Source: an uncultured Planctomycetia bacterium (GTDB lineage: Bacteria > Planctomycetota > GCA-002687715 > CAYQRN01). From it: DNA of 57,358 nucleotides. The notes under the pieces are model-generated. The model was not told the DNA's origin. It ran no database searches and saw only the letters and a program-made list of their open reading frames with translations. Where the stretch lies: NCBI GenBank assembly GCA_964419995.1, contig CAYQRN010000001.1, positions 1 through 57,358 of the forward strand. Reading direction: 5' to 3'. This document shows positions 1-57,358 of the stretch, one piece after another. Both the position numbers and the translations under genes were made by a program. How positions within the stretch are numbered: the first letter of the stretch is position 1; every line of letters begins with the position of its first letter.

Positions 1-1
1 G

Positions 2-499
2 TGCATCGTGTCGCAGGTCTCCTTCGTCGGGCTGCACGCAGCCAGCGGACCGTTTGCGGCGACGCTTCCGGGCCTGCGGCTTCGCCAGACGACGCTGACG
101 GGGGTGACGGGCTGCACGTTCCGGAACTGCCGCGTGGGGATCGAGGTCGATTCGAGCTCCCTCAACACCATCACGGGCAACACCTTCTCTTGGCCCGGGT
201 TCGCCGCGGACACGTCGACGGCTCCAGGCTACAACTTCGCCGTATGCAGCGTCCTGATCGGGCGGGCTGCCGGCAGCACCCTCGCTGACGCGTCGAAATA
301 CAACGCGATCGTGGGCAATGCCCACAACCTCGTCCCCGCCCTGGGGACAGCGGCGCATCCCTGGCGTGCGATCACGGAGCAGACCGCACCTGCCGATGTT
401 CTGGCGAACTACTACGGCTACAACGCCCATTCCGGACAATCGTCGCCGTGGGGCTTCAGCCTGTTCGGGCCGCCCGCCGTCGTCCCGCCATCGTCATAG
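2..499 (+). CDS. Parallel beta-helix repeat protein, C-terminal fragment (5' end lies off the contig)
   Basis: The frame of listed ORF 8..499 stays open to the contig edge. It carries short PbH1-like repeats (TGCTFRNCRVGIEV, NTITGNTF, NAIVGNAH). It sits directly upstream of a secreted FG-GAP protein. Confidence 0.45.
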   Translation, partial: CIVSQVSFVGLHAASGPFAATLPGLRLRQTTLTGVTGCTFRNCRVGIEVDSSSLNTITGNTFSWPGFAADTSTAPGYNFAVCSVLIGRAAGSTLADASKYNAIVGNAHNLVPALGTAAHPWRAITEQTAPADVLANYYGYNAHSGQSSPWGFSLFGPPAVVPPSS

Positions 500-508
500 G
501 ATCTGACC

Positions 509-2257
509 ATGATACGCATGATGCTCAAGACAGATAGTGTCCGTGTGCCTTTGCGGAGCCGTGGCGCGTGCTGTCGCCAAGCTGCACTGGCTATTGTCAT
601 GGCTGCGGGCGTGCTGTCAGCCCCGTGCCGTGATCTGCCAAGCCAATCCTATGTCCTGTGGCCAATGACGGTGTCGACGTCGAACTCGCAGTATGCAAGG
701 CCAGCGGGAGATACAAATGGCGATGGATACGACGACGTCGTGTGGCGCGTAGGCAATGACAACGTGATCCTCTATTCAGGCTTCGACATGTCCGTCCGCC
801 ACGTCTGGACGAGACCGACTCCCTACCTCGGCAGCTTCTTCGGGGCCTGGTCGCTGGGCGTCGGAGATATCGATGGCGATGGGTATGCGGATGTGGCGAT
901 GGCAGACGCCACCTACTCGTCCTCGAGTACGACCTCGGAGAACGGTATCGTCACCGTCGCATCCGGGCTCACGGGCGCTGTGATCTTCACCTGGGTCGGA
1001 GTGCCGTTTCAACGGCTCGGGCGAGTCGTGCAGGGCGTGGGTGATCTGAACGGTGACGGCCGGGGGGATGTCGCCATCCAATCCCGACAGCCTGGTGGAC
1101 CGGCGACCGCCGTGACCGTGCGTTCAGGGGCGGACGGGACCGTTCTCCACACCTGGACCGCCAACGATTGGTATGACTGGTCCTTCCCCGACATCGTCGT
1201 GGCTGGCGACTTCGACGGGGACGGCGTCAACGACATCGGACTCGCGGAGCCGGTTCCGGCGCTCACGCCCGGCGTGTACGGGCCGGGTGTCGTCCGGATC
1301 TACTCGGGAGCGACCGGAGCGGTTCTGACGTCGTGGACGGGGAGCGCTCCCCTCGATGCATTCGGCAATCAGTTCGCCTGTCTATGCGACCTGGATGGCG
1401 ATGCCGTACCTGACTTCGCCATCGGGGCACCTGGGGCCTCGCCAGGAGGGGTGTTCGAGGCCGGACGGCTGGTAGTCAAGTCCGGGGCGACGGGGGCGGA
1501 TATCTTCGTGTGGGAGGGGAGTCAACAGTCGCAGAATGTCGGAAGGTACGTTCCGGATATGGGAGATGTCGACGGAGACGGCTTGCGGGACGTTGCAATA
1601 TGGTACGCCTATGATGTTGCGTGGGCGGGCCCGCTGGTCAAGGCCGTGCATTCGAGCGCAACTGGAGCACAGCTTGCGCGGTTTGAGCTTTGGGGGGGGC
1701 CGACGCCGTCGCCGTATCCACAGAGTTACCTGGGCGATGTGAACCGGGACGGCTGCCCGGACTACATGGGGATGTTCTTGTCGTCAGGCTCGGTGACGTG
1801 GGAGTACTCCATCGTGACGCTCTTGGGCCTCGGACCGGGCTGCGGGGCGGTGGGAGAAGGGGCACCGGGGACCGGCGGACACCGGCCGAGGGCTGCGACG
1901 TTCGGGGGCTCGGCAGTCCCTGGAAATGCGCGCTTCGGTCTTGCCGTGTCCGGAGGGCTCGGGGGCGTGGGCGCCTGGCTCTTCTCCGGCGTCGGTGTCG
2001 ACCCCTTGGGGACATCGGTGCTGGGTTGTCCGGTGTACTTGGACCTGGGCCAGCCCGTGTACTGGCTGTCTCCGATGGAGCAGCTCGGGGGGGCGTTCAT
2101 GGCCCCTGGGAAGGGCTACCGTGTGCGCCTTCTGCCGATCCCGGACGTGCCGGCGCTCACCGGGGTGACCGTGCACTGCCAGTGGGTCGTGGCGGATCCC
2201 GGAGGAGTGAACGGCCAGTTCACGACCTCGAACGGACTTTCGATCACGGTCCAGTAG
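509..2257 (+). CDS. Secreted FG-GAP / integrin-alpha-like repeat protein (7-bladed propeller type)
   Basis: There are seven Ca-binding DxDGDGxxD-type motifs: GDTNGDGYDDV, GDIDGDGYADV, GDLNGDGRGDV, GDFDGDGVNDI, CDLDGDAVPDF, GDVDGDGLRDV and GDVNRDGCPDY. The N-terminus has a hydrophobic signal-like segment (AALAIVMAAGVLSA). Confidence 0.8.
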   Translation: MIRMMLKTDSVRVPLRSRGACCRQAALAIVMAAGVLSAPCRDLPSQSYVLWPMTVSTSNSQYARPAGDTNGDGYDDVVWRVGNDNVILYSGFDMSVRHVWTRPTPYLGSFFGAWSLGVGDIDGDGYADVAMADATYSSSSTTSENGIVTVASGLTGAVIFTWVGVPFQRLGRVVQGVGDLNGDGRGDVAIQSRQPGGPATAVTVRSGADGTVLHTWTANDWYDWSFPDIVVAGDFDGDGVNDIGLAEPVPALTPGVYGPGVVRIYSGATGAVLTSWTGSAPLDAFGNQFACLCDLDGDAVPDFAIGAPGASPGGVFEAGRLVVKSGATGADIFVWEGSQQSQNVGRYVPDMGDVDGDGLRDVAIWYAYDVAWAGPLVKAVHSSATGAQLARFELWGGPTPSPYPQSYLGDVNRDGCPDYMGMFLSSGSVTWEYSIVTLLGLGPGCGAVGEGAPGTGGHRPRAATFGGSAVPGNARFGLAVSGGLGGVGAWLFSGVGVDPLGTSVLGCPVYLDLGQPVYWLSPMEQLGGAFMAPGKGYRVRLLPIPDVPALTGVTVHCQWVVADPGGVNGQFTTSNGLSITVQ

Positions 2258-4115
2258 GACCCTCCGCCGGGGAGCGTGGTGCAGGGGGCCGGGCAGGGGA
2301 AGGTGACCCGGCGGCGGCGAAGTGGAGATCGTGGAGACGCCGGTAGATGCCGTCCCGGGCGTGGAGGGCGGCGTGGGTGCCCGACTCGCGGATCGCGCCG
2401 TGGTGGACGACGAGGATCGTGTCGGCTTCGCGGACGGTGGAGAGCCGGTGTGCGATGACGAGGGCCGTGCGACCCGAGAGGAGGCGCCGAAGGGCTTCCT
2501 GGATGAGAGCCTCCGTCTCCGAGTCCACGCTGGCCGTGGCCTCGTCGAGGACGAGGACGGCGGGATCGAAGGCGAGGGCCCGGGCGAAGGACAGGAGCTG
2601 GCGCTCGCCCTGGGACAGCCCGGCACCCCGCTCGCCGACGACGGCGTCGAGGCCGCCAGGCAGGCGGTCGACGAGACGGTCGGCCCGGACGGCGGCCAGG
2701 GCGCGGCGGACACTGGCGTCGTCGATGGCGGGATCGCGGAGCGTGACGTTGTCCCGGAGGGTGCCCGAGAAGAGCACGGGATCCTGGAGAACGACGCCGA
2801 TGCGCCGCCGGAGCCAGGCGAGATCGAGCGTCCGGAGGTCGTGCCCGTCGAGGAGGATCCGGCCGGACACGGGATCGTGAAGGCGGGGAAGGAGCGATGC
2901 GATCGTGGACTTGCCCGATCCGGTGAGCCCCACGAGGGCCGTGTGCCGCCCCGGTTCGATGCGGAAGGAGATCCCCGAGAGGACGGGACGACCCTCCTCG
3001 TAGGCGAACCCCACGTCCTCGTAGTCGACGCGGCCATCGACGCGGGCGGGCCGCAGGCCATCGCGCGGATCGGGGATGGCGGTCCTGTCGTCGAGGACAC
3101 GGAAGATCCGCTCCGCGGAGGCCATGGCGGACTGGAGGACGTTGTACTTCTCCGCGATCTGGAGGAGCGGCTCGAAGAAGAGCTGGAGGAGGGCCCAGAA
3201 TGCGACCATGTCGCCGAGCGTGAGCGAGCCGCCGAGGACGAGCCGGTGCCCCGCGAGGACGATGACCGCCGTGCCGAGGGACCCGAGGAAATCCACGCCG
3301 GGGAAGAAGAAGGCCCAGTTGCGCACGGTGTCCATGTGGGCCCGGCGCAGGTCGTCATCCATGGCCGCGAAGCGGGCCGCGACGTCCTCCGTCCGGCCGA
3401 GCATCTGGGCGACACGGACGCCCGAGAGGCCCTCGTTCGCGAAGGAATTGAGTCGCGAGACCCTGCGCCGGACGGCGCGGAACTGGTCCCTGGCTCGGGC
3501 CTTCCACCAGAACGACCAGAGCGTGATGAGGGGCACGACGAGCATCGTGACGAGGGCAAGATCCGTGCTCACGGCGAAGAGGGCGACGACGATGACCGCG
3601 ATGCGCACGAGGTCGTGGAAGAGGACGTCGACACCGGAGGCGAAGACCTCGCTCAGGGCCTCGACGTCGTGGGTCACCCGCGTGACGAGGCGTCCGACGG
3701 TGTTCCGGTCGAAGTAGCGGATGGCGCGCGTCGTGATGTGCGCGAAGATCCGGACGCGAAGGTCGAGGAGGACCCTCTGGCCCGTGTTGCTGATGAGGAG
3801 GATCTGGAGCCAGCGCAGGGTGGCGATCACGATGCCGAGGGCGAGGATCGCGGCGGCCGTGCGCACGGCGCCCGCCACCCGTTCCCCGGCGCCGAGCGTG
3901 GCGCCGGCCGGGGAGAGATAGCCGTCGATGCCGTGCCGGAGGAGGAGGGGTACGGCCAGGGTTCCCGCGGAGAGCATGACGAGGAGGACCACCGAGACGA
4001 GGAACCGCCCCGTCCACGGGCGGGCGAAGGCGAGGAGGCGGGGGACGAGCCGCAGGTCGAGGGCCCGCCCCGTGATCTCATCGTCGTCGTGGAGATCCCT
4101 CGCCGTGTCCGTCAC
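2244..4115 (-). CDS. ABC exporter, fused permease/ATPase half-transporter (MsbA/MdlB-like)
   Basis: I trimmed listed ORF 2244..4973 to the GTG at 4115, which forms a GTGA overlap with the upstream gene's stop at 4112-4114. The six-TM N-terminal half has motifs FDRNTVGRLVTRVTHDVEAL, Walker A GLTGSGKST, signature LSQGERQLL and Walker B VLVLDEATASVD. Confidence 0.9.
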   Translation of the reverse strand: MTDTARDLHDDDEITGRALDLRLVPRLLAFARPWTGRFLVSVVLLVMLSAGTLAVPLLLRHGIDGYLSPAGATLGAGERVAGAVRTAAAILALGIVIATLRWLQILLISNTGQRVLLDLRVRIFAHITTRAIRYFDRNTVGRLVTRVTHDVEALSEVFASGVDVLFHDLVRIAVIVVALFAVSTDLALVTMLVVPLITLWSFWWKARARDQFRAVRRRVSRLNSFANEGLSGVRVAQMLGRTEDVAARFAAMDDDLRRAHMDTVRNWAFFFPGVDFLGSLGTAVIVLAGHRLVLGGSLTLGDMVAFWALLQLFFEPLLQIAEKYNVLQSAMASAERIFRVLDDRTAIPDPRDGLRPARVDGRVDYEDVGFAYEEGRPVLSGISFRIEPGRHTALVGLTGSGKSTIASLLPRLHDPVSGRILLDGHDLRTLDLAWLRRRIGVVLQDPVLFSGTLRDNVTLRDPAIDDASVRRALAAVRADRLVDRLPGGLDAVVGERGAGLSQGERQLLSFARALAFDPAVLVLDEATASVDSETEALIQEALRRLLSGRTALVIAHRLSTVREADTILVVHHGAIRESGTHAALHARDGIYRRLHDLHFAAAGSPSPARPPAPRSPAEGPTGP

Positions 4116-5875
4116 AGCTCTTCGATCTCCTCGGAGAGGCGCTGGAGTCGGTGGAGGCGGCCGTAGGTGCCGCCGAGGGCGAGGAGCCCGGCATGGGTTC
4201 CCGATTCCGTCACCCGGCCGGCTTCGAGGACGACGATCGTGTCGGCGTGCCGGACGGCCTCGATGCGATGGGAAATGATGATGCACGTCCGGCGGCCCCT
4301 GTCCCGCCGGAGCCCCTCGAGGATCCGGGTCTCCGTGGCTGCGTCCACGGCGGAAAGCCCGTCGTCGATGACGAGGATCGGGGGATCCGTGAGCAGCGTG
4401 CGGGCGAGGGCGACGCGCTGTTTCTGTCCCCCGGACAGAGTGACGCCCCGTTCGCCGACGCGCTGATGGAGGCCGAGGGGCAGGCGTGCAACGACGTCCT
4501 CGAGGGCGGCGTCCCGGAGGACCTGATCGAGGGTCGCAGCGGGGGCATCGGGGCGGCCGAAGAGGAGGTTCGCGCGGAGCGTATCGGAGAAGAGGAACGT
4601 GTCCTGGGGCACGATGCCGACGAGGGCGCGGAGGCGGTCGATGGGCAGGTCGAGGACATCGATGCCGTCGACGAAGACGGTGCCGCGGGGCGGATCGTAG
4701 AGGCGGGCGAGGAGTGCCGCGAGGGTCGACTTGCCGGAGCCGGTGGGGCCGACGATGCCGGCGGTGGACCCCGGCGGGATCCGGAGGTCGATGCCTGCAA
4801 GGGCCGGCGGCCCGTCCCCGTAGGCGAAGGCGAGGGTGCGGATCTCGACGCCGGGAGGGGGCCCGGCGGTGGCCCGTGCCGGCGTCCCGGCGGGGACGGA
4901 CGGGGCGAGGGCGAGAATCTCGCGGATGCGATCGAGCGAGACGCGGCCGCGCTGGAACAGCGACAGGGTCCACCCGAGGGCGATCATGGGCCAGACAAGC
5001 ATGTTCGTGAGGGCTGCGAAGGCCGCGAAGGTGCCGAACGACACGTGGCCGTCGATGACGGCGGGTCCGCCGATCAGGAGGAGTGCGACGACGACGAGGC
5101 CGGAAAGGGCCTCGACCGAGACGTGGGTGAGGGCCCGGGACCCCGCGAGGGCCGTGGCGGTGCGACGGCAGTCGTCGCCGCGATCGCGGAAGGCCGCGAT
5201 CTCATCCGGCTCCCGGGCGAAGGTCTGGATCGCCCGCGCTCCGGCGAAGCTCTCCTGGGCGAAGGTCGCGAGCCGCCCCTGTTCCTCCTGCACCGCGAGG
5301 GACCGGCGTCCGATGACGGGCAGGAGGCGCTTCATGGCGAATCCGAGCGCGGCGAGGGGAAGGACCACGGCGGCCGTGAGCGTCGGGGAGAGGAAGAGCA
5401 TGGCGGCGAGGGCGCAGAGGGTCGTGAGGATCGTCTGCGCGAGGTGCATGGCGCCGGGACCGAGGGCCATTCGGACGGCCTCCACGTCCCCGGTCATGCG
5501 GGTGAGGAGGTCGCCGGTCCGCGCCCGGTCGAAGAACGCGATGGGCAGGCGGAGGATGTGTCCGAAGAGCCCGTCCCGGAGATCGGCCTCCGCATCGCGG
5601 GAGACGCCGATGAGAAGGCGCCGCATGGCGAACTGGAACACGGCGGAGAGGGCCGCGGCGCCGAGGAGGATGGCGAGGAGGCCGGTCACGACGGAGGGCG
5701 CCGCACGATCGCGGACGGCGTCGATGGCCCTTCCGAAGAGCAGGGGGACGGCGGGGGCGAGGGCCGAGCGCAGGACGAGGGCCGTGAATCCGACCGCAAG
5801 CGCCCGGCGATGCCGCCCGAGGGGGACGGGGAGGCCGCGGCCTGCGAGGGGCCGGGGCAGGCTCAGACGAAGCAC
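4112..5875 (-). CDS. ABC exporter, fused permease/ATPase half-transporter (partner of 2244..4115)
   Basis: Motifs are FDRARTGDLLTRMTGDVEAV, Walker A GPTGSGKST, signature LSGGQKQRV and Walker B ILVIDDGLSAVD. I trimmed the start to the in-frame GTG at 5875, because the region upstream of it lies inside the radical-SAM gene that ends at 5863. The start is uncertain by a few codons. Confidence 0.85.
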   Translation of the reverse strand: MLRLSLPRPLAGRGLPVPLGRHRRALAVGFTALVLRSALAPAVPLLFGRAIDAVRDRAAPSVVTGLLAILLGAAALSAVFQFAMRRLLIGVSRDAEADLRDGLFGHILRLPIAFFDRARTGDLLTRMTGDVEAVRMALGPGAMHLAQTILTTLCALAAMLFLSPTLTAAVVLPLAALGFAMKRLLPVIGRRSLAVQEEQGRLATFAQESFAGARAIQTFAREPDEIAAFRDRGDDCRRTATALAGSRALTHVSVEALSGLVVVALLLIGGPAVIDGHVSFGTFAAFAALTNMLVWPMIALGWTLSLFQRGRVSLDRIREILALAPSVPAGTPARATAGPPPGVEIRTLAFAYGDGPPALAGIDLRIPPGSTAGIVGPTGSGKSTLAALLARLYDPPRGTVFVDGIDVLDLPIDRLRALVGIVPQDTFLFSDTLRANLLFGRPDAPAATLDQVLRDAALEDVVARLPLGLHQRVGERGVTLSGGQKQRVALARTLLTDPPILVIDDGLSAVDAATETRILEGLRRDRGRRTCIIISHRIEAVRHADTIVVLEAGRVTESGTHAGLLALGGTYGRLHRLQRLSEEIEEL

Positions 5876-7731
5876 GTCCGCGGGTCGACGCCGCAGCCGT
5901 GGCAGGCGTCCGTCCGGCAGTCGGTGGTGAACTCGAGGCCGGCGGCCTGCCGGCGTTCGCGGGCCAGGTACTTCCGCGAGACGCCGATGTCGATGATGTC
6001 CCAGGGGAAGACTTCGTCCGCGTCCCGGGGGCGGTAGATGTACCAGGCCGGATCGAGGCCGGCAGCGGCGAAGGACTCCCGCCAGCGGTCCCCGTCGAAG
6101 TGCTCGTCCCACGCCTCGAGCCAGCCGCCGCGGCGGACGACCTCGAGGAGCACGGCGCCGAGGCGGCGGTCGCCGCGGGACAGCACGCCCTCGATCTCCG
6201 AGGGGCCCGTCGCGGAGAAGCGGAGGCGGATCGCGCGGTTGCGGAGGTCGTTGCGGAGAAGCGCCTGGCGCCGCGCGACCTCGCCGGGCGTCGCCATGGG
6301 CGACCACTGGCAGGGCGTGTGCGCCTTCGGAACGAAGGTGGACACGCTCACGTTGACGCGACCGCGCCGCGGGCCGCGCGCGGACCGCGACTGGGACACG
6401 CGGTCGGCGAGGGCGTTGATGGCGAGGACGTCGGCGTCCGTCTCGTCCGGACAGCCGAGGAGGAAATAGAGCTTGACGAGGTCCCAGCCCTGGTCCCAGG
6501 CCGCCTCGACGCCGCCCATGAGGTCGGCGTCGCTGATGTTCTTGTTGATCCGCTTCCGGAGGATCTCGCTCCCCGCCTCGGGGGCGAAGGTGAGCCCCGC
6601 CTTGCGGACCGCACTGACGAGACGCGGGATATCCCGGCTTTCGGCGTTGATCCTGAGCGAGGGCAGGGAAAGGCTGACACGTCGCGGCGTGAACTCCGCC
6701 TCGAGGACGCCGACCGCTTCCCGGAGGAAGGGGTAGTCGGCGGACGAGAGGGACGTGAGCGCGATCTCGTCGTACCCCGTGTTGCGGTAGAGCTCGCGAG
6801 CATGACGGAGCAGCGTCTCGGGGCGCCGGTGGCGGACCGGCCGCTTCGTGTAGCCCGCGTGGCAGAAACGGCAGCCCTGGGAGCAGCCCCGCATGATCTC
6901 GAGCATCATGCGGTCCTGGATGACCTTCACGAAGGGGATGACGGGCCGCGTCGGAAAGTAGGCGGCGTCGAGGTCGGCGACCGCGGCGGACTCCACACGG
7001 GCCGGCACCTCGGGGAAGCGCGGCGTCATGGACCGGAGGCGGCCGTCGGGCTCGTACGCGACGTCGTAGAGGGCGGGGACGTAGGCGCCGGGGACGTGCG
7101 CGGCGAGGCGCCTCAGGAGCGATTCCCGGTCGACGCCGGCCCCGCGCGCCTCACGGACGAGCCCCACGATCTCCACGGCGGCGTCCTCGCCGTCGCCGGC
7201 GATGAAGACGTCGATGAAGTCCGCGAGGGGCTCGGCGTTGCAGGCGATGGGACCGCCGGCGATGACGAGCGGGTGCCCGGGTCCGCGGTCCGCCGCGCGG
7301 AGCGGGATCCCTCCGAGATCCAGCATGGCCACGACGGTGGCGAACGAAAGCTCGTACTGAAGGGAGAACCCGACGACGTCGAATTGGTGGAGTGGCGTGA
7401 AGGTCTCGAGAGACCAGAGCGGGATGCCGGCGGCCGTCATGGCCGTGCGCATGTCCGTCCACGGCGCGAAGACCCGCTCGGCCTGGACTCCGGGGAGGGC
7501 GTTGAGGAGACCGTACAGGATCTTGAGGCCGAGATGGCTCATGCCCACCGCGTAGGTGTCGGGGAAGCAGAGCGCCACGCGGACGTCCACCTCGTCAGGC
7601 AGCTTCACCACGGCGTTGACCTCGCCGCCGATGTACTGGCCGGGCGTCGTCACGGACAGGAGGATCCGGGAGACCCTGTCTCGCAGGGCTGCGCAGTCGG
7701 TGGGTGCGGGAAGAGAGTGGAGCAGGGGCAT
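5863..7731 (-). CDS. B12-binding-domain radical SAM protein, TIGR03960-like
   Basis: I trimmed listed ORF 5863..8949 to the ATG at 7731 (MPLLHSLPAP...). The N-terminus CFPDTYAVGMSHLGLKILYGLLN is typical of this family. The radical SAM cluster motif is RGCSQGCRFCHAG (CX3CX2C). A Cys-rich C-terminus is present (TDCRTDACHGCG). Confidence 0.8.
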   Translation of the reverse strand: MPLLHSLPAPTDCAALRDRVSRILLSVTTPGQYIGGEVNAVVKLPDEVDVRVALCFPDTYAVGMSHLGLKILYGLLNALPGVQAERVFAPWTDMRTAMTAAGIPLWSLETFTPLHQFDVVGFSLQYELSFATVVAMLDLGGIPLRAADRGPGHPLVIAGGPIACNAEPLADFIDVFIAGDGEDAAVEIVGLVREARGAGVDRESLLRRLAAHVPGAYVPALYDVAYEPDGRLRSMTPRFPEVPARVESAAVADLDAAYFPTRPVIPFVKVIQDRMMLEIMRGCSQGCRFCHAGYTKRPVRHRRPETLLRHARELYRNTGYDEIALTSLSSADYPFLREAVGVLEAEFTPRRVSLSLPSLRINAESRDIPRLVSAVRKAGLTFAPEAGSEILRKRINKNISDADLMGGVEAAWDQGWDLVKLYFLLGCPDETDADVLAINALADRVSQSRSARGPRRGRVNVSVSTFVPKAHTPCQWSPMATPGEVARRQALLRNDLRNRAIRLRFSATGPSEIEGVLSRGDRRLGAVLLEVVRRGGWLEAWDEHFDGDRWRESFAAAGLDPAWYIYRPRDADEVFPWDIIDIGVSRKYLARERRQAAGLEFTTDCRTDACHGCGVDPRTCFV

Positions 7732-7860
7732 GGATCGGGCGGCCGGGGAGAACCGCGGTCCGATCGTAAGGACAGGTCCGGAAGCGGTCAAGCGCCGGCG
7801 GCGGGCCGCGTCGCGGGCGTTTCGCCGCGTGGCGGCCGGACTTGAACGCCTCGCCGCCGC

Positions 7861-8922
7861 GTGGTTGTCTTCGCCGTGCGATTCCGCGGTCAGGATCTCC
7901 TCTCCGGCGAGAGCCGCGACGTGGCCTCCGTCGCTCTCCGGGCCGTCCTGCGTCCGTTCGGGGCGGCCTTCGGCGCCGTCGTGCGGTGCCGGCGATGGGC
8001 GTACCGCCACGGTGTCCTCCCATCGGCATCCCTTGGCGTTCCCGTGGTCAGCGTGGGGAATCTCGTCCTCGGCGGCACGGGCAAGACGCCCTTCGTCCGG
8101 TTCCTTCTCGACGCGCTGACCCGGTCCGGCCGCCGGGCCTCGGTCCTCTCCCGGGGGTATGGGTCGCGCCCCGAGGGAGAGTCCCTCGACGAAGAGGGCG
8201 CGCTCGTCGCCTCCCGCCACCCGGGGCACGAGGTCGTCCAGGGCGCCCGTCGCGAACGGGCCTTCCTCGCCCGGCCTCCGGGGCCTCTGCCCGACGTCGT
8301 CCTCCTCGACGACGGGTTCCAGCACCTGCGGATCCGCCGGGATCTCGACATCGTCCTCCTCGATGCCGCTCGGCCCTTCGGATCGGGGCGGGTCCTGCCC
8401 GCCGGCGATCTGCGCGAGCCGGCGGCGGCGCTCGCCATGGCGGATGTCGTGATCCTGACGCGGGCCGACGAGGCGGACACGGAGCAGGCACGCGCCGCCG
8501 CGCGACGCATCCTGCGCCTCACCGGCGGCGTCCCCGTGCTCCGGGCCGTGCACCGTCCCGTTGCGGTGCCGGATCTCGCGGGCCGCCGGGCCCTTCTCGT
8601 GTCGGGGATCGCGCGGCCGCGGTCCCTCGAGCGGACGGCGCGGGCTCTCGGCATCGACGTGGCGGATCACATCGCCTTCCCGGATCACCACGGCTACGAC
8701 GGGCTTGACGCGGCGGCCATCGGCCTCGCCGCGGAGCGCGCCGGAGCGGGGGTCGTCGTGACGACGGAGAAGGACGGTCGGAAGCTCCGGCCCTTCGCGG
8801 AGCGTCTCGGGCGACCGCTTCGCGAGGTGGCCATCGAGATCGCGTTCCTCGACGATCCCGCGCCCGTTCTCGACCGCATCCTCGCCCTCGCGGGCAGGCC
8901 GGCGGAGGCTCCCGTTCCATGA
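7861..8922 (+). CDS. lpxK: Tetraacyldisaccharide 4'-kinase (lipid A biosynthesis)
   Basis: It has the P-loop context VPVVSVGNLVLGGTGKTPFV, the motifs SRGYG and LDDGFQH, and a length of 353 aa. Confidence 0.9.
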   Translation: MVVFAVRFRGQDLLSGESRDVASVALRAVLRPFGAAFGAVVRCRRWAYRHGVLPSASLGVPVVSVGNLVLGGTGKTPFVRFLLDALTRSGRRASVLSRGYGSRPEGESLDEEGALVASRHPGHEVVQGARRERAFLARPPGPLPDVVLLDDGFQHLRIRRDLDIVLLDAARPFGSGRVLPAGDLREPAAALAMADVVILTRADEADTEQARAAARRILRLTGGVPVLRAVHRPVAVPDLAGRRALLVSGIARPRSLERTARALGIDVADHIAFPDHHGYDGLDAAAIGLAAERAGAGVVVTTEKDGRKLRPFAERLGRPLREVAIEIAFLDDPAPVLDRILALAGRPAEAPVP

Positions 8923-10388
8923 CCCGGTCCGCCACGACGCTGGCCGCACTGGGACGGGGCCGTGTCCTCGTCGTGGGCGATGTCATGCTGGACCGCTTCG
9001 TCGAAGGGGCAGTGACCCGGGTCTCGCCGGAGGCGCCGGTCCCGGTGCTGCGGGCGACCGGCGCCGAGGACCGCCCGGGAGGCGCCGCCAACGTCGCGGC
9101 GGGGCTCTGTGCCCTCGGCGTGCCGGCGAGGCTCGTGGGTCGGGTGGGGCGCGACGCGGAGGGCCGGATCCTCCGGCGGCTCGTGGCCGCGCTTCCGCGC
9201 GTCCGCGCGGCGCTCGTTCCCTCAGCGGTCGCGCCCACGACGCTGAAGACGCGCTTCATGGCGACCTGGCGCCAGGTGCTCCGCGTGGACCGGGAGGATG
9301 TGGCGCCCGCCCGCGGGTCCGACGAGGCGGCGCTGCTCCGGGCTGTACGCGCACTGGCGCGGGACGTGAACGTCATCGTGGTGCAGGACTACGGCAAGGG
9401 CCTCGTCACGCGGCGCGTGCTCGCGGCCGTGCGCGAGGCCGCGCGGAGAGCCTGTGTGCCCGTCCTCGTCGATCCGGCCCCCGGCCGTCCCATCGCCGAG
9501 TACGGCGGGGGGTTCCTGCTCCTGCCCAACCGGACGGAGGCGGCCCGGGCCCTCGGGGAAGCGGCTTTGGCCGATCCGGCGGGGGCCGTGCGCCGTCTGG
9601 CCGCCGCGGGCCGCTTCCGCCACGTCGCGTTGAAGCTCGGGAAAGACGGCATCTGCCTCGGGGGCGCCCGCGAGCGGGCGCGGCGGTATCGGAGCGCCGC
9701 GCAGGAGGTCTTCGACGTCACGGGAGCGGGGGACACCACGCTCGCCGTCGTGGCGGCCGCGCTGGCGGCGGGCGCCGGAGTCGACGACGCCGTGGCTCTC
9801 GGGGCCCTGGGCGGTGCCATCGCCGTGGGCAAGCCGGGGACCGCGGTCGTGACCCGGGCCGAACTCTCCCTGGCGGTGGCCGGGTCGGAAGACGGGGGGA
9901 CGGAGCGGAAGATCGTGGCGGCGGAGGCGCTCCCGGGGATCCTCGCCGCCGAGCGGCGCCGGGGACGCCGGATCGCGTTCACGAACGGCTGCTTCGATCT
10001 TCTCCATCCGGGGCACGTGGCGGCGCTCGAGGCGGCGCGGCGGTGCGCGGACGTGCTCGTCGTCGCCCTCAACTCCGATGCGTCGGTGCGGGCTCTCAAG
10101 GGACCCGGGCGGCCCGTCCTCGACTCCCGCGCCCGGGCGCGGCTCGTCGCGGCCCTCGAGGCCGTGAGCTGGGTCACCGTCTTCCGCGGAGCGACGCCGC
10201 TCCCGCTCATCCGCCGGCTGCGGCCGGACTGCCTCGTGAAGGGCGCGGAGTGGCGGGGGAGGGTGGCCGGGGCGGAGGACGTGCGATCCTCCGGAGGGGA
10301 GGTGGTCCTGACGCCGAGGATCCGCGGCCTCTCGACGACACGGATCCTCGAAGCTCTTTCGAGGATCGGGAATCGTCGTACGATCTGA
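8919..10388 (+). CDS. hldE: Bifunctional D-beta-D-heptose 7-phosphate kinase / D-beta-D-heptose 1-phosphate adenylyltransferase
   Basis: The start forms an ATGA overlap with the lpxK stop. The N-terminal PfkB kinase half has VLVVGDVMLDRF, SPEAPVPV and DVTGAGDT. The C-terminal cytidylyltransferase half has FTNGCFDLLHPGHV and ALNSDASV. Confidence 0.9.
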   Translation: MTRSATTLAALGRGRVLVVGDVMLDRFVEGAVTRVSPEAPVPVLRATGAEDRPGGAANVAAGLCALGVPARLVGRVGRDAEGRILRRLVAALPRVRAALVPSAVAPTTLKTRFMATWRQVLRVDREDVAPARGSDEAALLRAVRALARDVNVIVVQDYGKGLVTRRVLAAVREAARRACVPVLVDPAPGRPIAEYGGGFLLLPNRTEAARALGEAALADPAGAVRRLAAAGRFRHVALKLGKDGICLGGARERARRYRSAAQEVFDVTGAGDTTLAVVAAALAAGAGVDDAVALGALGGAIAVGKPGTAVVTRAELSLAVAGSEDGGTERKIVAAEALPGILAAERRRGRRIAFTNGCFDLLHPGHVAALEAARRCADVLVVALNSDASVRALKGPGRPVLDSRARARLVAALEAVSWVTVFRGATPLPLIRRLRPDCLVKGAEWRGRVAGAEDVRSSGGEVVLTPRIRGLSTTRILEALSRIGNRRTI

Positions 10389-10418
10389 AGGTCATGAGGG
10401 AATGACGCTTAGGTCCCG

Positions 10419-11498
10419 ATGCGGCGCGACCGGATCTGTTCCTGCGTCCCTGACGTCCCCGAGCGTCGCGTGCGGGACTCCGGTGTCCATGAGGCGACCG
10501 AAGTGACGCTGAAAGAGGCGCGGCTCTCCGAGCTTCTCCGCGGGTTCCGCGCGGCGAGGATCGCCGTCGTCGGCGACCTCATCGCGGACGTCTACACGAT
10601 GGCGACGCCTCTCCGGCTCTCGCGGGAGGCTCCGGTCCTCGTCGTCCGCTGGACCGGCGACCGCATCATCCCGGGCGGAGCCGCCAACGCCGTCATGAAT
10701 CTCCACGCGCTCGGCGCGACGGTGTTTCCCGTGGGCATCGTGGGCCGGGACCGCTTCGGCGAAGCGCTCCTCCGGGCCTTCCGCGAGAAAGGGATCGATA
10801 CGTCGTCCGTCGCGACCGACGACGGGCGAGCCACCGTACGCAAGACGAGACTCCTCGTCGGCGACGAGGACCGGACGAAACAGCAGATCCTCCGCATCGA
10901 CCGGGAGCCGGAGTCGGTGCCGTCCCCGGAGACCCTCGATCGCCTCGACGCGGCAATCCGCCGCATCGCGCCGGAGGTCGACGGCGTCATCTTCTCCGAC
11001 TACGGCTATGACGTGCTCACGGAGGAGCGCGTGCGGGCCGTCGCGTCGCTGTGCCGCGGCCGCATCCTGACGGCGGACTCGCGCCGGTTCCTCGACGCCT
11101 ACGCCGGCGTGAGCCTCGCGACGCCGAACCACATCGAGGCGGGGGAGATGGTGGGCCGTGTCCTCAGGACCGAGTCGGATCTCGACGCGGCGGGCTTCGC
11201 GCTGCTCGAACGGCTCGGGGCGCCGGGCATCCTCATCACGCGCGGAAACCGCGGCATGGTCCTCTACGAACGCGGCGGCCGGCGCGTCGAGATCCCCGCG
11301 TCGGGATCCGAGGAGGTCATCGACGTCACCGGCGCCGGCGACACCGTCATCAGCGTGGCGACGCTGGCGCTCGTGGCGGGCGCCTCGCTCGAGGAGGCCG
11401 CGCGGCTCAGCAATGGAGCCGCGGGCGTCGTCGTCATGAAGCCCGGCGCCGCGACCTGCTCGCCGGAGGAACTTCTCTCCGCGATCCGCAGGACTTGA
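10419..11498 (+). CDS. hldA: Stand-alone PfkB-family sugar kinase, RfaE domain-I-like (second heptose-7-P kinase candidate)
   Basis: Motifs are IAVVGDLIADVY, SREAPVLVV, GGAANAV and DVTGAGDTVISVATLAL. An alternative in-frame GTG start exists at 10503. Confidence 0.7.
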   Translation: MRRDRICSCVPDVPERRVRDSGVHEATEVTLKEARLSELLRGFRAARIAVVGDLIADVYTMATPLRLSREAPVLVVRWTGDRIIPGGAANAVMNLHALGATVFPVGIVGRDRFGEALLRAFREKGIDTSSVATDDGRATVRKTRLLVGDEDRTKQQILRIDREPESVPSPETLDRLDAAIRRIAPEVDGVIFSDYGYDVLTEERVRAVASLCRGRILTADSRRFLDAYAGVSLATPNHIEAGEMVGRVLRTESDLDAAGFALLERLGAPGILITRGNRGMVLYERGGRRVEIPASGSEEVIDVTGAGDTVISVATLALVAGASLEEAARLSNGAAGVVVMKPGAATCSPEELLSAIRRT

Positions 11499-11508
11499 AA
11501 GGGAAATC

Positions 11509-11988
11509 ATGGGACGGCTCATCGAGCTTCAGGAACTGGCGGAAATCGTTGCGGTTCTGAAGGCGCAGAAGAAGCGCGTCGTCTTCACGAACGGCGCCTA
11601 CGATCTCCTCCACGTGGGGCATGTCCGCGCGCTCAGGGACGCGAAGTCGCGGGGCGACATCCTCATCGTCGGTCTCAATTCCGACGCCTCCGTGAAGAAG
11701 TACAAGAACCCGAAGCTCCCCATCATCCCCGAACAGGAGCGGGCGGAGGTGCTCACGGCCCTGTCCGTCGTGGACTACGTCGTTCTCTTCGACGAACCGA
11801 CGGCGGACAACCTCCTGAAGGCGCTCCGCCCCGACGTCCATGCCAAGGGGACCGACTACACGCCGGAAACCGTGCCCGAGAGGAAGACCGTGAGCGGATA
11901 CGGCGGCGAGGTCGTCATCGTGGGCGACCGGAAGGCCCACGGCACGTCGAAGATCATCCAGAAGATCCGGCGCTTCAAGTCGCTCTGA
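11509..11988 (+). CDS. hldC: Stand-alone cytidylyltransferase-fold adenylyltransferase, RfaE domain-II-like
   Basis: Motifs are VVFTNGAYDLLHVGHVRAL (HxGH), IVGLNSDASVKK and PDVHAKGTDY. The 159-aa size matches a domain-II-only protein. Confidence 0.75.
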   Translation: MGRLIELQELAEIVAVLKAQKKRVVFTNGAYDLLHVGHVRALRDAKSRGDILIVGLNSDASVKKYKNPKLPIIPEQERAEVLTALSVVDYVVLFDEPTADNLLKALRPDVHAKGTDYTPETVPERKTVSGYGGEVVIVGDRKAHGTSKIIQKIRRFKSL

Positions 11989-11999
11989 CGTCGACCTGC

Positions 12000-13046
12000 G
12001 TGACCGACCCCCGCCGCATCCTGGTCCGCGCGCCCAACTGGGTCGGGGACATGGTCATGGCCACGCCGGCGCTGCGTGCCCTGAACCTCCGGTTCCCCGA
12101 TGCACGCATCGAGATCCTCGGGCGCGCGTACGTGAAGCCCGTCATCGACGGGTCGCCGCGGGTCGCGGCGTTCCACGCCATCGAGCCCGGGGACGATGGG
12201 GGCCTTGCCGGCACACGGCGCACCGGACGGAGCCTCCGGGGCCGGCACTTCGATCTTGCGGTCCTCCTCGCCAACTCGCTCACCGCGGCGCTCCAGTGCT
12301 TCTTCGCGCGCATCCCCCGGCGTCTCGGCTATGCCGGACAGGGCCGGCGCCTCTTCCTCACGACGGCCCTCCGGCAGCCGGGCGGCGGCCGGCTTCGTGA
12401 GCCCGTGCCCATGACGCGGTTCTACCTCGATCTGCTGCGGAGACTCGGCTGCGCCGGCGAGGACGAGTCGTACGAGATCTTCGTGACGGACGCCGAGCGG
12501 GAGGAGGCGGAGCGCGTGCTGCGTTCCCTCGGGGTTGCGGGAGGGGAGCGCATCGTCGCTCTCTGCCCCGGAGCGCGGTACGGAGCAAGCAAGCTCTGGC
12601 CCGCGGACCGCTTCGCCGCCGCGGGCAGTGCCCTGGCGGCGCGGCTTGGCCGGAGGGTGCTCGTCCTCGCGGGTCCTGGGGAGGAGGGGCTCGTGCGCGA
12701 CATCGTCGCCCTCATGGGCAAGGAGGCCATCGACGGGTCGACATCTCCCGCGGGTCTCGGCGCCCTCAAGGCGATTCTCGGGGGGATCGACCTCCTCGTC
12801 ACCACCGACTCCGGTCCGCGGCACGTCGCCGCGGCCCTCGGCCGGCCCGTCGTCGTCGTCATGGGACCCACCCACCCGGGCTGGACCGCGACGAACCTCG
12901 CGCGGACGCGCGTCGTTCGCGTGGACGTCCCCTGCGGGCCTTGCCACCTCCGGACCTGTCCGACGGACCATGCGTGCATGACGCGGATCGAGCCCTCGCG
13001 AGTCGTGGCCGAAGCCCTCGATCTTCTCGCCGGAACCTCGGTGTGA
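12000..13046 (+). CDS. waaF: Glycosyltransferase family 9, ADP-heptose:LPS heptosyltransferase (WaaF-like)
   Basis: The N-terminus ILVRAPNWVGDMVMATPALRAL closely matches the WaaF-type start motif. The C-terminal half has TTDSGPRHVAAALGRPVVVVMGPT. Confidence 0.75.
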   Translation: MTDPRRILVRAPNWVGDMVMATPALRALNLRFPDARIEILGRAYVKPVIDGSPRVAAFHAIEPGDDGGLAGTRRTGRSLRGRHFDLAVLLANSLTAALQCFFARIPRRLGYAGQGRRLFLTTALRQPGGGRLREPVPMTRFYLDLLRRLGCAGEDESYEIFVTDAEREEAERVLRSLGVAGGERIVALCPGARYGASKLWPADRFAAAGSALAARLGRRVLVLAGPGEEGLVRDIVALMGKEAIDGSTSPAGLGALKAILGGIDLLVTTDSGPRHVAAALGRPVVVVMGPTHPGWTATNLARTRVVRVDVPCGPCHLRTCPTDHACMTRIEPSRVVAEALDLLAGTSV

Positions 13047-13111
13047 CCTCCTGTCCTTCGGGCGGTTATGACGCGTTCTCCCGTGCGATGAGCGAAAACG
13101 CTCCGGGATGT

Positions 13112-13139
13112 TTGGAATCGCTCGTCCTGTCGCTATGAT
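13112..13139 (+). promoter_or_regulatory. Candidate sigma-70 promoter for the FHA-GAF sigma-54 activator gene
   Basis: TTGGAA (13112-13117), a 16-nt spacer, then TATGAT (13134-13139). These AT-rich hexamers stand out in a very GC-rich intergenic region about 70 nt upstream of the GTG at 13209. An AAGGAG RBS lies at about 13196. Confidence 0.4.
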
Positions 13140-13208
13140 GGGACGCGGGTCGCCTCCCCTGCCGTTCGACCCGGAACCCCGCCTCCGGCGGGCGCAAGGA
13201 GTCAGGAA

Positions 13209-15143
13209 GTGCGGCTTCAACTGGCGGGGCGCCACGACGCGCGGACGGTGATCCTGCAGGAGCCCGTCGTCACACTCGGGCGGGGTCCGGACAACACGGT
13301 GGTCCTCCGGGATCCGAGATCCTCCCGCCAGCACTGCCGCATCGAAGCCTCCGACGGCCGCCTCGTCCTCTCAGATGTCGGCAGCCAGAACGGAACGTTC
13401 CTGAACGGGCAGCGCGTCCGGCGCGCGCCCCTCGCACCCGGCGACGTCATCCAGATCGGCGGGACGCGTATCGTCGTGGAACCTCCGTCCGAACCGGCCC
13501 GGAGCCTCACGGAGACGATGCCGGGCATCGACACGGGATCCGCCGGAGATCCCGTCGCCGACTCGGGAGGATCGACCGGGCTCCTGCGCGTGGCCGAGAT
13601 CGCGCGTCAGCTCAACTCCGAGGTGGCGACGGAGGCGGTGCTCGACGGCATCATGGATGCCGCCATCGAGCTCACGGGCGCGGAGCGCGGCTTCCTGATC
13701 CTCGCCGAGAAGGAGAGCATGGCCTTCCGGGCCGCCCGCAACTTCGCGCGGGAATCCGTCCCCGAGCCCGAGTTCGCCGTGTCCTGGTCCATCGCCATTC
13801 GCGTGGGCACGACGGGGCAGCCGGTCCTTGCCATCAACGCCGGAGAGGAGGACGGCCTCCGGGGCATCGAGAGCGTCGAGAACCTCGCGCTCCGCTCCAT
13901 CATGTGCGTTCCGTTCACGCTCAAGAACCGCATCCTCGGCGTGGTCTACGTGGACGACCGCCGCCGGAACGGTGCGTTCTCGAGACATCAGCTCCGGATC
14001 CTCGAGGCCCTCGCGGACCACGCCGCCGTGGCCCTCGAGAACCGGCGCCTCCTCGAGGAGACGCGCGAGAGAGCGCGGGAGGTCGAGGATCTCAACCGGA
14101 AGCTCTCGGAGCGGGTCCGCGCCCGGGAGGAGGAACTCGTCCGCGTCCGCGAGGAGATCCGCCGCGAGGCGCCGTCGTCCGGGGGCCTGCCCGGGGTCGC
14201 CGGCGAGAGCCAGGTCCTGAGGGACATCGCCGCCCTCGTGCGCAAGATCGCCGACACGGACCTCCCGGTGCTGATCACGGGCGAGTCGGGCACGGGCAAG
14301 GAGCTCGTCGCCCGCGCGATCCACCGGCTCGGTTCGAGGCGCCGGGCCGCCTTCGTGGGCGAGAACTGCGCGGCGCTGCCGGAGACGCTCCTCGAGAGCG
14401 AGCTTTTCGGGTACCGGAAGGGCGCCTTCACGGGGGCCGACCGGGACCGCAAGGGGCTCTTCGAGGTCGCCAGTGGCGGGACGCTCTTCCTCGACGAGGT
14501 GGGGGAGATGAGTCCGACGATGCAGACGAAGCTCCTGCGCGTCCTTCAGGAGAACGAGGTGCGCCCCCTCGGGGCGAAGGAGGCGGTGCCCCTCCGCGTC
14601 CGGCTCATCGCGTCCACGAACCGGGATCTCCGCCGTGAGATCGCCGAGGGGCGATTCCGCGAGGACCTCTACTACCGCCTGAAGGTCGTCCCCATCGTCG
14701 TCCCGCCTCTCCGGGAACGTCGTGGCGACGTCCAGCTCCTCGTGGAGCACTTCCTCGCTGAAGCGGCCCGCCGGGACGGACGCGAACGGCGGCGGCTTGC
14801 CCCGGACGTCCTCGAGGTCTTCGCGAGCTACCGCTGGCCCGGAAACGTGCGGGAGCTCGAGAACGAGATCCGCCGGATGTCGGCCCTGGCCGAGGACACC
14901 GTGATCGGGAAGGACCTCCTGTCTCCCCACATCGTCGAGCAGGCCGAGCTCCTCGGCGGCGACGAGTCGGGCTTCCACGATCTCAACACGTTCGTGGAGG
15001 CCATCGAGACCCGCGAGATCCGCAAGGCGCTCCGGAAGAGCGCGGGCAACAAGACCCGCGCGGCCGAGCTTCTCGGCATCACGCGGTTCACGCTCCAGCG
15101 GAAGATCGACAAGTACGGCCTCGAGGAGGCGGCCCGGTCATGA
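13209..15143 (+). CDS. Sigma-54-dependent transcriptional activator with N-terminal FHA and GAF domains
   Basis: FHA motifs are LGRGPDNTVVL, SSRQHCRI and SQNGTFLNG. The GAF region includes FLILAEK and VVYVDD. The AAA+ core has GESGTGKELVARAIH, GAFTGA and RFREDLYYRL. The C-terminal Fis-type HTH is AAELLGITRFTLQRKI. Confidence 0.9.
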   Translation: MRLQLAGRHDARTVILQEPVVTLGRGPDNTVVLRDPRSSRQHCRIEASDGRLVLSDVGSQNGTFLNGQRVRRAPLAPGDVIQIGGTRIVVEPPSEPARSLTETMPGIDTGSAGDPVADSGGSTGLLRVAEIARQLNSEVATEAVLDGIMDAAIELTGAERGFLILAEKESMAFRAARNFARESVPEPEFAVSWSIAIRVGTTGQPVLAINAGEEDGLRGIESVENLALRSIMCVPFTLKNRILGVVYVDDRRRNGAFSRHQLRILEALADHAAVALENRRLLEETRERAREVEDLNRKLSERVRAREEELVRVREEIRREAPSSGGLPGVAGESQVLRDIAALVRKIADTDLPVLITGESGTGKELVARAIHRLGSRRRAAFVGENCAALPETLLESELFGYRKGAFTGADRDRKGLFEVASGGTLFLDEVGEMSPTMQTKLLRVLQENEVRPLGAKEAVPLRVRLIASTNRDLRREIAEGRFREDLYYRLKVVPIVVPPLRERRGDVQLLVEHFLAEAARRDGRERRRLAPDVLEVFASYRWPGNVRELENEIRRMSALAEDTVIGKDLLSPHIVEQAELLGGDESGFHDLNTFVEAIETREIRKALRKSAGNKTRAAELLGITRFTLQRKIDKYGLEEAARS

Positions 15144-15276
15144 CGGCCGGCATGATCCGCGCGCTTCGCGGCGGCCCGGCGCGGCTGCGAGGCACTCCGA
15201 TCCGCAGGCGCAGTCCGGGCGGCTCGCGCCGCTCCCGCATGGCGCCCCGACCCGCGGGGCGCCGGAAGGATGGTTC

Positions 15277-16257
15277 ATGAGGCATCGCATCCGCCCGCTC
15301 TCCGTCCTCGCCCTGCTCCTCTTCCCCGGCGTCGCGCGGGCGCAGGATCCGGCCGCCGCCGAGACCGAGGAGATCGCGAAGTTCACGGGTGCGCGCCTCA
15401 TCTTCCTCGAGAGCGCCAACTTCACCTTCGCGACGGCGGTGCCGCGTTCGGAGATGCGCCCCATCATCCAGACGGCGGAGGACGCCTTCGCCCGCTTCGC
15501 GAAGGCGGCCCGCATCACGGGCTTCCGGGACCTCTTCGGCGAGCAGCGCTGCATGGTCGTGATCCTCGGGAACCGGACGCAGTACCGGAAGTACGCCGAG
15601 TGGTACGAGACTCGCTACTCCCGCGAGGCGGGCTTCCGCGCCGTGGCCGACGGCGCGCGATTCTTCCCCGTGGACACGCCGCGCCCGGCGCTCGTCATGC
15701 ATCTCAAGCCCGCCGACGCCGGGAAGCTCCAGAGCGTCGTCTGCCACGAGGTCGGACACGTTGCGGTCATGCGCCTCGCGTTCAACAACAACTTCTCGCC
15801 GCCCTGGCTCTGCGAGGGCTACGGTGCTTGGCTCGAGTCCCGCGTTCTCTCGAAGAACGACTGCTACTGCATCAGCGGCGGCTACGAGAGCCAGGGCGGG
15901 TCCAAGGAGGATCCCCTCGCGGAGATCCGGTTCGAGAAGTTCCGCGAGCGGCTCCAGAAGGCGCTCCGGAGCGGCAACCTGCGCCGGCTGAACGCCATCT
16001 GGCGCCTCAACCTCTCCGAGATGGAGCCGGGCGACCTCCTCAAGGCCTGGGCCGTCATCGACCTCATGCACGCCCAGGGGGAGGGCAAGTTCGCCGACTT
16101 CATTCGGGCGCTCAAGGCCCGGTGGCCCCGGGAGATCCGCTACGAGTGGGTCGAGGGGAAGGGCACGGCCCAGGAGGAGGCGCTGAAGGAGGTGTTCGGC
16201 TGGACGGTGGACCAGCTCGAGGAGGAGCTCCGGAAGCATGTGCCCCGGATCTCCTGA
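15277..16257 (+). CDS. Secreted HExxH protein, DUF1570-like putative zinc peptidase
   Basis: The signal peptide is LSVLALLLFPGVARAQD. The motif VVCHEVGHV is followed by PPWLCEGYGAWLE, the pattern I associate with the DUF1570 family. An RBS GGAAGGA lies upstream of the ATG. Confidence 0.6.
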   Translation: MRHRIRPLSVLALLLFPGVARAQDPAAAETEEIAKFTGARLIFLESANFTFATAVPRSEMRPIIQTAEDAFARFAKAARITGFRDLFGEQRCMVVILGNRTQYRKYAEWYETRYSREAGFRAVADGARFFPVDTPRPALVMHLKPADAGKLQSVVCHEVGHVAVMRLAFNNNFSPPWLCEGYGAWLESRVLSKNDCYCISGGYESQGGSKEDPLAEIRFEKFRERLQKALRSGNLRRLNAIWRLNLSEMEPGDLLKAWAVIDLMHAQGEGKFADFIRALKARWPREIRYEWVEGKGTAQEEALKEVFGWTVDQLEEELRKHVPRIS

Positions 16258-16290
16258 AGCCGGGCGCCATCCCGCCTCCGGCATGACGCC

Positions 16291-19200
16291 GTGAACGAAC
16301 TTCCCGATCCCTCCCTGTTCCCGGTCCTGCCGGGGTACGAGATCGAGGAGGAGATCGGCCGCGGCGCCATGAGCGTCGTGTACCGCGCGCGGCAGACGGC
16401 GCTGGACCGTCCCGTGGCGATCAAGGTCCTGAAGGGGGATGGCGACCGCGACGTGAGCCGCGTCCTGCGCCTTCTCCGCGAGGCCCGGACCGCCGGACGC
16501 CTCAACCACCCCGGCATCGTGAGGGGCATCGATGCGGGTACGGCGGGGGGACTCTGCTACTTCGTCATGGAGTACGTCGAGGGGCGTTCCCTCCGGGAGA
16601 TCCTCGACACGGGCGGAGCCCTCGAAGCCCGCGAGGCGGCGCGCATCGCCCGCGACATCGCCGCGGCCCTCGCCGAGGTGCACAGGCGGGGCATCGTCCA
16701 TCGCGACGTGAAGCCCGCCAACATCCTCATCGACGCCGGCGGGCGCGCGAAGCTCCTCGACCTCGGTCTCGCGAAGCACACGATGGACAGTACGCTCACC
16801 GTGGCGGGCCAGACCGTGGGGACACCCCAGTACATGGCGCCGGAGCAGGCCATGCACCCCGACCGCGTGGACCGCCGCGCGGACATCTTCTCGCTCGGCG
16901 CCACGCTCTATCACATGGTGACCGGCCGGTCTCCGTTCGAAGCGCCTTCCGTGGGAGCTGTCGTGACGCGCCTCCTCTACGACGACCCCGCGCCGGCCTC
17001 GTCCCTCGTCCGCGGGCTCCCGCCGGCCCTCGACCGGATCCTCGCGCGTGCCCTCGCGAAGTCGCCTGCGGAACGCTATCGCGCCGCCTCGCATCTCGTC
17101 CTCGATCTCGACGCGTTCCTCGACGGCCGCCCCGTGGCCGCCGGCCCGGGCCGGACCCGTCGCCCCCGGGTCGCGGCGGCGCTCGCTCTCGCGGGGACGG
17201 CGGCCGCGATCCTCTTCGCGACCCGCCCCGGAGATCGGGGCGGCGGCCCGGTTTCCGCGGAAGGAACCGCGTCCGCTCCGGCGCGCGGCGCCGGAGCGCC
17301 GATGTCCCTCGAGGCGGCCCTGGCCGTGCTCCGCGGGACGGAGGCCGCGGCGGATCCGGAGGGGCCCGCCGGCGCCTGCACCGGCGTCGTGCGCGCCGCC
17401 CTGGATGCGTGGGCGGGGGCGGAGGAGGCCGGGATCCGCGGGCTCCTCGAAGCCGGCGACGTCGTGGCGGCCGCCGAGCGCTGCGGCGAGGCTCTGGCCG
17501 GGTCTTTCACGGCCCGGTTCGGGGCGGCGCCGGCGCTGTTTCCCGAACCGTTGCGGGCGGAGGCGGAGGAAGCGTTCCGCAGCGTGGAGAACCGGGCGCA
17601 GGCCGAGGTCGCGAAGGTCGAGACACGGATGGCGGATGCCCTGGCGGCGGCCCTGGCCTCGGAGGTCGAACGTCTCCTTGCCGAGAACCGGTACATCGAC
17701 CGAGCCACGGCCGAGGCGCGGCTCGGAGTCGTGCTGACGGCCCGGCCCGGGCCGCTCCGGCCGCCGGCGGAGAGCGGTACGGTCCTGTTCTTCGCCCGGA
17801 GCGTCGAAGCCGTCCTCACGGGCAACGAAGACCGTTTCCGAAGAGCCCGCGCCGAGGCGGGCCGCCTGGCGGAGGGGCGGCGCTACGAGGCCGCCGTGCG
17901 GCGCCTCGCCCGGGAGGTCGGTGAGGCGGGAGCGGGGCGCGTCCTTCCCCACGCCGTGACGGATCTCGCCGATCTCACGGGACGGTGGCGCGAGGAGGGG
18001 CGGAGCTTCGCCGAGAGCCGGCGGAGGGATCTCGAGGATCTGGTGCGGTCGCGACATGGGGAGCTCGCCCGACGGGAGTTCGAACCGCTCCTCGGGGCGG
18101 TGGAGGACCTGGCTTCGTCCATTCCGGACGACGGCGATGAGCGCGTCTGGGCGGGGCCCGTGCGTGATCTGGCCCTCGCTCTCGCGGCGACGCTCCGCGG
18201 AGCAGCGGCTCTTCCGGATCGGGCTCTCCGGCGCCTCGAAGCGGGGCGCGGGGCCGGCGGTCGCGTCACCGTGACCCTCGCCGGTCGCGCCCCCGCCTCC
18301 GGGCGCATCGCCGCCATCGACCGGACAGCGGGGACGTTCCTCCTCGAGGAGGATGGCCGGCCCGGGGTGCGCCTCCGGCCGTCGGACCTGACGCCGGAGA
18401 GCCTGGCGGCCCTGGCCGAGGAGGCTTCGGGTCCCGTCGACCCCCGGATCATCGCCTGGATGCACTGGGGCGATGACCTCGACCCCGCCCGGGCCAGAGC
18501 CGCGGCGGAGGCGTTGCCGGGACAACCGTTCCGTGACTTCCTGCTGAGACTCCTCTCCGGGGCGGGGGATCGCCCGGCGGCCGCCGCGGAAGGCGCGGCG
18601 GCCGTCGAGGTCCGGGCGGCGCATCAGGTGGGCCACGTGCGCGCGCGTTTCCTGCGGGGCGACTGGAGCGGCGTCCTCAGCAGCGCGCGGATTCTCATGA
18701 AGGGCGGCGAGTGGTCGGGCACGAAGGCCGCCGTCGAGGCGGGACCGGATCTCCGCCGCTGGAGCGAGGAATCCGAATTCGGCCTGCGCGTCGATGCCCT
18801 GCAGGCGACCATCGGCGGGCGCGTGAGCCGCGCCGCGGAGAGCCGGACCGTGAACGTCGTCTGGACGTTCGAGGATCCGCGGGAGGCGGCGGACTTCACC
18901 CTCTCGGCGCACGTCCAGGGCGGCCCCGGCCGCCTGGTCTTCCGTGCCGCACGGCCGCCGGTCCTCGAGCATCCGGATCGGTTCCCGTCGGCGGACGTCC
19001 GGCTCCCCCTCGAGGCCGGACCGGAGCCCCTCAGCATCGACGTGGACGTCCGCTTCGCGGAGGGGCCCGGCGCGGACCCCCGGTTCTTCTCCATCTCAGT
19101 CGGACCCATCAACGTGGGCTTCCTCGGCGTCCTCGGCCGAGTCGATCCCCGCCGCCGCCTGCACGGTCTCGAACGGGATGTCCGGATCCTCACGCCGCTC

Positions 19201-19488
19201 CGGCAAACGGCGCTATGGGTCGGCCCCATAACGGCTTACGAACAATACTTTGAGCCCATTCCCGGCGGGGGCGAGGCTTTTGCGCCGCGGGCCGGGGCAA
19301 GGTACACTTTTCGTGTTCGTATCGACAATGCCGACAAGAGGTTGGATGTCGTCGAGACGACGGGAGGCCGGACGCTCGTCACCCGGCGCGGCGTTCCTCC
19401 CCTCGCGGCTTCGCCGCATCTGACGATCCGGTCGGCGACGGACTGCGAAGTCGCCGGCATCCGCGCCAGCGGACGGATCACCTGGTGA
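16291..19488 (+). CDS. Receptor-type Ser/Thr protein kinase with one TM segment and a roughly 730-aa extracytoplasmic region
   Basis: Hanks kinase motifs are GRGAMSVVYRA, AIKVL, HRDVKPANILID, DLGLA and GTPQYMAPE. The TM segment is VAAALALAGTAAAILFA, about 300 aa in. After it comes an Ala/Arg-rich helical region and then a beta-rich C-terminal roughly 250 aa. Confidence 0.85.
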   Translation: MNELPDPSLFPVLPGYEIEEEIGRGAMSVVYRARQTALDRPVAIKVLKGDGDRDVSRVLRLLREARTAGRLNHPGIVRGIDAGTAGGLCYFVMEYVEGRSLREILDTGGALEAREAARIARDIAAALAEVHRRGIVHRDVKPANILIDAGGRAKLLDLGLAKHTMDSTLTVAGQTVGTPQYMAPEQAMHPDRVDRRADIFSLGATLYHMVTGRSPFEAPSVGAVVTRLLYDDPAPASSLVRGLPPALDRILARALAKSPAERYRAASHLVLDLDAFLDGRPVAAGPGRTRRPRVAAALALAGTAAAILFATRPGDRGGGPVSAEGTASAPARGAGAPMSLEAALAVLRGTEAAADPEGPAGACTGVVRAALDAWAGAEEAGIRGLLEAGDVVAAAERCGEALAGSFTARFGAAPALFPEPLRAEAEEAFRSVENRAQAEVAKVETRMADALAAALASEVERLLAENRYIDRATAEARLGVVLTARPGPLRPPAESGTVLFFARSVEAVLTGNEDRFRRARAEAGRLAEGRRYEAAVRRLAREVGEAGAGRVLPHAVTDLADLTGRWREEGRSFAESRRRDLEDLVRSRHGELARREFEPLLGAVEDLASSIPDDGDERVWAGPVRDLALALAATLRGAAALPDRALRRLEAGRGAGGRVTVTLAGRAPASGRIAAIDRTAGTFLLEEDGRPGVRLRPSDLTPESLAALAEEASGPVDPRIIAWMHWGDDLDPARARAAAEALPGQPFRDFLLRLLSGAGDRPAAAAEGAAAVEVRAAHQVGHVRARFLRGDWSGVLSSARILMKGGEWSGTKAAVEAGPDLRRWSEESEFGLRVDALQATIGGRVSRAAESRTVNVVWTFEDPREAADFTLSAHVQGGPGRLVFRAARPPVLEHPDRFPSADVRLPLEAGPEPLSIDVDVRFAEGPGADPRFFSISVGPINVGFLGVLGRVDPRRRLHGLERDVRILTPLRQTALWVGPITAYEQYFEPIPGGGEAFAPRAGARYTFRVRIDNADKRLDVVETTGGRTLVTRRGVPPLAASPHLTIRSATDCEVAGIRASGRITW

Positions 19489-19489
19489 G

Positions 19490-19960
19490 GTGCACATGAC
19501 CACGACTGACTTGCCGCGCGTCACGAACAGCGGTCTCCGCCTCCGGATCGAAGGACTCGCGGGCGTATTCCGCGGCGCCTCGGTGGAGGTCGCCGTGGGC
19601 CAGCGCGTCACGGTGGGACGGTCCCGGGTCTGCGAGTTCTCCGCGGCGCGGACGCCCGAGTGCCAGCGCGTGGGACGGGAGACCCTCGAGGCCGATCCGG
19701 CCTACCGGCGGATCTCGCGGCGCCATTTCCGCGTCACGTTCCTGAACACCGAGATGGTGGACTTCGAGGATCTCAGCACCAACGGCACCTTCGTGGACGG
19801 GGGCCGGATCGACCGCCTCGTCATCAACGACCTCCGATCGCGCGCCACGGGGGTGGTCGTGAGCTTCGGCGACGGCGAGGAGCTGCGCGTGTCCTTCACC
19901 CGCGGCGGCGGAGATGCCGACGCTTCCTATCCGAAGACGATCCAGGAACAGCCGCGCTGA
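19490..19960 (+). CDS. Small FHA-domain protein
   Basis: Motifs are VGRSR, ISRRHFRV and DLSTNGTFVDGG. It starts 2-8 nt after the kinase stop (GTG at 19490 or ATG at 19496, preceded by GGTGAGG). Confidence 0.8.
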   Translation: MHMTTTDLPRVTNSGLRLRIEGLAGVFRGASVEVAVGQRVTVGRSRVCEFSAARTPECQRVGRETLEADPAYRRISRRHFRVTFLNTEMVDFEDLSTNGTFVDGGRIDRLVINDLRSRATGVVVSFGDGEELRVSFTRGGGDADASYPKTIQEQPR

Positions 19961-19997
19961 TCCCGTCCCGGCGCCATCCGCGCGGACGGCACCCCCT

Positions 19998-21143
19998 TCA
20001 GACGACGACGACGACGACGGTGATCATGGCGTTGATGATCACCGCGAGGATTCCGAGGACGAAGCCCGCGCCCTGTCGGCCCGTGTCCGCCGCCGTTCCG
20101 TTCGGGAGAACGAGCCGCCCCCGAGGGGCCGTTGCGATGGCGAGGGTCCCGAGGATGAGACCTGCTGCGGGCACGCAGGAGAAGAGGAGACCGAAGATGC
20201 CGAGCGTGACGCTGCCCGCCCCGCCGGCCGGCGACGGCACCATGACTCCGTGCGGGACCGGAACCCCCGCGCTCAAGCGCCCGGCGCGCGCCCCGGCCGG
20301 GGGATCGATCGCCACGGAGCCGTCCGGCCGGCGCCGGACAGTTCGGAATACGTCTCCCTGACGGCTGTCGAGGGCGCGAAGCGCCGCCTCGGCAGAGTCG
20401 AAACGGTTCTCGATCCGGGCGCAGAGTTGGCTGAAGAGCCGGTCCACGACCGGTGGCACGGAAGGAACGAGACGGCTCGGCGCGTCGCCGAACTCGGGTC
20501 GCACCCCGGTGACCATCTCGAAGAGCACGACGCCGGCGGCGTAGAGGTCGGTGCGCCGGTCCACGGCGCGGCCCTCGAGCTGCTCCCTCGGCATGTAGCC
20601 GAAGGTGCCCCCGACAGCGGGTTCTCCGTCGGTCGCTGTCGAGAGAAGGACGGAACCCGGGGGGCGGCTGGCCGCGCGTCCGAAGCCGAAATCGGAGAGC
20701 CTGGCGCGGCCCATCCGGTCGAGGAGGATGTTCTCGGGCTTGACGTCGAGGTGGAGGACGCCGCGGGCATGGGCCGCCGCGAGGGCCTCGAGAACGTCCC
20801 GGAGAATGGCCAGAGCGTCGCCGGCCGGGAGTCGTACCTCCCGGGAGAGCCGCGACCGCAGGCTCTCCCCGTCGACGTACTCCATGATGGCCCAGGGCGG
20901 GTCGCCGTCGAGGTCGAGTCCGATCATCCTCACGATGCGGGGATGATCGAGGAGGCTCAGGGCCCGGCCCTCCTCGAGCAGCGTGCGGGCGGCCTCTCCA
21001 TCGTGGGGGATCTTGATCGCCACGAGTCGATCCGGGATCTGCCGGTGGCGTCCGCGGAAGACCCGGGAGGAGCCGCCGTGGCCGATCTCCGCCTCGAGGA
21101 CGTACTCCGAAATGATCGTGCCCGGTCCGATGGTACGTTCCAT
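19998..21143 (-). CDS. Ser/Thr protein kinase with a C-terminal membrane anchor (DUF4190-like tail)
   Basis: Kinase motifs are GHGGSSRVFRG, AIKIP, HLDVKPENILLD, DFGFG and GTFGYMPRE. The C-terminal two-TM tail is GIFGLLFSCVPAAGLILG...GFVLGILAVIINAMITVVVVVV. Confidence 0.85.
   Translation of the reverse strand: MERTIGPGTIISEYVLEAEIGHGGSSRVFRGRHRQIPDRLVAIKIPHDGEAARTLLEEGRALSLLDHPRIVRMIGLDLDGDPPWAIMEYVDGESLRSRLSREVRLPAGDALAILRDVLEALAAAHARGVLHLDVKPENILLDRMGRARLSDFGFGRAASRPPGSVLLSTATDGEPAVGGTFGYMPREQLEGRAVDRRTDLYAAGVVLFEMVTGVRPEFGDAPSRLVPSVPPVVDRLFSQLCARIENRFDSAEAALRALDSRQGDVFRTVRRRPDGSVAIDPPAGARAGRLSAGVPVPHGVMVPSPAGGAGSVTLGIFGLLFSCVPAAGLILGTLAIATAPRGRLVLPNGTAADTGRQGAGFVLGILAVIINAMITVVVVVV
20001..20018. 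repeat. Perfect (GAC)6 trinucleotide repeat
   Basis: gacgacgacgacgacgac lies directly after the stop codon complement. It encodes the six-Val C-terminus of the kinase at 19998..21143. Confidence 0.9.
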
Positions 21144-21149
21144 GGGTCT

Positions 21150-22265
21150 CTATACGGTCCGGGGGGGGGCGGTTTCGGCCAGGGCCGACAGGGCTGCGCT
21201 CTCCACGGCTTCCACGCGGATTTCCTTCATGCAGGTGAGGAGCGTGCAGTCGCGCCGCCGGCATGGGCTGCACGGCACGAAGCGGGACAGGCCGCGCTCC
21301 GGGTGTCCGGGCGGGTAGTAGCAGCGGGCATCGTAAGGTCCGAACAGCAGGATCGCCGGGCGCCCGAGCACGGCGGCGATGTGGGCGGGGCCGGTGTCGC
21401 AGCCCACGATGAGGTCGCAGCGCGTGAGGAGGAAGGCGAGCTCGCGGATCGTGAAGGCGAGGGGAACCGGAACGCCGGCGCCGCCGAGACCCTCGAGGAC
21501 CCGCCCGACGAGCGTCTCCTCGCCCGGGCCTCCCGCCACGAGGATCCTGGCGCCGGCCCGCGCGAGCCGCCGGCCGAGCACTGCCCAGGATTCCGTGGGC
21601 CACCGCTTGTGCGGAGCCCAGGCGCTCGTGCCGGGGTAGAGGAGGACCCGGGGTCCCGGGCCGCTTCCCGGCCCCGCGAGGAAGGCCTCGGGGCGGGCCC
21701 GGTCGTCGTCCCGGAAGACGAGGGACGGCGGCCGGAAGGCGAAGGGGACGCCGAGGACCGAGACGACGAGGAGGTCCCGCTCCACACGGTGCAGGATCCG
21801 GTCGCCGACGGGAGCCCGGAGGTTCGTGAAGAGCCAGTTGGGCTCCCGGCACTCGGACGGCGGGAGACCGAGGCGGACGGGCGCCCGCGTGAACCACGTG
21901 CAAAGGCCGCTCTTCAGGTTCCCTTGGAAATCGATGGCGAGATCGAAGCCGTGGGCGGAGAGGCCCCGGAGGAAGCGCCCGAGGAGACGCACTCCCTTCA
22001 CGAAGCCGAATCGCCCGGCCAGGGCGCGCCGCCAGGCCTCGCGCGGGTACTCGAGGAGCGCGTCCACCGCGGGGTGCCCCTCGAGGAGCGGGCGGGCGCG
22101 GCCGTCCACGATCCAGGTGATCCGGGCGCGGGGGAACCGGACGCGGAGGGCCTCGACGGCCGGCAGGGCGAAGATGACGTCGCCGATGGCGCTGAGACGC
22201 ACGACGGCGATGTTGCGGAAGCGGTCGGCTGCGTCCGGGGGCGCCGGGTCAGGAGGCGGAGGCAT
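21150..22265 (-). CDS. Glycosyltransferase family 9 (heptosyltransferase, WaaC/WaaQ-like)
   Basis: Motifs are IAVVRLSAIGDVIFALPAVEALR and CDTGPAHIAAVLGRPAILLFGP. The ATG at 22265 overlaps the rbfA 3' end by 17 nt. The stop lies 6 nt before the downstream kinase ATG. Confidence 0.8.
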   Translation of the reverse strand: MPPPPDPAPPDAADRFRNIAVVRLSAIGDVIFALPAVEALRVRFPRARITWIVDGRARPLLEGHPAVDALLEYPREAWRRALAGRFGFVKGVRLLGRFLRGLSAHGFDLAIDFQGNLKSGLCTWFTRAPVRLGLPPSECREPNWLFTNLRAPVGDRILHRVERDLLVVSVLGVPFAFRPPSLVFRDDDRARPEAFLAGPGSGPGPRVLLYPGTSAWAPHKRWPTESWAVLGRRLARAGARILVAGGPGEETLVGRVLEGLGGAGVPVPLAFTIRELAFLLTRCDLIVGCDTGPAHIAAVLGRPAILLFGPYDARCYYPPGHPERGLSRFVPCSPCRRRDCTLLTCMKEIRVEAVESAALSALAETAPPRTV

Positions 22266-22665
22266 CCGGCGGCCCCGGCGGGAGTGGCGGCGCGGGCGGC
22301 GGACCGCCGCGGCGGGCCTCGTCTTCGGCCACGGCGCGGCGGATGATTTCCGCCACGCGGACGGAGCCTTCCACGGCCTCGTCGAACTCGAAGATGAGGC
22401 GGGGCGTGCGCCGTGTCCGCAGGATCCGGGCGACGGCTGCCTGGACGTAGCCCTGGGCGCTCTCGAGGGCGTGGGCCGTGCGGCTCTTCTCGGACCCGTC
22501 GCCGAGGACGGACCACCACACGCGACAGGTCGACAGGTCCGCTGCCAGCCGGACCTTCGTGATCGTCACGAGGCCGAGGCGCGGGTCGGAGACCTCGAAG
22601 GCGACGACCTCGCTCACGCGGTCCCGGATGACCCTCTCGAGTTTCTCGATCCGCACCGAGGCCAC
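22249..22665 (-). CDS. rbfA: Ribosome-binding factor A
   Basis: Motifs are RIEKLERVIRDRVSEVV, DPRLGLVTITKVRLAADLSTCRVWWSV and RTPRLIFEFD. It occupies the canonical position downstream of infB. Confidence 0.9.
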   Translation of the reverse strand: MASVRIEKLERVIRDRVSEVVAFEVSDPRLGLVTITKVRLAADLSTCRVWWSVLGDGSEKSRTAHALESAQGYVQAAVARILRTRRTPRLIFEFDEAVEGSVRVAEIIRRAVAEDEARRGGPPPAPPLPPGPPDASAS

Positions 22666-22666
22666 G

Positions 22667-22948
22667 TCAGAGGATCTCCGTCTGGCTGTCGAGGACGCTG
22701 ACGCCCGGCGACCGTTCCACGAAGTTCAGGATGCGGTCGCAGCAGCTTTCCACGAAGCGGTGATCGTTGGCCACCAGCGCGATGGCGACGATGGAGCGGT
22801 CCCAGAGGTCGTTGTCGCCCACCTCCGCCACGGACACGTTGAAGTGCCGGCGGATCCGGTCCTTCATGGACCGGAGGACCATGCGTTTCTCCTTGAGCGT
22901 CCGGGCGCCCTCGATGAGGAGCTCCGCCTGGATGACGCCGACGTACAT
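22667..22948 (-). CDS. DUF503 (YlxP-like) protein
   Basis: It is 93 aa, with MYVGVIQAELLIEGARTLKEKRMVLRSMKDRIRRHFNVSVAEV. It lies between infB and rbfA, as in many operons of this type. Confidence 0.8.
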   Translation of the reverse strand: MYVGVIQAELLIEGARTLKEKRMVLRSMKDRIRRHFNVSVAEVGDNDLWDRSIVAIALVANDHRFVESCCDRILNFVERSPGVSVLDSQTEIL

Positions 22949-22961
22949 GGGCGGCGCGGCG

Positions 22962-25619
22962 TCACTCGAGGGTCCGCTTCACCACCTCGATCTCGATGGC
23001 ATCGAACACGTCGCCGACCTTCACGTCGTCGAACCGCTCGAGCACGATGCCGCACTCGAGGCCCTCCTTGACCTCGCGAGCGTCGTCCTTGAACCGCTTG
23101 AGGCTCGCGATCTGGGTCTCCTGGATCACGATGCCATCGCGGATGATGCGGACGCGGCTCTGGCGCTTCACGATGCCGTCCGTGACGTAGCAGCCGGCAA
23201 TCGTCCCGATCCGGCTGATCTTGAACGTGTTCCGGACCTCGGCGTGGCCCGTGATGACCTCGCGCTCCTCGGGCTTGAGACGGCCCTCCATGGCGAGCTT
23301 GAGCTCGTCGATGAGCTTGTAGATGACCTGGTAGAGGCGGATCTCGACGCTCTTCTCCTGGGCCAGCGACCGGGCGGCCGACGTCGTCGAGACGTGGAAG
23401 CCGAGGATGACCGCGTTCGATGCGTCCGCGAGGGCCACGTCCGTCTCGTTCACGCCGCCCACCGCCGCGTGGATGATCTTCGGCTTGATCTCCGCGACGC
23501 CGAGCTCTCCGACGGCCTTGCGGAGCACCTCGAGGGAGCCCGTGACGTCGGCCTTGATGATGATGTTGAGCGTGGCGCCGCGGTGGTCCGCGAAGAGCCG
23601 CTCGAGGGAGACGTGGGCCTTGCGGGCGAGGGCCTGCTCGCGCTGGCGGCGCAGGCGCGCCGCGGCCACGTCCCGGGCCTTGGCCACGTCGGAGACGACG
23701 TAGAACTTGTCTCCGGCCTTGACGAGCTCGGGGAGCCCCGTGATGGAGACGGGCGTCGCGGGTCCGGCGGAGGGAAGCGCGCGGTTCGCGTCGTCCCGGA
23801 TGGCCTTGACCTTGCCGAAGCACGCGCCGCAGAGGAAGGGATCCCCGCGCCGGAGCGTACCGTCCGTGACGAGGATCCGGGCGACGTTGCCCTCCTCCTC
23901 GGTATGGCGCGCGTCGAGGACCGTGGCCACGGCGGACCGGGTCGGATCGGCCCGGAGCTCGAGGAGGTCGGATTCGAGGGCGAGGTACTCGACGAGCTGG
24001 TCGACACCCTGCCCCGTGACGGCGGAGACCTCGACGAAGACCGTCTTGCCGCCCCATTCCTCGGGCTGCAGGCCAAGCCCCGTGAGCTGCTGCTTCACCC
24101 GGAGCACGTTGGCCTCGGGCTTGTCGACCTTGTTGACGGCGACGACGATGGGCACCTCGGCCGCCTTGGCGTGGCTGATGGCCTCTTCCGTCTGGGGCAT
24201 GACCCCGTCATCGGCGGCGACGACCAGGACGACGACGTCGGTGATGTTGGCGCCGCGCGCCCGCATTTCCGTGAACGCCCGGTGGCCCGGCGTGTCGAGG
24301 AAGACGACGGACCGGCCGTCGCCGGCGACGGCGCGGTAGGCGCCGAGGTGCTGCGTGATGCCGCCGTGCTCCGAGGCGGCCACCTCCGTCTTGCGGATCC
24401 TGTCGAGCAGAGACGTCTTGCCGTGATCGACGTGGCCGAGGAAGGTCACGATGGGCGGCCGCGGGACGAGCTTCGCGGGATCGGACGGCGCCGGCATCTC
24501 GAGGTCGGAGAGCACCGTCTCCTCGACGTCCTCGCTCTCCTTCATCTCGATCTCGCGCTCGAGGCCGACGCCGATGAGCTCGACGGCCTCCTTCGGGACG
24601 GGCTTGTTGATGTCCGCGAAGACGCCGTTCTCCATGAGGAGCTTGATGATGACGTTGGCCTTCACGCCGAGGGCGGCGGAGAGGTCCTTCACGGAGATGG
24701 GCAGGCGGATCGAGATCTTCTTCGGACCCTCGAGATCGCCGATGGGGCGGTCCGGAGTCAGCTCCGGACGCGGCCCCTTGATGGCCATCTCGCGGTCCTT
24801 GCGGTGCGTCGGCGGGCCGCCGGGGCCCGGCGGACGGCCGCGGCCCTGTGTCGTCGGGCCGGGACGGGGCGTCGTGGTGCCCGTCGGAACGAAGATGCGC
24901 TTTCCGCCATCCACGCGGGAGAACACGATGCCGCTGCGACCGGGGCCGCCGCCCGCTGGCGGCGGTCCTCCGGGTCCCCTCGCAGGGGGGACGGGGCGGG
25001 GACGGGGCGGCGGCGGCGGCGGAATCTCCTTGCGGCCGAGGATGACGGCCGCTCTCCGCTCGCGGACCTCCCGTTCGCGGACCACGACGTGGCGCGCGGG
25101 AGACAGAGGCGTCTCGGTGAGGGAGGGATGGAGCGGTCGCACCGGCGGCGCCGTGGGAGCCGGGGGCTCCGCGGGGGCACGGGGCGCTTCGGGAATCGGA
25201 AGCGTCTCGCGCGCCACAGGCGCAGGAGCGGCTTCCGCGGCGGCCGGGAGAGGAACGGGGCGGACCTCGGGCACGTCCGCCGGCCGCACGACGGGCTCCG
25301 GCGGCGCGGGCGCCGCAGCCTCCATGGTGGCCTCGGCCACAGCGGGGGAGGACGTCTCGGCGAAGACGGAGTCGAGGAGGGAGGAAAGACCCTCCTCGAC
25401 AGGAGCCTCGGCGGCCACGGGCGCCGGTTCGGGCTCCGGCGCCGGTCGGGGTGGCGGGGCCACCTCGAGGAAGGCGCGGAGAATGGCCACGGCCGAGTCA
25501 TCGAGGGAACTCATGTGGTTCCGGACGTCGATGCCGTGGGCGAGGGCCTCCTGGATGACCTCGTTGGAATCCCGGCCAAGTTCCTTGGCCAGTTCGTAGA
25601 CCCGGACTTTCTTCTTCAT
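22962..25619 (-). CDS. infB: Translation initiation factor IF-2
   Basis: I trimmed listed ORF 22962..25787 to the ATG at 25619 (MKKKVRVYELAKELG). The N-terminal half is Pro/Ala-rich. The GTPase motifs are GHVDHGKTSLLD, DTPGH and NKVD. The C-terminal domains are typical of IF-2. Confidence 0.95.
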   Translation of the reverse strand: MKKKVRVYELAKELGRDSNEVIQEALAHGIDVRNHMSSLDDSAVAILRAFLEVAPPPRPAPEPEPAPVAAEAPVEEGLSSLLDSVFAETSSPAVAEATMEAAAPAPPEPVVRPADVPEVRPVPLPAAAEAAPAPVARETLPIPEAPRAPAEPPAPTAPPVRPLHPSLTETPLSPARHVVVREREVRERRAAVILGRKEIPPPPPPRPRPVPPARGPGGPPPAGGGPGRSGIVFSRVDGGKRIFVPTGTTTPRPGPTTQGRGRPPGPGGPPTHRKDREMAIKGPRPELTPDRPIGDLEGPKKISIRLPISVKDLSAALGVKANVIIKLLMENGVFADINKPVPKEAVELIGVGLEREIEMKESEDVEETVLSDLEMPAPSDPAKLVPRPPIVTFLGHVDHGKTSLLDRIRKTEVAASEHGGITQHLGAYRAVAGDGRSVVFLDTPGHRAFTEMRARGANITDVVVLVVAADDGVMPQTEEAISHAKAAEVPIVVAVNKVDKPEANVLRVKQQLTGLGLQPEEWGGKTVFVEVSAVTGQGVDQLVEYLALESDLLELRADPTRSAVATVLDARHTEEEGNVARILVTDGTLRRGDPFLCGACFGKVKAIRDDANRALPSAGPATPVSITGLPELVKAGDKFYVVSDVAKARDVAAARLRRQREQALARKAHVSLERLFADHRGATLNIIIKADVTGSLEVLRKAVGELGVAEIKPKIIHAAVGGVNETDVALADASNAVILGFHVSTTSAARSLAQEKSVEIRLYQVIYKLIDELKLAMEGRLKPEEREVITGHAEVRNTFKISRIGTIAGCYVTDGIVKRQSRVRIIRDGIVIQETQIASLKRFKDDAREVKEGLECGIVLERFDDVKVGDVFDAIEIEVVKRTLE

Positions 25620-25644
25620 GAACTCCCCGGCGCTCCTCCCGGCG

Positions 25645-26832
25645 TCAACGCTCTCCGCCGGGGGCGGCGTCGCCGCTCCCGGTCCCGTCACCCGGAATTC
25701 CGTCCTCGCCGGCTTTCGCGCCGGGCTCTGTTCCGGAAGCGTCCGCCTCGGCGGCGTCCGTGAGCTCGAGCTGCTCGCCGGCGGCATCGAGCACCTGGGT
25801 CGCGATCATCTCGGTCACGCCGCGTCCGGTCTCGAGTCCGGGGGCATCCACCAGATCCTCGGGATCGGCCCGGCCCACGGCCTGGATGCTCGAGTCGGAG
25901 GCCGAAACGATATTGATGTCCCACCCGGTGAGCTTGGCCGCGAGGCGCACGTTCTGCCCCCGCTTGCCGATGGCGAGCGAGAGCTCGTCGTCGCGGACGG
26001 AGACGTCGGCCTGGTTCGTCGAATCGGAGAGGGCGATCTGGACGATCTCGGCCGGCTTCAGTGCGTTCATGATGAGCGACTGGGGCTCTTCGCTCCAGCG
26101 GATGACGTCGATGCGCTCGCCGTTCAGTTCCTCGGTGATGTTGCGGATCCGCGCGCCGCGCACGCCGACGCAGGCACCGACGCAGTCGATGCGCGGATCG
26201 TTCGAGAACACGGCGACCTTCGTGCGGTATCCCGGTTCCCGCGCGAGCCGGCGGATCTCGATGATGCCGTCGGCTATCTCGGGCACCTCGAGCTCGAGGA
26301 GACGCCGGACGAGGTCGGGGTGGGTTCGCGAGAGGATGATGCGGACGTTGGGGCCGACCTTCCGGACGTCGTAGACGAGGGCCCGCACCCGGTCGCCGAC
26401 GTGGAGATTCTCCCCGCGCATGCGCTCGTGCCTCGGCAGGACGGCCTCGGTCTTCCCGATGTTCACGATGAGGGTCTCGCCCTCGAATCGCTGCACCGTG
26501 CCCGTGAGGAGCGTGCGCTTCCTGATCTCGAATTGCCGGAAGATGTTGTCCTGCTCCGCCTCGCGGATCTTCTGGAGGAAAACCTGCTTCGCTGTCTGGG
26601 CGGCGATGCGGCCGAGGGAGGCCGCGTCGCGCATCTCGATCCCGTTCTCGAAGGCCCGGATGCCCCCCGTGTTCCGGTCGATGCGGACGACGAGGTCGGT
26701 CTCCTCGGAACAGCGGCGGCGGGCCGCCGTGACCAGAGCGATCTCGAGGCTTTCGAAGAGGACATCCTTCGGAATGTCCTTCTCCTTGTGGAGCGTCTCC
26801 ACCATTCTCAGAAGCTCGGCTCCGTTCATCAT
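25645..26832 (-). CDS. nusA: Transcription termination/antitermination factor NusA
   Basis: I trimmed listed ORF 25645..27180 to the ATG-ATG pair at 26832/26829 (MMNGAELLRMVETLHKEKDIP). S1 and KH region motifs are GTVQRFEGETLIVNIG, SRTHPDLVRRLLELEVPEI, ACVGVRGARI and LAIGKRGQNVRLA. Confidence 0.9.
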   Translation of the reverse strand: MMNGAELLRMVETLHKEKDIPKDVLFESLEIALVTAARRRCSEETDLVVRIDRNTGGIRAFENGIEMRDAASLGRIAAQTAKQVFLQKIREAEQDNIFRQFEIRKRTLLTGTVQRFEGETLIVNIGKTEAVLPRHERMRGENLHVGDRVRALVYDVRKVGPNVRIILSRTHPDLVRRLLELEVPEIADGIIEIRRLAREPGYRTKVAVFSNDPRIDCVGACVGVRGARIRNITEELNGERIDVIRWSEEPQSLIMNALKPAEIVQIALSDSTNQADVSVRDDELSLAIGKRGQNVRLAAKLTGWDINIVSASDSSIQAVGRADPEDLVDAPGLETGRGVTEMIATQVLDAAGEQLELTDAAEADASGTEPGAKAGEDGIPGDGTGSGDAAPGGER

Positions 26833-26894
26833 CCCGAAAGCCCCGCACAGCGGAGGAAATCGACCGTTCCCGTCTCCGACGGCGCCCGCAGAAA

Positions 26895-26918
26895 CGAAAA
26901 AAGTGGGGAAACCCACTT
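26895..26918 (-). terminator. Intrinsic-terminator-like hairpin in the nusA leader
   Basis: The minus strand reads AAGTGGG-TTTC-CCCACTT followed by TTTT, giving a 7-bp stem and a 6-U run. It lies about 65 nt upstream of the nusA ATG and downstream of the candidate promoter at 26971-26999. Confidence 0.5.
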
Positions 26919-26970
26919 CCTCCGAACGCGAACGTTCCGTCGAGAGTGTCAGACCCGTCAGGGCGACTCC

Positions 26971-26999
26971 ACTGTACCCGCGCCGCGGCCGGGAATCAA
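26971..26999 (-). promoter_or_regulatory. Candidate sigma-70 promoter of the nusA-infB operon
   Basis: The minus strand reads TTGATT (26999-26994), a 17-nt spacer, then TACAGT (26976-26971). It lies in the 359-bp divergent intergenic region. Confidence 0.35.
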
Positions 27000-27191
27000 G
27001 GTGACGATTCCGGGACCCGGGAAGCCAACTCGCGTCCCGACGAAGAGTTGCGGCGGCGATCCGGGAGTCGGAAGCCGGGCGTGCCGCCGGGTCGCCGCTC
27101 GGGCGCGCGCGCGGAGCGGCGGTCCCGCGTCCCGCCGGACGCATGGGCGCCACCGCCGTGCGGTGTATCCTCGGGCTCACGGATCATCCCC

Positions 27192-28526
27192 ATGGACGCC
27201 CCCCGCTTCCCGCGCCGTCTGCTTCTCGGGGTCTCGGCAGCCGCCGGGATCGTCACGGCCGTCGTCTTCACGCTCCTCGTCCGGGAGCGGATCCACGAGG
27301 CCTGGAGCGCCGAGGAGGAGAACCGCCGGCAGTTCGTCGAGAGCCTCGCGGGCGTCGCGGAGCGCCGCGTCGTCGAGGCCCTGGGCCGGGCGCGCAGGCT
27401 CGAGATCGTGGTGCCAGGCGGCCTCGGATCAGGGTTCACCGCCGAGGTCGAGGCCATCCTCAAGGACTTTCCGAGCCTCCTGCGCATCGTGGTCCGGGAC
27501 GGCCGGAACGGCGTTGCTGCGGCTGTCGGGGAGCCGCCGGCGGGGGCGGGGGCGGCCGCGGCCGCGGCGCGGCCGGGGCGGACGGTGGTCCGGGGTTCCG
27601 GCGGCCGGGACCGTTTCATCATCGCGTCGGCGCTTCCGCCCGACGCGCCCGGCGCGGCGGCAGGGATCCTCGAGCTCCACATCGGCGTGTCCTCCTCCGG
27701 GCCGCGTTTCGAGAGGCTCCTCGACTTCACGCTTTTCGGCGTGGCCGTCTTCGTGGCCATCCTCTATGTTCTCGCGGGTCTCGCAGTGACGTCGGCGCGG
27801 CGGCAGGCGATCCTGGCCGAGCGGACGCGGGAGCGGGAGAGCCGCATCCGCGCCTTCGGGACCGTGGCGGCGGGCATCGCCCACGACGTCCGGAACCCCG
27901 TCAACGCTGCGTCTCTCATGGTCCAGTATCTCGAAAGGCTGGCGGAGCGGCCGGACGCGCGCGTGCAGCCCTCGGATCTCGCGCGGATCCAGGCCGAGCT
28001 CCTGCGCGTCCGCCGTGTCATCGATGACTTCGTGAACTTCGCGACCCTCCGCGAGGTCGAGGTCGAGGAGTTCGAGCTCGGCGCCCTCGCGGCGTCCGTC
28101 GTGGCCGCCCATGGGGCGGAGATCGCGGCGTCGGGGGCGGTGGTCGCCGAAAGCGTCACCGGCGATACCTGGCTGGCGGCGGACCATGCCCGCATCCGCG
28201 GCGTGGTCCGCGACGTCTTCATGGCGGCCGTGCGGGCGGCGGGGGAGCGGCGCGGGGGCCGCATCTCGGTCACGGTGGAGGGGGAGCGATCCCGCGTCCG
28301 GCTCGAGGTGACGGATGATGCGCGGGAGATCGACGCCCGCCGCCTCCGCACGCTCTTCGACCCCGGATCCGGGGCCGCCGATGCGGGTCTGGCGCTGGCC
28401 ATGACGCTCCACCGGACCGTCGTCGAGGCCCACGGGGGGACCTTCGAGGTCGAGGCGCCGCAGGGGCGGGGATGCCGGGTGCGCATGGTCCTTCCGCGCC
28501 GCGTCTCGCGCGTCGTGCGCGACTGA
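27192..28526 (+). CDS. Sensor histidine kinase (two TM segments, HisKA + HATPase_c)
   Basis: I trimmed listed ORF 26946..28526 to the ATG at 27192 (MDAPRFPRRLLLGVSAAAGIVTAVVF). The second TM segment is FTLFGVAVFVAILYVLAGLAV. The H-box is FGTVAAGIAHDVRNPVN. The ATPase G-box region is DPGSGAADAGLALAM. Confidence 0.85.
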   Translation: MDAPRFPRRLLLGVSAAAGIVTAVVFTLLVRERIHEAWSAEEENRRQFVESLAGVAERRVVEALGRARRLEIVVPGGLGSGFTAEVEAILKDFPSLLRIVVRDGRNGVAAAVGEPPAGAGAAAAAARPGRTVVRGSGGRDRFIIASALPPDAPGAAAGILELHIGVSSSGPRFERLLDFTLFGVAVFVAILYVLAGLAVTSARRQAILAERTRERESRIRAFGTVAAGIAHDVRNPVNAASLMVQYLERLAERPDARVQPSDLARIQAELLRVRRVIDDFVNFATLREVEVEEFELGALAASVVAAHGAEIAASGAVVAESVTGDTWLAADHARIRGVVRDVFMAAVRAAGERRGGRISVTVEGERSRVRLEVTDDAREIDARRLRTLFDPGSGAADAGLALAMTLHRTVVEAHGGTFEVEAPQGRGCRVRMVLPRRVSRVVRD

Positions 28527-28602
28527 GGCGGCCGCCCCCCGGCGCCGTCCCCGGCCGCCCGCTCCGGACCGGTCGGCGGACGGTTATCATCCCGGCGAGA
28601 CC

Positions 28603-30033
28603 ATGAGCGGATCCCCGACCATCCTCGTCGTGGATGACGAACGCGTCCAGGCCGAGACGCTGCGCAACGTCCTCGCCCTCGAGGGATTCGCGGTGACGGT
28701 CGCGACGTCCGTGGAAGATGCCAGGACGTCCGCCCGGTCCCGGGCCTTCGATCTCGTCATCTCCGATCTCAGGATGCCCGGGGGCACGGGCCTCGATCTC
28801 TACAGGGCCCTCTCGGCGGACCGGCCGGATCTCCTCTTCTTCCTTCTCACGGCCTACGGCTCGATCGACGACGCTGTCGCCGCCTTCAAGGCCGGCGTCT
28901 CGGACTTCCTCACGAAGCCCGTGGACACGTCGGAGCTCATCATCCGCATCCGCAAGGCGCTCCGCCTCCGGCATCTCGAGTCGGAGAACCGGGATCTCCG
29001 CAGGACCCTCGAGACCCTGCGGGAGCCCGTGGAGATCGTGGGCGGGTCGTCGGGCATCAGGAAGATCCTCGACTCCCTCGATCGGATCTCCGCCAGCACG
29101 GCGACCGTCCTCATCGAAGGCGAGAGCGGGACGGGCAAGGAACTTGTGGCCCGGGCCATCCACGAGCGCAGCCCGAGGGCCGGCGGCCCCTACGTCAAGG
29201 TCAACTGCGCGGCGATCCCCGAGAACCTCCTCGAAGACGAGCTCTTCGGGCACGAGAAGGGAGCGTTCACCGGCGCCATCGCCGCCCGCCGCGGCCGCTT
29301 CGAGCTCGCGCACCGCGGCTCCATCTTCCTCGACGAGATCGGCGACATGCCGCTCCATCTGCAGACCAAGCTCACCCGGGTCCTCCAGGAGCGGGAGTTC
29401 GAGAGGATCGGCGGCTCGGAGACCGTGCGCGTGGACGTCCGGGTCATCGCGGCGACCCACCGCAACCTCGCGGAGATGGCGGGCCGCGGGGAGTTCCGCG
29501 AGGACCTCTTCTACCGCCTCAACGTCATCCCCATCGTCATCCCGCCGCTCCGGGACCGCGCCGAGGACATCCCCGACCTCGCAGCCCACTTCCTCGCGCG
29601 GTTCGCGGAGAGCCACGGCAGGAGCCTCGCGGGGTTCACGGATGTCGCGCTCCGCACGCTCCGGGCGCACGCCTGGCCGGGCAACGTCCGTGAGCTCCAG
29701 AACTGCATTGAGCGGGCCGTGGTCATGGCGCGGGGAGACGTCGTCGGGGCCGACGACATCATGATCCCGGCCGCTCCGGGACACCGTGGCGCCGGAGGGC
29801 CCGAGTGGATCGACCGCCTCGTCGCCGCGGGGATGACCCTCGACGGCCTCGAGCGGGAGCTCATCCTCGCCGCGCTCGACCGGACCGGCCGGAATCTCTC
29901 CCAGGCGGCGCGGCTCCTCGGGCTCACGCGGCGAACGCTCCAGTACCGTCTCGACAAGATCCGGGCGGGGGGGGGCCAGCGTGAGGGATCGCCCGGAGCC
30001 GGGGGGAAGGGAGACGAGGATCCGCTCCCGTGA
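28603..30033 (+). CDS. Sigma-54-dependent response regulator (NtrC family)
   Basis: The receiver domain has ILVVDDE and DLVISDLRMPG. The AAA+ core has GESGTGKELVARAIH, GAFTGA and EFREDLFYRL. The HTH is AARLLGLTRRTLQYRL. Confidence 0.9.
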   Translation: MSGSPTILVVDDERVQAETLRNVLALEGFAVTVATSVEDARTSARSRAFDLVISDLRMPGGTGLDLYRALSADRPDLLFFLLTAYGSIDDAVAAFKAGVSDFLTKPVDTSELIIRIRKALRLRHLESENRDLRRTLETLREPVEIVGGSSGIRKILDSLDRISASTATVLIEGESGTGKELVARAIHERSPRAGGPYVKVNCAAIPENLLEDELFGHEKGAFTGAIAARRGRFELAHRGSIFLDEIGDMPLHLQTKLTRVLQEREFERIGGSETVRVDVRVIAATHRNLAEMAGRGEFREDLFYRLNVIPIVIPPLRDRAEDIPDLAAHFLARFAESHGRSLAGFTDVALRTLRAHAWPGNVRELQNCIERAVVMARGDVVGADDIMIPAAPGHRGAGGPEWIDRLVAAGMTLDGLERELILAALDRTGRNLSQAARLLGLTRRTLQYRLDKIRAGGGQREGSPGAGGKGDEDPLP

Positions 30034-30082
30034 GCCCGTGTCGCGCATCGGGAGCGGCGGCGCCGCGTTGAGGGACTGTTCC

Positions 30083-30295
30083 GTGGCCGCACCGCTCCGG
30101 ATAGTGTTGAACGGCGAGCCCCGCGAGCTCGAGGGGCCGCTCACCGTCCTGGCGCTCCTCGAGGCGCTGGCCGTCCCCGTCGAGGGCGCGGCCGTGGAGA
30201 TCAACCGGTCGCTGGTGCCGCGCGCCGCGCTCCCGTCCCGGCTCCTCGAGGACGGCGACCGGGTCGAGGTCGTGACGTTCGTCGGTGGAGGATAG
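30083..30295 (+). CDS. thiS: Sulfur-carrier protein ThiS
   Basis: It ends in the diagnostic GG (VVTFVGGG*). The motif is LNGEPRELEGPLTVLALLEAL...AVEINRSLVPR. The start could be the GTG at 30083 or the GTG at 30104. The upstream part of listed ORF 29981.. overlaps the regulator gene. Confidence 0.75.
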   Translation: MAAPLRIVLNGEPRELEGPLTVLALLEALAVPVEGAAVEINRSLVPRAALPSRLLEDGDRVEVVTFVGGG

Positions 30296-30298
30296 ACG

Positions 30299-31135
30299 TT
30301 GGACGCTGCGGAGGCTCCGGCAGACGATCTCCTGACGCTCGGGGACAGGACGTTCCGATCGCGCCTGATCCTCGGCACCGGGAAGTACCGCTCGCTCGAC
30401 GAGATGGCTCTCTGTCACGCGGCGGCGGAGACCGAGATGGTCACGGTGGCTGTCCGCAGGGTGGATCTCGCCGACCGGAGCGCCGGATCCCTGCTCGCCC
30501 GGATCGACCGGTCCCGCGTGGCGCTCCTGCCCAACACGGCCGGCTGCTTCACGGCGGACGATGCTCTGCGCACGGCGCGGCTCGGCCGGGAGGCCGGTCT
30601 CACGGAGTGGGTGAAGCTCGAGGTCCTCGGCGATCCCCGCACGCTTCTCCCCGACCCCGTCGAGACGCTCCGCGCGGCGGAGATCCTCGTCCGGGAGGGC
30701 TTCCGGGTCCTGGCCTACACGTCCGACGATCCCATCATCGCCCGGAAGCTCGAGGACGCGGGCGTCACGAGCGTCATGCCGGCGGGATCGCCCATCGGCT
30801 CGGGCCAGGGGATCCTCAATCCCTGCGCCCTGCGCATCCTCCTCGAGTCCGTTTCGGTGCCCGTCATCGTGGATGCGGGCATGGGCACCGCGTCGGACGT
30901 CGCTGTAGCCTTCGAGCTCGGCGCGGACGGCGTCCTCATGAACACCGGGATCGCCGGGGCGCAGAACCCCGTGCTCATGGCTTGCGCCATGCGGGACGCC
31001 GCCCGGGCGGGGCGCGCCGCCTTCCGCGCGGGCCGCATTCCGCGGAAGCTCTACGGCAGCGCGAGCTCCCCCCTGCACGGACTCATCGAGCAGGCATCCC
31101 GACCCGGATCCTCCGGGGCGGAACGCGGCGCCTGA
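30299..31135 (+). CDS. thiG: Thiazole synthase ThiG
   Basis: Motifs are [55 protein letters not shown] and [10 protein letters not shown]. Confidence 0.9.
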
Positions 31136-31176
31136 CGCGATGGGCACGTCCGTCGACTCCGCCGGGAAACGCTGAC

Positions 31177-31971
31177 GTGGTGTGGCTCGACGGCGTCGCG
31201 GACCTGGTTCCTCCGGTGATCGTGCTGGCGGTCTGGGGCTGGCTTCTTCTCGTCCGCCTCGCCGTCCGGCAGGTCCTGCGCCGGCCCGGAACCGCGAACC
31301 AGGGACCGGTCCCGCCCTGGCGGCTCGCCCTCGCCGCTGCCGTGCCTCTGCCCTTGTCCATGGCGGCGGGCGTCGCGGCAACGCTGCTCGTGGCGGATCC
31401 CGTCCACGGGCAGATTGCGGCGCGGGCGTCGTCCCTCCTCGCCGTCCTCGTCGTTCTCCGGCTGCTCCGGAGCGGGGAGGCGCTTCCCGCCGAGGGCGGG
31501 CTGCGCCGCGACGGAGTCGCCGGTGCCGTGCTCCGGGGCCTGCTTCTCTGGGTCGCCGCCCTGCCGGTCGTGCTCCTCGCCGGCCAGGTCGCGGAGGCCG
31601 TCTTGAGGCCCGAGGACGGCGGGGATCCGCAGCAGGGCATGAAGTCGCTGATCCTCGCGGCCGGACCCGGTGCGCGCGTCGGCCTCTTCCTCGCGTTCGT
31701 CCTCCTCACGCCCCTCACGGAGGAGATCATCTTCCGGGGCCTCCTTCAGCGCGCCCTCCGTGTCCGCGTCGGGCCCGGAACGGCCATCCTCGGCACGGCC
31801 CTCGTGTTCACGGCCGTCCACCCTCCGGGGACCTGGCCCGCCGTGGCCATCCTCGCCGTCGTCCTGTCCGTCGTCATGGACCGGACCGGGCGACTCGTCG
31901 CGCCCATCGCCGTCCACATGGTCCAGAATCTCCTGGCCTTCCTCCATGTCCTCTCGGAGGGGAGGCGATGA
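31177..31971 (+). CDS. CPBP-family (CAAX/Abi) intramembrane glutamic protease
   Basis: I trimmed listed ORF 30607..31971 to the GTG at 31177. It has multiple TM segments. The family motifs are TPLTEEIIFRGLLQ, FTAVH and APIAVHMVQN. Confidence 0.7.
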   Translation: MVWLDGVADLVPPVIVLAVWGWLLLVRLAVRQVLRRPGTANQGPVPPWRLALAAAVPLPLSMAAGVAATLLVADPVHGQIAARASSLLAVLVVLRLLRSGEALPAEGGLRRDGVAGAVLRGLLLWVAALPVVLLAGQVAEAVLRPEDGGDPQQGMKSLILAAGPGARVGLFLAFVLLTPLTEEIIFRGLLQRALRVRVGPGTAILGTALVFTAVHPPGTWPAVAILAVVLSVVMDRTGRLVAPIAVHMVQNLLAFLHVLSEGRR

Positions 31972-32465
31972 CCCGGATCCCGGCGCTCCTCCGTGCGGGC
32001 CACGCCATCGTGGCGGACAACGCCACGATCGCGGGCGACGTGACGCTCGGCAAGGACGTCTCCATCTGGTACGGCACCGTCGTGCGAGGCGACGTCGCAC
32101 CGATTCGCATCGGCGACCGGACCAACGTGCAGGATCTCGTCATGGTCCACCCCGAGCACGACGAGGACGTCGTCCTCGGCGCGGAGATCACGGTGGGACA
32201 CGCGGCCGTCGTGCACGGCCGCGAGGTGGGCGACGGCTGCCTCCTCGGGATCCGGTCGGTTCTGCTCCGCGGCTCCCGCGTGGGCCGGGAGTGCATCATC
32301 GGCGCGTGCGCCCTGGTCCCGGAGGGCCGGATCATCCCACCCCGGTCGGTGGTCGTCGGTGTCCCCGGCCGCGTCGTCCGCCAGGTGACCGATGACGAGG
32401 CGCTCGAGATCCGCCGGAGCGCGTCGCGGTACGTCCAGTACGCCCTCGCCCACGTCAGAGCCTGA
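31968..32465 (+). CDS. Gamma-carbonic-anhydrase-like left-handed beta-helix (hexapeptide) protein
   Basis: The start forms an ATGA overlap with the preceding stop. Motifs are ATIAGDVTLGKDVSIWYGTVVRGDVAPIRIGDRTNVQD, GHAAVVHG and VVGVPGRVVRQ. Confidence 0.8.
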   Translation: MTRIPALLRAGHAIVADNATIAGDVTLGKDVSIWYGTVVRGDVAPIRIGDRTNVQDLVMVHPEHDEDVVLGAEITVGHAAVVHGREVGDGCLLGIRSVLLRGSRVGRECIIGACALVPEGRIIPPRSVVVGVPGRVVRQVTDDEALEIRRSASRYVQYALAHVRA

Positions 32466-32491
32466 CGGGCAGCGGAACGCGAGAGGACCGT

Positions 32492-33505
32492 TCAGCCGAG
32501 AAGGACTCCGGCCCCGCGGCGTGCGGCCTCCATGACGGCCGCCATGTCGCCGGGAAGGGGCGCCGTGACCGTCATCCTTGCCCGCGTCGAGGGGTGGTAG
32601 AAGGAGAGGCGCTCGGCGTGCAGAGCCTGGCGTCCGAGGATGACGCGGTCCGGCCCGGGATCGGAGGGGTCGAGTTCGCCGGCGCGGACGGGATCCCCCC
32701 GGCCATAGATGTCGTCGGCGAGGACGGGATGGCCGAGATGCTCGAGATGGGCGCGGATCTGATGCTGGCGCCCCGTCTTCGGGAAGAGCCGGAGGAGAGC
32801 GAAGGAGCGGAATCGTTCCTCGACGCGCCAGGCGGTCCGGGACGGGAGGCCGTCCTTCACGGCGGCCATCTTGAGCCGGATCCGCGAATGCGGGTCGTGG
32901 CCGAGGGGGGCGTCGATCTCGCCGCCCTCGGCGGCCGGGTTGCCGGCCACGAGCGCCACGTACTCCTTCTCGACGCGGTGATGCTCGAACTGCCACTGGA
33001 GGAATGCGCGGGCCCCCCGGGACTTGGTCACGAGGAGGACGCCCGTCGTGTCGCGGTCGAGACGATGCGCGAGACGGGGCACCACGTCCTCGTCCGGATC
33101 GCCGGTCCTGCGGTAGCGGTGGTGGAGCGCATTCACGAGGGTGTCGTAGACGTGCCGGCCGACGGGGTGGCAGAGGAGGCCGGCGTCCTTGTCGATGACG
33201 AGGATGTCGTCGTCCTCGTGGAGGATGCGGAGCCCGATCTCCGAGGGGAGCCGGACCACGTTGCTCGGCGGGTCCACGACGAGGCGGATTCGGTCGCCGC
33301 TGCGAACCTGCGTGCTCTTCCGGGCGGAGGCGCCGTTCAGGAGGATGAGGCCGTCCCGGAGCCGCTCCACGATGTTCGTCCGGGAGCGCCAGAACACGCG
33401 CGCCCGGAGGAACCGGTCGAGGCGCTGGCCGGCGTCCTCGGGACGGACCAGGACCTCGAACTCCGTGAGGAACGTGCTGAGATCGCGGAACTCTCGCTTC
33501 GCCAT
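32492..33505 (-). CDS. rluD: RluA-family pseudouridine synthase with an S4-like N-terminus (RluD-like)
   Basis: Motifs are RLDRFL...NGASARKSTQVRSGDRI, ILHEDDDILVIDKDAGLLCHP and HRLDRDTTGVLLVTK. Confidence 0.8.
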   Translation of the reverse strand: MAKREFRDLSTFLTEFEVLVRPEDAGQRLDRFLRARVFWRSRTNIVERLRDGLILLNGASARKSTQVRSGDRIRLVVDPPSNVVRLPSEIGLRILHEDDDILVIDKDAGLLCHPVGRHVYDTLVNALHHRYRRTGDPDEDVVPRLAHRLDRDTTGVLLVTKSRGARAFLQWQFEHHRVEKEYVALVAGNPAAEGGEIDAPLGHDPHSRIRLKMAAVKDGLPSRTAWRVEERFRSFALLRLFPKTGRQHQIRAHLEHLGHPVLADDIYGRGDPVRAGELDPSDPGPDRVILGRQALHAERLSFYHPSTRARMTVTAPLPGDMAAVMEAARRGAGVLLG

Positions 33506-33534
33506 GGTGCGGCCGGGACGCGTTGTCGTAGGCT

Positions 33535-34371
33535 ATGATCGCCGCCGGAGGCCCGCAAGCCGCCGGCGTCCGTTCCGAGGGTGTTGCGATGCCGCCGGAC
33601 CGACTGACCCGCGCCGCCTTCCGGCGGCTCCTCGATCTGGGCCGCGCCGCATCGCGCCGCGGGACAGGACTCCTCCTCGTCGATGGCCCGCATCTCGTCG
33701 AGGAGGCCCTGGCCGCCGGGCGGCTCCGCGAGGTCGTCCGCACGGACGCCTTCGCCGCGGAGGAGACCGGGGCGGCGCTCCTCGCGCGGATCCGCGCCGC
33801 CGGCCTCCGGGAGTTCTCCGTCCCGGAGGCGGAGATCCAGCGGATCGCGGGCGTGCGGACGTCCCCCGGCGTGGCGGGAGTCGCGGCCACCTTCGTGGCC
33901 TCCCTCGATCCCGTGCTCCGGAAGACGCCCTGCCGGGTGGTCCTTCTCGACGGCGTCAGCGATCCCGGGAACGCGGGATCCGTCCTCCGGACGGCTCTTG
34001 CCCTCGGCTTCGAGGCGGCGATCGTGGCGGCTGGGTCGGCGGATCCGACCTCCATGAAGGTCGTCCGCGCTTCCGCGGGCGCCGTGTTCCATCTCCCTGT
34101 GGAACAGGGCGGCGCGGCGGACGCGGAGACCCGCCGGCTCCGGGGCCTCGGCTTCCATGCCTTCGTGGGAGTCGTCCACGGCGGCGAGGACTACCGCGCC
34201 GTGGACTACGGCCGGCGCTTCGTGCTCGTCGTGGGGAACGAAGGTGCAGGGTCCGCCCTGGCCGCCGGAGACCTCGCGCGACCCGTCTCGATCCCCATGG
34301 CCCCGGGCACCGAGTCGCTGAACGTCGCCGCCGCGGCGGCGATCCTGCTCGCCCGCGCCGCCGCCGTCTGA
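33535..34371 (+). CDS. TrmH/SpoU-family RNA 2'-O-methyltransferase
   Basis: Motifs are LLDGVSDPGNAGSVLRTA, VVGNEGAGS and GTESLNVAAAAAILL. An alternative ATG lies at 33589. Confidence 0.85.
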   Translation: MIAAGGPQAAGVRSEGVAMPPDRLTRAAFRRLLDLGRAASRRGTGLLLVDGPHLVEEALAAGRLREVVRTDAFAAEETGAALLARIRAAGLREFSVPEAEIQRIAGVRTSPGVAGVAATFVASLDPVLRKTPCRVVLLDGVSDPGNAGSVLRTALALGFEAAIVAAGSADPTSMKVVRASAGAVFHLPVEQGGAADAETRRLRGLGFHAFVGVVHGGEDYRAVDYGRRFVLVVGNEGAGSALAAGDLARPVSIPMAPGTESLNVAAAAAILLARAAAV

Positions 34372-34383
34372 GGCGGCTCGGGC

Positions 34384-35670
34384 TCAGCGGTCCTTGCGGA
34401 GGAGGGGGAACGCCGGGAGGGGGAACCCCGCCGCCGCGATGCCGGCCAGCCGTTCCGCGAGAATCCCGTGACGGAGGAGTCGGATCGCGTGCTCGATCTT
34501 GAGGCAGATCCCGAGGGTCTCGGAGAAGATCCGCGTCGTGACTCCCACGACGCGGCCGTCGGCGCCGAAGAGCGGCCCGCCGCTGTTGCCGGGGATGATC
34601 GCCGCCGAGACGTGGATCGTCTCCTCGACCTTCCGGACGGTTCCGATGGAGGGCGACGTCTCGGCGATCCCCGACTCGAGGCCCGACTGGCCGCGGGGGA
34701 AGCCCAGCGCCATGACCGGGTCGAGCTTGCGGAGCCCGGGTCCGCCGTCGCCTTCCGCGCAGGGCAGCGGGTGGAAGGGGGCGCCTTCCGCCTTGAGGAT
34801 CGCCAGGTCGTTGTTGTCGAGATCGTGGAGGCGGACGCCCACGCGGCCGCCGGCGAACTCGACCGACCGGCGGCCCCAGCGGTCGGGAGCGAGGGCGAAG
34901 AGCCGGAGATCCTGCCGTTCGATGTTGTTGTAACCCGTGGAGAAGACGGGGTTCCGTTCCGCGTCGAGGGCGCGCTCGCCGGCGGGCCACGCCGCGAGGC
35001 GCACGCTCCACTCGTCCACCTCGATCTCGCCCAGCGCCGCGAGGGCCATGAGGTCGGAGTCGAACTTCCAGGGCTGAACGACGTGCTTGTTCGTGACGAT
35101 GTGTCCCTCCTCCGTCACGATGAAGCCCGAGCCCCAGCCGGTTGCGCGACGCGGAGGACCGCGCAGGCCCTCCTCGACGGGGTGGTAGGAGAATTCGCAG
35201 TAGATGAGGACGACGGAGCGATCGTGCCGCGCCTGGATGTCCTGGAACGTCTCCGCCGACGGGCGGGTCCGGCCGATCCGGCCGTCGAGCACGTCGAAGC
35301 GGCGGGAGACCAGTCCCACGACCTCGTCGTGCTCCGCGCGCTGCCGCTCGGAGAACTCCGCGGCGAGGCGCGCGGTCTCGATCTGCCCCGCGGCGAGGCG
35401 CTCCTCCGTCGCTCGCTCCATGCGGAGCGTCTTCGCCTCGAGGTCGGCGAGGCGCCGCACGGCGTCCGCCGCCCGCTCCCGCGCCGCGTCGAGGTCCCGG
35501 GCGAGGCCGTCGCGCAGAGCAGCCTCCCGCGCCTGGTGCGAGCGGAGGAGGTCGAGTCCCGTGATGCCGGCCGTGGCCGGAATGAGGAGAGCCGCGAGGA
35601 TCAGGGCGCCGGATCTCCGCGATGGGATCCGGAGGATCCGCCTGCGCTGCCCGTCCGTGTTGTCGCGCAT
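34384..35670 (-). CDS. Membrane-anchored trypsin-like (S1C-type) serine protease without a PDZ domain
   Basis: An N-terminal anchor (ALILAALLIPATAG) is followed by a roughly 120-aa Arg/Glu/Ala-rich helical segment. The catalytic triad contexts are VTNKHVV, NDLAILK and GNSGGPLF. Confidence 0.75.
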   Translation of the reverse strand: MRDNTDGQRRRILRIPSRRSGALILAALLIPATAGITGLDLLRSHQAREAALRDGLARDLDAARERAADAVRRLADLEAKTLRMERATEERLAAGQIETARLAAEFSERQRAEHDEVVGLVSRRFDVLDGRIGRTRPSAETFQDIQARHDRSVVLIYCEFSYHPVEEGLRGPPRRATGWGSGFIVTEEGHIVTNKHVVQPWKFDSDLMALAALGEIEVDEWSVRLAAWPAGERALDAERNPVFSTGYNNIERQDLRLFALAPDRWGRRSVEFAGGRVGVRLHDLDNNDLAILKAEGAPFHPLPCAEGDGGPGLRKLDPVMALGFPRGQSGLESGIAETSPSIGTVRKVEETIHVSAAIIPGNSGGPLFGADGRVVGVTTRIFSETLGICLKIEHAIRLLRHGILAERLAGIAAAGFPLPAFPLLRKDR

Positions 35671-35813
35671 GTCCCCCCCCGGGGCTCCGCCGGCACCGGC
35701 TCCGGTCCTCCCTGAGGACCCGTCCGCCCGGACTCCCGGCGGATTCCCTGAACGCCGCTTCTTCTATCGGGAAACCCGGGCAGGAACTGCAGCGGCGGCC
35801 GCCCCCCCCGGTC

Positions 35814-37460
35814 TCAGAACGTCCGGATCCCGGCCCGGCGCGCGAAGTCGAGGGCCTCGGGGTAGCCCGCGTCGGCGTGGCGGACGACGCCGAGTCCGGG
35901 GTCCGTCGTGAGCACGCGCTCGATGCGCCGGGCCGCCGCGGGCGTGCCGTCGGCGACGATGACCTGTCCCGCGTGGATGGAGTTCCCGATGCCCACGCCG
36001 CCGCCGTGATGGATGGACACCCATGTGGCCCCGGCGGCCGTGTTGAGGAGGGCGTTGAGGAGCGGCCAGTCGGCGATGGCATCCGACCCGTCGCGCATGC
36101 CCTCGGTCTCCCGGTTCGGGCTCGCGACGGAGCCGCAGTCGAGATGATCGCGTCCGATGACGATGGGGGCGCTGAGCTCCCCGCGCGCCACCATCTCGTT
36201 GAGCCGGAGTCCGAACCGCGCGCGTTCGCCGTAGCCGAGCCAGCAGATCCGCGCGGGAAGACCCTGGAAGGCGATACGTTCCGCGGCGAGGCGGATCCAG
36301 CGGCCGAGGATCTCGTCCGACGCGAACTCCGAGAGGATGACCTCGTCCGTCCGCCGGATGTCCCGCGGGTCGCCGGAGAGGGCGACCCAGCGGAACGGTC
36401 CCCGTCCCTCGCAGAAGAGCGGTCTCACGTACTCCGGCACGAATCCCGGAATGCGGAAGGCGTCGGCGATTCCGGCCTCTCGCGCCCGGCCGCGGAGGTT
36501 GTTGCCGTAGTCGAAGACCACGGACCCGCGCCGCTGCAGCTCGAGAAGCAGTTCCACGTGGCGGCCCATGGACTCGATGGCGAGGCGGACATGCCGGTCG
36601 GGATCCTCCGTCCTGAGCCGGAGCGCGGCCTCGCGGTCCAGATCCTCCGGGAAGTAGCCGTGGAGCGGATCGTGCGCCGACGTCTGGTCCGTGACGAGAT
36701 CGGGGACCACGCCCCGTGCGAGAAGCCTCCGGAGAAGCGTGATGACGTTCCCCGTCCAGGCGATGGACCGGGCCTCCCGGGCGTCGCGGAGGGCGAGCGC
36801 CCTGTCGATGGCCCGGTCGAGGTCGGTTTCCGCGAGGTCGACGTAGCGGGTCGAGAGCCGCCGCTCCGTGCGATGAGGGTCCATCTCGGCCCCGAGGAAG
36901 GCGGCTCCGGCGAGGGTCGCCGCCAGGGGCTGGGCGCCGCCCATGCCCCCGAGGCCGCCCGAGACCACGAGCCGGCCCTGAAGGGAGCCTCCGAAGTGCG
37001 CGCGGCCGGCGGCGGCGAACGTCTCGAAGGTCCCCTGGACGATGCCCTGGCTGCCGATGTAGATCCACGAGCCAGCGGTCATCTGGCCGAACATCGTGAG
37101 GCCGAGGGCTTCGAGACGGCGGAACTCGTCGAAGGTCGCGTGGCTTGGAACGAGGTTGGCGTTGGCGATGAGGACCCGCGGCGCATCCGCGTGCGTCCGG
37201 AAGACGCCGACGGGCTTGCCGGACTGGACGAGGAGCGTCTCGTCGTCTCCGAGGACGCGGAGGGCGGCGAGGATGGCGTCGAAGGCCTCCCAGGATCGGG
37301 CGGCCCGCCCGTTCCCTCCGTAGACGATGAGGCGGTCGGGATCCTCGGCCACGTCAGGGTCGAGGTTGTTCTGGATCATCCGGAACGGGGCCTCGGTCTG
37401 CCAGGACCGGCACGTGAGGGTCGTGCCCCGCGGAGCGCGGACGATGCGGCGCGTGTTCAT
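35814..37460 (-). CDS. hutU: Urocanate hydratase
   Basis: Motifs are [41 protein letters not shown] and [15 protein letters not shown]. An AGGAG RBS lies 10 nt upstream. Confidence 0.95.
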
Positions 37461-37527
37461 GGGGGAGGGTCTCCTCGGCCGGAGATCATTCTAAGACGCG
37501 GGTCCGGGAAGGCAGCGTCCGCGTCGG

Positions 37528-39051
37528 TCAGGCGAGGGGGCCGATCGTCTCCTCGACGGCGGCGGCGAGGCTCCCGTCGTCGATGATGCGGCGGACGGCG
37601 CGGAGGTCCGGGGCGAGCCAGCGGTCGGCCGTGAGCCGCGGCGCGGCCGCCGACACGACCTCGAGGGCGCGCTCGACGGCGGGGCTCGAACGCAGGGGAC
37701 GGTGGAACTGCAGGGCCGTGGAGGCCGCGAAGAGCTCGATGGCGAGGATGGATGCAACGTTGTCGGCGATGGCCGCGAGGTGCCGTGCCGCGATGGGAGC
37801 CATGCTGACGTGGTCCTCGCGGCCGGCACTCGTCGGGATCGAGTCCACCGAGGCGGGATGAGCGAGCGACTTGTTCTCGGACGCGAGGGCCGCCGCCACG
37901 ACCTGGGGGATCATGAAGCCCGAGTTCATGCCGCTGTCCTCCACGAGGAACGGCGGCAGCCCGGAGAGGTCGGGATTGACGAGGGATTCGATGCGGCGTT
38001 CGGCGATCGCGCCGAGCTCCGACACCGCGGCGGCGGCGTAGTCGAGCGGGAGGGCCAGGGGCTCGCCGTGGAAGTTCCCCGCCGAGACGACGTCACCGTC
38101 GTCGGAGAAGACGAGCGGGTTGTCCGTCGCGGAGTTCATCTCCCGCTCGAGCACGGCGCGGAGATGCGCGAGTGCGTCGCGCACGGCGCCGTGGACCTGG
38201 GGGACGCAGCGGAGGGAGTAGGCGTCCTGCACCCTTCCGCACCCGGCGTGGGACGCGAGGATGGCGCTCCCGGCGATGAGAGCGCGCAGGTTCGCCGCGA
38301 CGACGGCGTGGCCGGGGTGGGGGCGCACGAGGGCGACGCGGGGGTCGAAGGGCGTCGCGGAGCCCCGGAGCGCATCGAGGGTCATGGCCGCGGCGATGTC
38401 GGCGACGCGTGCGAGGTCGAGGGCGCGGAGCAGCGCGTCGATCCCGATGGCCTGGGACACCTGCGTACCGTTGATGAGGGAGAGCCCTTCCTTCGCGGCC
38501 AGGACGAAGGGCGGGAGGTCCTTCTGTCTCAGTGCCGTGGCCGCCGGGATGGTGACGCCCTGGAGCCGCGCCTCGCCCTCGCCGATGAGGACGAGGGCCA
38601 TGTGGGCGAGGGGCGCGAGATCGCCGCTGGCGCCGACGGAGCCCTTCTCCGGCACGACGGGCAGGATTCCCGCATTGAGGAGCCCGAGGAGGCGCTCGAT
38701 GAGCTCGAGGCGGACGCCGGAGTTGCCGCGGGCGAGGGCGTTGACCCGGAGGATCTGGGCCAGTCGCACGACGCCGTCCGGAAGCGGCGGGCCGACGCCG
38801 CAGGCGTGGGAGAGGAGGAGGTTGCGCTGGAGGGTCCGCAGTCCGTCCTCGGGAATCCGGGTCCCGGCGAGGCGGCCGAACCCGGTGTTGATGCCGTAGA
38901 TCGGCCGGTCGTGGGGGATGGCGTCGAGAACCTCCCGTGCGCGCCGCACGGCGGCGACGGCCGAGGGTGCGAGCGCGAAGACCATGGGGTCGCCCCGGAC
39001 CACGGGCCGCACGGTTTCGACGTCGAGCGATTCCCCGTCGAGCACGAGCAT
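37528..39051 (-). CDS. hutH: Histidine ammonia-lyase
   Basis: I trimmed listed ORF 37528..39957 to the ATG at 39051 (MLVLDGESL). Motifs are YGINTGFG, the MIO-forming GSVGASGDLAPLAH, and NFHGEP. Confidence 0.95.
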   Translation of the reverse strand: MLVLDGESLDVETVRPVVRGDPMVFALAPSAVAAVRRAREVLDAIPHDRPIYGINTGFGRLAGTRIPEDGLRTLQRNLLLSHACGVGPPLPDGVVRLAQILRVNALARGNSGVRLELIERLLGLLNAGILPVVPEKGSVGASGDLAPLAHMALVLIGEGEARLQGVTIPAATALRQKDLPPFVLAAKEGLSLINGTQVSQAIGIDALLRALDLARVADIAAAMTLDALRGSATPFDPRVALVRPHPGHAVVAANLRALIAGSAILASHAGCGRVQDAYSLRCVPQVHGAVRDALAHLRAVLEREMNSATDNPLVFSDDGDVVSAGNFHGEPLALPLDYAAAAVSELGAIAERRIESLVNPDLSGLPPFLVEDSGMNSGFMIPQVVAAALASENKSLAHPASVDSIPTSAGREDHVSMAPIAARHLAAIADNVASILAIELFAASTALQFHRPLRSSPAVERALEVVSAAAPRLTADRWLAPDLRAVRRIIDDGSLAAAVEETIGPLA

Positions 39052-39105
39052 GGCGCGAACTCTACCGCGCCCCCGGAGGGGAGCCCAGAACGTGCGACCG
39101 CCTTG

Positions 39106-40569
39106 ATGGAGGCTGCGTCCCGGTCCACGATGCGTCCGGCAAAGGAGACTCCCACGGCCCGGTCGAGCCTCTCGGATCCGCTGGCGCTGGGCGCGGCCCA
39201 CGCCTTCCGCCTCGCGACCGCCGTCGCGGCCGGCGGGATCATCGCCCGCCACCTCGGCGCGGCGGAGTTCGGCGTTTTCGCCTGGCACGCCACGGCCCTG
39301 TCGCTCGGGGCCTTCGTGCTCGATCCCGGCGGCGGCGTGGTCCTCACGCGCCGCCTCGCCGCGGCGGAGGGATCGTCCGGACCCCTTCTCGCGGCCCTGT
39401 TCCGCCTCCGCTTCGCCGCCGGCGTCGTGCTCCTCATCGTGCTCGTCCTCGTCACGGCTCTTCCCGGTTCCGGCACGGGCCGCCTCGACGCGGCGATTCT
39501 CACCGGTCTCGCCTTCCCATGCCTGTTCGGCGCCACGGCAGCTCCGGTGCTCCTCGCCGGCGGCCGAGCCCGCGTCCTCGCGACCTCGGGTGCCGTCATC
39601 CACGCGGCCTTCCTGGCCGCGGTCGGACTCGTTGCGATCCTCGGCCTGCCCGGCGGCGCCTGCTTCCTCGCCCTCGGACTCCGGGAGTCGTCGCGCGGGA
39701 TCTGGCTTCTCGCCGCCGCCCGCCGGGACCTCCCGCGGGGCGTCCGCCCTGCCTTCGCCGAGGCCATCGCCTTCCTCCGCTCGGGGCGAAGCGCGGCCCT
39801 CGCCGCCGTGGTTTCGGCCCTCGCCCTGCACCTCGACGTGTTCACGGCCGGCGCCCTGCTGCCGGCGCCGGACTTCGGCGCCTACGCGCTGCCGGTGCGG
39901 CTCGCCGTTCCGCTCATGCTCGCCTCCGGCGTTCTCCTCGCTCCCTTCCTGCCGCACTGGTCGCGATCGTTCCCGGCGGCGCGCGGGCGGAGCGCGGCGG
40001 CGGTCTCCTTTGCCCTCGGGATGGCGGGGCTCGCCGTGGCGGGGCCCCTCATCATCCTGTCCGCGGACGTCCTCGAGTCCGTCTACGGCGCCCGCGTCCT
40101 CTCGGAGGCCGAGGGCGCGGTTCCGGCGCTCGGCCTCCTTTCGGCCGCCACGGCGGCCGTCTGGTACGGGAGCGTGTGGACGACGGCGCTGGCGGCGGCG
40201 GGCCGCTTCGCGCGGCTCCTGACCATCTCGCTCGCCGGCCTCGCCGCGACCGCTGGACTCTGCCTTCTGCTCATCCCGCGGTGGGGTCCTGCCGGCGCGG
40301 CGGCTGCGGTGCTCGGCCGCGAGATCCTCGTCGCGGCCCTCGCTCGGGGCGCGTTCCGGGGAGTCGGCGCCGGCGTGGCGCGGCGGGAGGCTTTCCGCGC
40401 TGCCCTGACGGTGCTGCCCGCGGTCCTCGTCGCAGCGGTCCTGCGGGGGCGAGGCGCCGTGGCCGTCATCGCCGCCGTCGCCGCGGGAGTCGGGGCCCTC
40501 CTCCTGCTCCTTCGGTCGGCCGCCGCCGGATCGGCGCTGGCCTCGCTCGAGGAGGGGCGCGAGCCATGA
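39106..40569 (+). CDS. Polysaccharide/oligosaccharide flippase (MOP/Wzx-like polytopic membrane protein)
   Basis: This is the C-terminal part of listed ORF 37702..40569, starting at the ATG at 39106. It has about 12-14 hydrophobic segments. The N-terminus is of the kind ...FRLATAVAAGGIIARHLGAAEFGVFA seen in Wzx/MurJ-type exporters. It is followed by a GT4 gene with an ATGA overlap. Confidence 0.6.
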   Translation: MEAASRSTMRPAKETPTARSSLSDPLALGAAHAFRLATAVAAGGIIARHLGAAEFGVFAWHATALSLGAFVLDPGGGVVLTRRLAAAEGSSGPLLAALFRLRFAAGVVLLIVLVLVTALPGSGTGRLDAAILTGLAFPCLFGATAAPVLLAGGRARVLATSGAVIHAAFLAAVGLVAILGLPGGACFLALGLRESSRGIWLLAAARRDLPRGVRPAFAEAIAFLRSGRSAALAAVVSALALHLDVFTAGALLPAPDFGAYALPVRLAVPLMLASGVLLAPFLPHWSRSFPAARGRSAAAVSFALGMAGLAVAGPLIILSADVLESVYGARVLSEAEGAVPALGLLSAATAAVWYGSVWTTALAAAGRFARLLTISLAGLAATAGLCLLLIPRWGPAGAAAAVLGREILVAALARGAFRGVGAGVARREAFRAALTVLPAVLVAAVLRGRGAVAVIAAVAAGVGALLLLLRSAAAGSALASLEEGREP

Positions 40570-41708
40570 GGATCGGCCTCGACTACCGCGCAGCCCTGAT
40601 CGGGGGCGCGGGCATCGCCCGCTACGTCCGGAATCTCGCCGGCGCGCTCCGCCGCGCGGCTCCCCATCACGACCTCGTGCTCGTGGCGCCGTTCTTCGGC
40701 CGGTTCCGGCGCCGCATCGCCCTGGCCGAGTCCTCTCTGCCTCCCGGTGCCATCCGGGCGTTCCGGCGGATCCCGGGGCGTCTCGTGCGTCTGCTCGACG
40801 CCGGGGGTCTCCTCCGCGCGGAGACCGTGGCCGGCCCCCTCGACGTCTGGCACCACACCGACTACATCCGGCATCCCCGCTCGCGGGGCCCTGCCGTGGC
40901 GACGCTCTTCGACGTGAGTTACCTCGTCGATCCTGCGTTCCACGGCCGCAGGAATGCCCTCCGACTCGCCGCCACGAGCCGCTGGCTCATCGAGCGGGCC
41001 CGGCGCATCATTGCCATCTCCGCGTTCGCACGGGAGGGGATCGCGCGTCACCACGGGGTCCCGGAGGAGCGCATCGACGTGACGCCGCTCGGTGTGGACC
41101 CCGTTTTCCTGGCTTCGCGGAGCGACGAGGATCGCGATGCTCTCCGGCGCCGCCTCGGCCTCAGGGGCGACTACGTGCTCCACGTGGGGACGCTCGAACC
41201 CCGGAAGAACATCCCCCGCCTGCTCCGGGCCTTCCGCGCCGCCGACCGCGGGGCGCCGGGTCACGTCCTCGTCCTTGCGGGAGCCGCGGGGTGGCTCATG
41301 GAGGATCTGCCCTCCCTCATCCGCGACCTGGATCTCCGGGGCCGCGTCCTCGAGACCGGCCGCCTCTCCGACCCGGACCTCGTCACGCTCATGAGCGGGG
41401 CGCGTTGTCTTGCGTACCCCTCGCTCCATGAGGGCTTCGGGCTTCCGCCGCTCGAGGGCATGGCGCAGGGCGTCCCGGTCCTCACGTCGCGGGGATCGGC
41501 CATGGAGGAGACCGCGGGAGATGCCGCCCTCCTCGTGGACGCGACCTGCGAGGAGGACATCGCCCGGGGGCTCCTCGCGCTCCTCAGGGACGATACGCTG
41601 CGCGCAGAGCTCGTCGCGAGGGGCCGCGGCAGGGCGGCGACGTTCACCTGGGACCGCACGGCGGAACTGACGCTCCGGAGCTACACCCGCGCGCTGGCGG
41701 GAACGTGA
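40566..41708 (+). CDS. Glycosyltransferase family 4 (GT-B, retaining)
   Basis: Motifs are GGAGIARYVRNL, YVLHVGTLEPRKN, PSLHEGFGLPPLEGMAQGVPVL and EETAGDAALLVD (the EX7E region). Confidence 0.85.
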   Translation: MRIGLDYRAALIGGAGIARYVRNLAGALRRAAPHHDLVLVAPFFGRFRRRIALAESSLPPGAIRAFRRIPGRLVRLLDAGGLLRAETVAGPLDVWHHTDYIRHPRSRGPAVATLFDVSYLVDPAFHGRRNALRLAATSRWLIERARRIIAISAFAREGIARHHGVPEERIDVTPLGVDPVFLASRSDEDRDALRRRLGLRGDYVLHVGTLEPRKNIPRLLRAFRAADRGAPGHVLVLAGAAGWLMEDLPSLIRDLDLRGRVLETGRLSDPDLVTLMSGARCLAYPSLHEGFGLPPLEGMAQGVPVLTSRGSAMEETAGDAALLVDATCEEDIARGLLALLRDDTLRAELVARGRGRAATFTWDRTAELTLRSYTRALAGT

Positions 41709-41759
41709 CGCAGCCGCCGGGCGGCCGTCGCGGCGCAGGAGGACAGGACCCCGTGAGGC

Positions 41760-42389
41760 TCAGGTGGACCGGACGAGGGTCCACACGAGGGCGAAGAGGC
41801 CGGCGGCCGCCCCCAGGAGGACGAGGACAGCGACGATCCGGAATCCGAGGGAGCGCTGCGAGAGATCCTGTCCGAGGAGGGACGATCGTTTCGCGGCCCT
41901 GGCGTGAGGACTCCTCTGGATCAGCCGGTCGCCGGCGACGCGAATCCCGCCCGCGCCCTCTGCGGCCGGTCGTCCGCCGCGATTCGCCTGTCGCGGCGGA
42001 GCCGGCGGCAGCTGAGACGGCGCCGGCGCGGGGATGTCGTCGTCCGGGCCGTCGAGCGTGATCTCCTCGAGGTCGGGCGGCGGCGTGTCAGGCGGCGCCG
42101 AGGACAGCGTGGCCTCGAAGCGAAGCCGGGCCTCCCCGATCCGGAGTTCGTCGCCGCTGCGGAGCGTGGCCCGCGTCACCCGTTCGCCGTTCACGAAGGT
42201 CCCCGTGGCGCTGTTCATGTCGGCCACGTGGACGCTGTCTCCGGCCTGCCAGACGCGTGCGTGCTCCGGGGAGACGCCACCCGCCGCGATGGGCACGGGC
42301 GATCGCGGTCCGGAACCGAGGATGACCGGCCTTGCCACGGGAATCCCGCGTCCGGCGTTCGTACCCGTGAGGAGAACGAGCCTCGCCAT
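41760..42389 (-). CDS. FHA-like domain protein with a C-terminal TM anchor
   Basis: I trimmed listed ORF 41760..42614 to the ATG at 42389 (MARLVLLTG). The FHA-like region has ILGSGP, SPEHARV and SATGTFVNGERV. A Pro-rich linker follows. The C-terminal TM segment is IVAVLVLLGAAAGLFALVW. Confidence 0.7.
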   Translation of the reverse strand: MARLVLLTGTNAGRGIPVARPVILGSGPRSPVPIAAGGVSPEHARVWQAGDSVHVADMNSATGTFVNGERVTRATLRSGDELRIGEARLRFEATLSSAPPDTPPPDLEEITLDGPDDDIPAPAPSQLPPAPPRQANRGGRPAAEGAGGIRVAGDRLIQRSPHARAAKRSSLLGQDLSQRSLGFRIVAVLVLLGAAAGLFALVWTLVRST

Positions 42390-42494
42390 GCGCGGCAAGT
42401 ATGGCCTCGCACGGCTCTCGCGCAAGAGCCGCCGGCCCTTGCGCCAGGGCGGCGTCCCGCGCACGATCGGTCGGCCCCACTCCGGTGGACGGGC

Positions 42495-42935
42495 ATGCAC
42501 TGGAACCAGAGTACAAGGATCGCTCTCCTCGCCGCGCTGGACATGGCGCGGCGGGAGGACGGCTTCGTCACGGTCGCCGACATCGCGCGGCGCCATGGCG
42601 TTTCCGCGAGCCACCTCGCCAAGGTCCTTCGCGCCCTTGCGCGGGCGGGCCTCGCTGCGGCGTCGCGGGGCGCCGCGGGGGGCTACCGCCTCGCACGGCC
42701 CGCCGGTCAGATCACGCTCTTCGACATCGTGACTCTCTTCGAGGATCGCGACCGCGGGGGCTTCCGGTCCCGGAGCGACGCCTCCTTGACGGATCCGGCG
42801 ACCCTCGCCCTCGCGGGCGTCTTCGCCGAGATCGAGGACACGGCCTTCACGACCCTCCGGACGGTGCAGCTTTCGACGCTCATCCGTCCCGCAGCGGCCG
42901 GCCGCCGGCTTCGGGCGTCCGGAGGCCGGCGCTGA
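42495..42935 (+). CDS. Rrf2-family transcriptional regulator
   Basis: Motifs are STRIALLAALDMARR, the HTH VTVADIARRHGVSASHLAKVLRALARAGL, and SRGAAGGYRLARP. I see no C-terminal Cys cluster, so it is probably not an Fe-S-sensing type. Confidence 0.8.
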   Translation: MHWNQSTRIALLAALDMARREDGFVTVADIARRHGVSASHLAKVLRALARAGLAAASRGAAGGYRLARPAGQITLFDIVTLFEDRDRGGFRSRSDASLTDPATLALAGVFAEIEDTAFTTLRTVQLSTLIRPAAAGRRLRASGGRR

Positions 42936-43828
42936 TGGGGCCGCCGGAGTCCGGCGAACCCGCCATCGAGGTGTCGGACCTCTGCCGGACGCTGGGTGGC
43001 CGGGGCAGGGGAGGGCGGGTCGCGGCCGTGGACGGCGTCTCCTTCCGCGTGGAGCGCGGCAGGGTTCTCGGCCTCTTCGGCCGGAACGGCTCGGGCAAGA
43101 CGACGATCCTGCGCCTCCTCTCCGGACTCCTGCTCCCGACCCGGGGCCGCGTCCTCCTCCTCGGTCGTCCTCCGCGTCATCCCGATGTTCGCGGCCGCAT
43201 CGCGTGGGTTCCGGAGGAGGGGGAGCTCCCCTCCTTCCTCACGGCGGAGGAGACGCTCCGTTTCCACGTCGGCCTCATGGGGGAGAGGCCCGCGCGGGAG
43301 AGGAGCCGCGTGCAGGCGGCGCTCCGCCGCTTCGGTCTCGCGGAGACGGGCCGGAAGAGGGTGGCCTCGTTCAGCCGGGGCATGCGCCGCCGGCTCGCCC
43401 TCGCGGTCGTCCTGATCCGCCGCCCCGCCGTCGTTCTCCTTGACGAACCTACGTCGGGGCTCGATCCGGAGGGACGGGCGGCCTTCCGCGATGCCGCGGC
43501 CGACCTCACGCGGGAGGGCGCCACGGTCGTGCTGAGCTCCCACGACCCCGAGGACCGGGCAGGGCTTGCCGATGCCCTCATCATCCTCGACGCGGGCCGC
43601 GTGGCCTTCCAGGGGACGCCCGAGGACCTCGCGATGTCGCTCCGAGCGGTGGATCTCACGATCACCGGCGTGGGGCCCGGGGACTGGGACGCCATCGAGG
43701 CGGCCGTCCGGGCGCGGGGCGGGGCCGTGACGGATCGCCGGGCTGCGGAGTCCGCCGTGTCGGCCCGCTGGTTCGCCCGGCCCTCCGGCGGAGATGCCGC
43801 CGGCGGCCCCGGAGGCGGCGCGCCGTGA
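42935..43828 (+). CDS. ABC transporter ATP-binding protein (ABC-2/DrrA-like) with a roughly 70-aa C-terminal extension
   Basis: Its ATG shares one base with the Rrf2 stop (TGATG). Motifs are Walker A GRNGSGKTT, signature FSRGMRRRL, Walker B VVLLDEPTSGLD and H-loop LSSHD. Confidence 0.9.
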   Translation: MGPPESGEPAIEVSDLCRTLGGRGRGGRVAAVDGVSFRVERGRVLGLFGRNGSGKTTILRLLSGLLLPTRGRVLLLGRPPRHPDVRGRIAWVPEEGELPSFLTAEETLRFHVGLMGERPARERSRVQAALRRFGLAETGRKRVASFSRGMRRRLALAVVLIRRPAVVLLDEPTSGLDPEGRAAFRDAAADLTREGATVVLSSHDPEDRAGLADALIILDAGRVAFQGTPEDLAMSLRAVDLTITGVGPGDWDAIEAAVRARGGAVTDRRAAESAVSARWFARPSGGDAAGGPGGGAP

Positions 43829-45021
43829 GGAGGCGGGTCGCGTCCGCCGCGTGCCTCCTCGCGGACCACGTCGCGCGGCGCCTCACCCGGGCCGGCGTCC
43901 CGCTCGCACTCGTCGGAGGGACGGGGGCCGTTCTCGCCCTCCATCCGTTCTTCCGAAGCAGCGGGCCCGAGGCGGATCGCACGCTGTTCCTCGACCTCGC
44001 CGGCGGCGCCGCCGTCGTCCTCACGCTCGGCGCGGCGCTGCTCCTTTCCGCGCGGCTCACGGCGCCGCGGGACGGCCTCATCGCCGCCTCCCATCTCGCG
44101 CTCTGGCCCGGACCCGCCGCGACCTGGCTCGGCGGCGGGATCGCGCTCTCGCTCGTCCTCGTGGCTTCGGCAGCCGCGGTCGGGCTCCTGGCCCTCGGCC
44201 AGTATGCCGTGCGGTTCGGCGCGGCGGATGCGGGGGACGCCGCCCGGGCGGTCCGAGTCGAGGTGCCGTTGCTTCGCCCGTCCCCGGGTCGCGTCCTCCT
44301 CACCGGCGATGCCCCCTCCGCGACCTTCCGTTTCGCCACGACGCCGGAGGATCTCGCCGACGGCGTGCTGCGCCTCGATCTCCGGGCGGGACTCCTCTGG
44401 ACGCCGGGCACGACGCTCCCGCGGCGCGTGCCGGTGGAGGTCGTGCTACTCGATGGTGCCGGGCGGGAGGCCGCGCGCGCCCGCCCGTCTCTCTCCGGAG
44501 AGCGGATCCGGTCCGTGCTCCTCGTGCCTTCCGGCACGATGGGGCCGCCGCCCCATGCCGTCCGGGTGACCCGCGTCCATCCGGGGTTCGATCTTCGCCT
44601 CGGGCCGGGGGACGTGCGGCTCCACGGGAAACGCGGAGCCTTCATCGGCGGCGCCCTCCGGGGACACCTCGCTCTCGGGCTCCGGGCGGCCACCGTGGCT
44701 GCCTTGGGCCTCCTGGCGTCGGCGTTCCTGTCCGAGTCTCTGGCCTTCCTCCTCGCCCTTCTCTGCGTCATCCTCGCCGACAGCCGCGAACTGCTCCTCG
44801 AATCCGGCTGGTTCGGAGGCAGCACGGCTCCGGGAGTGGCGCTGAGAGCGATCCTGGCGCTGCTGCCGCCCTCTCCGGGGCGCTCTCCGTTCGCCGATGT
44901 CGGCAGCGGCAGGACCCCTCCGAACACCGAGCTTTGGGCCGAGGCCCTCCGCTGGCTGGCAACGCTGTGCGCGGGAGGACTGGTCGTCTACCTGGGCCGG
45001 CGGCGGAGCGACGTCCCGTGA
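43825..45021 (+). CDS. Polytopic membrane protein with a large beta-rich extracytoplasmic insert (candidate permease partner)
   Basis: The start forms a GTGA overlap with the ATPase stop. It has about 4 N-terminal and about 4 C-terminal hydrophobic segments flanking a roughly 150-aa soluble region (VRVEVPLLRPSPGRVLLTG...VRVTRVHPGFDLRLGPGDVRL). I recognise no family motif. Confidence 0.55.
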   Translation: MRRRVASAACLLADHVARRLTRAGVPLALVGGTGAVLALHPFFRSSGPEADRTLFLDLAGGAAVVLTLGAALLLSARLTAPRDGLIAASHLALWPGPAATWLGGGIALSLVLVASAAAVGLLALGQYAVRFGAADAGDAARAVRVEVPLLRPSPGRVLLTGDAPSATFRFATTPEDLADGVLRLDLRAGLLWTPGTTLPRRVPVEVVLLDGAGREAARARPSLSGERIRSVLLVPSGTMGPPPHAVRVTRVHPGFDLRLGPGDVRLHGKRGAFIGGALRGHLALGLRAATVAALGLLASAFLSESLAFLLALLCVILADSRELLLESGWFGGSTAPGVALRAILALLPPSPGRSPFADVGSGRTPPNTELWAEALRWLATLCAGGLVVYLGRRRSDVP

Positions 45022-46235
45022 CATCCGTGCCGGTCCGCCTCGCCGTCATGATCGCGGCCTTCGCCCTCGCCGTGGTCCTCCGCCTCCCGTCCACGCGGAC
45101 GGGAGCGCCAGGCATCGTGACCCCCGCCGGGGCGGACCTTCCCGTCTTCGCCGGGACGGTCCTCGCCGGAGCCCTCCGTCCCCTGGCCCTCGACACGCTC
45201 TGGCTCCGTGCCGACCGGGCCTATCGCGAGGGCCGGCCCTTCGCGCTCCTCGCGGATCTCGCGCTCCTCGCGGCCCTCGATCCGGGGAACGATCGGGCGT
45301 GGAGCTATCAGGCGGCTTTCCTGCTCCACGACGTCGCGGGACTCGAAGACAACCCCGATGAACGCTTCCGGTGGGTCCGGGAGGGCATCCGTTTCCTCGA
45401 GGCCGGCATCGCGCGGAATCCGCGCAGCGTCGATCTGCGCCTCGGCGCGGCCCGCGCTCTCATCCACGTCGCCGGCGAAGATCCGCGGTGCTATCCCCAC
45501 GCGATCCGGGCCTGGCCGGAAGGACCTTTCGCAAGGGCCTTCGCCCATGCCGCCGGCGCCGAGCGGCTGGCTCCCGGAGATCCGCGGCCGCTTCGCGCCG
45601 CGGCCCTGGCTGCCTTCTTCCGGATGCTCGAGGCCGCGGCGGCGGGAGATCGGGCGGAGGCCGCCCGGGCCGCCTCCGCTCGTCTCCGCCGCCTCGAGGC
45701 CCTCGGAGCCGGAGAACTCGACCCTCCGGCGCCGCGACTCTTCGAGGCGGCCACGCGATGGGACGGCGTCTTCCGCGCGCTCGCCGAGCCGGCTGCGGAA
45801 CCCGCCGAGGCTCTCCGCGGGGCGATGCGCGGTATCGAGGCGGAGATCCGCGCGACCCCGCCCGAGGGAGGCGTGGAAATCTCCGATGGGAATGCGGGGC
45901 TCGTCGCGGCCTGTCTCAGACTGGTCCTCGTCGAGATCGTCCAGGGGATGACGGCCGGCCGTTCCGAGGGTGCCGCGGCGCTCCTCGCCGAGGTCCGGCG
46001 CCTGACCGGCCTCTTTGCAGCGTCCCGTCCCCGACATGCCCTCGCTCACGACCCGGCCCTCGTTGCGGACCTCGAAGCTCTGGCGGCCTGCGAGGAGCGG
46101 TACGGTCCCGCCGGGGCCCGCGGCGGGACGGAGACGGGCTCCCGCCCCGATGTCGACGGGATCCTCCGGCGCCTCTCCGCCCATGGGAGGAAAGAGCCTG
46201 CCGTGGCCGCGCTGCTTGCGTCGCGGCGCCGGTGA
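45018..46235 (+). CDS. N-terminally anchored all-alpha hypothetical protein
   Basis: The start forms a GTGA overlap with the preceding stop. It has a single N-terminal TM segment (VRLAVMIAAFALAVVLRL). The rest is Ala/Leu/Arg-rich and helical, possibly TPR-like. I recognise no family motif. Confidence 0.5.
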   Translation: MTSVPVRLAVMIAAFALAVVLRLPSTRTGAPGIVTPAGADLPVFAGTVLAGALRPLALDTLWLRADRAYREGRPFALLADLALLAALDPGNDRAWSYQAAFLLHDVAGLEDNPDERFRWVREGIRFLEAGIARNPRSVDLRLGAARALIHVAGEDPRCYPHAIRAWPEGPFARAFAHAAGAERLAPGDPRPLRAAALAAFFRMLEAAAAGDRAEAARAASARLRRLEALGAGELDPPAPRLFEAATRWDGVFRALAEPAAEPAEALRGAMRGIEAEIRATPPEGGVEISDGNAGLVAACLRLVLVEIVQGMTAGRSEGAAALLAEVRRLTGLFAASRPRHALAHDPALVADLEALAACEERYGPAGARGGTETGSRPDVDGILRRLSAHGRKEPAVAALLASRRR

Positions 46236-46273
46236 TCGGACCTTGACGGCGACCCGTTCCGGGGAAATCCGCC

Positions 46274-48103
46274 ATGTCGACCCGTCTCGTTGCGCTCGGC
46301 CTCGCCGCGGAGATCGCGGCCCTGCTCGTCGTGCTCGCAGCCGGTCGGGCCAGGCGCGGGGCCGCGGCATCCCGCGCGGGCGGGGGTGCGTTTACGCAGG
46401 GTATCGGGCTCCTTCTCCGCCTGCATGGCCGTGGTCTCGTCGCGGTCACGCTCCTCCTCGCCGGCTTCGCGGCCGCTGCCTCGCCCTCGGCCCGTCCGGG
46501 CGCCGCGCTGGCGGTCCTCGCCGGATCAGCGGCGGCGCTGCTCCTCGGAATCGCGGCGGCGGGACGCCTCCGGCCGGGGGCAGCCCCCGAGGATCGCGGA
46601 TCGACGCGTCCCGCCGCGGTCCTCGTCCCCGCTGCGGTTCTTCCGGCAGGCCTCCTCTTCCTCGGCACCGCCGGGTTCGCGGCGCAGGATCCCCGCGCCG
46701 TGTGGCTGCCGGCGTCCTTCCTGCTCGGCATGGCGGGATCGGTGGCCGTGCTCCGGTTCGGAGCGGTCGTGGCCGGCGAAGGACTCGCCCGCGCAGCCCG
46801 GGACCTGCCCGGGATGGAGGCCGGCCTCCGTCCCGATGACAGCGGGATTCCCGCCTTCCTCCGGAACGAAGGACCGCTGATCGGCGGTGTGTTTCCCGTG
46901 GTGGAGCGGGCGCTCCTGCTCCTCGCGGCGCTCTTCGCGACCCGCTGCTTCGTGATCCTCGCGCCCCCCGATCGCGTCGAATCGCTTCTCGGACCGGCGG
47001 GCGCGGCGGGGATCGGACCGCGCCTCGCGGAATTCGCTTTCCTCGCCGCGGCCTTCACCGCTGCCGGATACGCCCTGCTCGGGATCGTCGCCGGCCGAAG
47101 CCGCGGGGCGCCGGCGTCTTCGGCGGCGATCGGGATCGCGGCTCTCGCCTCCTTCCTGACCGGCGCGCTTCTCGGCGTGGGCATCGCCTGCGCCGCGTGT
47201 GTCGTCCTCGGCGTGCTGGTTGCCGAACTGGCGGACGTCGCCGCCCGGCGCACCATCGAGGCCCGCTGGCGCGATACCGGACCGGAGGGGGATCCCGGCG
47301 GCGATCCCGGGTTCCGTCCGGCCTCCGCGCGGGCCGCCGTGACTCTCGAGGCCGTCATCCTGATGGCGGGTGTGGCCCTCGCGCTGCGCTTCGCGGGGCC
47401 CCTCGGGTCGCTCCTTCTCTCTTCGGGCCTCGCGCTCCGCGCCGTTCTCCGAACTCCGGAGCCGGTGGCTCCGTCGCCACCGTCCGCCGCCTGCGATCCT
47501 CCCGCCGTCGCTCTCTCCGCCGGATGGATCGGCGCGATTCTCCTCGTCACGTTCTGCGACGCGATGACGATGGCGGCCGTCCGATCGGGGAAGGCGGCCG
47601 AGCTGCTAACGACCCTCGGATCAGGTCACGAAACGGCCACGACATTCCTTCCGTTCTTCCCGGTGGTCGAGGCGCTGGCGGGCATCCTCGCCGGAGGCCT
47701 CTGCGGGACGCTTGCCGGCGGGTCGCCCGCGCGGGCAATCGGACGTGTCGCCGCCGTGGTCATCGATGACATCCGCCGGCAGCTTCGGGTGGGGCCCGCC
47801 GGGGGGAATGCCGGGCGCGGGGTCCCCGTCCGCGTCGTGGGGCGGGCGGCAGCCCTCCAGTCCGTGCCCCGCGTCGCGGCGATCGCGTTTCTTCCCCTCG
47901 CGACCGGAGCGATTCTCGGCCCCGTGATCGCCGCGGCATGGGTGGCGGGCTTCTGCCTTGGCGCCGCCGCGCGCGGCGAGACCGCCACGATTCTGCGTCT
48001 CCGGGGCGCCTCGGGGGGCGAGGCGGGCGTGGGCCCCGGCGCCATGGCCGTGCTTGCCGGCGCCTCGGCCGTCGTGGGGGCTTCGATTCAAACCCTTATT
48101 TGA
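46274..48103 (+). CDS. Polytopic membrane protein resembling a membrane-integral pyrophosphatase (M-PPase) but lacking the catalytic Asp motifs
   Basis: It is 609 aa with about 14 hydrophobic segments. By eye, [30 protein letters not shown] aligns with M-PPase [41 protein letters not shown]...[24 protein letters not shown] aligns with VVEEVRRQF...ALKEMIIPGLLAVLAPIAVGFLLG. The C-terminal [18 protein letters not shown] aligns with [24 protein letters not shown]. Confidence 0.5.
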   Translation: [609 protein letters not shown]

Positions 48104-48245
48104 AAGAGACTTGAGTCGAAATCTGAGCGGGGATCCCTGAAGGCCTTTCCGGGGGGGCATCCGACCTGTAGACTGGGCGGCAGAGCGGTGCTACCGCTCT
48201 TCACCGATCCGGCGGAGTCCAGGAAGGCGCAACGAAGACGACGCG

Positions 48246-48665
48246 ATGCCAAGACAGACTGCGGGGGAAGTCGTAACGGAACCGACAGGCAACCTCACGG
48301 CCACGGCGCTGGCCCATCTCGCGGCGGACATCATTCTCGACAAGAAGGGCGAAGATCTCGCGGTCATCGATGTGTCCGAAGTCACGGACATCGCCGACTA
48401 CGTGGTGCTCGCCACGGGGATGAACGTCCGCCAGACTCGCGCCACGGCCATCGAGATCGACCGGGTCATGAAGCAGAAGGGCCGGCGCAAGCTCGGCATG
48501 CACGGCGCCGACCAGGGGCGCTGGGTGCTCGTCGACTACGGCGACGTCGTCGTCCATCTGCTGCTGGATGACGCGCGACGGTTCTATGATCTCGATGGAC
48601 TCTGGGGCGACGGCCGCGTGGTCCGGAAGGTCGAATCGGGCAGGAAGGCTGCCAGTACGGCCTGA
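48246..48665 (+). CDS. rsfS: Ribosomal silencing factor RsfS (iojap family)
   Basis: Motifs are DKKGEDLAVIDVSEVTDIADYVVLATG, WVLVDYGDVVVHLL and RRFYDLDGLW. Confidence 0.9.
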   Translation: MPRQTAGEVVTEPTGNLTATALAHLAADIILDKKGEDLAVIDVSEVTDIADYVVLATGMNVRQTRATAIEIDRVMKQKGRRKLGMHGADQGRWVLVDYGDVVVHLLLDDARRFYDLDGLWGDGRVVRKVESGRKAASTA

Positions 48666-48691
48666 ACTCCGTCGGTGCCGCCGACGGGCGG

Positions 48692-49159
48692 TCAGGGGCT
48701 CTCGGCCGCGGGCGCGCCGGAGTCCGGCGCCATCACCGGGGCGGGGGGTTGCCCGGCGGAACGGACTTCGTCCACGAGGCGGATATCGCCCTCGCGGACA
48801 TCGAGGAGGGTCCTGACGCCGCGATCCAGAAGATCCGACGCCCCGACCATTTCCGGCTCGAAGTGGGCCCTGTAGCGCCAGATCGTTCCGGAGTCCGTGA
48901 CGAAGCCGAGCCGTCGGCGTTCAGGGTCGAGGACGATGTGGTGCTTCCGATCGTTGGCCGGATCCGGGTCGTGATCCGCGAAGGCCCAGGTCTGCACCCA
49001 GCCGACGGTCCGGTCGCCCTGGACGACGCGAAGGAGACCGAGAAGGCGCGATTCGGGAACGTCGAATCCGATGGTGCTCTCGTCACGAACGGTCTCATGG
49101 GAGCAGGAGACGGCCGCCGCGAGGAGTCCGAGGGTGGCGCAGACTGCGATCCTGTTCAT
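48692..49159 (-). CDS. Small lipoprotein, hypothetical
   Basis: I trimmed listed ORF 48692..49258 to the ATG at 49159. The signal plus lipobox is MNRIAVCATLGLLAAAVSC. I recognise no family motif. Confidence 0.55.
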   Translation of the reverse strand: MNRIAVCATLGLLAAAVSCSHETVRDESTIGFDVPESRLLGLLRVVQGDRTVGWVQTWAFADHDPDPANDRKHHIVLDPERRRLGFVTDSGTIWRYRAHFEPEMVGASDLLDRGVRTLLDVREGDIRLVDEVRSAGQPPAPVMAPDSGAPAAESP

Positions 49160-49456
49160 GTTCCCTTCCCGGGGCTTCGGGGCGCCGGAGGATACCAGAC
49201 GTCCCCCCGCCGGGCAAACGTCCCGGCCCTGTGCCGGACGCAGGACGAAATCGGGCACCCGTTACCGCGGCGGGACACCATGGGGCACTCCGCCCCGCCG
49301 CCCGGTTCTTCGGGAATTCACGGAAGAAACGGCCGATGTTGCTCGTTAGATGGGCAGAGACCGGTGGTTTCGGTGATTCCCGGACGGGGCCCCGTAACTT
49401 TTGGCTCGACCGTTGCATCAAGACTCGGGGAAACCCCCGAACAGGAGGAAACGACG

Positions 49457-50092
49457 ATGGTGCACCTCTCGAAGACAATGGCCCTCGACCGTCTCGGAAC
49501 CACCGCGAAGTCGGGAAACGAGGAGGACCTCCGGCGGGAGAAGGAAGAGGAAGTCGCCCTCATCCGCGCCGCCAAGGAGGGGGATGTTGACAGCTACGGC
49601 AAGATCGTCCGGCATTACGAGAAGAAAGTCTTCTGGATCGCCTACCACTTCGTCAACAATTTCGACGATGCGCGCGACATCGCCCAGGAGGCTTTCCTCC
49701 GGGTGCATCGGGCTCTGGCCCGTTTCGATCTCAAGTACAACTTCTACACATGGCTCTACCGGATCGTGGTGAACCTCGCCATCGATCATCTGAGGAAGCG
49801 GAGCAAGCAGAACGCCGTTTCCATCGAGGATTTCCCCGCGGATCCCCCCGTCCGGCAGGACCCCGATGCGCGCCTTGACGCGGCCGAGACCCGCCGTTTG
49901 ATCCACTGCTGCCTCGACGGGCTGCCCGCCAAGTACAGGACCGTGCTTCTCCTCCGCGACGTCCACGAGATGTCGTGCGACGAGATTTCCCAGATCATCA
50001 AGTGCACGAACGCCACGACCCGCTGGCGCCTTCACAAGGCCCGGGAGCTCTTCAAGGCGCGCTGGGAGCGCCTCACGACCGCCCAGCGCTGA
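49457..50092 (+). CDS. ECF-type RNA polymerase sigma-70 family factor
   Basis: AGGAGGA lies 7 nt upstream of the ATG at 49457. Region 2 has YEKKVFWIAYHFVNNFDDARDIAQEAFLRVHRAL and YTWLYRIVVNLAIDHLRKR. Region 4 has LPAKYRTVLLLRDVHEMSCDEISQIIKCTNATTRWRLHKAR. Confidence 0.9.
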   Translation: MVHLSKTMALDRLGTTAKSGNEEDLRREKEEEVALIRAAKEGDVDSYGKIVRHYEKKVFWIAYHFVNNFDDARDIAQEAFLRVHRALARFDLKYNFYTWLYRIVVNLAIDHLRKRSKQNAVSIEDFPADPPVRQDPDARLDAAETRRLIHCCLDGLPAKYRTVLLLRDVHEMSCDEISQIIKCTNATTRWRLHKARELFKARWERLTTAQR

Positions 50093-50106
50093 GGCTCCGC
50101 GGTCCG

Positions 50107-53100
50107 CTACCGCGCCTCGGCGAACTCCACGGACTCGATCTCGACGAGTCCGGGAGTCGCGCCGAAGTCGAGCACGACCCGCTCCCCGGGGGTGCAGTCG
50201 GAGAGCGGGATCGAGATCATGTCCGTCCCGGCCATGGCCGACCCCGCCCGGCGCGGAACCCCCTCCCGGGACAGGATCGATGCCCGGACCTCCCGCGCCT
50301 CCGCGTTTCGATCGAAGGCTCCCCGGATCCTGACGACGGCGCTGCCTTCGAGGTCGGGAGGGAGGTCGAGAGTCACGACCGCGGGGCCGAGTACCGGCAG
50401 GAGAGCGCAGATTCCGCCTGCCGTCGCGGAGGCCGTCGCCAGAGCCCCGGATACGCCACCCGCGGCCAGGATCTCCCGGCCGCTCCGGCGGCGTCCCGGC
50501 GTGTGGGGGGGGTGGATCCAATCTGATCCGGCGCCGGCGGCGCAGAGACGCACCGCGTCATCGCCCGGCGGCAGGCGCAGTTCCGCCACGATCGTGAGGG
50601 TGCCACCGTCCGGGACGAGCACGAAAGGCAGGGGGATCGCGATGCTCGTCCGCCCGCCGCCTCCGGTCTCCCACGCCGCCTCGATGGAGTCCGGGGCGCG
50701 CCCGCCGCGCTCCGGCCGCATCGCGATCAGGAAGCGTGCCGTTCCGGCGACGGGCGGGCCCGCCGTGATCCGCTCCAGGACGACGCTCGAGCGGGGTCCG
50801 CCGGTCCGGGCGAGGGCGAGGAGCCGGGGGAACGGAAGATCCGCCAGAGTCTCCCGTTCACCGGCTCGCCCGGCGAGTAACTCCTCCGCAAGGCGCATGG
50901 CTGCGTCGAGGATCTGGGGGTCGACGCGGCGTTCGAGGCTGGCCCGGATCCGACCTGCGACGGGCGGCGTCGCTCCGGGGAGGAGCAGGATCAGGAGCTC
51001 GTCGGCCTCGCCACCGCCGATGCTCGCCGCCGCATCCGCCAGGTCCGCCCGCGCGGATTCCGCGATGAGACCTTCCCTCACGATCCTCGCGCAGATCCCG
51101 TCGAGGCCGTCGCCGGGCGAAAGGGCGAGGAGCCGCCGGGCCATGGCGACGAAGCGGCCGCTTCGGATGTCCGAGCGCGCGAGCTCGAACCGCAGCGCCG
51201 CGACGGCGGCTCCTCTCTGCCGGGGTGCCAGGGCTCGGGCGGCGATGGTCCGAATCGTCCCGTCGGGCGAGAGGAGGGAACCGGGGTCGTCGCCGGGCGG
51301 GTCACCGGCCACGAGGCGGCGGAGCCACTCCACGGAGGGACTTCGCTCGCGGCGCGACGCCGCCAGGGCTGCTGCCCCCTCCGGGTCGATGGTCGAAGCG
51401 AGGCGCAACGCCATGAACCTCTCGCCGTCGGTGGCGGAGAGGGCCTCCTCGAGGTCGGCGAGGGAGCCGGGAGCCGCCCAGATCTCGAGCAGGTAGAGCG
51501 CGGCGATGCGGGCGCCCGCGTCGAGGCCCCGGAGCCTGGCGCGGAGCCGGGGCGCGAGGGCGGCATGCCCCGGCGTCGCGAGGAAGGCGAGCGCCCGGGC
51601 CTTCGCCTCCGGGTCGGAGCCGAGAAGATCGTGAAGGCGCCGGTGGAGCTCGCGATCGGCCGAGGCGGCGAGGGCGGCCGATCCGGCGCGGAGCCGCGCG
51701 TCCAGCGCCGCGAGGCCGCCGCGGAGCCTGGCCACCTCCTCGGGATGGCTTGCCGCCACGTCCCTCCTTTCGCCGGGGTCCGCGGCGAGGTCGTGGAGGA
51801 CGAAGGCGGCGTCCGCCTGGTAGTGAAAGAGCTTGAACCGGCCATCGACGATGACCCGGCAGTCGTCCGAGAGGGCGTCGCGGAGCCCGCGGCTCCGCGG
51901 CGACTCGGCGAAGGCGGCGCGGGGGAAGGCGATCTCCGGGTCGAGGAGGACGGGCACGAGGGAGACGCCGTGCATCCAGGCCGGGATCGGGAGACCCGCG
52001 AGCTCGAGGAGGGTCGGCGCGATGTCCACGTTGCCCGTGGGTCGGCGGATCCGGGCGGGAGGGAGACCCGGGACGCGAAGGATGAGCGGGACCCGGATCT
52101 GCTCGTCGAAGAAGCTCGTTCCGTGGTACCAGGCGCCGTGCTCGCCGAAGGCCTCGCCGTGATCCGAATGGATGGCGAGGACGGAATCGTCGAGCCGGCC
52201 GAGGCTCTGAAGACCATCGAGGAGTCCGCCGAGGGCGCGATCGGTCTCCCGGACCTCGGCGTCGTAGAGGGCTTCCGCGGAGGCTCCGGGAGGAGCCTCC
52301 GCGGGCGTATAGGGCGCGTGGGGATCGAAGAGATGGAGCCAGAGGAACACCCTCTGCCGGCCCGCCGCCCGAACGGCTCCGAGGGCCCGGTCCACGACGC
52401 TCGCCGCCGAGAGCCCCTTCTCCTCGCGGATCACCGTCCCGAAGCCCTCGAAGAAGCTCTCGAAACGGTGATCGGCGATCTCGCGGCCGGACATCCCGGT
52501 GACGGCGAGGGTGGTGAACCCCGCCTCGACGAGGATCGCCGCGAGGGGTCGCACGGGGCCTTCCGGTGCGCGACCCGTGAGATCCTCGTGGACCCGCGGC
52601 GTCTCCGACGGGTATCGGGCGGTGAGCATCGATGCCATGGAGAAGGCGGTCTCGGAGGCCTGGCTCCGATGCGCGAGGAAGGCGGTGGAGGCCGCGGCGA
52701 GCTCACGAAGTCGAGGTGCGACCTCAGCCCGGTCGGGGTCCTCGATGCGGTCGGCCCGGAGCGCATCGACGGTGACGAGGATCACCGAACGTCCGGCCGC
52801 CGTTCCGAGAATCTCATCGCGGCGGGCCATGCCGGCCGCGGAGTGCGGGGGCGGGTCGAAGAGGCCCGGCGTGGCCGCCAGGATCTCCGGAGGGTCGGCC
52901 CCTCCGGGCCAGGTTGGCAGGATCGCGCCGAAAATCCGCGTGGCGAAGAAGGCTGCGCTGCCGTTGATCCTCATGTCGGCGGCCGCCGGCGGCGGAGGCG
53001 GGGAGAGGATGCAGTGAGCGACCGCGGCGGCGGCGGCGGCGGCCCCGGCGATCCGGAGGATCCGGAACCGGGGGAGGAGCGGAGGCAGGGCCAGGGCGAA

Positions 53101-53664
53101 GAGGCCGAGGGCCGCCAGGGCTGCCATGGCGTCGAGGGCCGGGTAGCGGAGGCGAAAACCCCGGACGTCGAGGACGAGGGCGGCGAAGGCCGCCGCGAGG
53201 AGGGCGAAAGCCGCCGGACGATGGCGCAGAGCGCCGCCGCGGACGAGGCGGAAACCCGTGGCCAGAAGCACGGCCATGGCTCCCGCGGCGGCGAGGCGGA
53301 GGGCCATGCGCCGCACGGAGGGACCGGCGCCCGGCCCCTCCGTGAGAAGGAGGATCGCGATGCCCGCGGCGGGCAGGGCGAGAGCGGCGTCGGCCGCGGC
53401 GATGCGCCACGGGCTCCGCGGCGGACCCATCCGGCGGAGGGCCTCGAGCGCGCCTGCGAGGGCGGCGAGCAGGGTGGATGCGCCGGCCGTCGCGGCGGCG
53501 TAGTCGACCATGAGGCCGATCGTCGTGCGACCGTCGGGCGGAGGCGCGCCGGTCAGCCCGCGCCGGAGGGCCGTGACGACCGCCAGGACGAGGCCGCCGG
53601 CCACCACGGCTGCTCCCGTCGCGAGACCCGCGCGCAGCGGAGATATGCGAAGATCACTCCCCAC
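50107..53664 (-). CDS. Giant membrane protein: about 8 TM segments, an alkaline-phosphatase-superfamily (sulfatase/LtaS/EptA-like) domain, HEAT-like repeats and a C-terminal beta-rich region
   Basis: The start is set to the in-frame GTG at 53664, because upstream of it the frame lies inside the preceding gene. An ATG further in (MVDYAAA) is also possible. Sulfatase-fold motifs are VILVTVDALRADR, ETAFSMASMLTARYP, LWLHLFDPHAPY, HSDHGEAFGEHG and NVDIAPTLLELAG. The C-terminal half is Ala/Leu/Arg helical repeats. Confidence 0.7.
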   Translation of the reverse strand: MGSDLRISPLRAGLATGAAVVAGGLVLAVVTALRRGLTGAPPPDGRTTIGLMVDYAAATAGASTLLAALAGALEALRRMGPPRSPWRIAAADAALALPAAGIAILLLTEGPGAGPSVRRMALRLAAAGAMAVLLATGFRLVRGGALRHRPAAFALLAAAFAALVLDVRGFRLRYPALDAMAALAALGLFALALPPLLPRFRILRIAGAAAAAAAVAHCILSPPPPPAAADMRINGSAAFFATRIFGAILPTWPGGADPPEILAATPGLFDPPPHSAAGMARRDEILGTAAGRSVILVTVDALRADRIEDPDRAEVAPRLRELAAASTAFLAHRSQASETAFSMASMLTARYPSETPRVHEDLTGRAPEGPVRPLAAILVEAGFTTLAVTGMSGREIADHRFESFFEGFGTVIREEKGLSAASVVDRALGAVRAAGRQRVFLWLHLFDPHAPYTPAEAPPGASAEALYDAEVRETDRALGGLLDGLQSLGRLDDSVLAIHSDHGEAFGEHGAWYHGTSFFDEQIRVPLILRVPGLPPARIRRPTGNVDIAPTLLELAGLPIPAWMHGVSLVPVLLDPEIAFPRAAFAESPRSRGLRDALSDDCRVIVDGRFKLFHYQADAAFVLHDLAADPGERRDVAASHPEEVARLRGGLAALDARLRAGSAALAASADRELHRRLHDLLGSDPEAKARALAFLATPGHAALAPRLRARLRGLDAGARIAALYLLEIWAAPGSLADLEEALSATDGERFMALRLASTIDPEGAAALAASRRERSPSVEWLRRLVAGDPPGDDPGSLLSPDGTIRTIAARALAPRQRGAAVAALRFELARSDIRSGRFVAMARRLLALSPGDGLDGICARIVREGLIAESARADLADAAASIGGGEADELLILLLPGATPPVAGRIRASLERRVDPQILDAAMRLAEELLAGRAGERETLADLPFPRLLALARTGGPRSSVVLERITAGPPVAGTARFLIAMRPERGGRAPDSIEAAWETGGGGRTSIAIPLPFVLVPDGGTLTIVAELRLPPGDDAVRLCAAGAGSDWIHPPHTPGRRRSGREILAAGGVSGALATASATAGGICALLPVLGPAVVTLDLPPDLEGSAVVRIRGAFDRNAEAREVRASILSREGVPRRAGSAMAGTDMISIPLSDCTPGERVVLDFGATPGLVEIESVEFAEAR

Positions 53665-56260
53665 GGGCGACCTCGATCTCGTCGATCTCGATGCCCTCCT
53701 CGGCCGCGGGTAGCGGGAGGACCACGGGCGGGAGCGTCGCCCGCAGCACGACGTGGATGCCGCGGGCCGCGTCCGGGGGCGGCAGGGGAAGCGTCGTCGT
53801 CCGGAGGCCGGAGTCGGACTCGAGCCGCCCGACCTCATGGCCGTTCACGAAGACGGTGGCGCCCACGGGCGCTGAAGTGGCCCGATGCACGACGCGGAGG
53901 CATCGGGGGACTTCGGCCGGCGTGTCGAGGAGGAAGTCGGCGCGGCGTGAGACGATGCGGACGGATCCCCGGAAGTCCGATGGATGCAGGGTCTTCTTCA
54001 CGCGGGAAAGATCGCTCCGGTCATCAAAGGCGAGCCGTGTGACGGCGGGAGCTCCCTCGCCCGCCGGCGCCCGGGGCGGGAGGGGAGTCCGGAAGGTCCA
54101 CGAGAGCGTCGAGGTCCTTCCGAAGGCCCGGGCCTCGATCGTCGTGGGACCGGGGGCTGCCGTGGATCGGCTGATCCAGCCTACGAGGTGGCTCTGCGAC
54201 AGGTGGGGCGGATCCGCCGGCGAGGGCGGCACCGCGCGGAGCGCGATGGGCGCACCGTCGACGCGGACTTCCACCTCGCCGGGGAGCGCATCGTCGCCGA
54301 GGGCGGGAGCCGCGTAGATCTTCACGGCGAACGGGGCTTCCGGCTCCGCGCAGAGCTCGAAGGCGTTGCTTCCGTCCACCGGGACGATCACGGGGTCCGG
54401 AAGACTGGAGGGAGCGAAGACGTCGTCGGCTCGCGTGCCCGGGAGCCCGGCGAGGTGCGCGCGGACCCGATCCCTGAAGGCGCCCGCGCCGTAGACGGCG
54501 GGGCCGTCCGGCGCGAAGGCGACGGCGACGACCCGGTTCCGGGCCACGGCTTCCCGGAAGCCGGCCAGGCCCGCATCGGCGGCGAAGAAGTACGTCCGGA
54601 CCCTCCGGAGGAACGGCCACCAGTGCAGAGCCCCGTGATGCGCGTCGGCGTTGCCGAAGACGGGAATCCGGCCGGCCCGGGAGTGGAGGAAGGGCTGGTC
54701 CCGGAGGAGGTCGGCCGAGGGGACGAAGGGCCAGGCCGCCAGCATGAGATCGAATCCATGAGCGCTCCCGATGCGCCGGTCGAGAATCGGGAGCAGGATC
54801 TCCGGATTCACGGCTGCGGAGGAGAGGATCAGCGCTCCCCCGGATCGAAGCGCTGCGGCGGCCTCGAGGAAGGCGACAGGAGAGTCGGCCTCGCCGGGGA
54901 TCGTGCCTCCCTCCGGCTCCTCGCGGATCGTCTCCGCCACATGGCTCACGAACCCGAGGCCCGGGAGTCCGATGGCGCGAAAGGGCTCCTCGACGGCGCA
55001 GGCCACGGCCAGGTCCTTGCCGGCTCGCCGGGCGAAGTCCGCGACGCGGGCGGGATCCCGCGGCTCGAGGACGTTCTTGAGGACGAGAAGAGATGCGTCG
55101 GCCCGCAGAGCCAGCGTGGCCGTGAGACCCGGGCTCACGGAGCCGCGCTCCACGGGGAGACCGTACTCGATGAGAGCGAGGCGCATGGGCAGGTCGGCGG
55201 CGGGTGCGATCTCGGGAGGAGGGAGAGGTCTGTCGTCCGGCGCCGGCGGCAGGGGTGCCCGGGCGAGGCGCAGGATCTCGACGGCATGGAGCGTCGAGAA
55301 GAGGTCGGCGGGCTCGCCGGGACGGGCGGCGAAACCGCCGTCGGCGGTGCGGCATCGGGCGACGAGGCCGACGGTGGCTGGAGGAACGGAGTCGCCGAGT
55401 CCGTCGAGCCCGGCGACGGCGTCGAAGGTCGTCGCGAGGTCCGCCGAACCCTCCGGAAGGCCGAGGGAGGCACGAAAACCCCCGCCGGCGACGGCCAGCG
55501 ACCGGAGGAAAGCGGCGGCGCGCGGCGGATCCCGGAGGGCGAGGCCGAGGGCGACGTGGAGATCGAGGGCATGGCCCGTGGCCCGGCCTACCGACGGGAC
55601 GTCGGGCCGGGGGAGAGGGACCGCGGTCACCGGCTGGCCCCGGCGGAAGTGATCGAGGAGGAGGGGGAGGGAGAGCGGTGCGTGGGCCCACCCGCCGTCG
55701 GTGTTGCGTGCAAGATCGAGCCAGGCGCGGACGGCGTCCTTCCCCTCGAGCCGGCCGCCGCTGGTGACGGCGGCGGCGACGGCGGCGGAGATGTCCTCGA
55801 GCGTCCTCGTGCCGTGCCAGTCGAAGAAGGCCGGGAGGAGGGAGGGGAGCGAGACGTCCACGGGAGGCTGGGGGATGTCGAGCCCGGCCATGGCGCGGCG
55901 GTGCGCGGCGCGCTTGCGCTGCGTTCCGAGAGTGCCGTGCCGCCAGGCCTCTGGGCCGCTTTCGTGGAGGTCGAAGAGGAACGTCCGGTGCGCGGCGGCG
56001 GGAGGCGGACCGCCCGTGACCCCGGCGATGCGGAGAGCCGCATCGGTCCACTCGCAGTCCGCGAAGGTCTGGTCCGGCGGGCCGAATCCGCCGCCCGGGC
56101 GCTCGTGACGGGCGATGAAGGCCCGGAGCGGCGCGTCGGAGATCGGTCCGACACGGGCCCGCGTCTCCTGGGCATCGAGGGGGAGAGACGTGAGGAGGAG
56201 CGCCGCGAGAGCGGCTTCGATCCGGCCGGGGGCATGCCCTCGCTTCGCGGTGAGACCCAC
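53654..56260 (-). CDS. Secreted protein with N-terminal prenyltransferase/terpene-cyclase-like alpha-alpha toroid repeats and a large uncharacterised C-terminal part
   Basis: The N-terminus is signal-like (AALAALLLTSLPLDAQE). It has repeated [DG]GG[FW] motifs with downstream D..T..AL spacing: RPGGGFGPP, NTDGGWAHAP, AGGGFRASLG...TTFDAVAGL and TADGGFAARPG...STLHAVEIL. The central string GNADAHHG hints at a metal-dependent hydrolase but is not enough to support a call. Confidence 0.55.
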   Translation of the reverse strand: MGLTAKRGHAPGRIEAALAALLLTSLPLDAQETRARVGPISDAPLRAFIARHERPGGGFGPPDQTFADCEWTDAALRIAGVTGGPPPAAAHRTFLFDLHESGPEAWRHGTLGTQRKRAAHRRAMAGLDIPQPPVDVSLPSLLPAFFDWHGTRTLEDISAAVAAAVTSGGRLEGKDAVRAWLDLARNTDGGWAHAPLSLPLLLDHFRRGQPVTAVPLPRPDVPSVGRATGHALDLHVALGLALRDPPRAAAFLRSLAVAGGGFRASLGLPEGSADLATTFDAVAGLDGLGDSVPPATVGLVARCRTADGGFAARPGEPADLFSTLHAVEILRLARAPLPPAPDDRPLPPPEIAPAADLPMRLALIEYGLPVERGSVSPGLTATLALRADASLLVLKNVLEPRDPARVADFARRAGKDLAVACAVEEPFRAIGLPGLGFVSHVAETIREEPEGGTIPGEADSPVAFLEAAAALRSGGALILSSAAVNPEILLPILDRRIGSAHGFDLMLAAWPFVPSADLLRDQPFLHSRAGRIPVFGNADAHHGALHWWPFLRRVRTYFFAADAGLAGFREAVARNRVVAVAFAPDGPAVYGAGAFRDRVRAHLAGLPGTRADDVFAPSSLPDPVIVPVDGSNAFELCAEPEAPFAVKIYAAPALGDDALPGEVEVRVDGAPIALRAVPPSPADPPHLSQSHLVGWISRSTAAPGPTTIEARAFGRTSTLSWTFRTPLPPRAPAGEGAPAVTRLAFDDRSDLSRVKKTLHPSDFRGSVRIVSRRADFLLDTPAEVPRCLRVVHRATSAPVGATVFVNGHEVGRLESDSGLRTTTLPLPPPDAARGIHVVLRATLPPVVLPLPAAEEGIEIDEIEVARGE

Positions 56261-56285
56261 GGTCGAGTGTTACGATGGGCGCCGC

Positions 56286-56621
56286 ATGTCCCAAGGTCCG
56301 ACGCCGCGCCGGCGCGCCTCTGGAGTCCTGCGGGGTGCCGTGGTCTCCGCGCTTGCGCTCTCGACCGCCTGTGCCAACCCCGGGAACGACGGGGTCGTGC
56401 GCGCGGCCTCCCCCCCGTCCGGCCGCATCGCGACGGCCGGTCCGGAAGGCCTGTCGGGATTCTGCGCCATCTGCGAGGAACGCCACGAGGGAGGAGACCG
56501 GTGGGTCGGCCCCTTCTTCTCCGATCGCGGCGCAGCGGAACGCGATGCCCACCAGCATGAGCGCCGCCATCCGTCGCACAGAGTGCGCATCGTCCACGCG
56601 CGCCCCGACATCGACGAATGA
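56286..56621 (+). CDS. Small putative lipoprotein, Cys/His-rich, hypothetical
   Basis: The ATG at 56286 lies within listed ORF 56115..56621. The lipobox is VVSALALSTAC. Potential metal-binding residues are CAICEERHEGG and HQHERRHPSH. I recognise no family motif. Confidence 0.4.
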   Translation: MSQGPTPRRRASGVLRGAVVSALALSTACANPGNDGVVRAASPPSGRIATAGPEGLSGFCAICEERHEGGDRWVGPFFSDRGAAERDAHQHERRHPSHRVRIVHARPDIDE

Positions 56622-56657
56622 CGCGGCGGGGGAGCCTCCCCGCTCCCCGGGGCCGGA

Positions 56658-57323
56658 TCAGCGGATGAGCGTCACGCGCTCGGGGCGGCCGTCGCCGTCG
56701 AGATCCGCCAGGAGGGGTTCCACGGAGAGGTCCGGCGCCGAGGTCCACTCCGCGCGTGCGTTGCCTTCGCCGGGGGACGTTTCGATCCCGCCGCCGGACC
56801 GGCGGCTCGTGGGCCGCGGTGGGCCGGGAACGCCTCCCTTCCCGAGGGTGGCGACGCAGGCGCGGCCGTCCTGCCGCGTCCGGACGAGGATCCTCTGCCC
56901 CGAGGCATCCCTTCCGAAGACCGGAGTCTCGCCCCGGGACAGGATGCCCTCCATGGGGCCGAGCGTTCGGGCGAGCACGGCACCGCCCTCGAAGAGGAAA
57001 GCCCGGACGAAGCCCGGATCCGCGCCTGCGTGGCGCCAGGTCACGATGTCCTCCCGCCCGTCTCCGTCGAGGTCGAAGACGGTCGCGCTCCCGGCGGAAG
57101 TGTCCACGGCCCGCCTCAGGACGGTCGCGGTCCGAAACGGGCTGCCCGCCGCCTCGCGGATCTCGATGCGAATGTCGCCCGGCGCATCCTCGCCGCCGAG
57201 GAAGAGCGAGTGGACGGCGGCGAGATCGCACGGCGCGAGGGCGTCCCGGCGCTGCCATCCCGCGGCCATGACGGCCTCCGGATCCGCAGCATGGCCGAGG
57301 CCGAGGACGTGGCCGATTTCATG
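56658..57323 (-). CDS. Matrixin-type (M10 zincin) metalloprotease with C-terminal FG-GAP-like repeats; 5' end truncated by the contig end and adapter
   Basis: The zincin motif HEIGHVLGLGH is followed by a Met-turn candidate (AVM). DxDGDG motifs are FDLDGDGREDIV and ADLDGDGRPERV. The listed N-terminal residues MCSSDL are translated from adapter sequence. Confidence 0.7.
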   Translation of the reverse strand, partial: HEIGHVLGLGHAADPEAVMAAGWQRRDALAPCDLAAVHSLFLGGEDAPGDIRIEIREAAGSPFRTATVLRRAVDTSAGSATVFDLDGDGREDIVTWRHAGADPGFVRAFLFEGGAVLARTLGPMEGILSRGETPVFGRDASGQRILVRTRQDGRACVATLGKGGVPGPPRPTSRRSGGGIETSPGEGNARAEWTSAPDLSVEPLLADLDGDGRPERVTLIR

Positions 57324-57324
57324 G

Positions 57325-57358
57325 AGATCGGAAGAGCACACGTCTGAACTCCAGTCAC
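57325..57358. other. Illumina TruSeq adapter sequence (assembly artefact, not biological)
   Basis: Positions 57325-57358 read AGATCGGAAGAGCACACGTCTGAACTCCAGTCAC. This is an exact match to the start of the standard TruSeq indexed adapter read-through sequence. Confidence 0.97.

Follow-up and report, generated by a model that had tools for sequence, protein, structure and literature searches.

The locus at positions 42495-48103 of the window (the whole 57,358-nt stretch of DNA that was analysed) raises the question of whether an Rrf2 regulator, an ABC ATPase and three proteins that had appeared unassignable make up a single envelope machine, as the original prediction proposed. The probable explanation is instead a lineage-specific version of a conserved block of Planctomycetota genes, in which an ABC exporter core (g2-g3-g4) is followed by a catalytically dead descendant (g5) of the membrane pyrophosphatase (M-PPase).

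Gene structure of the locus

An ORF check recovered five plus-strand ORFs where they had been predicted. The junctions are TGATG between g1 and g2, GTGA between g2 and g3 and between g3 and g4, and a gap of 38 nt between g4 and g5, in which no terminator was seen. The predicted genes were confirmed by an independent gene caller, which gave the identical five genes on a Logan contig (L001) of 99.98% identity. The features of the locus and its flanks are as follows.

41760..42389, minus strand: FHA-domain protein with a C-terminal TM anchor, 209 aa (Pfam FHA, E 1e-13; Yop-YscD_cpl)
42414..42450, unstranded: imperfect 18-nt inverted repeat, candidate operator (arms 42414-42431 and 42433-42450, 83% complementary)
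42495..42935, plus strand: g1, Rrf2-family winged-helix regulator, 146 aa (PF02082, TIGR00738)
42935..43828, plus strand: g2, DrrA/ABC-2-type ABC ATPase, 297 aa (PF00005, 111 bits)
43825..45021, plus strand: g3, putative divergent ABC-2-type permease, 398 aa (transitive profile comparison)
44242..44634, plus strand: predicted beta-sandwich insert of g3, approximately aa 140-270 (AF2 model)
45018..46235, plus strand: g4, N-terminally anchored alpha-helical protein, 405 aa (homologs 3' of the permease gene in relatives)
45105..45512, plus strand: conserved N-terminal domain of g4, approximately aa 30-165 (no family model)
46274..48103, plus strand: g5, polytopic protein, 609 aa, approximately 15-16 helices (M-PPase slot and sequence patches)
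46802..46891, plus strand: g5 patch 1, aa 177-206 (BLASTP, hhalign)
47672..47929, plus strand: g5 patch 2, aa 467-552 (hhalign, hmmsearch)
48246..48665, plus strand: rsfS, ribosome silencing factor, outside the module (PF02410, 102.6 bits)

The window has a GC content of 72-75%, so that long spurious ORFs are abundant, many of them exceeding 400 aa, and the length of an ORF is no proof by itself. The genes are judged to be real because g5 is conserved with respect to a 95%-identical relative (L005) and because homologs of g2, g3 and g4 occur in the same order elsewhere, with 1- or 4-nt overlaps retained in genomes of 51-71% GC and short gaps replacing the overlaps in Brocadia-type loci (41-45% GC). 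Codon-position GC (approximately 0.80/0.59/0.85) agrees with the called frames. Translation of g4 may start at GTG 45018 or GTG 45027; both are no more than 10 nt away from the stop codon of g3, and either retains a conserved basic residue before the anchor. The locus is a genuine five-gene operon, and its predicted tight, co-directional organization is borne out by gene order and overlaps.

A putative ABC exporter module shared with other Planctomycetota

At least 16 further loci of Planctomycetota have the g2-g3-g4 module with the same gene order and overlaps. The arrangement of FHA, ABC, g3-like, g4-like, M-PPase and rsfS genes is kept in L006-L010 and L012, where the overlaps are again of 1 or 4 nt and the PPase gene comes after a short gap, and nine Brocadia-type loci keep the succession of ABC, permease, g4-like, M-PPase and rsfS genes. 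Among 80 M-PPase loci, a g4-like gene is directly upstream in 16 and a g3-like gene in 14, all of Planctomycetota, but the frequency of association of the module with PPase is biased, as most of the related loci came from an M-PPase query; g3 itself led to two loci, one with PPase and the other without. The gene for rsfS is 3' of M-PPase in L006-L015, L017, L021 and the Brocadia loci. An ABC-g3-g4 module from a metagenome lineage (L087) has no adjacent PPase, and the module is missing beside PPase and rsfS in L013-L015, which are other Planctomycetota, as well as in L019 and L024; thus, the PPase slot is a syntenic neighbor of the module rather than a demonstrated component. By homology and synteny, the core of the operon is a three-gene ABC module, a putative exporter, that is shared with other Planctomycetota.

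As read from its sequence, the ATPase g2 has an intact Walker A motif (GRNGSGKTT), signature motif (FSRGMRRR), Walker B motif (VVLLDEP) and H-loop (SSHD). The ABC genes that hold its position in L006-L012 and the Brocadia loci share 35-43% identity with it. The top NCBIfam match of g2 is TIGR01188 (drrA) with 180 bits, under the cut-off of 312, and g2 is closer to DrrA than to the LptB model (104 bits against a cut-off of 240). The original assignments of g1 and g2 to the Rrf2 and ABC-2-type ATPase families were correct, but the C-terminal extension of about 70 aa attributed to g2 is part of the normal length of a DrrA-type protein (302 positions in TIGR01188, 297 aa in g2).

The layout of g3 is three TM helices, a beta-rich insert and three more TM helices. 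It has no direct match in Pfam, NCBIfam or PDB sequence searches, but is homologous to a protein of L006 (P0007; 30% identity, E 1e-12), and the profile of its clade aligns over the full length with that of the Brocadia permeases (hhalign probability 94.6%, E 6.5e-8), an orthologue among which exceeds the gathering score of PF12679 over TM1-3 (29.4 versus 27.2 bits). A paralogue in L087 that is annotated as ABC2_membrane_2 is also matched by the g3 family HMM (E 1e-12). Through this transitive link, made by profile comparison and the Brocadia match to PF12679, g3 is identified as a very divergent ABC-2 permease. In the AF2 model (mean pLDDT 53), the strands of the insert span residues 157-268 with pLDDT 67-84 and the remainder is below 60, so the prediction for the region between TM3 and TM4 is a beta-sandwich of roughly 130 aa, which the positive-inside rule would place in the periplasm. 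For the insert, Foldseek gave weak matches to jelly-roll and carbohydrate-binding-module folds (BcsB, CBM16/22/4; E 7e-4 to 1e-2).

The predicted N-terminal anchor and all-alpha character of g4 were also correct. No Pfam or NCBIfam model matches g4, all TPR matches being sub-threshold, but its homologs are located 3' of the permease gene in L006-L012 (E 1e-10 to 1e-17), the Brocadia loci (E 1e-9 to 1e-13) and L087 (E 7e-13 by hhalign). The conserved N-terminal domain is covered by no Pfam or NCBIfam model, and g4 appears to define a new TPR-like family.

The gene in the pyrophosphatase slot

The slot between g4 and rsfS is occupied by a PF03030 M-PPase in 16 related loci and by g5, on the identical strand, in the window. 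No Pfam match (not even to PF03030 at E <= 1), NCBIfam match or PDB sequence match was found for g5, and a search of 1.84e9 representative proteins found solely a 93%-identical variant, with no M-PPase among the matches. Two patches of g5 (609 aa) nevertheless align with M-PPase (about 700 aa), their positions being shifted by 14 and about 50 residues. Patch 1, in which 30 residues align with 32 residues of M-PPase by BLASTP and hhalign, is weak by itself (E 0.19-0.47), but is colinear with patch 2 and corresponds to the TM5-TM6 loop, where the DNVGDNVGD motif has been replaced. Patch 2 is the M-PPase region of MKAVGRAAxxMIxEVRRQF and the next helix (hhalign: 84 columns, 38% identity, E 5.4e-5, probability 67%); by hmmsearch, positions 503-601 of the M-PPase HMM align with residues 466-560 of g5. 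The HMM score of the whole protein is 9.7 bits, above all of 2000 block-shuffled controls (maximum 7.7), but global identity to M-PPase is no higher than that of shuffled sequences, and homology of g5 to M-PPase rests on about 115 residues and synteny. The structure model of g5 is unusable as a fold (pLDDT 37); its secondary structure alone has four helices before the TM5-like helix and the loop patch, matching M-PPase in helix number and placement.

Nine of 45 invariant polar residues of M-PPase are kept in g5. A nine-residue motif, DNAKK and GDTVGDPxKD are absent, and no catalytic Asp/Lys motif is left. Since the acidic and lysine residues for binding of Mg-PPi are gone, g5 should be unable to act as a pyrophosphatase. 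The other reading frames of g5 have no M-PPase signal, which argues against a history of frameshifts. Between g5 and its homolog in L005, there are no indels in 1830 nt, the differences by codon position are 26/20/53 with an excess at the third position, and dN/dS is 0.37 (p = 1e-6 versus neutrality), compared to 0.16 in rsfS and 0.09 in the gene after it; by these measures, g5 is still under purifying selection. The divergence of g2-g4 and rsfS of the window from members of the clade is not above that among the members themselves, so the acceleration is in g5 only. Thus, the best reading of g5 is that it descends from the M-PPase that relatives hold at this slot and is catalytically dead; a narrow literature search gave no account of such a homolog of M-PPase without catalysis.

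Putative regulators

The regulator g1 exceeds the cut-offs of PF02082 (95.5 bits) and TIGR00738 (93.5 bits), scores far under the cut-offs of the CymR, IscR and NsrR equivalog models, and contains no cysteine (0%). No g1 homolog is present in any related locus examined, where the spacer between the FHA and ABC genes is merely about 30-270 nt; by this comparison, g1 is an addition peculiar to the lineage of the window. The imperfect 18-nt inverted repeat, a candidate operator, is in the 105-nt spacer that separates g1 from the divergent FHA gene; no sigma-70-like promoter was found. The cysteine-free Rrf2 protein, gained upstream in the window lineage, probably autoregulates the transcript.

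The FHA gene, transcribed divergently from the operon, is a conserved neighbor of the ABC gene: homologs (28-31% identity, E 1e-15 to 1e-18) are divergent beside it in L008, L009, L010 and L012, a weaker homolog is divergent beside it in L021, and in L006 the homolog precedes it on the same strand. Conservation of this divergently encoded FHA membrane protein suggests that Ser/Thr phosphorylation provides an input.

Alternative explanations

Assembly of all five products, or of g2-g5 at least, into a single stoichiometric envelope machine that has g5 (M-PPase in relatives) as an integral energy-coupling or structural subunit is unlikely. The tight co-directional spacing and unterminated g4-g5 interval agree with such a machine, as does adjacency of the module and PPase in two deeply separated groups of Planctomycetota (41-71% GC, gaps of 38-80 nt), and purifying selection on g5 despite lost catalysis would fit a structural role; however, the module in L087 stands apart from PPase, five loci have PPase and rsfS without the module, and g1 is missing from all relatives. 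Furthermore, rsfS is functionally unrelated and equally conserved beside PPase, so synteny of the block need not be functional. The predicted single five-part unit is not supported, given the distribution of the Rrf2 gene and the L087 module: the expected co-occurrence holds for g2-g3-g4, which recur as a unit, but not for g1 or the separable PPase slot. Reading g2 and g3 as a divergent LptB/LptFG-type lipopolysaccharide extractor is very improbable: the order of TM helices and jellyroll in g3 is that of LptF/G, and its whole chain has weak Foldseek matches to LptF/G (6mit, 5x5y; probability 0.35-0.63), but these have TM-scores of 0.16-0.22 with a low-confidence model, PF03739 (LptF_LptG) is not matched at E <= 1, the Brocadia orthologue matches ABC2_membrane_2 instead, and g2 is nearer to DrrA. 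In the original prediction, g3 was a non-standard permease interrupted by a soluble beta domain; the AF2 model upholds the interruption, but the profile comparison links g3 to the ABC-2 permeases of PF12679. The three proteins called unassignable do lack direct Pfam, NCBIfam and PDB sequence matches, and g5 was rightly called polytopic and PPase-like, but it cannot be kept as an unassignable subunit, as it sits where relatives carry a PF03030 pyrophosphatase.

Displacement of M-PPase by an unrelated polytopic protein (non-orthologous replacement) would account for the failure of g5 to match PF03030 or to find any M-PPase in the large search, and for a global identity equal to that of shuffles, but is improbable given two local matches in the right order at nearly the right positions, an HMM score above every block shuffle, the agreement in helices (secondary structure only) and the same slot and strand. 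It is highly improbable that g5 is a functionless, decaying pseudogene, open merely because stops are rare at 75% GC: every catalytic motif is gone, dN/dS is 2-4 times that of neighboring genes and spurious ORFs of more than 400 aa are numerous, but dN/dS is significantly below 1, indels are absent, there is an excess of third-position changes, the pattern of hydrophobic helices persists along the whole protein, and M-PPase has left no trace in other frames.

Proposed function and comparison with known systems

In the preferred explanation, of an exporter core followed by a pyrophosphatase descendant, g2 would power the six-helix permease g3, whose periplasmic beta-sandwich domain would be partnered by the membrane-anchored, TPR-like g4. 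By analogy with ABC-2 and LptFG-type systems, the module most likely uses ATP to export or extract a component of the envelope: ATP hydrolysis would move an envelope lipid or glycoconjugate, which would then be passed to the beta domain and g4. The descendant g5 would persist as a membrane protein on which purifying selection still acts, but less strongly.

The exporters of the PF12679 family (ABC2_membrane_2, COG1277), such as NosFY and GldAF, likewise have a DrrA/ABC-2-type ATPase with a C-terminal domain and a six-helix permease, and the Brocadia orthologue passes PF12679, but g3 of the window itself matches no ABC-2 model and carries its predicted insert between TM3 and TM4. NosD acts beside NosY, and GldG beside GldF, as a periplasmic or anchored accessory to the permease; g4 would be a similar adjoining partner, but of a new TPR-like family rather than NosD or GldG. 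In LptF/G, three TM helices, a periplasmic beta-jellyroll and three TM helices follow in order, and LptB2FG (5x5y, 6mit) shares with the module this layout, a separate ATPase and weak Foldseek matches; it differs in having an F/G pair where there is one permease gene here, with no LptC-like partner, no PF03739 match in g3 and a g2 that is not LptB-like. CymR is an Rrf2 regulator without a cluster, and g1 resembles it in being clearly Rrf2 without cysteine for an Fe-S cluster, but is far under the CymR equivalog cut-off. The mycobacterial Rv1747 is an ABC-2-like exporter regulated via FHA domains; the module resembles it in the genetic link between FHA and a (here putative) ABC-2-type exporter for envelope components, but FHA is fused to the transporter in Rv1747, whereas here it is a separate anchored protein whose gene is a conserved divergent neighbor. 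Compared to M-PPase (PF03030; PDB 4AV3, 4A01), g5 is about 100 aa shorter, has no Pfam match and lacks all of the Mg-PPi-binding Asp/Lys clusters and most of the invariant polar residues (9/45 kept), but it shares the slot, a polytopic architecture of similar size with approximately 15-16 helices, the EAG(I/L)xxDD loop patch and the I(D/E)(D/E)(I/V)RRQ(L/F)R region.

Gene structure of the operon

The operon, the divergent gene upstream of it and the spacer between them contain the following features:

41760-42389 (-), FHA protein with a C-terminal TM anchor, divergent neighbour of the ABC genes
42414-42450, imperfect inverted repeat of 18 nt, 83% complementary, within the 105-nt FHA/Rrf2 divergent spacer; candidate operator
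42495-42935 (+), Rrf2 regulator, 146 aa
42935-43828 (+), ABC ATPase, 297 aa
43825-45021 (+), permease, 398 aa
45018-46235 (+), anchored alpha-helical partner, 405 aa
45105-45512 (+), N-terminal domain of the partner, with TPR-like helices after the anchor and a conserved motif
46274-48103 (+), polytopic protein, 609 aa, followed by rsfS

The junctions of the original prediction (TGATG, GTGA, GTGA, then a 38-nt gap) read as described, and all five genes translate into clean products of the listed lengths. Because the GC content of the window is 72-75% and long ORFs are present in all six frames, the length of an ORF is no proof of a gene. The same five genes were called on an independent Logan contig of 99.98% identity, GC content by codon position agrees with the called frames, and Shine-Dalgarno-like GGAGG/GGAG motifs lie 9-15 nt 5' of the ATPase, permease and partner starts, within the preceding genes; the five genes are real. 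Many spurious overlapping ORFs of 400-950 aa cover both strands of positions 37702-48160, a consequence of the 75% GC content that makes ORF lists alone unreliable here.

Regulator, ATPase and divergent FHA gene

The predicted Rrf2 and ABC ATPase family assignments are borne out by Pfam and NCBIfam scores. The regulator scores 95.5 bits against PF02082 (cut-off 30) and 93.5 bits against TIGR00738 (cut-off 73.3), but far below the cut-offs of equivalogs of the IscR/NsrR/RirA type, and with no cysteine in its sequence it lacks the three Cys ligands of an Fe-S cluster. It has no counterpart in the related loci described below and is a lineage-specific addition. The region around the inverted repeat yielded no sigma-70-like promoter.

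The ATPase scores 111 bits against PF00005 (cut-off 25), and its Walker A (GRNGSGKTT), signature (FSRGMRRR), Walker B (VVLLDEP) and H-loop (SSHD) motifs read as intact. Its best NCBIfam match is TIGR01188 (DrrA), at 180 bits below the curated cut-off of 312, with an alignment limited to profile positions 4-217 of 302. What had been described as a C-terminal extension is not an extra: since 297 aa is close to the 302 positions of the DrrA profile, it is the usual C-terminal domain of ABC-2 ATPases.

FHA genes that encode a C-terminal TM anchor are also divergent neighbours of the ABC genes in four related loci (L008, 6035-6547; L009, 527-1054; L010, 5611-6135; L012, 5807-6391), a conserved arrangement suggestive of control through Ser/Thr phosphorylation. 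In the window, the region upstream of the FHA gene (38872-41708) encodes a 565-aa polytopic protein, flippase-like in composition and without a Pfam match, together with a GT4 glycosyltransferase; the related loci that were checked do not share this envelope-polysaccharide setting.

Related loci and synteny

Word-indexed searches with the permease and the 609-aa protein returned only the queries themselves or a 93% variant, and were uninformative because Ala/Gly/Leu-rich words swamped the index. A three-sequence permease alignment added only P0007, a permease relative in locus L006. When 1.84e9 representative proteins were scanned in full with HMMER, the concatenated permease and 609-aa protein serving as query, the permease part found two weak relatives, P0007 and P0008 (in locus L087), and the 609-aa part only its 93%-identical variant. 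PDB sequence searches with single proteins and family profiles gave no match, and a two-sequence partner alignment gave no confirmed locus in the genome collection. A metagenome scan with the ATPase yielded generic ABC ATPases of at most 38% identity and one 40-residue fragment at 45% identity, with no new module. A literature search found no description of this operon. PADLOC anti-phage models matched nothing in the permease, partner or 609-aa protein and gave only generic P-loop matches to the ATPase; a defence-system reading was rejected for want of a specific model for the former three.

The genomic context of P0007 was decisive for tracing relatives. L006 (65% GC) has the order FHA ... 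ABC ATPase, P0007, a 429-aa protein, a genuine membrane-bound pyrophosphatase (M-PPase, PF03030) ... rsfS. Pairwise BLASTP of the window against L006 gave:

FHA protein, 31% identity, E 7e-21
ABC ATPase, 38% identity, E 9e-50
permease (P0007), 30% identity, E 1e-12
partner, 34% identity over aa 30-140, E 6e-14
RsfS, 55-57% identity, E 1e-14 to 1e-20

In the ENA contig of L006, M-PPase (12530-14675) and rsfS (18189-18597) are each broken by a single frameshift, more likely an assembly error than a real pseudogene.

With the L006 pyrophosphatase as query, 80 loci were collected from species-representative genomes; the best six of these matches, plus L017, are MAGs designated 'Planctomycetota bacterium'. 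The clade loci L007, L008, L009, L010 and L012 share the order FHA (divergent), ABC ATPase, permease-like gene, partner-like gene, M-PPase, rsfS and a homologue of the 155-aa gene that follows rsfS in the window, the FHA and 155-aa genes being visible only where the contig reaches far enough. As in the window, the ATPase/permease and permease/partner overlaps are 4 nt or 1 nt; the gap before M-PPase is 44-76 nt. Nine more distant, Brocadia-type loci (41-45% GC) have the order ABC ATPase, 426-aa permease, 271-aa partner-like protein, M-PPase, rsfS. By family HMMs, 16 of the 80 loci have a partner-like gene upstream of M-PPase and 14 have a permease-like gene there, all of them in Planctomycetota; neither was found upstream in the approximately 50 M-PPase loci from other phyla.

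The longest ORF of the Brocadia-type M-PPases (L042-L074, e.g. L051 9743-12172) runs to approximately 809 aa, its N-terminus exceeding that of other Planctomycetota M-PPases by about 100 aa; this may be genuine sequence or reflect a misplaced start. Conservation of the 155-aa gene is restricted to the clade (L008, L010, L011, L012, L017); in the window (48692-56269) it is the first of four genes after rsfS, and the others encode an ECF sigma factor, a sulfatase-domain membrane protein of 1185 aa and a protein of 871 aa without a family.

M-PPase also occurs without the ATPase, permease and partner genes in Planctomycetota loci L013-L015, L019 and L024, despite ample upstream flank, and in L013-L015 rsfS still directly follows it. 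L087 has the reverse arrangement: ABC ATPase, P0008 and a 617-aa protein with the partner domain are followed by unrelated genes, with no M-PPase. The ATPase, permease and partner genes are therefore a self-standing three-gene unit (hereafter, the module), beside which M-PPase and rsfS lie in conserved synteny in some of the Planctomycetota. Adjoining the module in L087 (67-6487) are three consecutive Band_7/SPFH genes and, on the opposite strand, a second ABC2_membrane_2 permease paralogue of 535 aa.

The permease and its partner

The permease has no Pfam match at E <= 1, PF12679 (ABC2_membrane_2) included, and none in NCBIfam, PDB sequences or PADLOC. Its relatives provide the link: a profile of seven clade sequences aligns with the Brocadia permease profile over its full length (hhalign, 365 columns, probability 94.6%, E 6.5e-8), the Brocadia permease of L051 scores 29.4 bits against PF12679 over TM1-3 (gathering score 27.2), and the permease-family HMM matches the PF12679-annotated paralogue of L087 (E 1e-12). 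These matches make the permease a homologue of PF12679 members, and hence a highly diverged ABC-2 permease that carries an insert.

The AF2 model of the permease, built from two sequences, is poor overall (mean pLDDT 53, TM part below 60) and reliable only for the beta insert, the strands of which span residues 157-268 (pLDDT 67-84) with three helices on either side. The original claim of a permease interrupted by a soluble domain agrees with this insert, but its separation from standard ABC-2 permeases is partly offset by the transitive link to PF12679. Foldseek searches with this low-confidence model found weak similarity of the insert to jelly-roll and carbohydrate-binding modules, and of the whole chain to LptF/LptG (TM-scores 0.16-0.22). 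The model has the LptF/LptG layout of three TM helices, a beta-jellyroll and three TM helices, but the permease has no PF03739 match at E <= 1, its family profile has none among PDB chains, and the ATPase is not LptB-like; the likeness, as modelled, appears architectural only.

In the partner, an N-terminal anchor precedes a conserved domain marked by the motif G-(G/A)-F-(R/K)-x-(L/I)-x5-L-W-x2-A-x5-E. The domain is common to the clade, the Brocadia-type loci (L051, 8848-9663; hhalign E 3.6e-15) and the L087 protein (9632-11485; E 7e-13), and is kept in genomes whose GC content ranges from 41 to 75%. It is covered by neither a Pfam nor an NCBIfam model. Sub-threshold TPR scores were obtained for the partner (TPR_17, 13 bits), its L006 orthologue (TPR_14, 22.7 bits, cut-off 23.5) and the Brocadia orthologues (13-14 bits). 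The domain is a candidate new family.

The 609-aa protein in the M-PPase slot

The 609-aa protein is encoded between the partner gene and rsfS, the slot of genuine M-PPases in 16 loci. It has no Pfam match at E <= 1, PF03030 included, and none in NCBIfam, PDB sequences or PADLOC. A custom HMM of 79 M-PPases scores only 9.7 bits over approximately 95 residues (HMM 503-601 aligned to residues 466-560, including the I-D/E-E-V-R-R-Q-F region), a score that 0 of 2000 block-shuffled controls reached. Profile comparison by hhalign gives 84 columns of 38% identity (E 5.4e-5) and a second, colinear patch over the M-PPase TM5-TM6 loop (E 0.19). A global alignment to M-PPase was dropped as evidence, as controls made by shuffling, reversal or circular permutation score equally well. 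A frameshifted pseudogene was rejected, there being no M-PPase signal in the other reading frames. The slot, the two colinear patches and the shuffle test together are moderate evidence that the protein descends from the M-PPase family. Its AF2 model (pLDDT 37, approximately 15-16 helices from a two-sequence input) is unusable for fold.

Of 45 polar columns invariant across 97% or more of M-PPases, only 9 are kept, and each catalytic cluster (DxxxD in TM5, [9 protein letters not shown], DNAKK, GDTVGDPxKD) is substituted or deleted, so that the protein looks like a catalytically dead M-PPase descendant without the Mg-PPi-binding Asp/Lys/Asn clusters. A narrow literature search found no description of an inactive M-PPase homologue, and no soluble family-I PPase signature is present anywhere in the window. 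Comparison with a 95%-identical relative reveals no indels and a dN/dS of 0.37 (p = 1e-6 against neutrality), versus 0.16 for rsfS and 0.09 for the next gene. Identity among the M-PPases of the clade is 70-78%, and the window's ATPase, permease, partner and RsfS are as distant from clade members as these are from each other; only the 609-aa protein is accelerated among the window genes compared.

Sensitive profile searches gave the three proteins first regarded as unassignable different outcomes: an ABC-2 link for the permease, weak M-PPase patches for the 609-aa protein, the 'PPase-like' label of which gains from these and from the slot, and no family model for the partner.

A three-component system or a larger complex

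The operon had been proposed to encode a single stoichiometric machine of five parts. Against this stand the module alone in L087, M-PPase without the module in L013-L015, L019 and L024, and the regulator without counterparts; of the expected co-occurrence, the ATPase, permease and partner hold together in the clade, the Brocadia-type loci and L087, and the regulator is in none of these related loci. The favoured explanation is a three-component ABC-2 exporter or extractor beside a degenerate neighbour. An alternative is a supercomplex, physical or functional, of M-PPase and the module in Planctomycetota; in this lineage M-PPase would have become a non-catalytic subunit, kept because the ABC machine needs it. 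The selection on the 609-aa protein would fit such a structural role; rsfS is conserved in the same block with no plausible functional tie to the module or M-PPase, so conserved neighbours in this block are not necessarily parts of a complex, and we consider the supercomplex improbable. If it were true, the 609-aa protein would be the first M-PPase-derived pseudo-enzyme and the module the first known M-PPase partner system.

The three-component explanation rests on an intact ATPase, an ABC-2-related permease with six helices and a beta-sandwich insert, an anchored helical partner, and conserved order and overlaps. The 'undescribed envelope machine' amounts to a conserved but uncharacterised variant of ABC-2 systems, its partner family lacking a model; it is not a new class of machine. 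Planctomycetota envelope biology is poorly understood, and a three-gene ABC module conserved in this phylum from anammox Brocadia to a 75%-GC lineage is a candidate envelope export or extraction system. The most unusual element of the operon, on moderate homology evidence, is the apparently dead M-PPase descendant under selection. M-PPases belong to the most highly conserved ion pumps, and a dead but selected descendant may have a moonlighting structural role or may capture enzyme loss in progress in a genome of very high GC content. Synteny with lower-GC relatives can resolve genes that look like orphans in extreme-GC genomes, even where billions of sequences yield no match.

In the proposed mechanism, the permease insert and the partner would face the periplasm, as predicted by the positive-inside rule from basic N-termini on the permease and the Brocadia partner, and ATP hydrolysis would move a lipid or glycoconjugate from the membrane toward them. 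The Rrf2 regulator may autoregulate the operon through the palindrome at 42414-42450. The divergent FHA membrane protein may tie the system to Ser/Thr kinase signalling, as in Rv1747, in which FHA domains are fused to a transporter that is linked to such signalling. For the proposed outward movement to periplasmic parts, the analogues are NosFY-NosD, GldAFG and LptB2FG.

Follow-up and report, generated by a model that had tools for sequence, protein, structure and literature searches.

Which protein family, if any, does the reading frame we call ORF609 descend from, and what does it still do? The question is raised by a 609-residue frame that lies between an ABC transporter cassette and rsfS, the gene for the ribosomal silencing factor, in a 57,358-nt stretch of DNA from an uncultured Planctomycetia bacterium (hereafter the window), which contains no tRNA and no Rfam family. 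A preliminary description read the frame by eye as a membrane pyrophosphatase (M-PPase) homologue without catalysis that an ABC operon had taken over as its final gene. The first part of that reading is upheld here, as the frame is the positional orthologue of a canonical M-PPase gene, hppA; the second part is not.

The reading frame and its gene neighbourhood

ORF609 was confirmed exactly at the boundaries given in Table 1, in the right reading frame, and gene calling picks it out separately on two independent contigs from metagenomes. It carries a coding signature (GC of 0.80, 0.62 and 0.83 at the first, second and third codon positions) and is rich in Ala (23%), Leu (14%) and Gly (14%), while Lys, Asn and Tyr have nearly gone (1 Lys and 2 Asn are left) and the composition has shifted toward GC-rich codons. 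Hydropathy indicates approximately 13–16 transmembrane (TM) segments. The full-length protein matches nothing in Pfam, NCBIfam or the PDB sequences (PF03030, the H_PPase family, is absent at E ≤ 10), and the only homologue returned by an indexed search, an exhaustive phmmer run over 1.84 billion representatives and a GTDB genome scan is a 93%-identical sequence. AlphaFold2, run on the resulting 2-sequence alignment, gave no usable model (pLDDT 37, pTM 0.27).

Table 1. Features of the ORF609 locus, in window coordinates.
Feature	Position	Strand	Description
ABC transporter ATPase, 297 aa	42935..43828	+	Pfam ABC_tran 9e-32; upstream, same gene row
TM398	43825..45021	+	Membrane protein; no family match
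ORF405	45018..46235	+	N-terminal TM segment and helical domain; no family match
ORF609	46274..48103	+	609-aa polytopic membrane protein; degenerate positional orthologue of hppA
ORF609 residues 177–204	46802..46885	+	Possible relic of helix 5 end, loop 5–6 and helix 6 start
ORF609 residues 415–573	47516..47992	+	Sole segment with statistically supported M-PPase similarity; contains VIDDIRRQL
ORF609 residues 592–609	48047..48100	+	Colinear with TM16; similarity no longer detectable
ORF609–rsfS spacer, 142 nt	48104..48245	+	Unusually conserved
rsfS (ribosomal silencing factor)	48246..48665	+	Pfam RsfS 1.4e-29; directly downstream; synteny anchor

The decisive evidence for the origin of ORF609 is synteny. 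The window shares a row of genes with the nearest reference genome, the Planctomycetota MAG CPC9 (L013): GT4, FHA, the ABC ATPase, a membrane protein of ~390 aa, an ORF405-family gene, a single slot, rsfS, orf155 and an ECF sigma factor. In L013 the slot before rsfS holds a canonical M-PPase of 705 aa (MAB91585.1, named sodium-translocating pyrophosphatase by NCBI); in the window it holds ORF609, in the same orientation and, as the preliminary description had noted by comparison with typical M-PPases, shorter. The best tblastn match of ORF609 in L013 falls inside hppA, in frame. An M-PPase stands beside rsfS in 1 of 80 rsfS neighbourhoods, and that one belongs to L013, the closest relative. 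Among the flanking genes, rsfS is 52% identical to its L013 counterpart and the ABC ATPase 40% (tblastn 2e-41), ORF405 has orthologues in L013 (362 aa) and in a third lineage, L093 (364 aa), and TM398, probably the permease partner of the ATPase, is barely similar to the protein in the corresponding L013 position. Positional orthology, together with the colinear, in-frame residual similarity described below, establishes common descent of ORF609 from an M-PPase gene.

Recruitment to an ABC operon does not follow from this arrangement. Because hppA was ancestrally in that slot, as it still is in L013, ORF609 was not recruited to the cassette, which in addition occurs without any such gene both in L093, where the slot is empty, and at the P0004 loci. 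Synteny of other ORF405 homologues yielded just distant ABC-2 cassettes with no ORF609-like gene. Between 56% and 100% identity there were no rsfS homologues from lineages nearer than L013, and of the nearest other rsfS contexts, L094 and L095 were uninformative. The spacer between ORF609 and rsfS differs from that of L007 at 2 of 142 positions and is missing in L013, where hppA overlaps rsfS; we found no RNA family, stable fold or regulatory explanation for it.

Selection on a fast-evolving frame

A degenerate hppA need not have kept any function. It is possible, albeit somewhat unlikely, that ORF609 is a slowly decaying relic, its frame staying open mainly through the scarcity of stop codons at 74% GC, and that it is heading toward the kind of deletion seen in L093. 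Long spurious ORFs are common in the window, and at its GC content long open frames can persist by chance. The drift to GC-rich codons, with its near elimination of Lys, Asn and Tyr, is in keeping with this explanation. So is the rate of change: ORF609 is the fastest-evolving of the pieces shared with L007, and its dN (0.037) is three times that of its neighbours (0.012–0.013), which, along with complete loss of the gene in the third lineage, fits ongoing decay.

Several features of the frame argue against simple decay. In a single pairwise comparison with the 93%-identical relative, at a dS of 0.10, dN/dS is 0.37, below 1 with a binomial p of 1e-6. Differences are distributed 26/20/53 over the three codon positions (p = 9e-5 for the third-position excess), and 99 substitutions have accumulated in 1,830 nt without one indel. 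Arg makes up 8% of the protein, compared with 15–19% in junk frames, and the order of TM segments appears to have been retained along the whole of ORF609 despite near-total turnover of the sequence. By these pairwise measures, ORF609 appears to be maintained by purifying selection, though of a weak or relaxed kind. A frameshifted hppA pseudogene was considered separately and rejected, with no M-PPase relics present in the other frames of the window.

ORF609 resembles bacterial pseudogenes and relic ORFs of reductive evolution in its lost function, its accelerated evolution and the deletion of the gene in a related lineage, but differs in a frame that is intact over 1.8 kb, in the lack of indels between two lineages, in its dN/dS and in an apparently preserved TM architecture.

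Residual similarity to membrane pyrophosphatases

Few primary ion pumps are as highly conserved as the M-PPases, which are homodimers with 15–17 TM helices and a fold made up of an inner ring of 6 helices and an outer ring of 10. Members of the family (PF03030; for example, MAB91585.1 of L013, TmPPase and VrPPase) normally keep well over 40% identity, whereas ORF609 is less than 20% identical to them, is some 100 residues shorter and scores below the curated family threshold. What it shares, besides slot and orientation, is the helix 13–14 segment (AxGRxA...(E/D)(E/D)xRRQ(F/L)R..P). The terminal part of helix 5 and the adjoining loop 5–6 (DLxG.xEAG...DD...PA) are marginally recognisable, and its TM segments, approximately 15–16 of them, seem to follow an M-PPase-like order.

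The detectable similarity is limited to ~110–150 residues, and several methods converge on it. PF03030 emerged only in searches with fragments of the protein, as the best of 24,736 Pfam families for residues 415–609 (E 0.002, 17.3 bits), the match spanning residues 466–573 and model positions 474–581 of 645. The 93%-identical relative scored slightly better (E 7e-4, 18.8 bits; model positions up to 583). At 17–19 bits both fall below the curated gathering score of 29.7 bits, which a member of the family should reach along the greater part of the 645-position model; the L013 enzyme, as positive control, scored 901.9 bits over positions 2–645. A hidden Markov model built from four M-PPases gave 15.8 bits, compared with a maximum of 7.0 in 4,000 shuffles, hhalign gave an E-value of 4.7e-5, and in a tblastn search of the six-frame window with five M-PPases the top four matches lay in the 415–573 region, in frame. 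On our own reading of the motifs, residues 415–573 would span TM13 and TM14 together with the cytoplasmic 'EVRRQF' extension, which belong to the outer ring and the dimer-interface side.

Three stretches had originally been matched to M-PPases by eye, and they fare unequally under these tests. The second, VIDDIRRQL with helices 13–14, is statistically sound. The first is marginal: the loop 5–6 peptide finds its best Smith-Waterman match in ORF609 at residues 177–204 (p = 0.007–0.02), at the expected place and colinear with M-PPase order, with the catalytic Asp, Lys and Asn replaced and Glu182 aligned with E5.71, but the stretch gives no signal in profile tests. The third, at the C-terminus, is unsupported (p = 0.23, with the best match elsewhere). 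Nor did sub-profiles covering helices 5–6, helices 15–16 or the N-terminal 500 columns of the M-PPase alignment detect anything in ORF609.

Confinement of the supported similarity to one segment invites the suggestion that ORF609 is a chimera, in which hppA contributed just the C-terminal third, with helices 13–14, and the remainder came from some other gene for a membrane protein or arose de novo, following a partial deletion; indeed, against M-PPase columns 1–500 the first 414 residues do no better than shuffled sequence. We consider this explanation very unlikely, given that TM1–5 have their hydropathy peaks at the same places as in the L013 enzyme and that the hydropathy profiles of the two proteins align globally with a score of 457, well above the 339 ± 26 of block-permuted controls (z = 4.5) though short of the 523–603 of real M-PPases. 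The colinear position of the loop 5–6 match also speaks against a chimera, and both the gene boundaries and the length (609 versus 705 aa) fit one continuous gene.

Chance similarity between Ala/Gly/Leu-rich sequences, with a coincidental position at rsfS, is more improbable still as an account of the locus. The lack of any full-length family match and the fragment score below the Pfam cutoff are compatible with an unrelated membrane protein, and, since a reversed-sequence control matched an unrelated Pfam family (E 0.019), E-values in this range must be regarded as fragile for a composition like that of ORF609. However, reversed or shuffled fragments never matched PF03030, the real score was reached by none of 10,000 shuffles, and ORF609 was the sole positive among 200 ORFs of the window (next best, 0.1 bits). 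The M-PPase matches are, moreover, colinear and in frame, and the family that ranks first is also that of the slot gene in the nearest genome, alone among the 80 loci.

Loss of catalysis and the fate of the gene

Catalytic capacity was judged from residue counts and motif absence, and hence independently of any alignment. Five M-PPases share 15 invariant Asp, 8 Lys and 6 Asn; ORF609 has its single Lys (its 93%-identical relative has 0), its two Asn and no Asp beyond residue 499. The Mg-PPi-binding and nucleophile motifs K..D...D, DNxGDNxGD and GPxxDNA are absent anywhere in the protein, as are D...N......K, DNAKK and GDxxGDPxKD and the shorter DxxxD, GNTT and GDxxGD; the replacement of acidic residues and lysines proposed in the preliminary description is thereby borne out, and a search for intact catalytic Asp motifs found none. 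In M-PPases the catalytic motifs lie on helices 5, 6, 11, 12, 15 and 16, and the ion gate and coupling funnel are formed by residues of inner-ring helices, of which ORF609 bears no recognisable trace; the preliminary description had suggested that an ion or substrate path might be retained. With every Asp, Lys and Asn that would bind Mg-PPi lost from these six helices, and the ion-gate residues lost as well, ORF609 is predicted to be incapable of PPi hydrolysis or H+/Na+ pumping by the M-PPase mechanism. A still-active but extremely divergent M-PPase, for which homology is the one argument, can be set aside in view of these same losses.

The history we favour, with a probability of roughly 60%, is that ORF609 is a descendant of hppA that lost catalysis, diverged fast and has been kept as a non-catalytic membrane protein. 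The common ancestor of L013 and the window lineage would have carried hppA in the slot flanked by rsfS and the ORF405-family gene. Loss of enzyme function in the latter would have been followed by very rapid divergence under GC pressure, to below 20% identity, leaving a protein that is presumably still translated, under relaxed purifying selection, with its 15–16 or so TM segments in M-PPase-like order and spacing and without a functional tie to the adjacent ABC cassette. The parts that remain recognisable may represent the two ends of the E5.71–R13.62 contact: helices 13–14, with the RRQ extension on their cytoplasmic side, and the base of loop 5–6, which is marginal. In real M-PPases this contact connects helix 5 with both the outer ring and the dimer interface, and the helix 13–14 region, described as 'of largely unknown function', has likewise been linked to that interface (PMC10897367, PMC5150537). 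Selection might now do no more than keep a non-catalytic scaffold inserted in the membrane, packed and possibly dimeric.

A more specific and rather doubtful proposal is that ORF609 serves as a functional pseudo-M-PPase, a dead subunit that retains helices 13–14 and the E5.71–R13.62 contact, on the dimer-interface side, and serves as a non-catalytic scaffold in the membrane or as a partner, regulatory or heterodimeric, for instance of a canonical M-PPase elsewhere in the genome. In such a role it would make use of the coupling between subunits to which M-PPase asymmetry is now attributed. Such a functional pseudo-M-PPase would be the first described.

Pseudoenzymes, among them pseudokinases and iRhoms, are kept for scaffolding or regulation, and typical ones can usually still be assigned to their family without difficulty. 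ORF609 is like them as an enzyme homologue that has lost its catalytic residues and remains under purifying selection, but its sequence erosion is far more extreme and a sister lineage has deleted the gene. Full-text literature searches found no report of a catalytically dead M-PPase and, to our knowledge, no such family member is known; ORF609 itself is known from one narrow uncultured lineage.

ORF609 also carries a practical warning, being invisible to routine annotation and clear in its origin only via synteny. At this one locus, three related lineages have, respectively, the intact pump, a dead remnant that is still under selection, and no gene at all: a natural experiment in what stays of a membrane pyrophosphatase once catalysis is lost.

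A positional orthologue of hppA

Synteny provides the decisive evidence for the origin of ORF609, a membrane protein with no detectable relatives beyond one 93%-identical sequence (contig L007) and, at full length, no match at E<=10 in Pfam, NCBIfam or PDB sequences. With rsfS, directly downstream, as the anchor, 80 rsfS neighbourhoods were collected from GTDB genomes. Exactly one holds a gene for a membrane-bound H+/Na+-translocating pyrophosphatase (M-PPase; gene hppA): L013, the locus of Planctomycetota MAG CPC9, which is the closest relative (rsfS 52% identical). The L013 gene directly precedes rsfS, in the same orientation, and encodes a 705-aa protein, named sodium-translocating pyrophosphatase by NCBI, that scores 901.9 bits across the whole H_PPase model (PF03030) with every catalytic motif present. 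By tblastn, the flanks agree on both sides of this slot (table), and ORF sizes along the row run 277/391/362/705/143 aa in L013 and 297/398/405/609/139 aa in the window. The best tblastn match of ORF609 anywhere in L013 falls in frame inside the M-PPase gene (E 0.003; residues 468-508 on 526-566). Given the canonical enzyme in the same slot, the matching flanks and this in-frame match, ORF609 is a positional orthologue of hppA, and we place the probability of its descent from hppA at about 0.9.

Features around the hppA/ORF609 slot, with window versus L013 tblastn results (identity, E)
Feature	Coordinates	Strand	Description	Window vs L013
GT4 glycosyltransferase			upstream flank	41%, 5e-76
FHA protein		opposite	upstream flank	3e-12
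Rrf2-family regulator	42495-42935		between FHA gene and ABC ATPase
ABC ATPase			upstream flank	40%, 2e-41
TM398	43825-45021	+	membrane protein, ~390 aa, between ABC ATPase and ORF405-family gene in window and L013
ORF405	45018-46235	+	ORF405-family gene, directly before slot	36%, 1e-13
ORF609	46274-48103	+	609 aa
Antisense ORF	46529-47605	-	359 aa, over ORF609; Arg ~19%
Antisense ORF	45916-47550	-	544 aa, over ORF609; Arg ~19%
Spacer	48104-48245		142 nt, ORF609 stop to rsfS start
rsfS			directly after slot	1e-40
orf155		opposite	after rsfS	2e-12
ECF sigma factor			after orf155	61%, 5e-73
Sulfatase-domain protein	50107-53664	-	~1,185 aa, downstream of ORF609

The pseudo-enzyme had been proposed as a recruit to the end of an ABC operon, which the wider comparison contradicts: canonical hppA holds the same last-before-rsfS position in L013, and the cassette is found without such a gene both in L093, a third lineage, and in the more distant P0004 loci, Planctomycetota-like ABC-2 cassettes in which an ORF405 relative comes after the permease (ABC2_membrane_2). 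In L093 (NCBI GCA_040960315.1, 150-1663; rsfS 56% identical) the slot is empty, a 364-aa ORF405 orthologue (37% identical to that of L013, E 2e-50) being followed by 47 nt and then rsfS. Adjacency of hppA/ORF609 to the ABC cassette is ancestral and dispensable. The preliminary description is thus partly confirmed, its dead M-PPase homologue standing and its recruitment not. TM398 and ORF405 matched no Pfam or NCBIfam family, and the row they stand in resembles an ABC-2-type cassette, as yet uncharacterised. The stop of the Rrf2-family regulator gene overlaps the ATPase start; tblastn found no counterpart in the otherwise syntenic L013 locus. Further downstream, the sulfatase-domain protein has multiple N-terminal transmembrane segments and is followed by an 868-aa protein of no family. 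These genes and the ECF sigma factor, with the SBP_bac_10 and T2SSE genes of the distantly related P0004 loci, fit a Planctomycetota origin. Neither a tRNA gene nor an Rfam family at gathering score was found in the window (1-57358).

Residual similarity and loss of catalysis

ORF609 occupies exactly the coordinates first proposed for it. At a G+C of ~74% the window carries long spurious ORFs on both strands. The GC of ORF609 at codon positions 1/2/3 (0.80/0.62/0.83) resembles that of adjacent genes, and gene calling recovers it on two metagenome contigs that are independent of each other. The codon-position GC of the 544-aa antisense ORF is of non-coding type; both antisense ORFs are Arg-rich and differ from L007 mostly at their own codon position 1, and are therefore high-GC by-products rather than genes.

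Ala makes up 23% of ORF609 and Leu and Gly 14% each, and Lys occurs once, Asn twice and Tyr once; on such a composition, by-eye matching to hydrophobic proteins is untrustworthy. A profile built from four annotated or evident M-PPases of four phyla, run with HMMER filters off, scored ORF609 at 15.8 bits (residues 415-573 on profile positions 501-652); 4,000 global and local shuffles reached at most 7.0 bits, and reversed ORF609 scored -5.8. Among 200 six-frame window ORFs of at least 150 aa the next best score was 0.1 bits, and no canonical hppA was found. hhalign against M-PPases recovered the 415-573 segment and nothing else (E 4.7e-5, probability 68%). For the fragment 415-609, PF03030 was the top Pfam family (E 0.002, 17.3 bits; residues 466-573 aligned to positions 474-581 of the 645 in the model). 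The 93%-identical relative also matched PF03030 (E 7e-4, 18.8 bits), and one reversed and five shuffled fragments never did. Taken alone, this Pfam evidence is borderline, since the score falls under the 29.7-bit cutoff and one reversed control matched an unrelated family at E 0.019. When five M-PPases were searched against six frames of the 57-kb window by tblastn, the four best matches fell at 47516-47965 in the frame of ORF609 (E 7e-5 to 0.05); the other frames held no M-PPase relics, and a frameshifted pseudogene is rejected.

The three stretches originally aligned by eye fared differently. The second, VIDDIRRQL and what follows, holds by sub-profile (15.4 bits, 0/6,000 shuffles), by Smith-Waterman peptide match (p <= 2e-4) and by hhalign. 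For the first, the loop 5-6 peptide finds its best Smith-Waterman match exactly at residues 177-204, colinear with M-PPase order (p = 0.007-0.02), but hhalign (E 0.47) and a sub-profile give no signal; these residues are a plausible M-PPase relic. The third, a supposed C-terminal motif, fails (p = 0.23, best match elsewhere).

The claim that Mg-PPi-coordinating acidic residues and lysines are replaced is borne out. Across the five M-PPases compared, 15 Asp, 8 Lys and 6 Asn are invariant; in ORF609 there is a single Lys (Arg in the relative), there are two Asn and no Asp lies beyond residue 499, and the catalytic motifs of helices 5, 6, 11, 12, 15 and 16 are all absent from the whole sequence. 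Judged by residue content, ORF609 is catalytically dead, a conclusion that needs no alignment. Full-text search found no report of inactive or pseudo M-PPases; its literature coverage is partial and does not prove novelty.

Selection, architecture and a possible scaffold

ORF609 and L007 differ by 99 substitutions in 1,830 nt, with no indels, and the differences are distributed 26/20/53 over codon positions 1/2/3 (p = 9e-5). For these two, nearly identical sequences dS is 0.10, dN 0.037 and dN/dS 0.37 (binomial p = 1e-6 against neutrality). At similar dS, rsfS and orf155 give 0.16 and 0.09, so ORF609 is still under constraint, though roughly threefold less strongly. Fast evolution is partly a property of the lineage, in which the row's other membrane proteins are likewise strongly diverged, TM398 being almost unrecognisable beside its L013 counterpart (8.9 bits); the M-PPase family is highly conserved, and the pace of ORF609 still implies that enzymatic constraint was lost. 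Only 2 positions of the spacer before rsfS (1.4%) differ from L007, compared with 2.9-5.4% across the flanking coding regions, and the spacer is richer in AT than its surroundings. It is specific to the window's lineage, since in L013 the stop of hppA overlaps the start of rsfS. A role as promoter or leader of rsfS is possible; the spacer has no Rfam match and does not fold beyond shuffles.

Global alignment of hydropathy profiles scored ORF609 against the L013 enzyme at 457, compared with 339 +/- 26 for block-permuted ORF609 (z = 4.5), 391 for reversed ORF609 and 523-603 for real M-PPases, and the positions of the first five hydrophobic peaks agree nearly residue for residue. On this hydropathy evidence, an M-PPase-like order of transmembrane segments appears to have outlived an almost total turnover of the sequence, which speaks for descent over the full length and for selection on membrane architecture. 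The AlphaFold model has a pLDDT of 37.

On our own assignment the supported segment would comprise helix 13, the cytoplasmic EVRRQF extension and helix 14. We provisionally take K5.58, in VrPPase numbering, to be the Lys of the TKAAD motif, which would make E5.71 the Glu of GKVEAG, a place occupied by E182 of ORF609 in pairwise alignment. The Arg conserved at the helix 13 end are all kept (R491, R501, R502). In M-PPases, K5.58 coordinates phosphate (PMC5150537), and the E5.71-R13.62-10.33' relay joins helix 5 and loop 5-6 to helix 13 and the adjacent subunit (PMC5150537, PMC10897367). The dimer interface is built from helices 10, 13 and 15, and helices 13 and 14 are outer-ring helices described as 'of largely unknown function' (PMC10897367). 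With E182 at the E5.71 place and the helix 13 Arg retained, the two stretches of residual similarity appear, on this inferred mapping, to lie at either end of a single structural contact. A slowly eroding remnant, suggested by the raised dN and by the vacant slot in L093, is in our view the less likely reading. We lean instead towards a non-catalytic scaffold, of which selection would preserve the packing and, possibly, the dimerisation.
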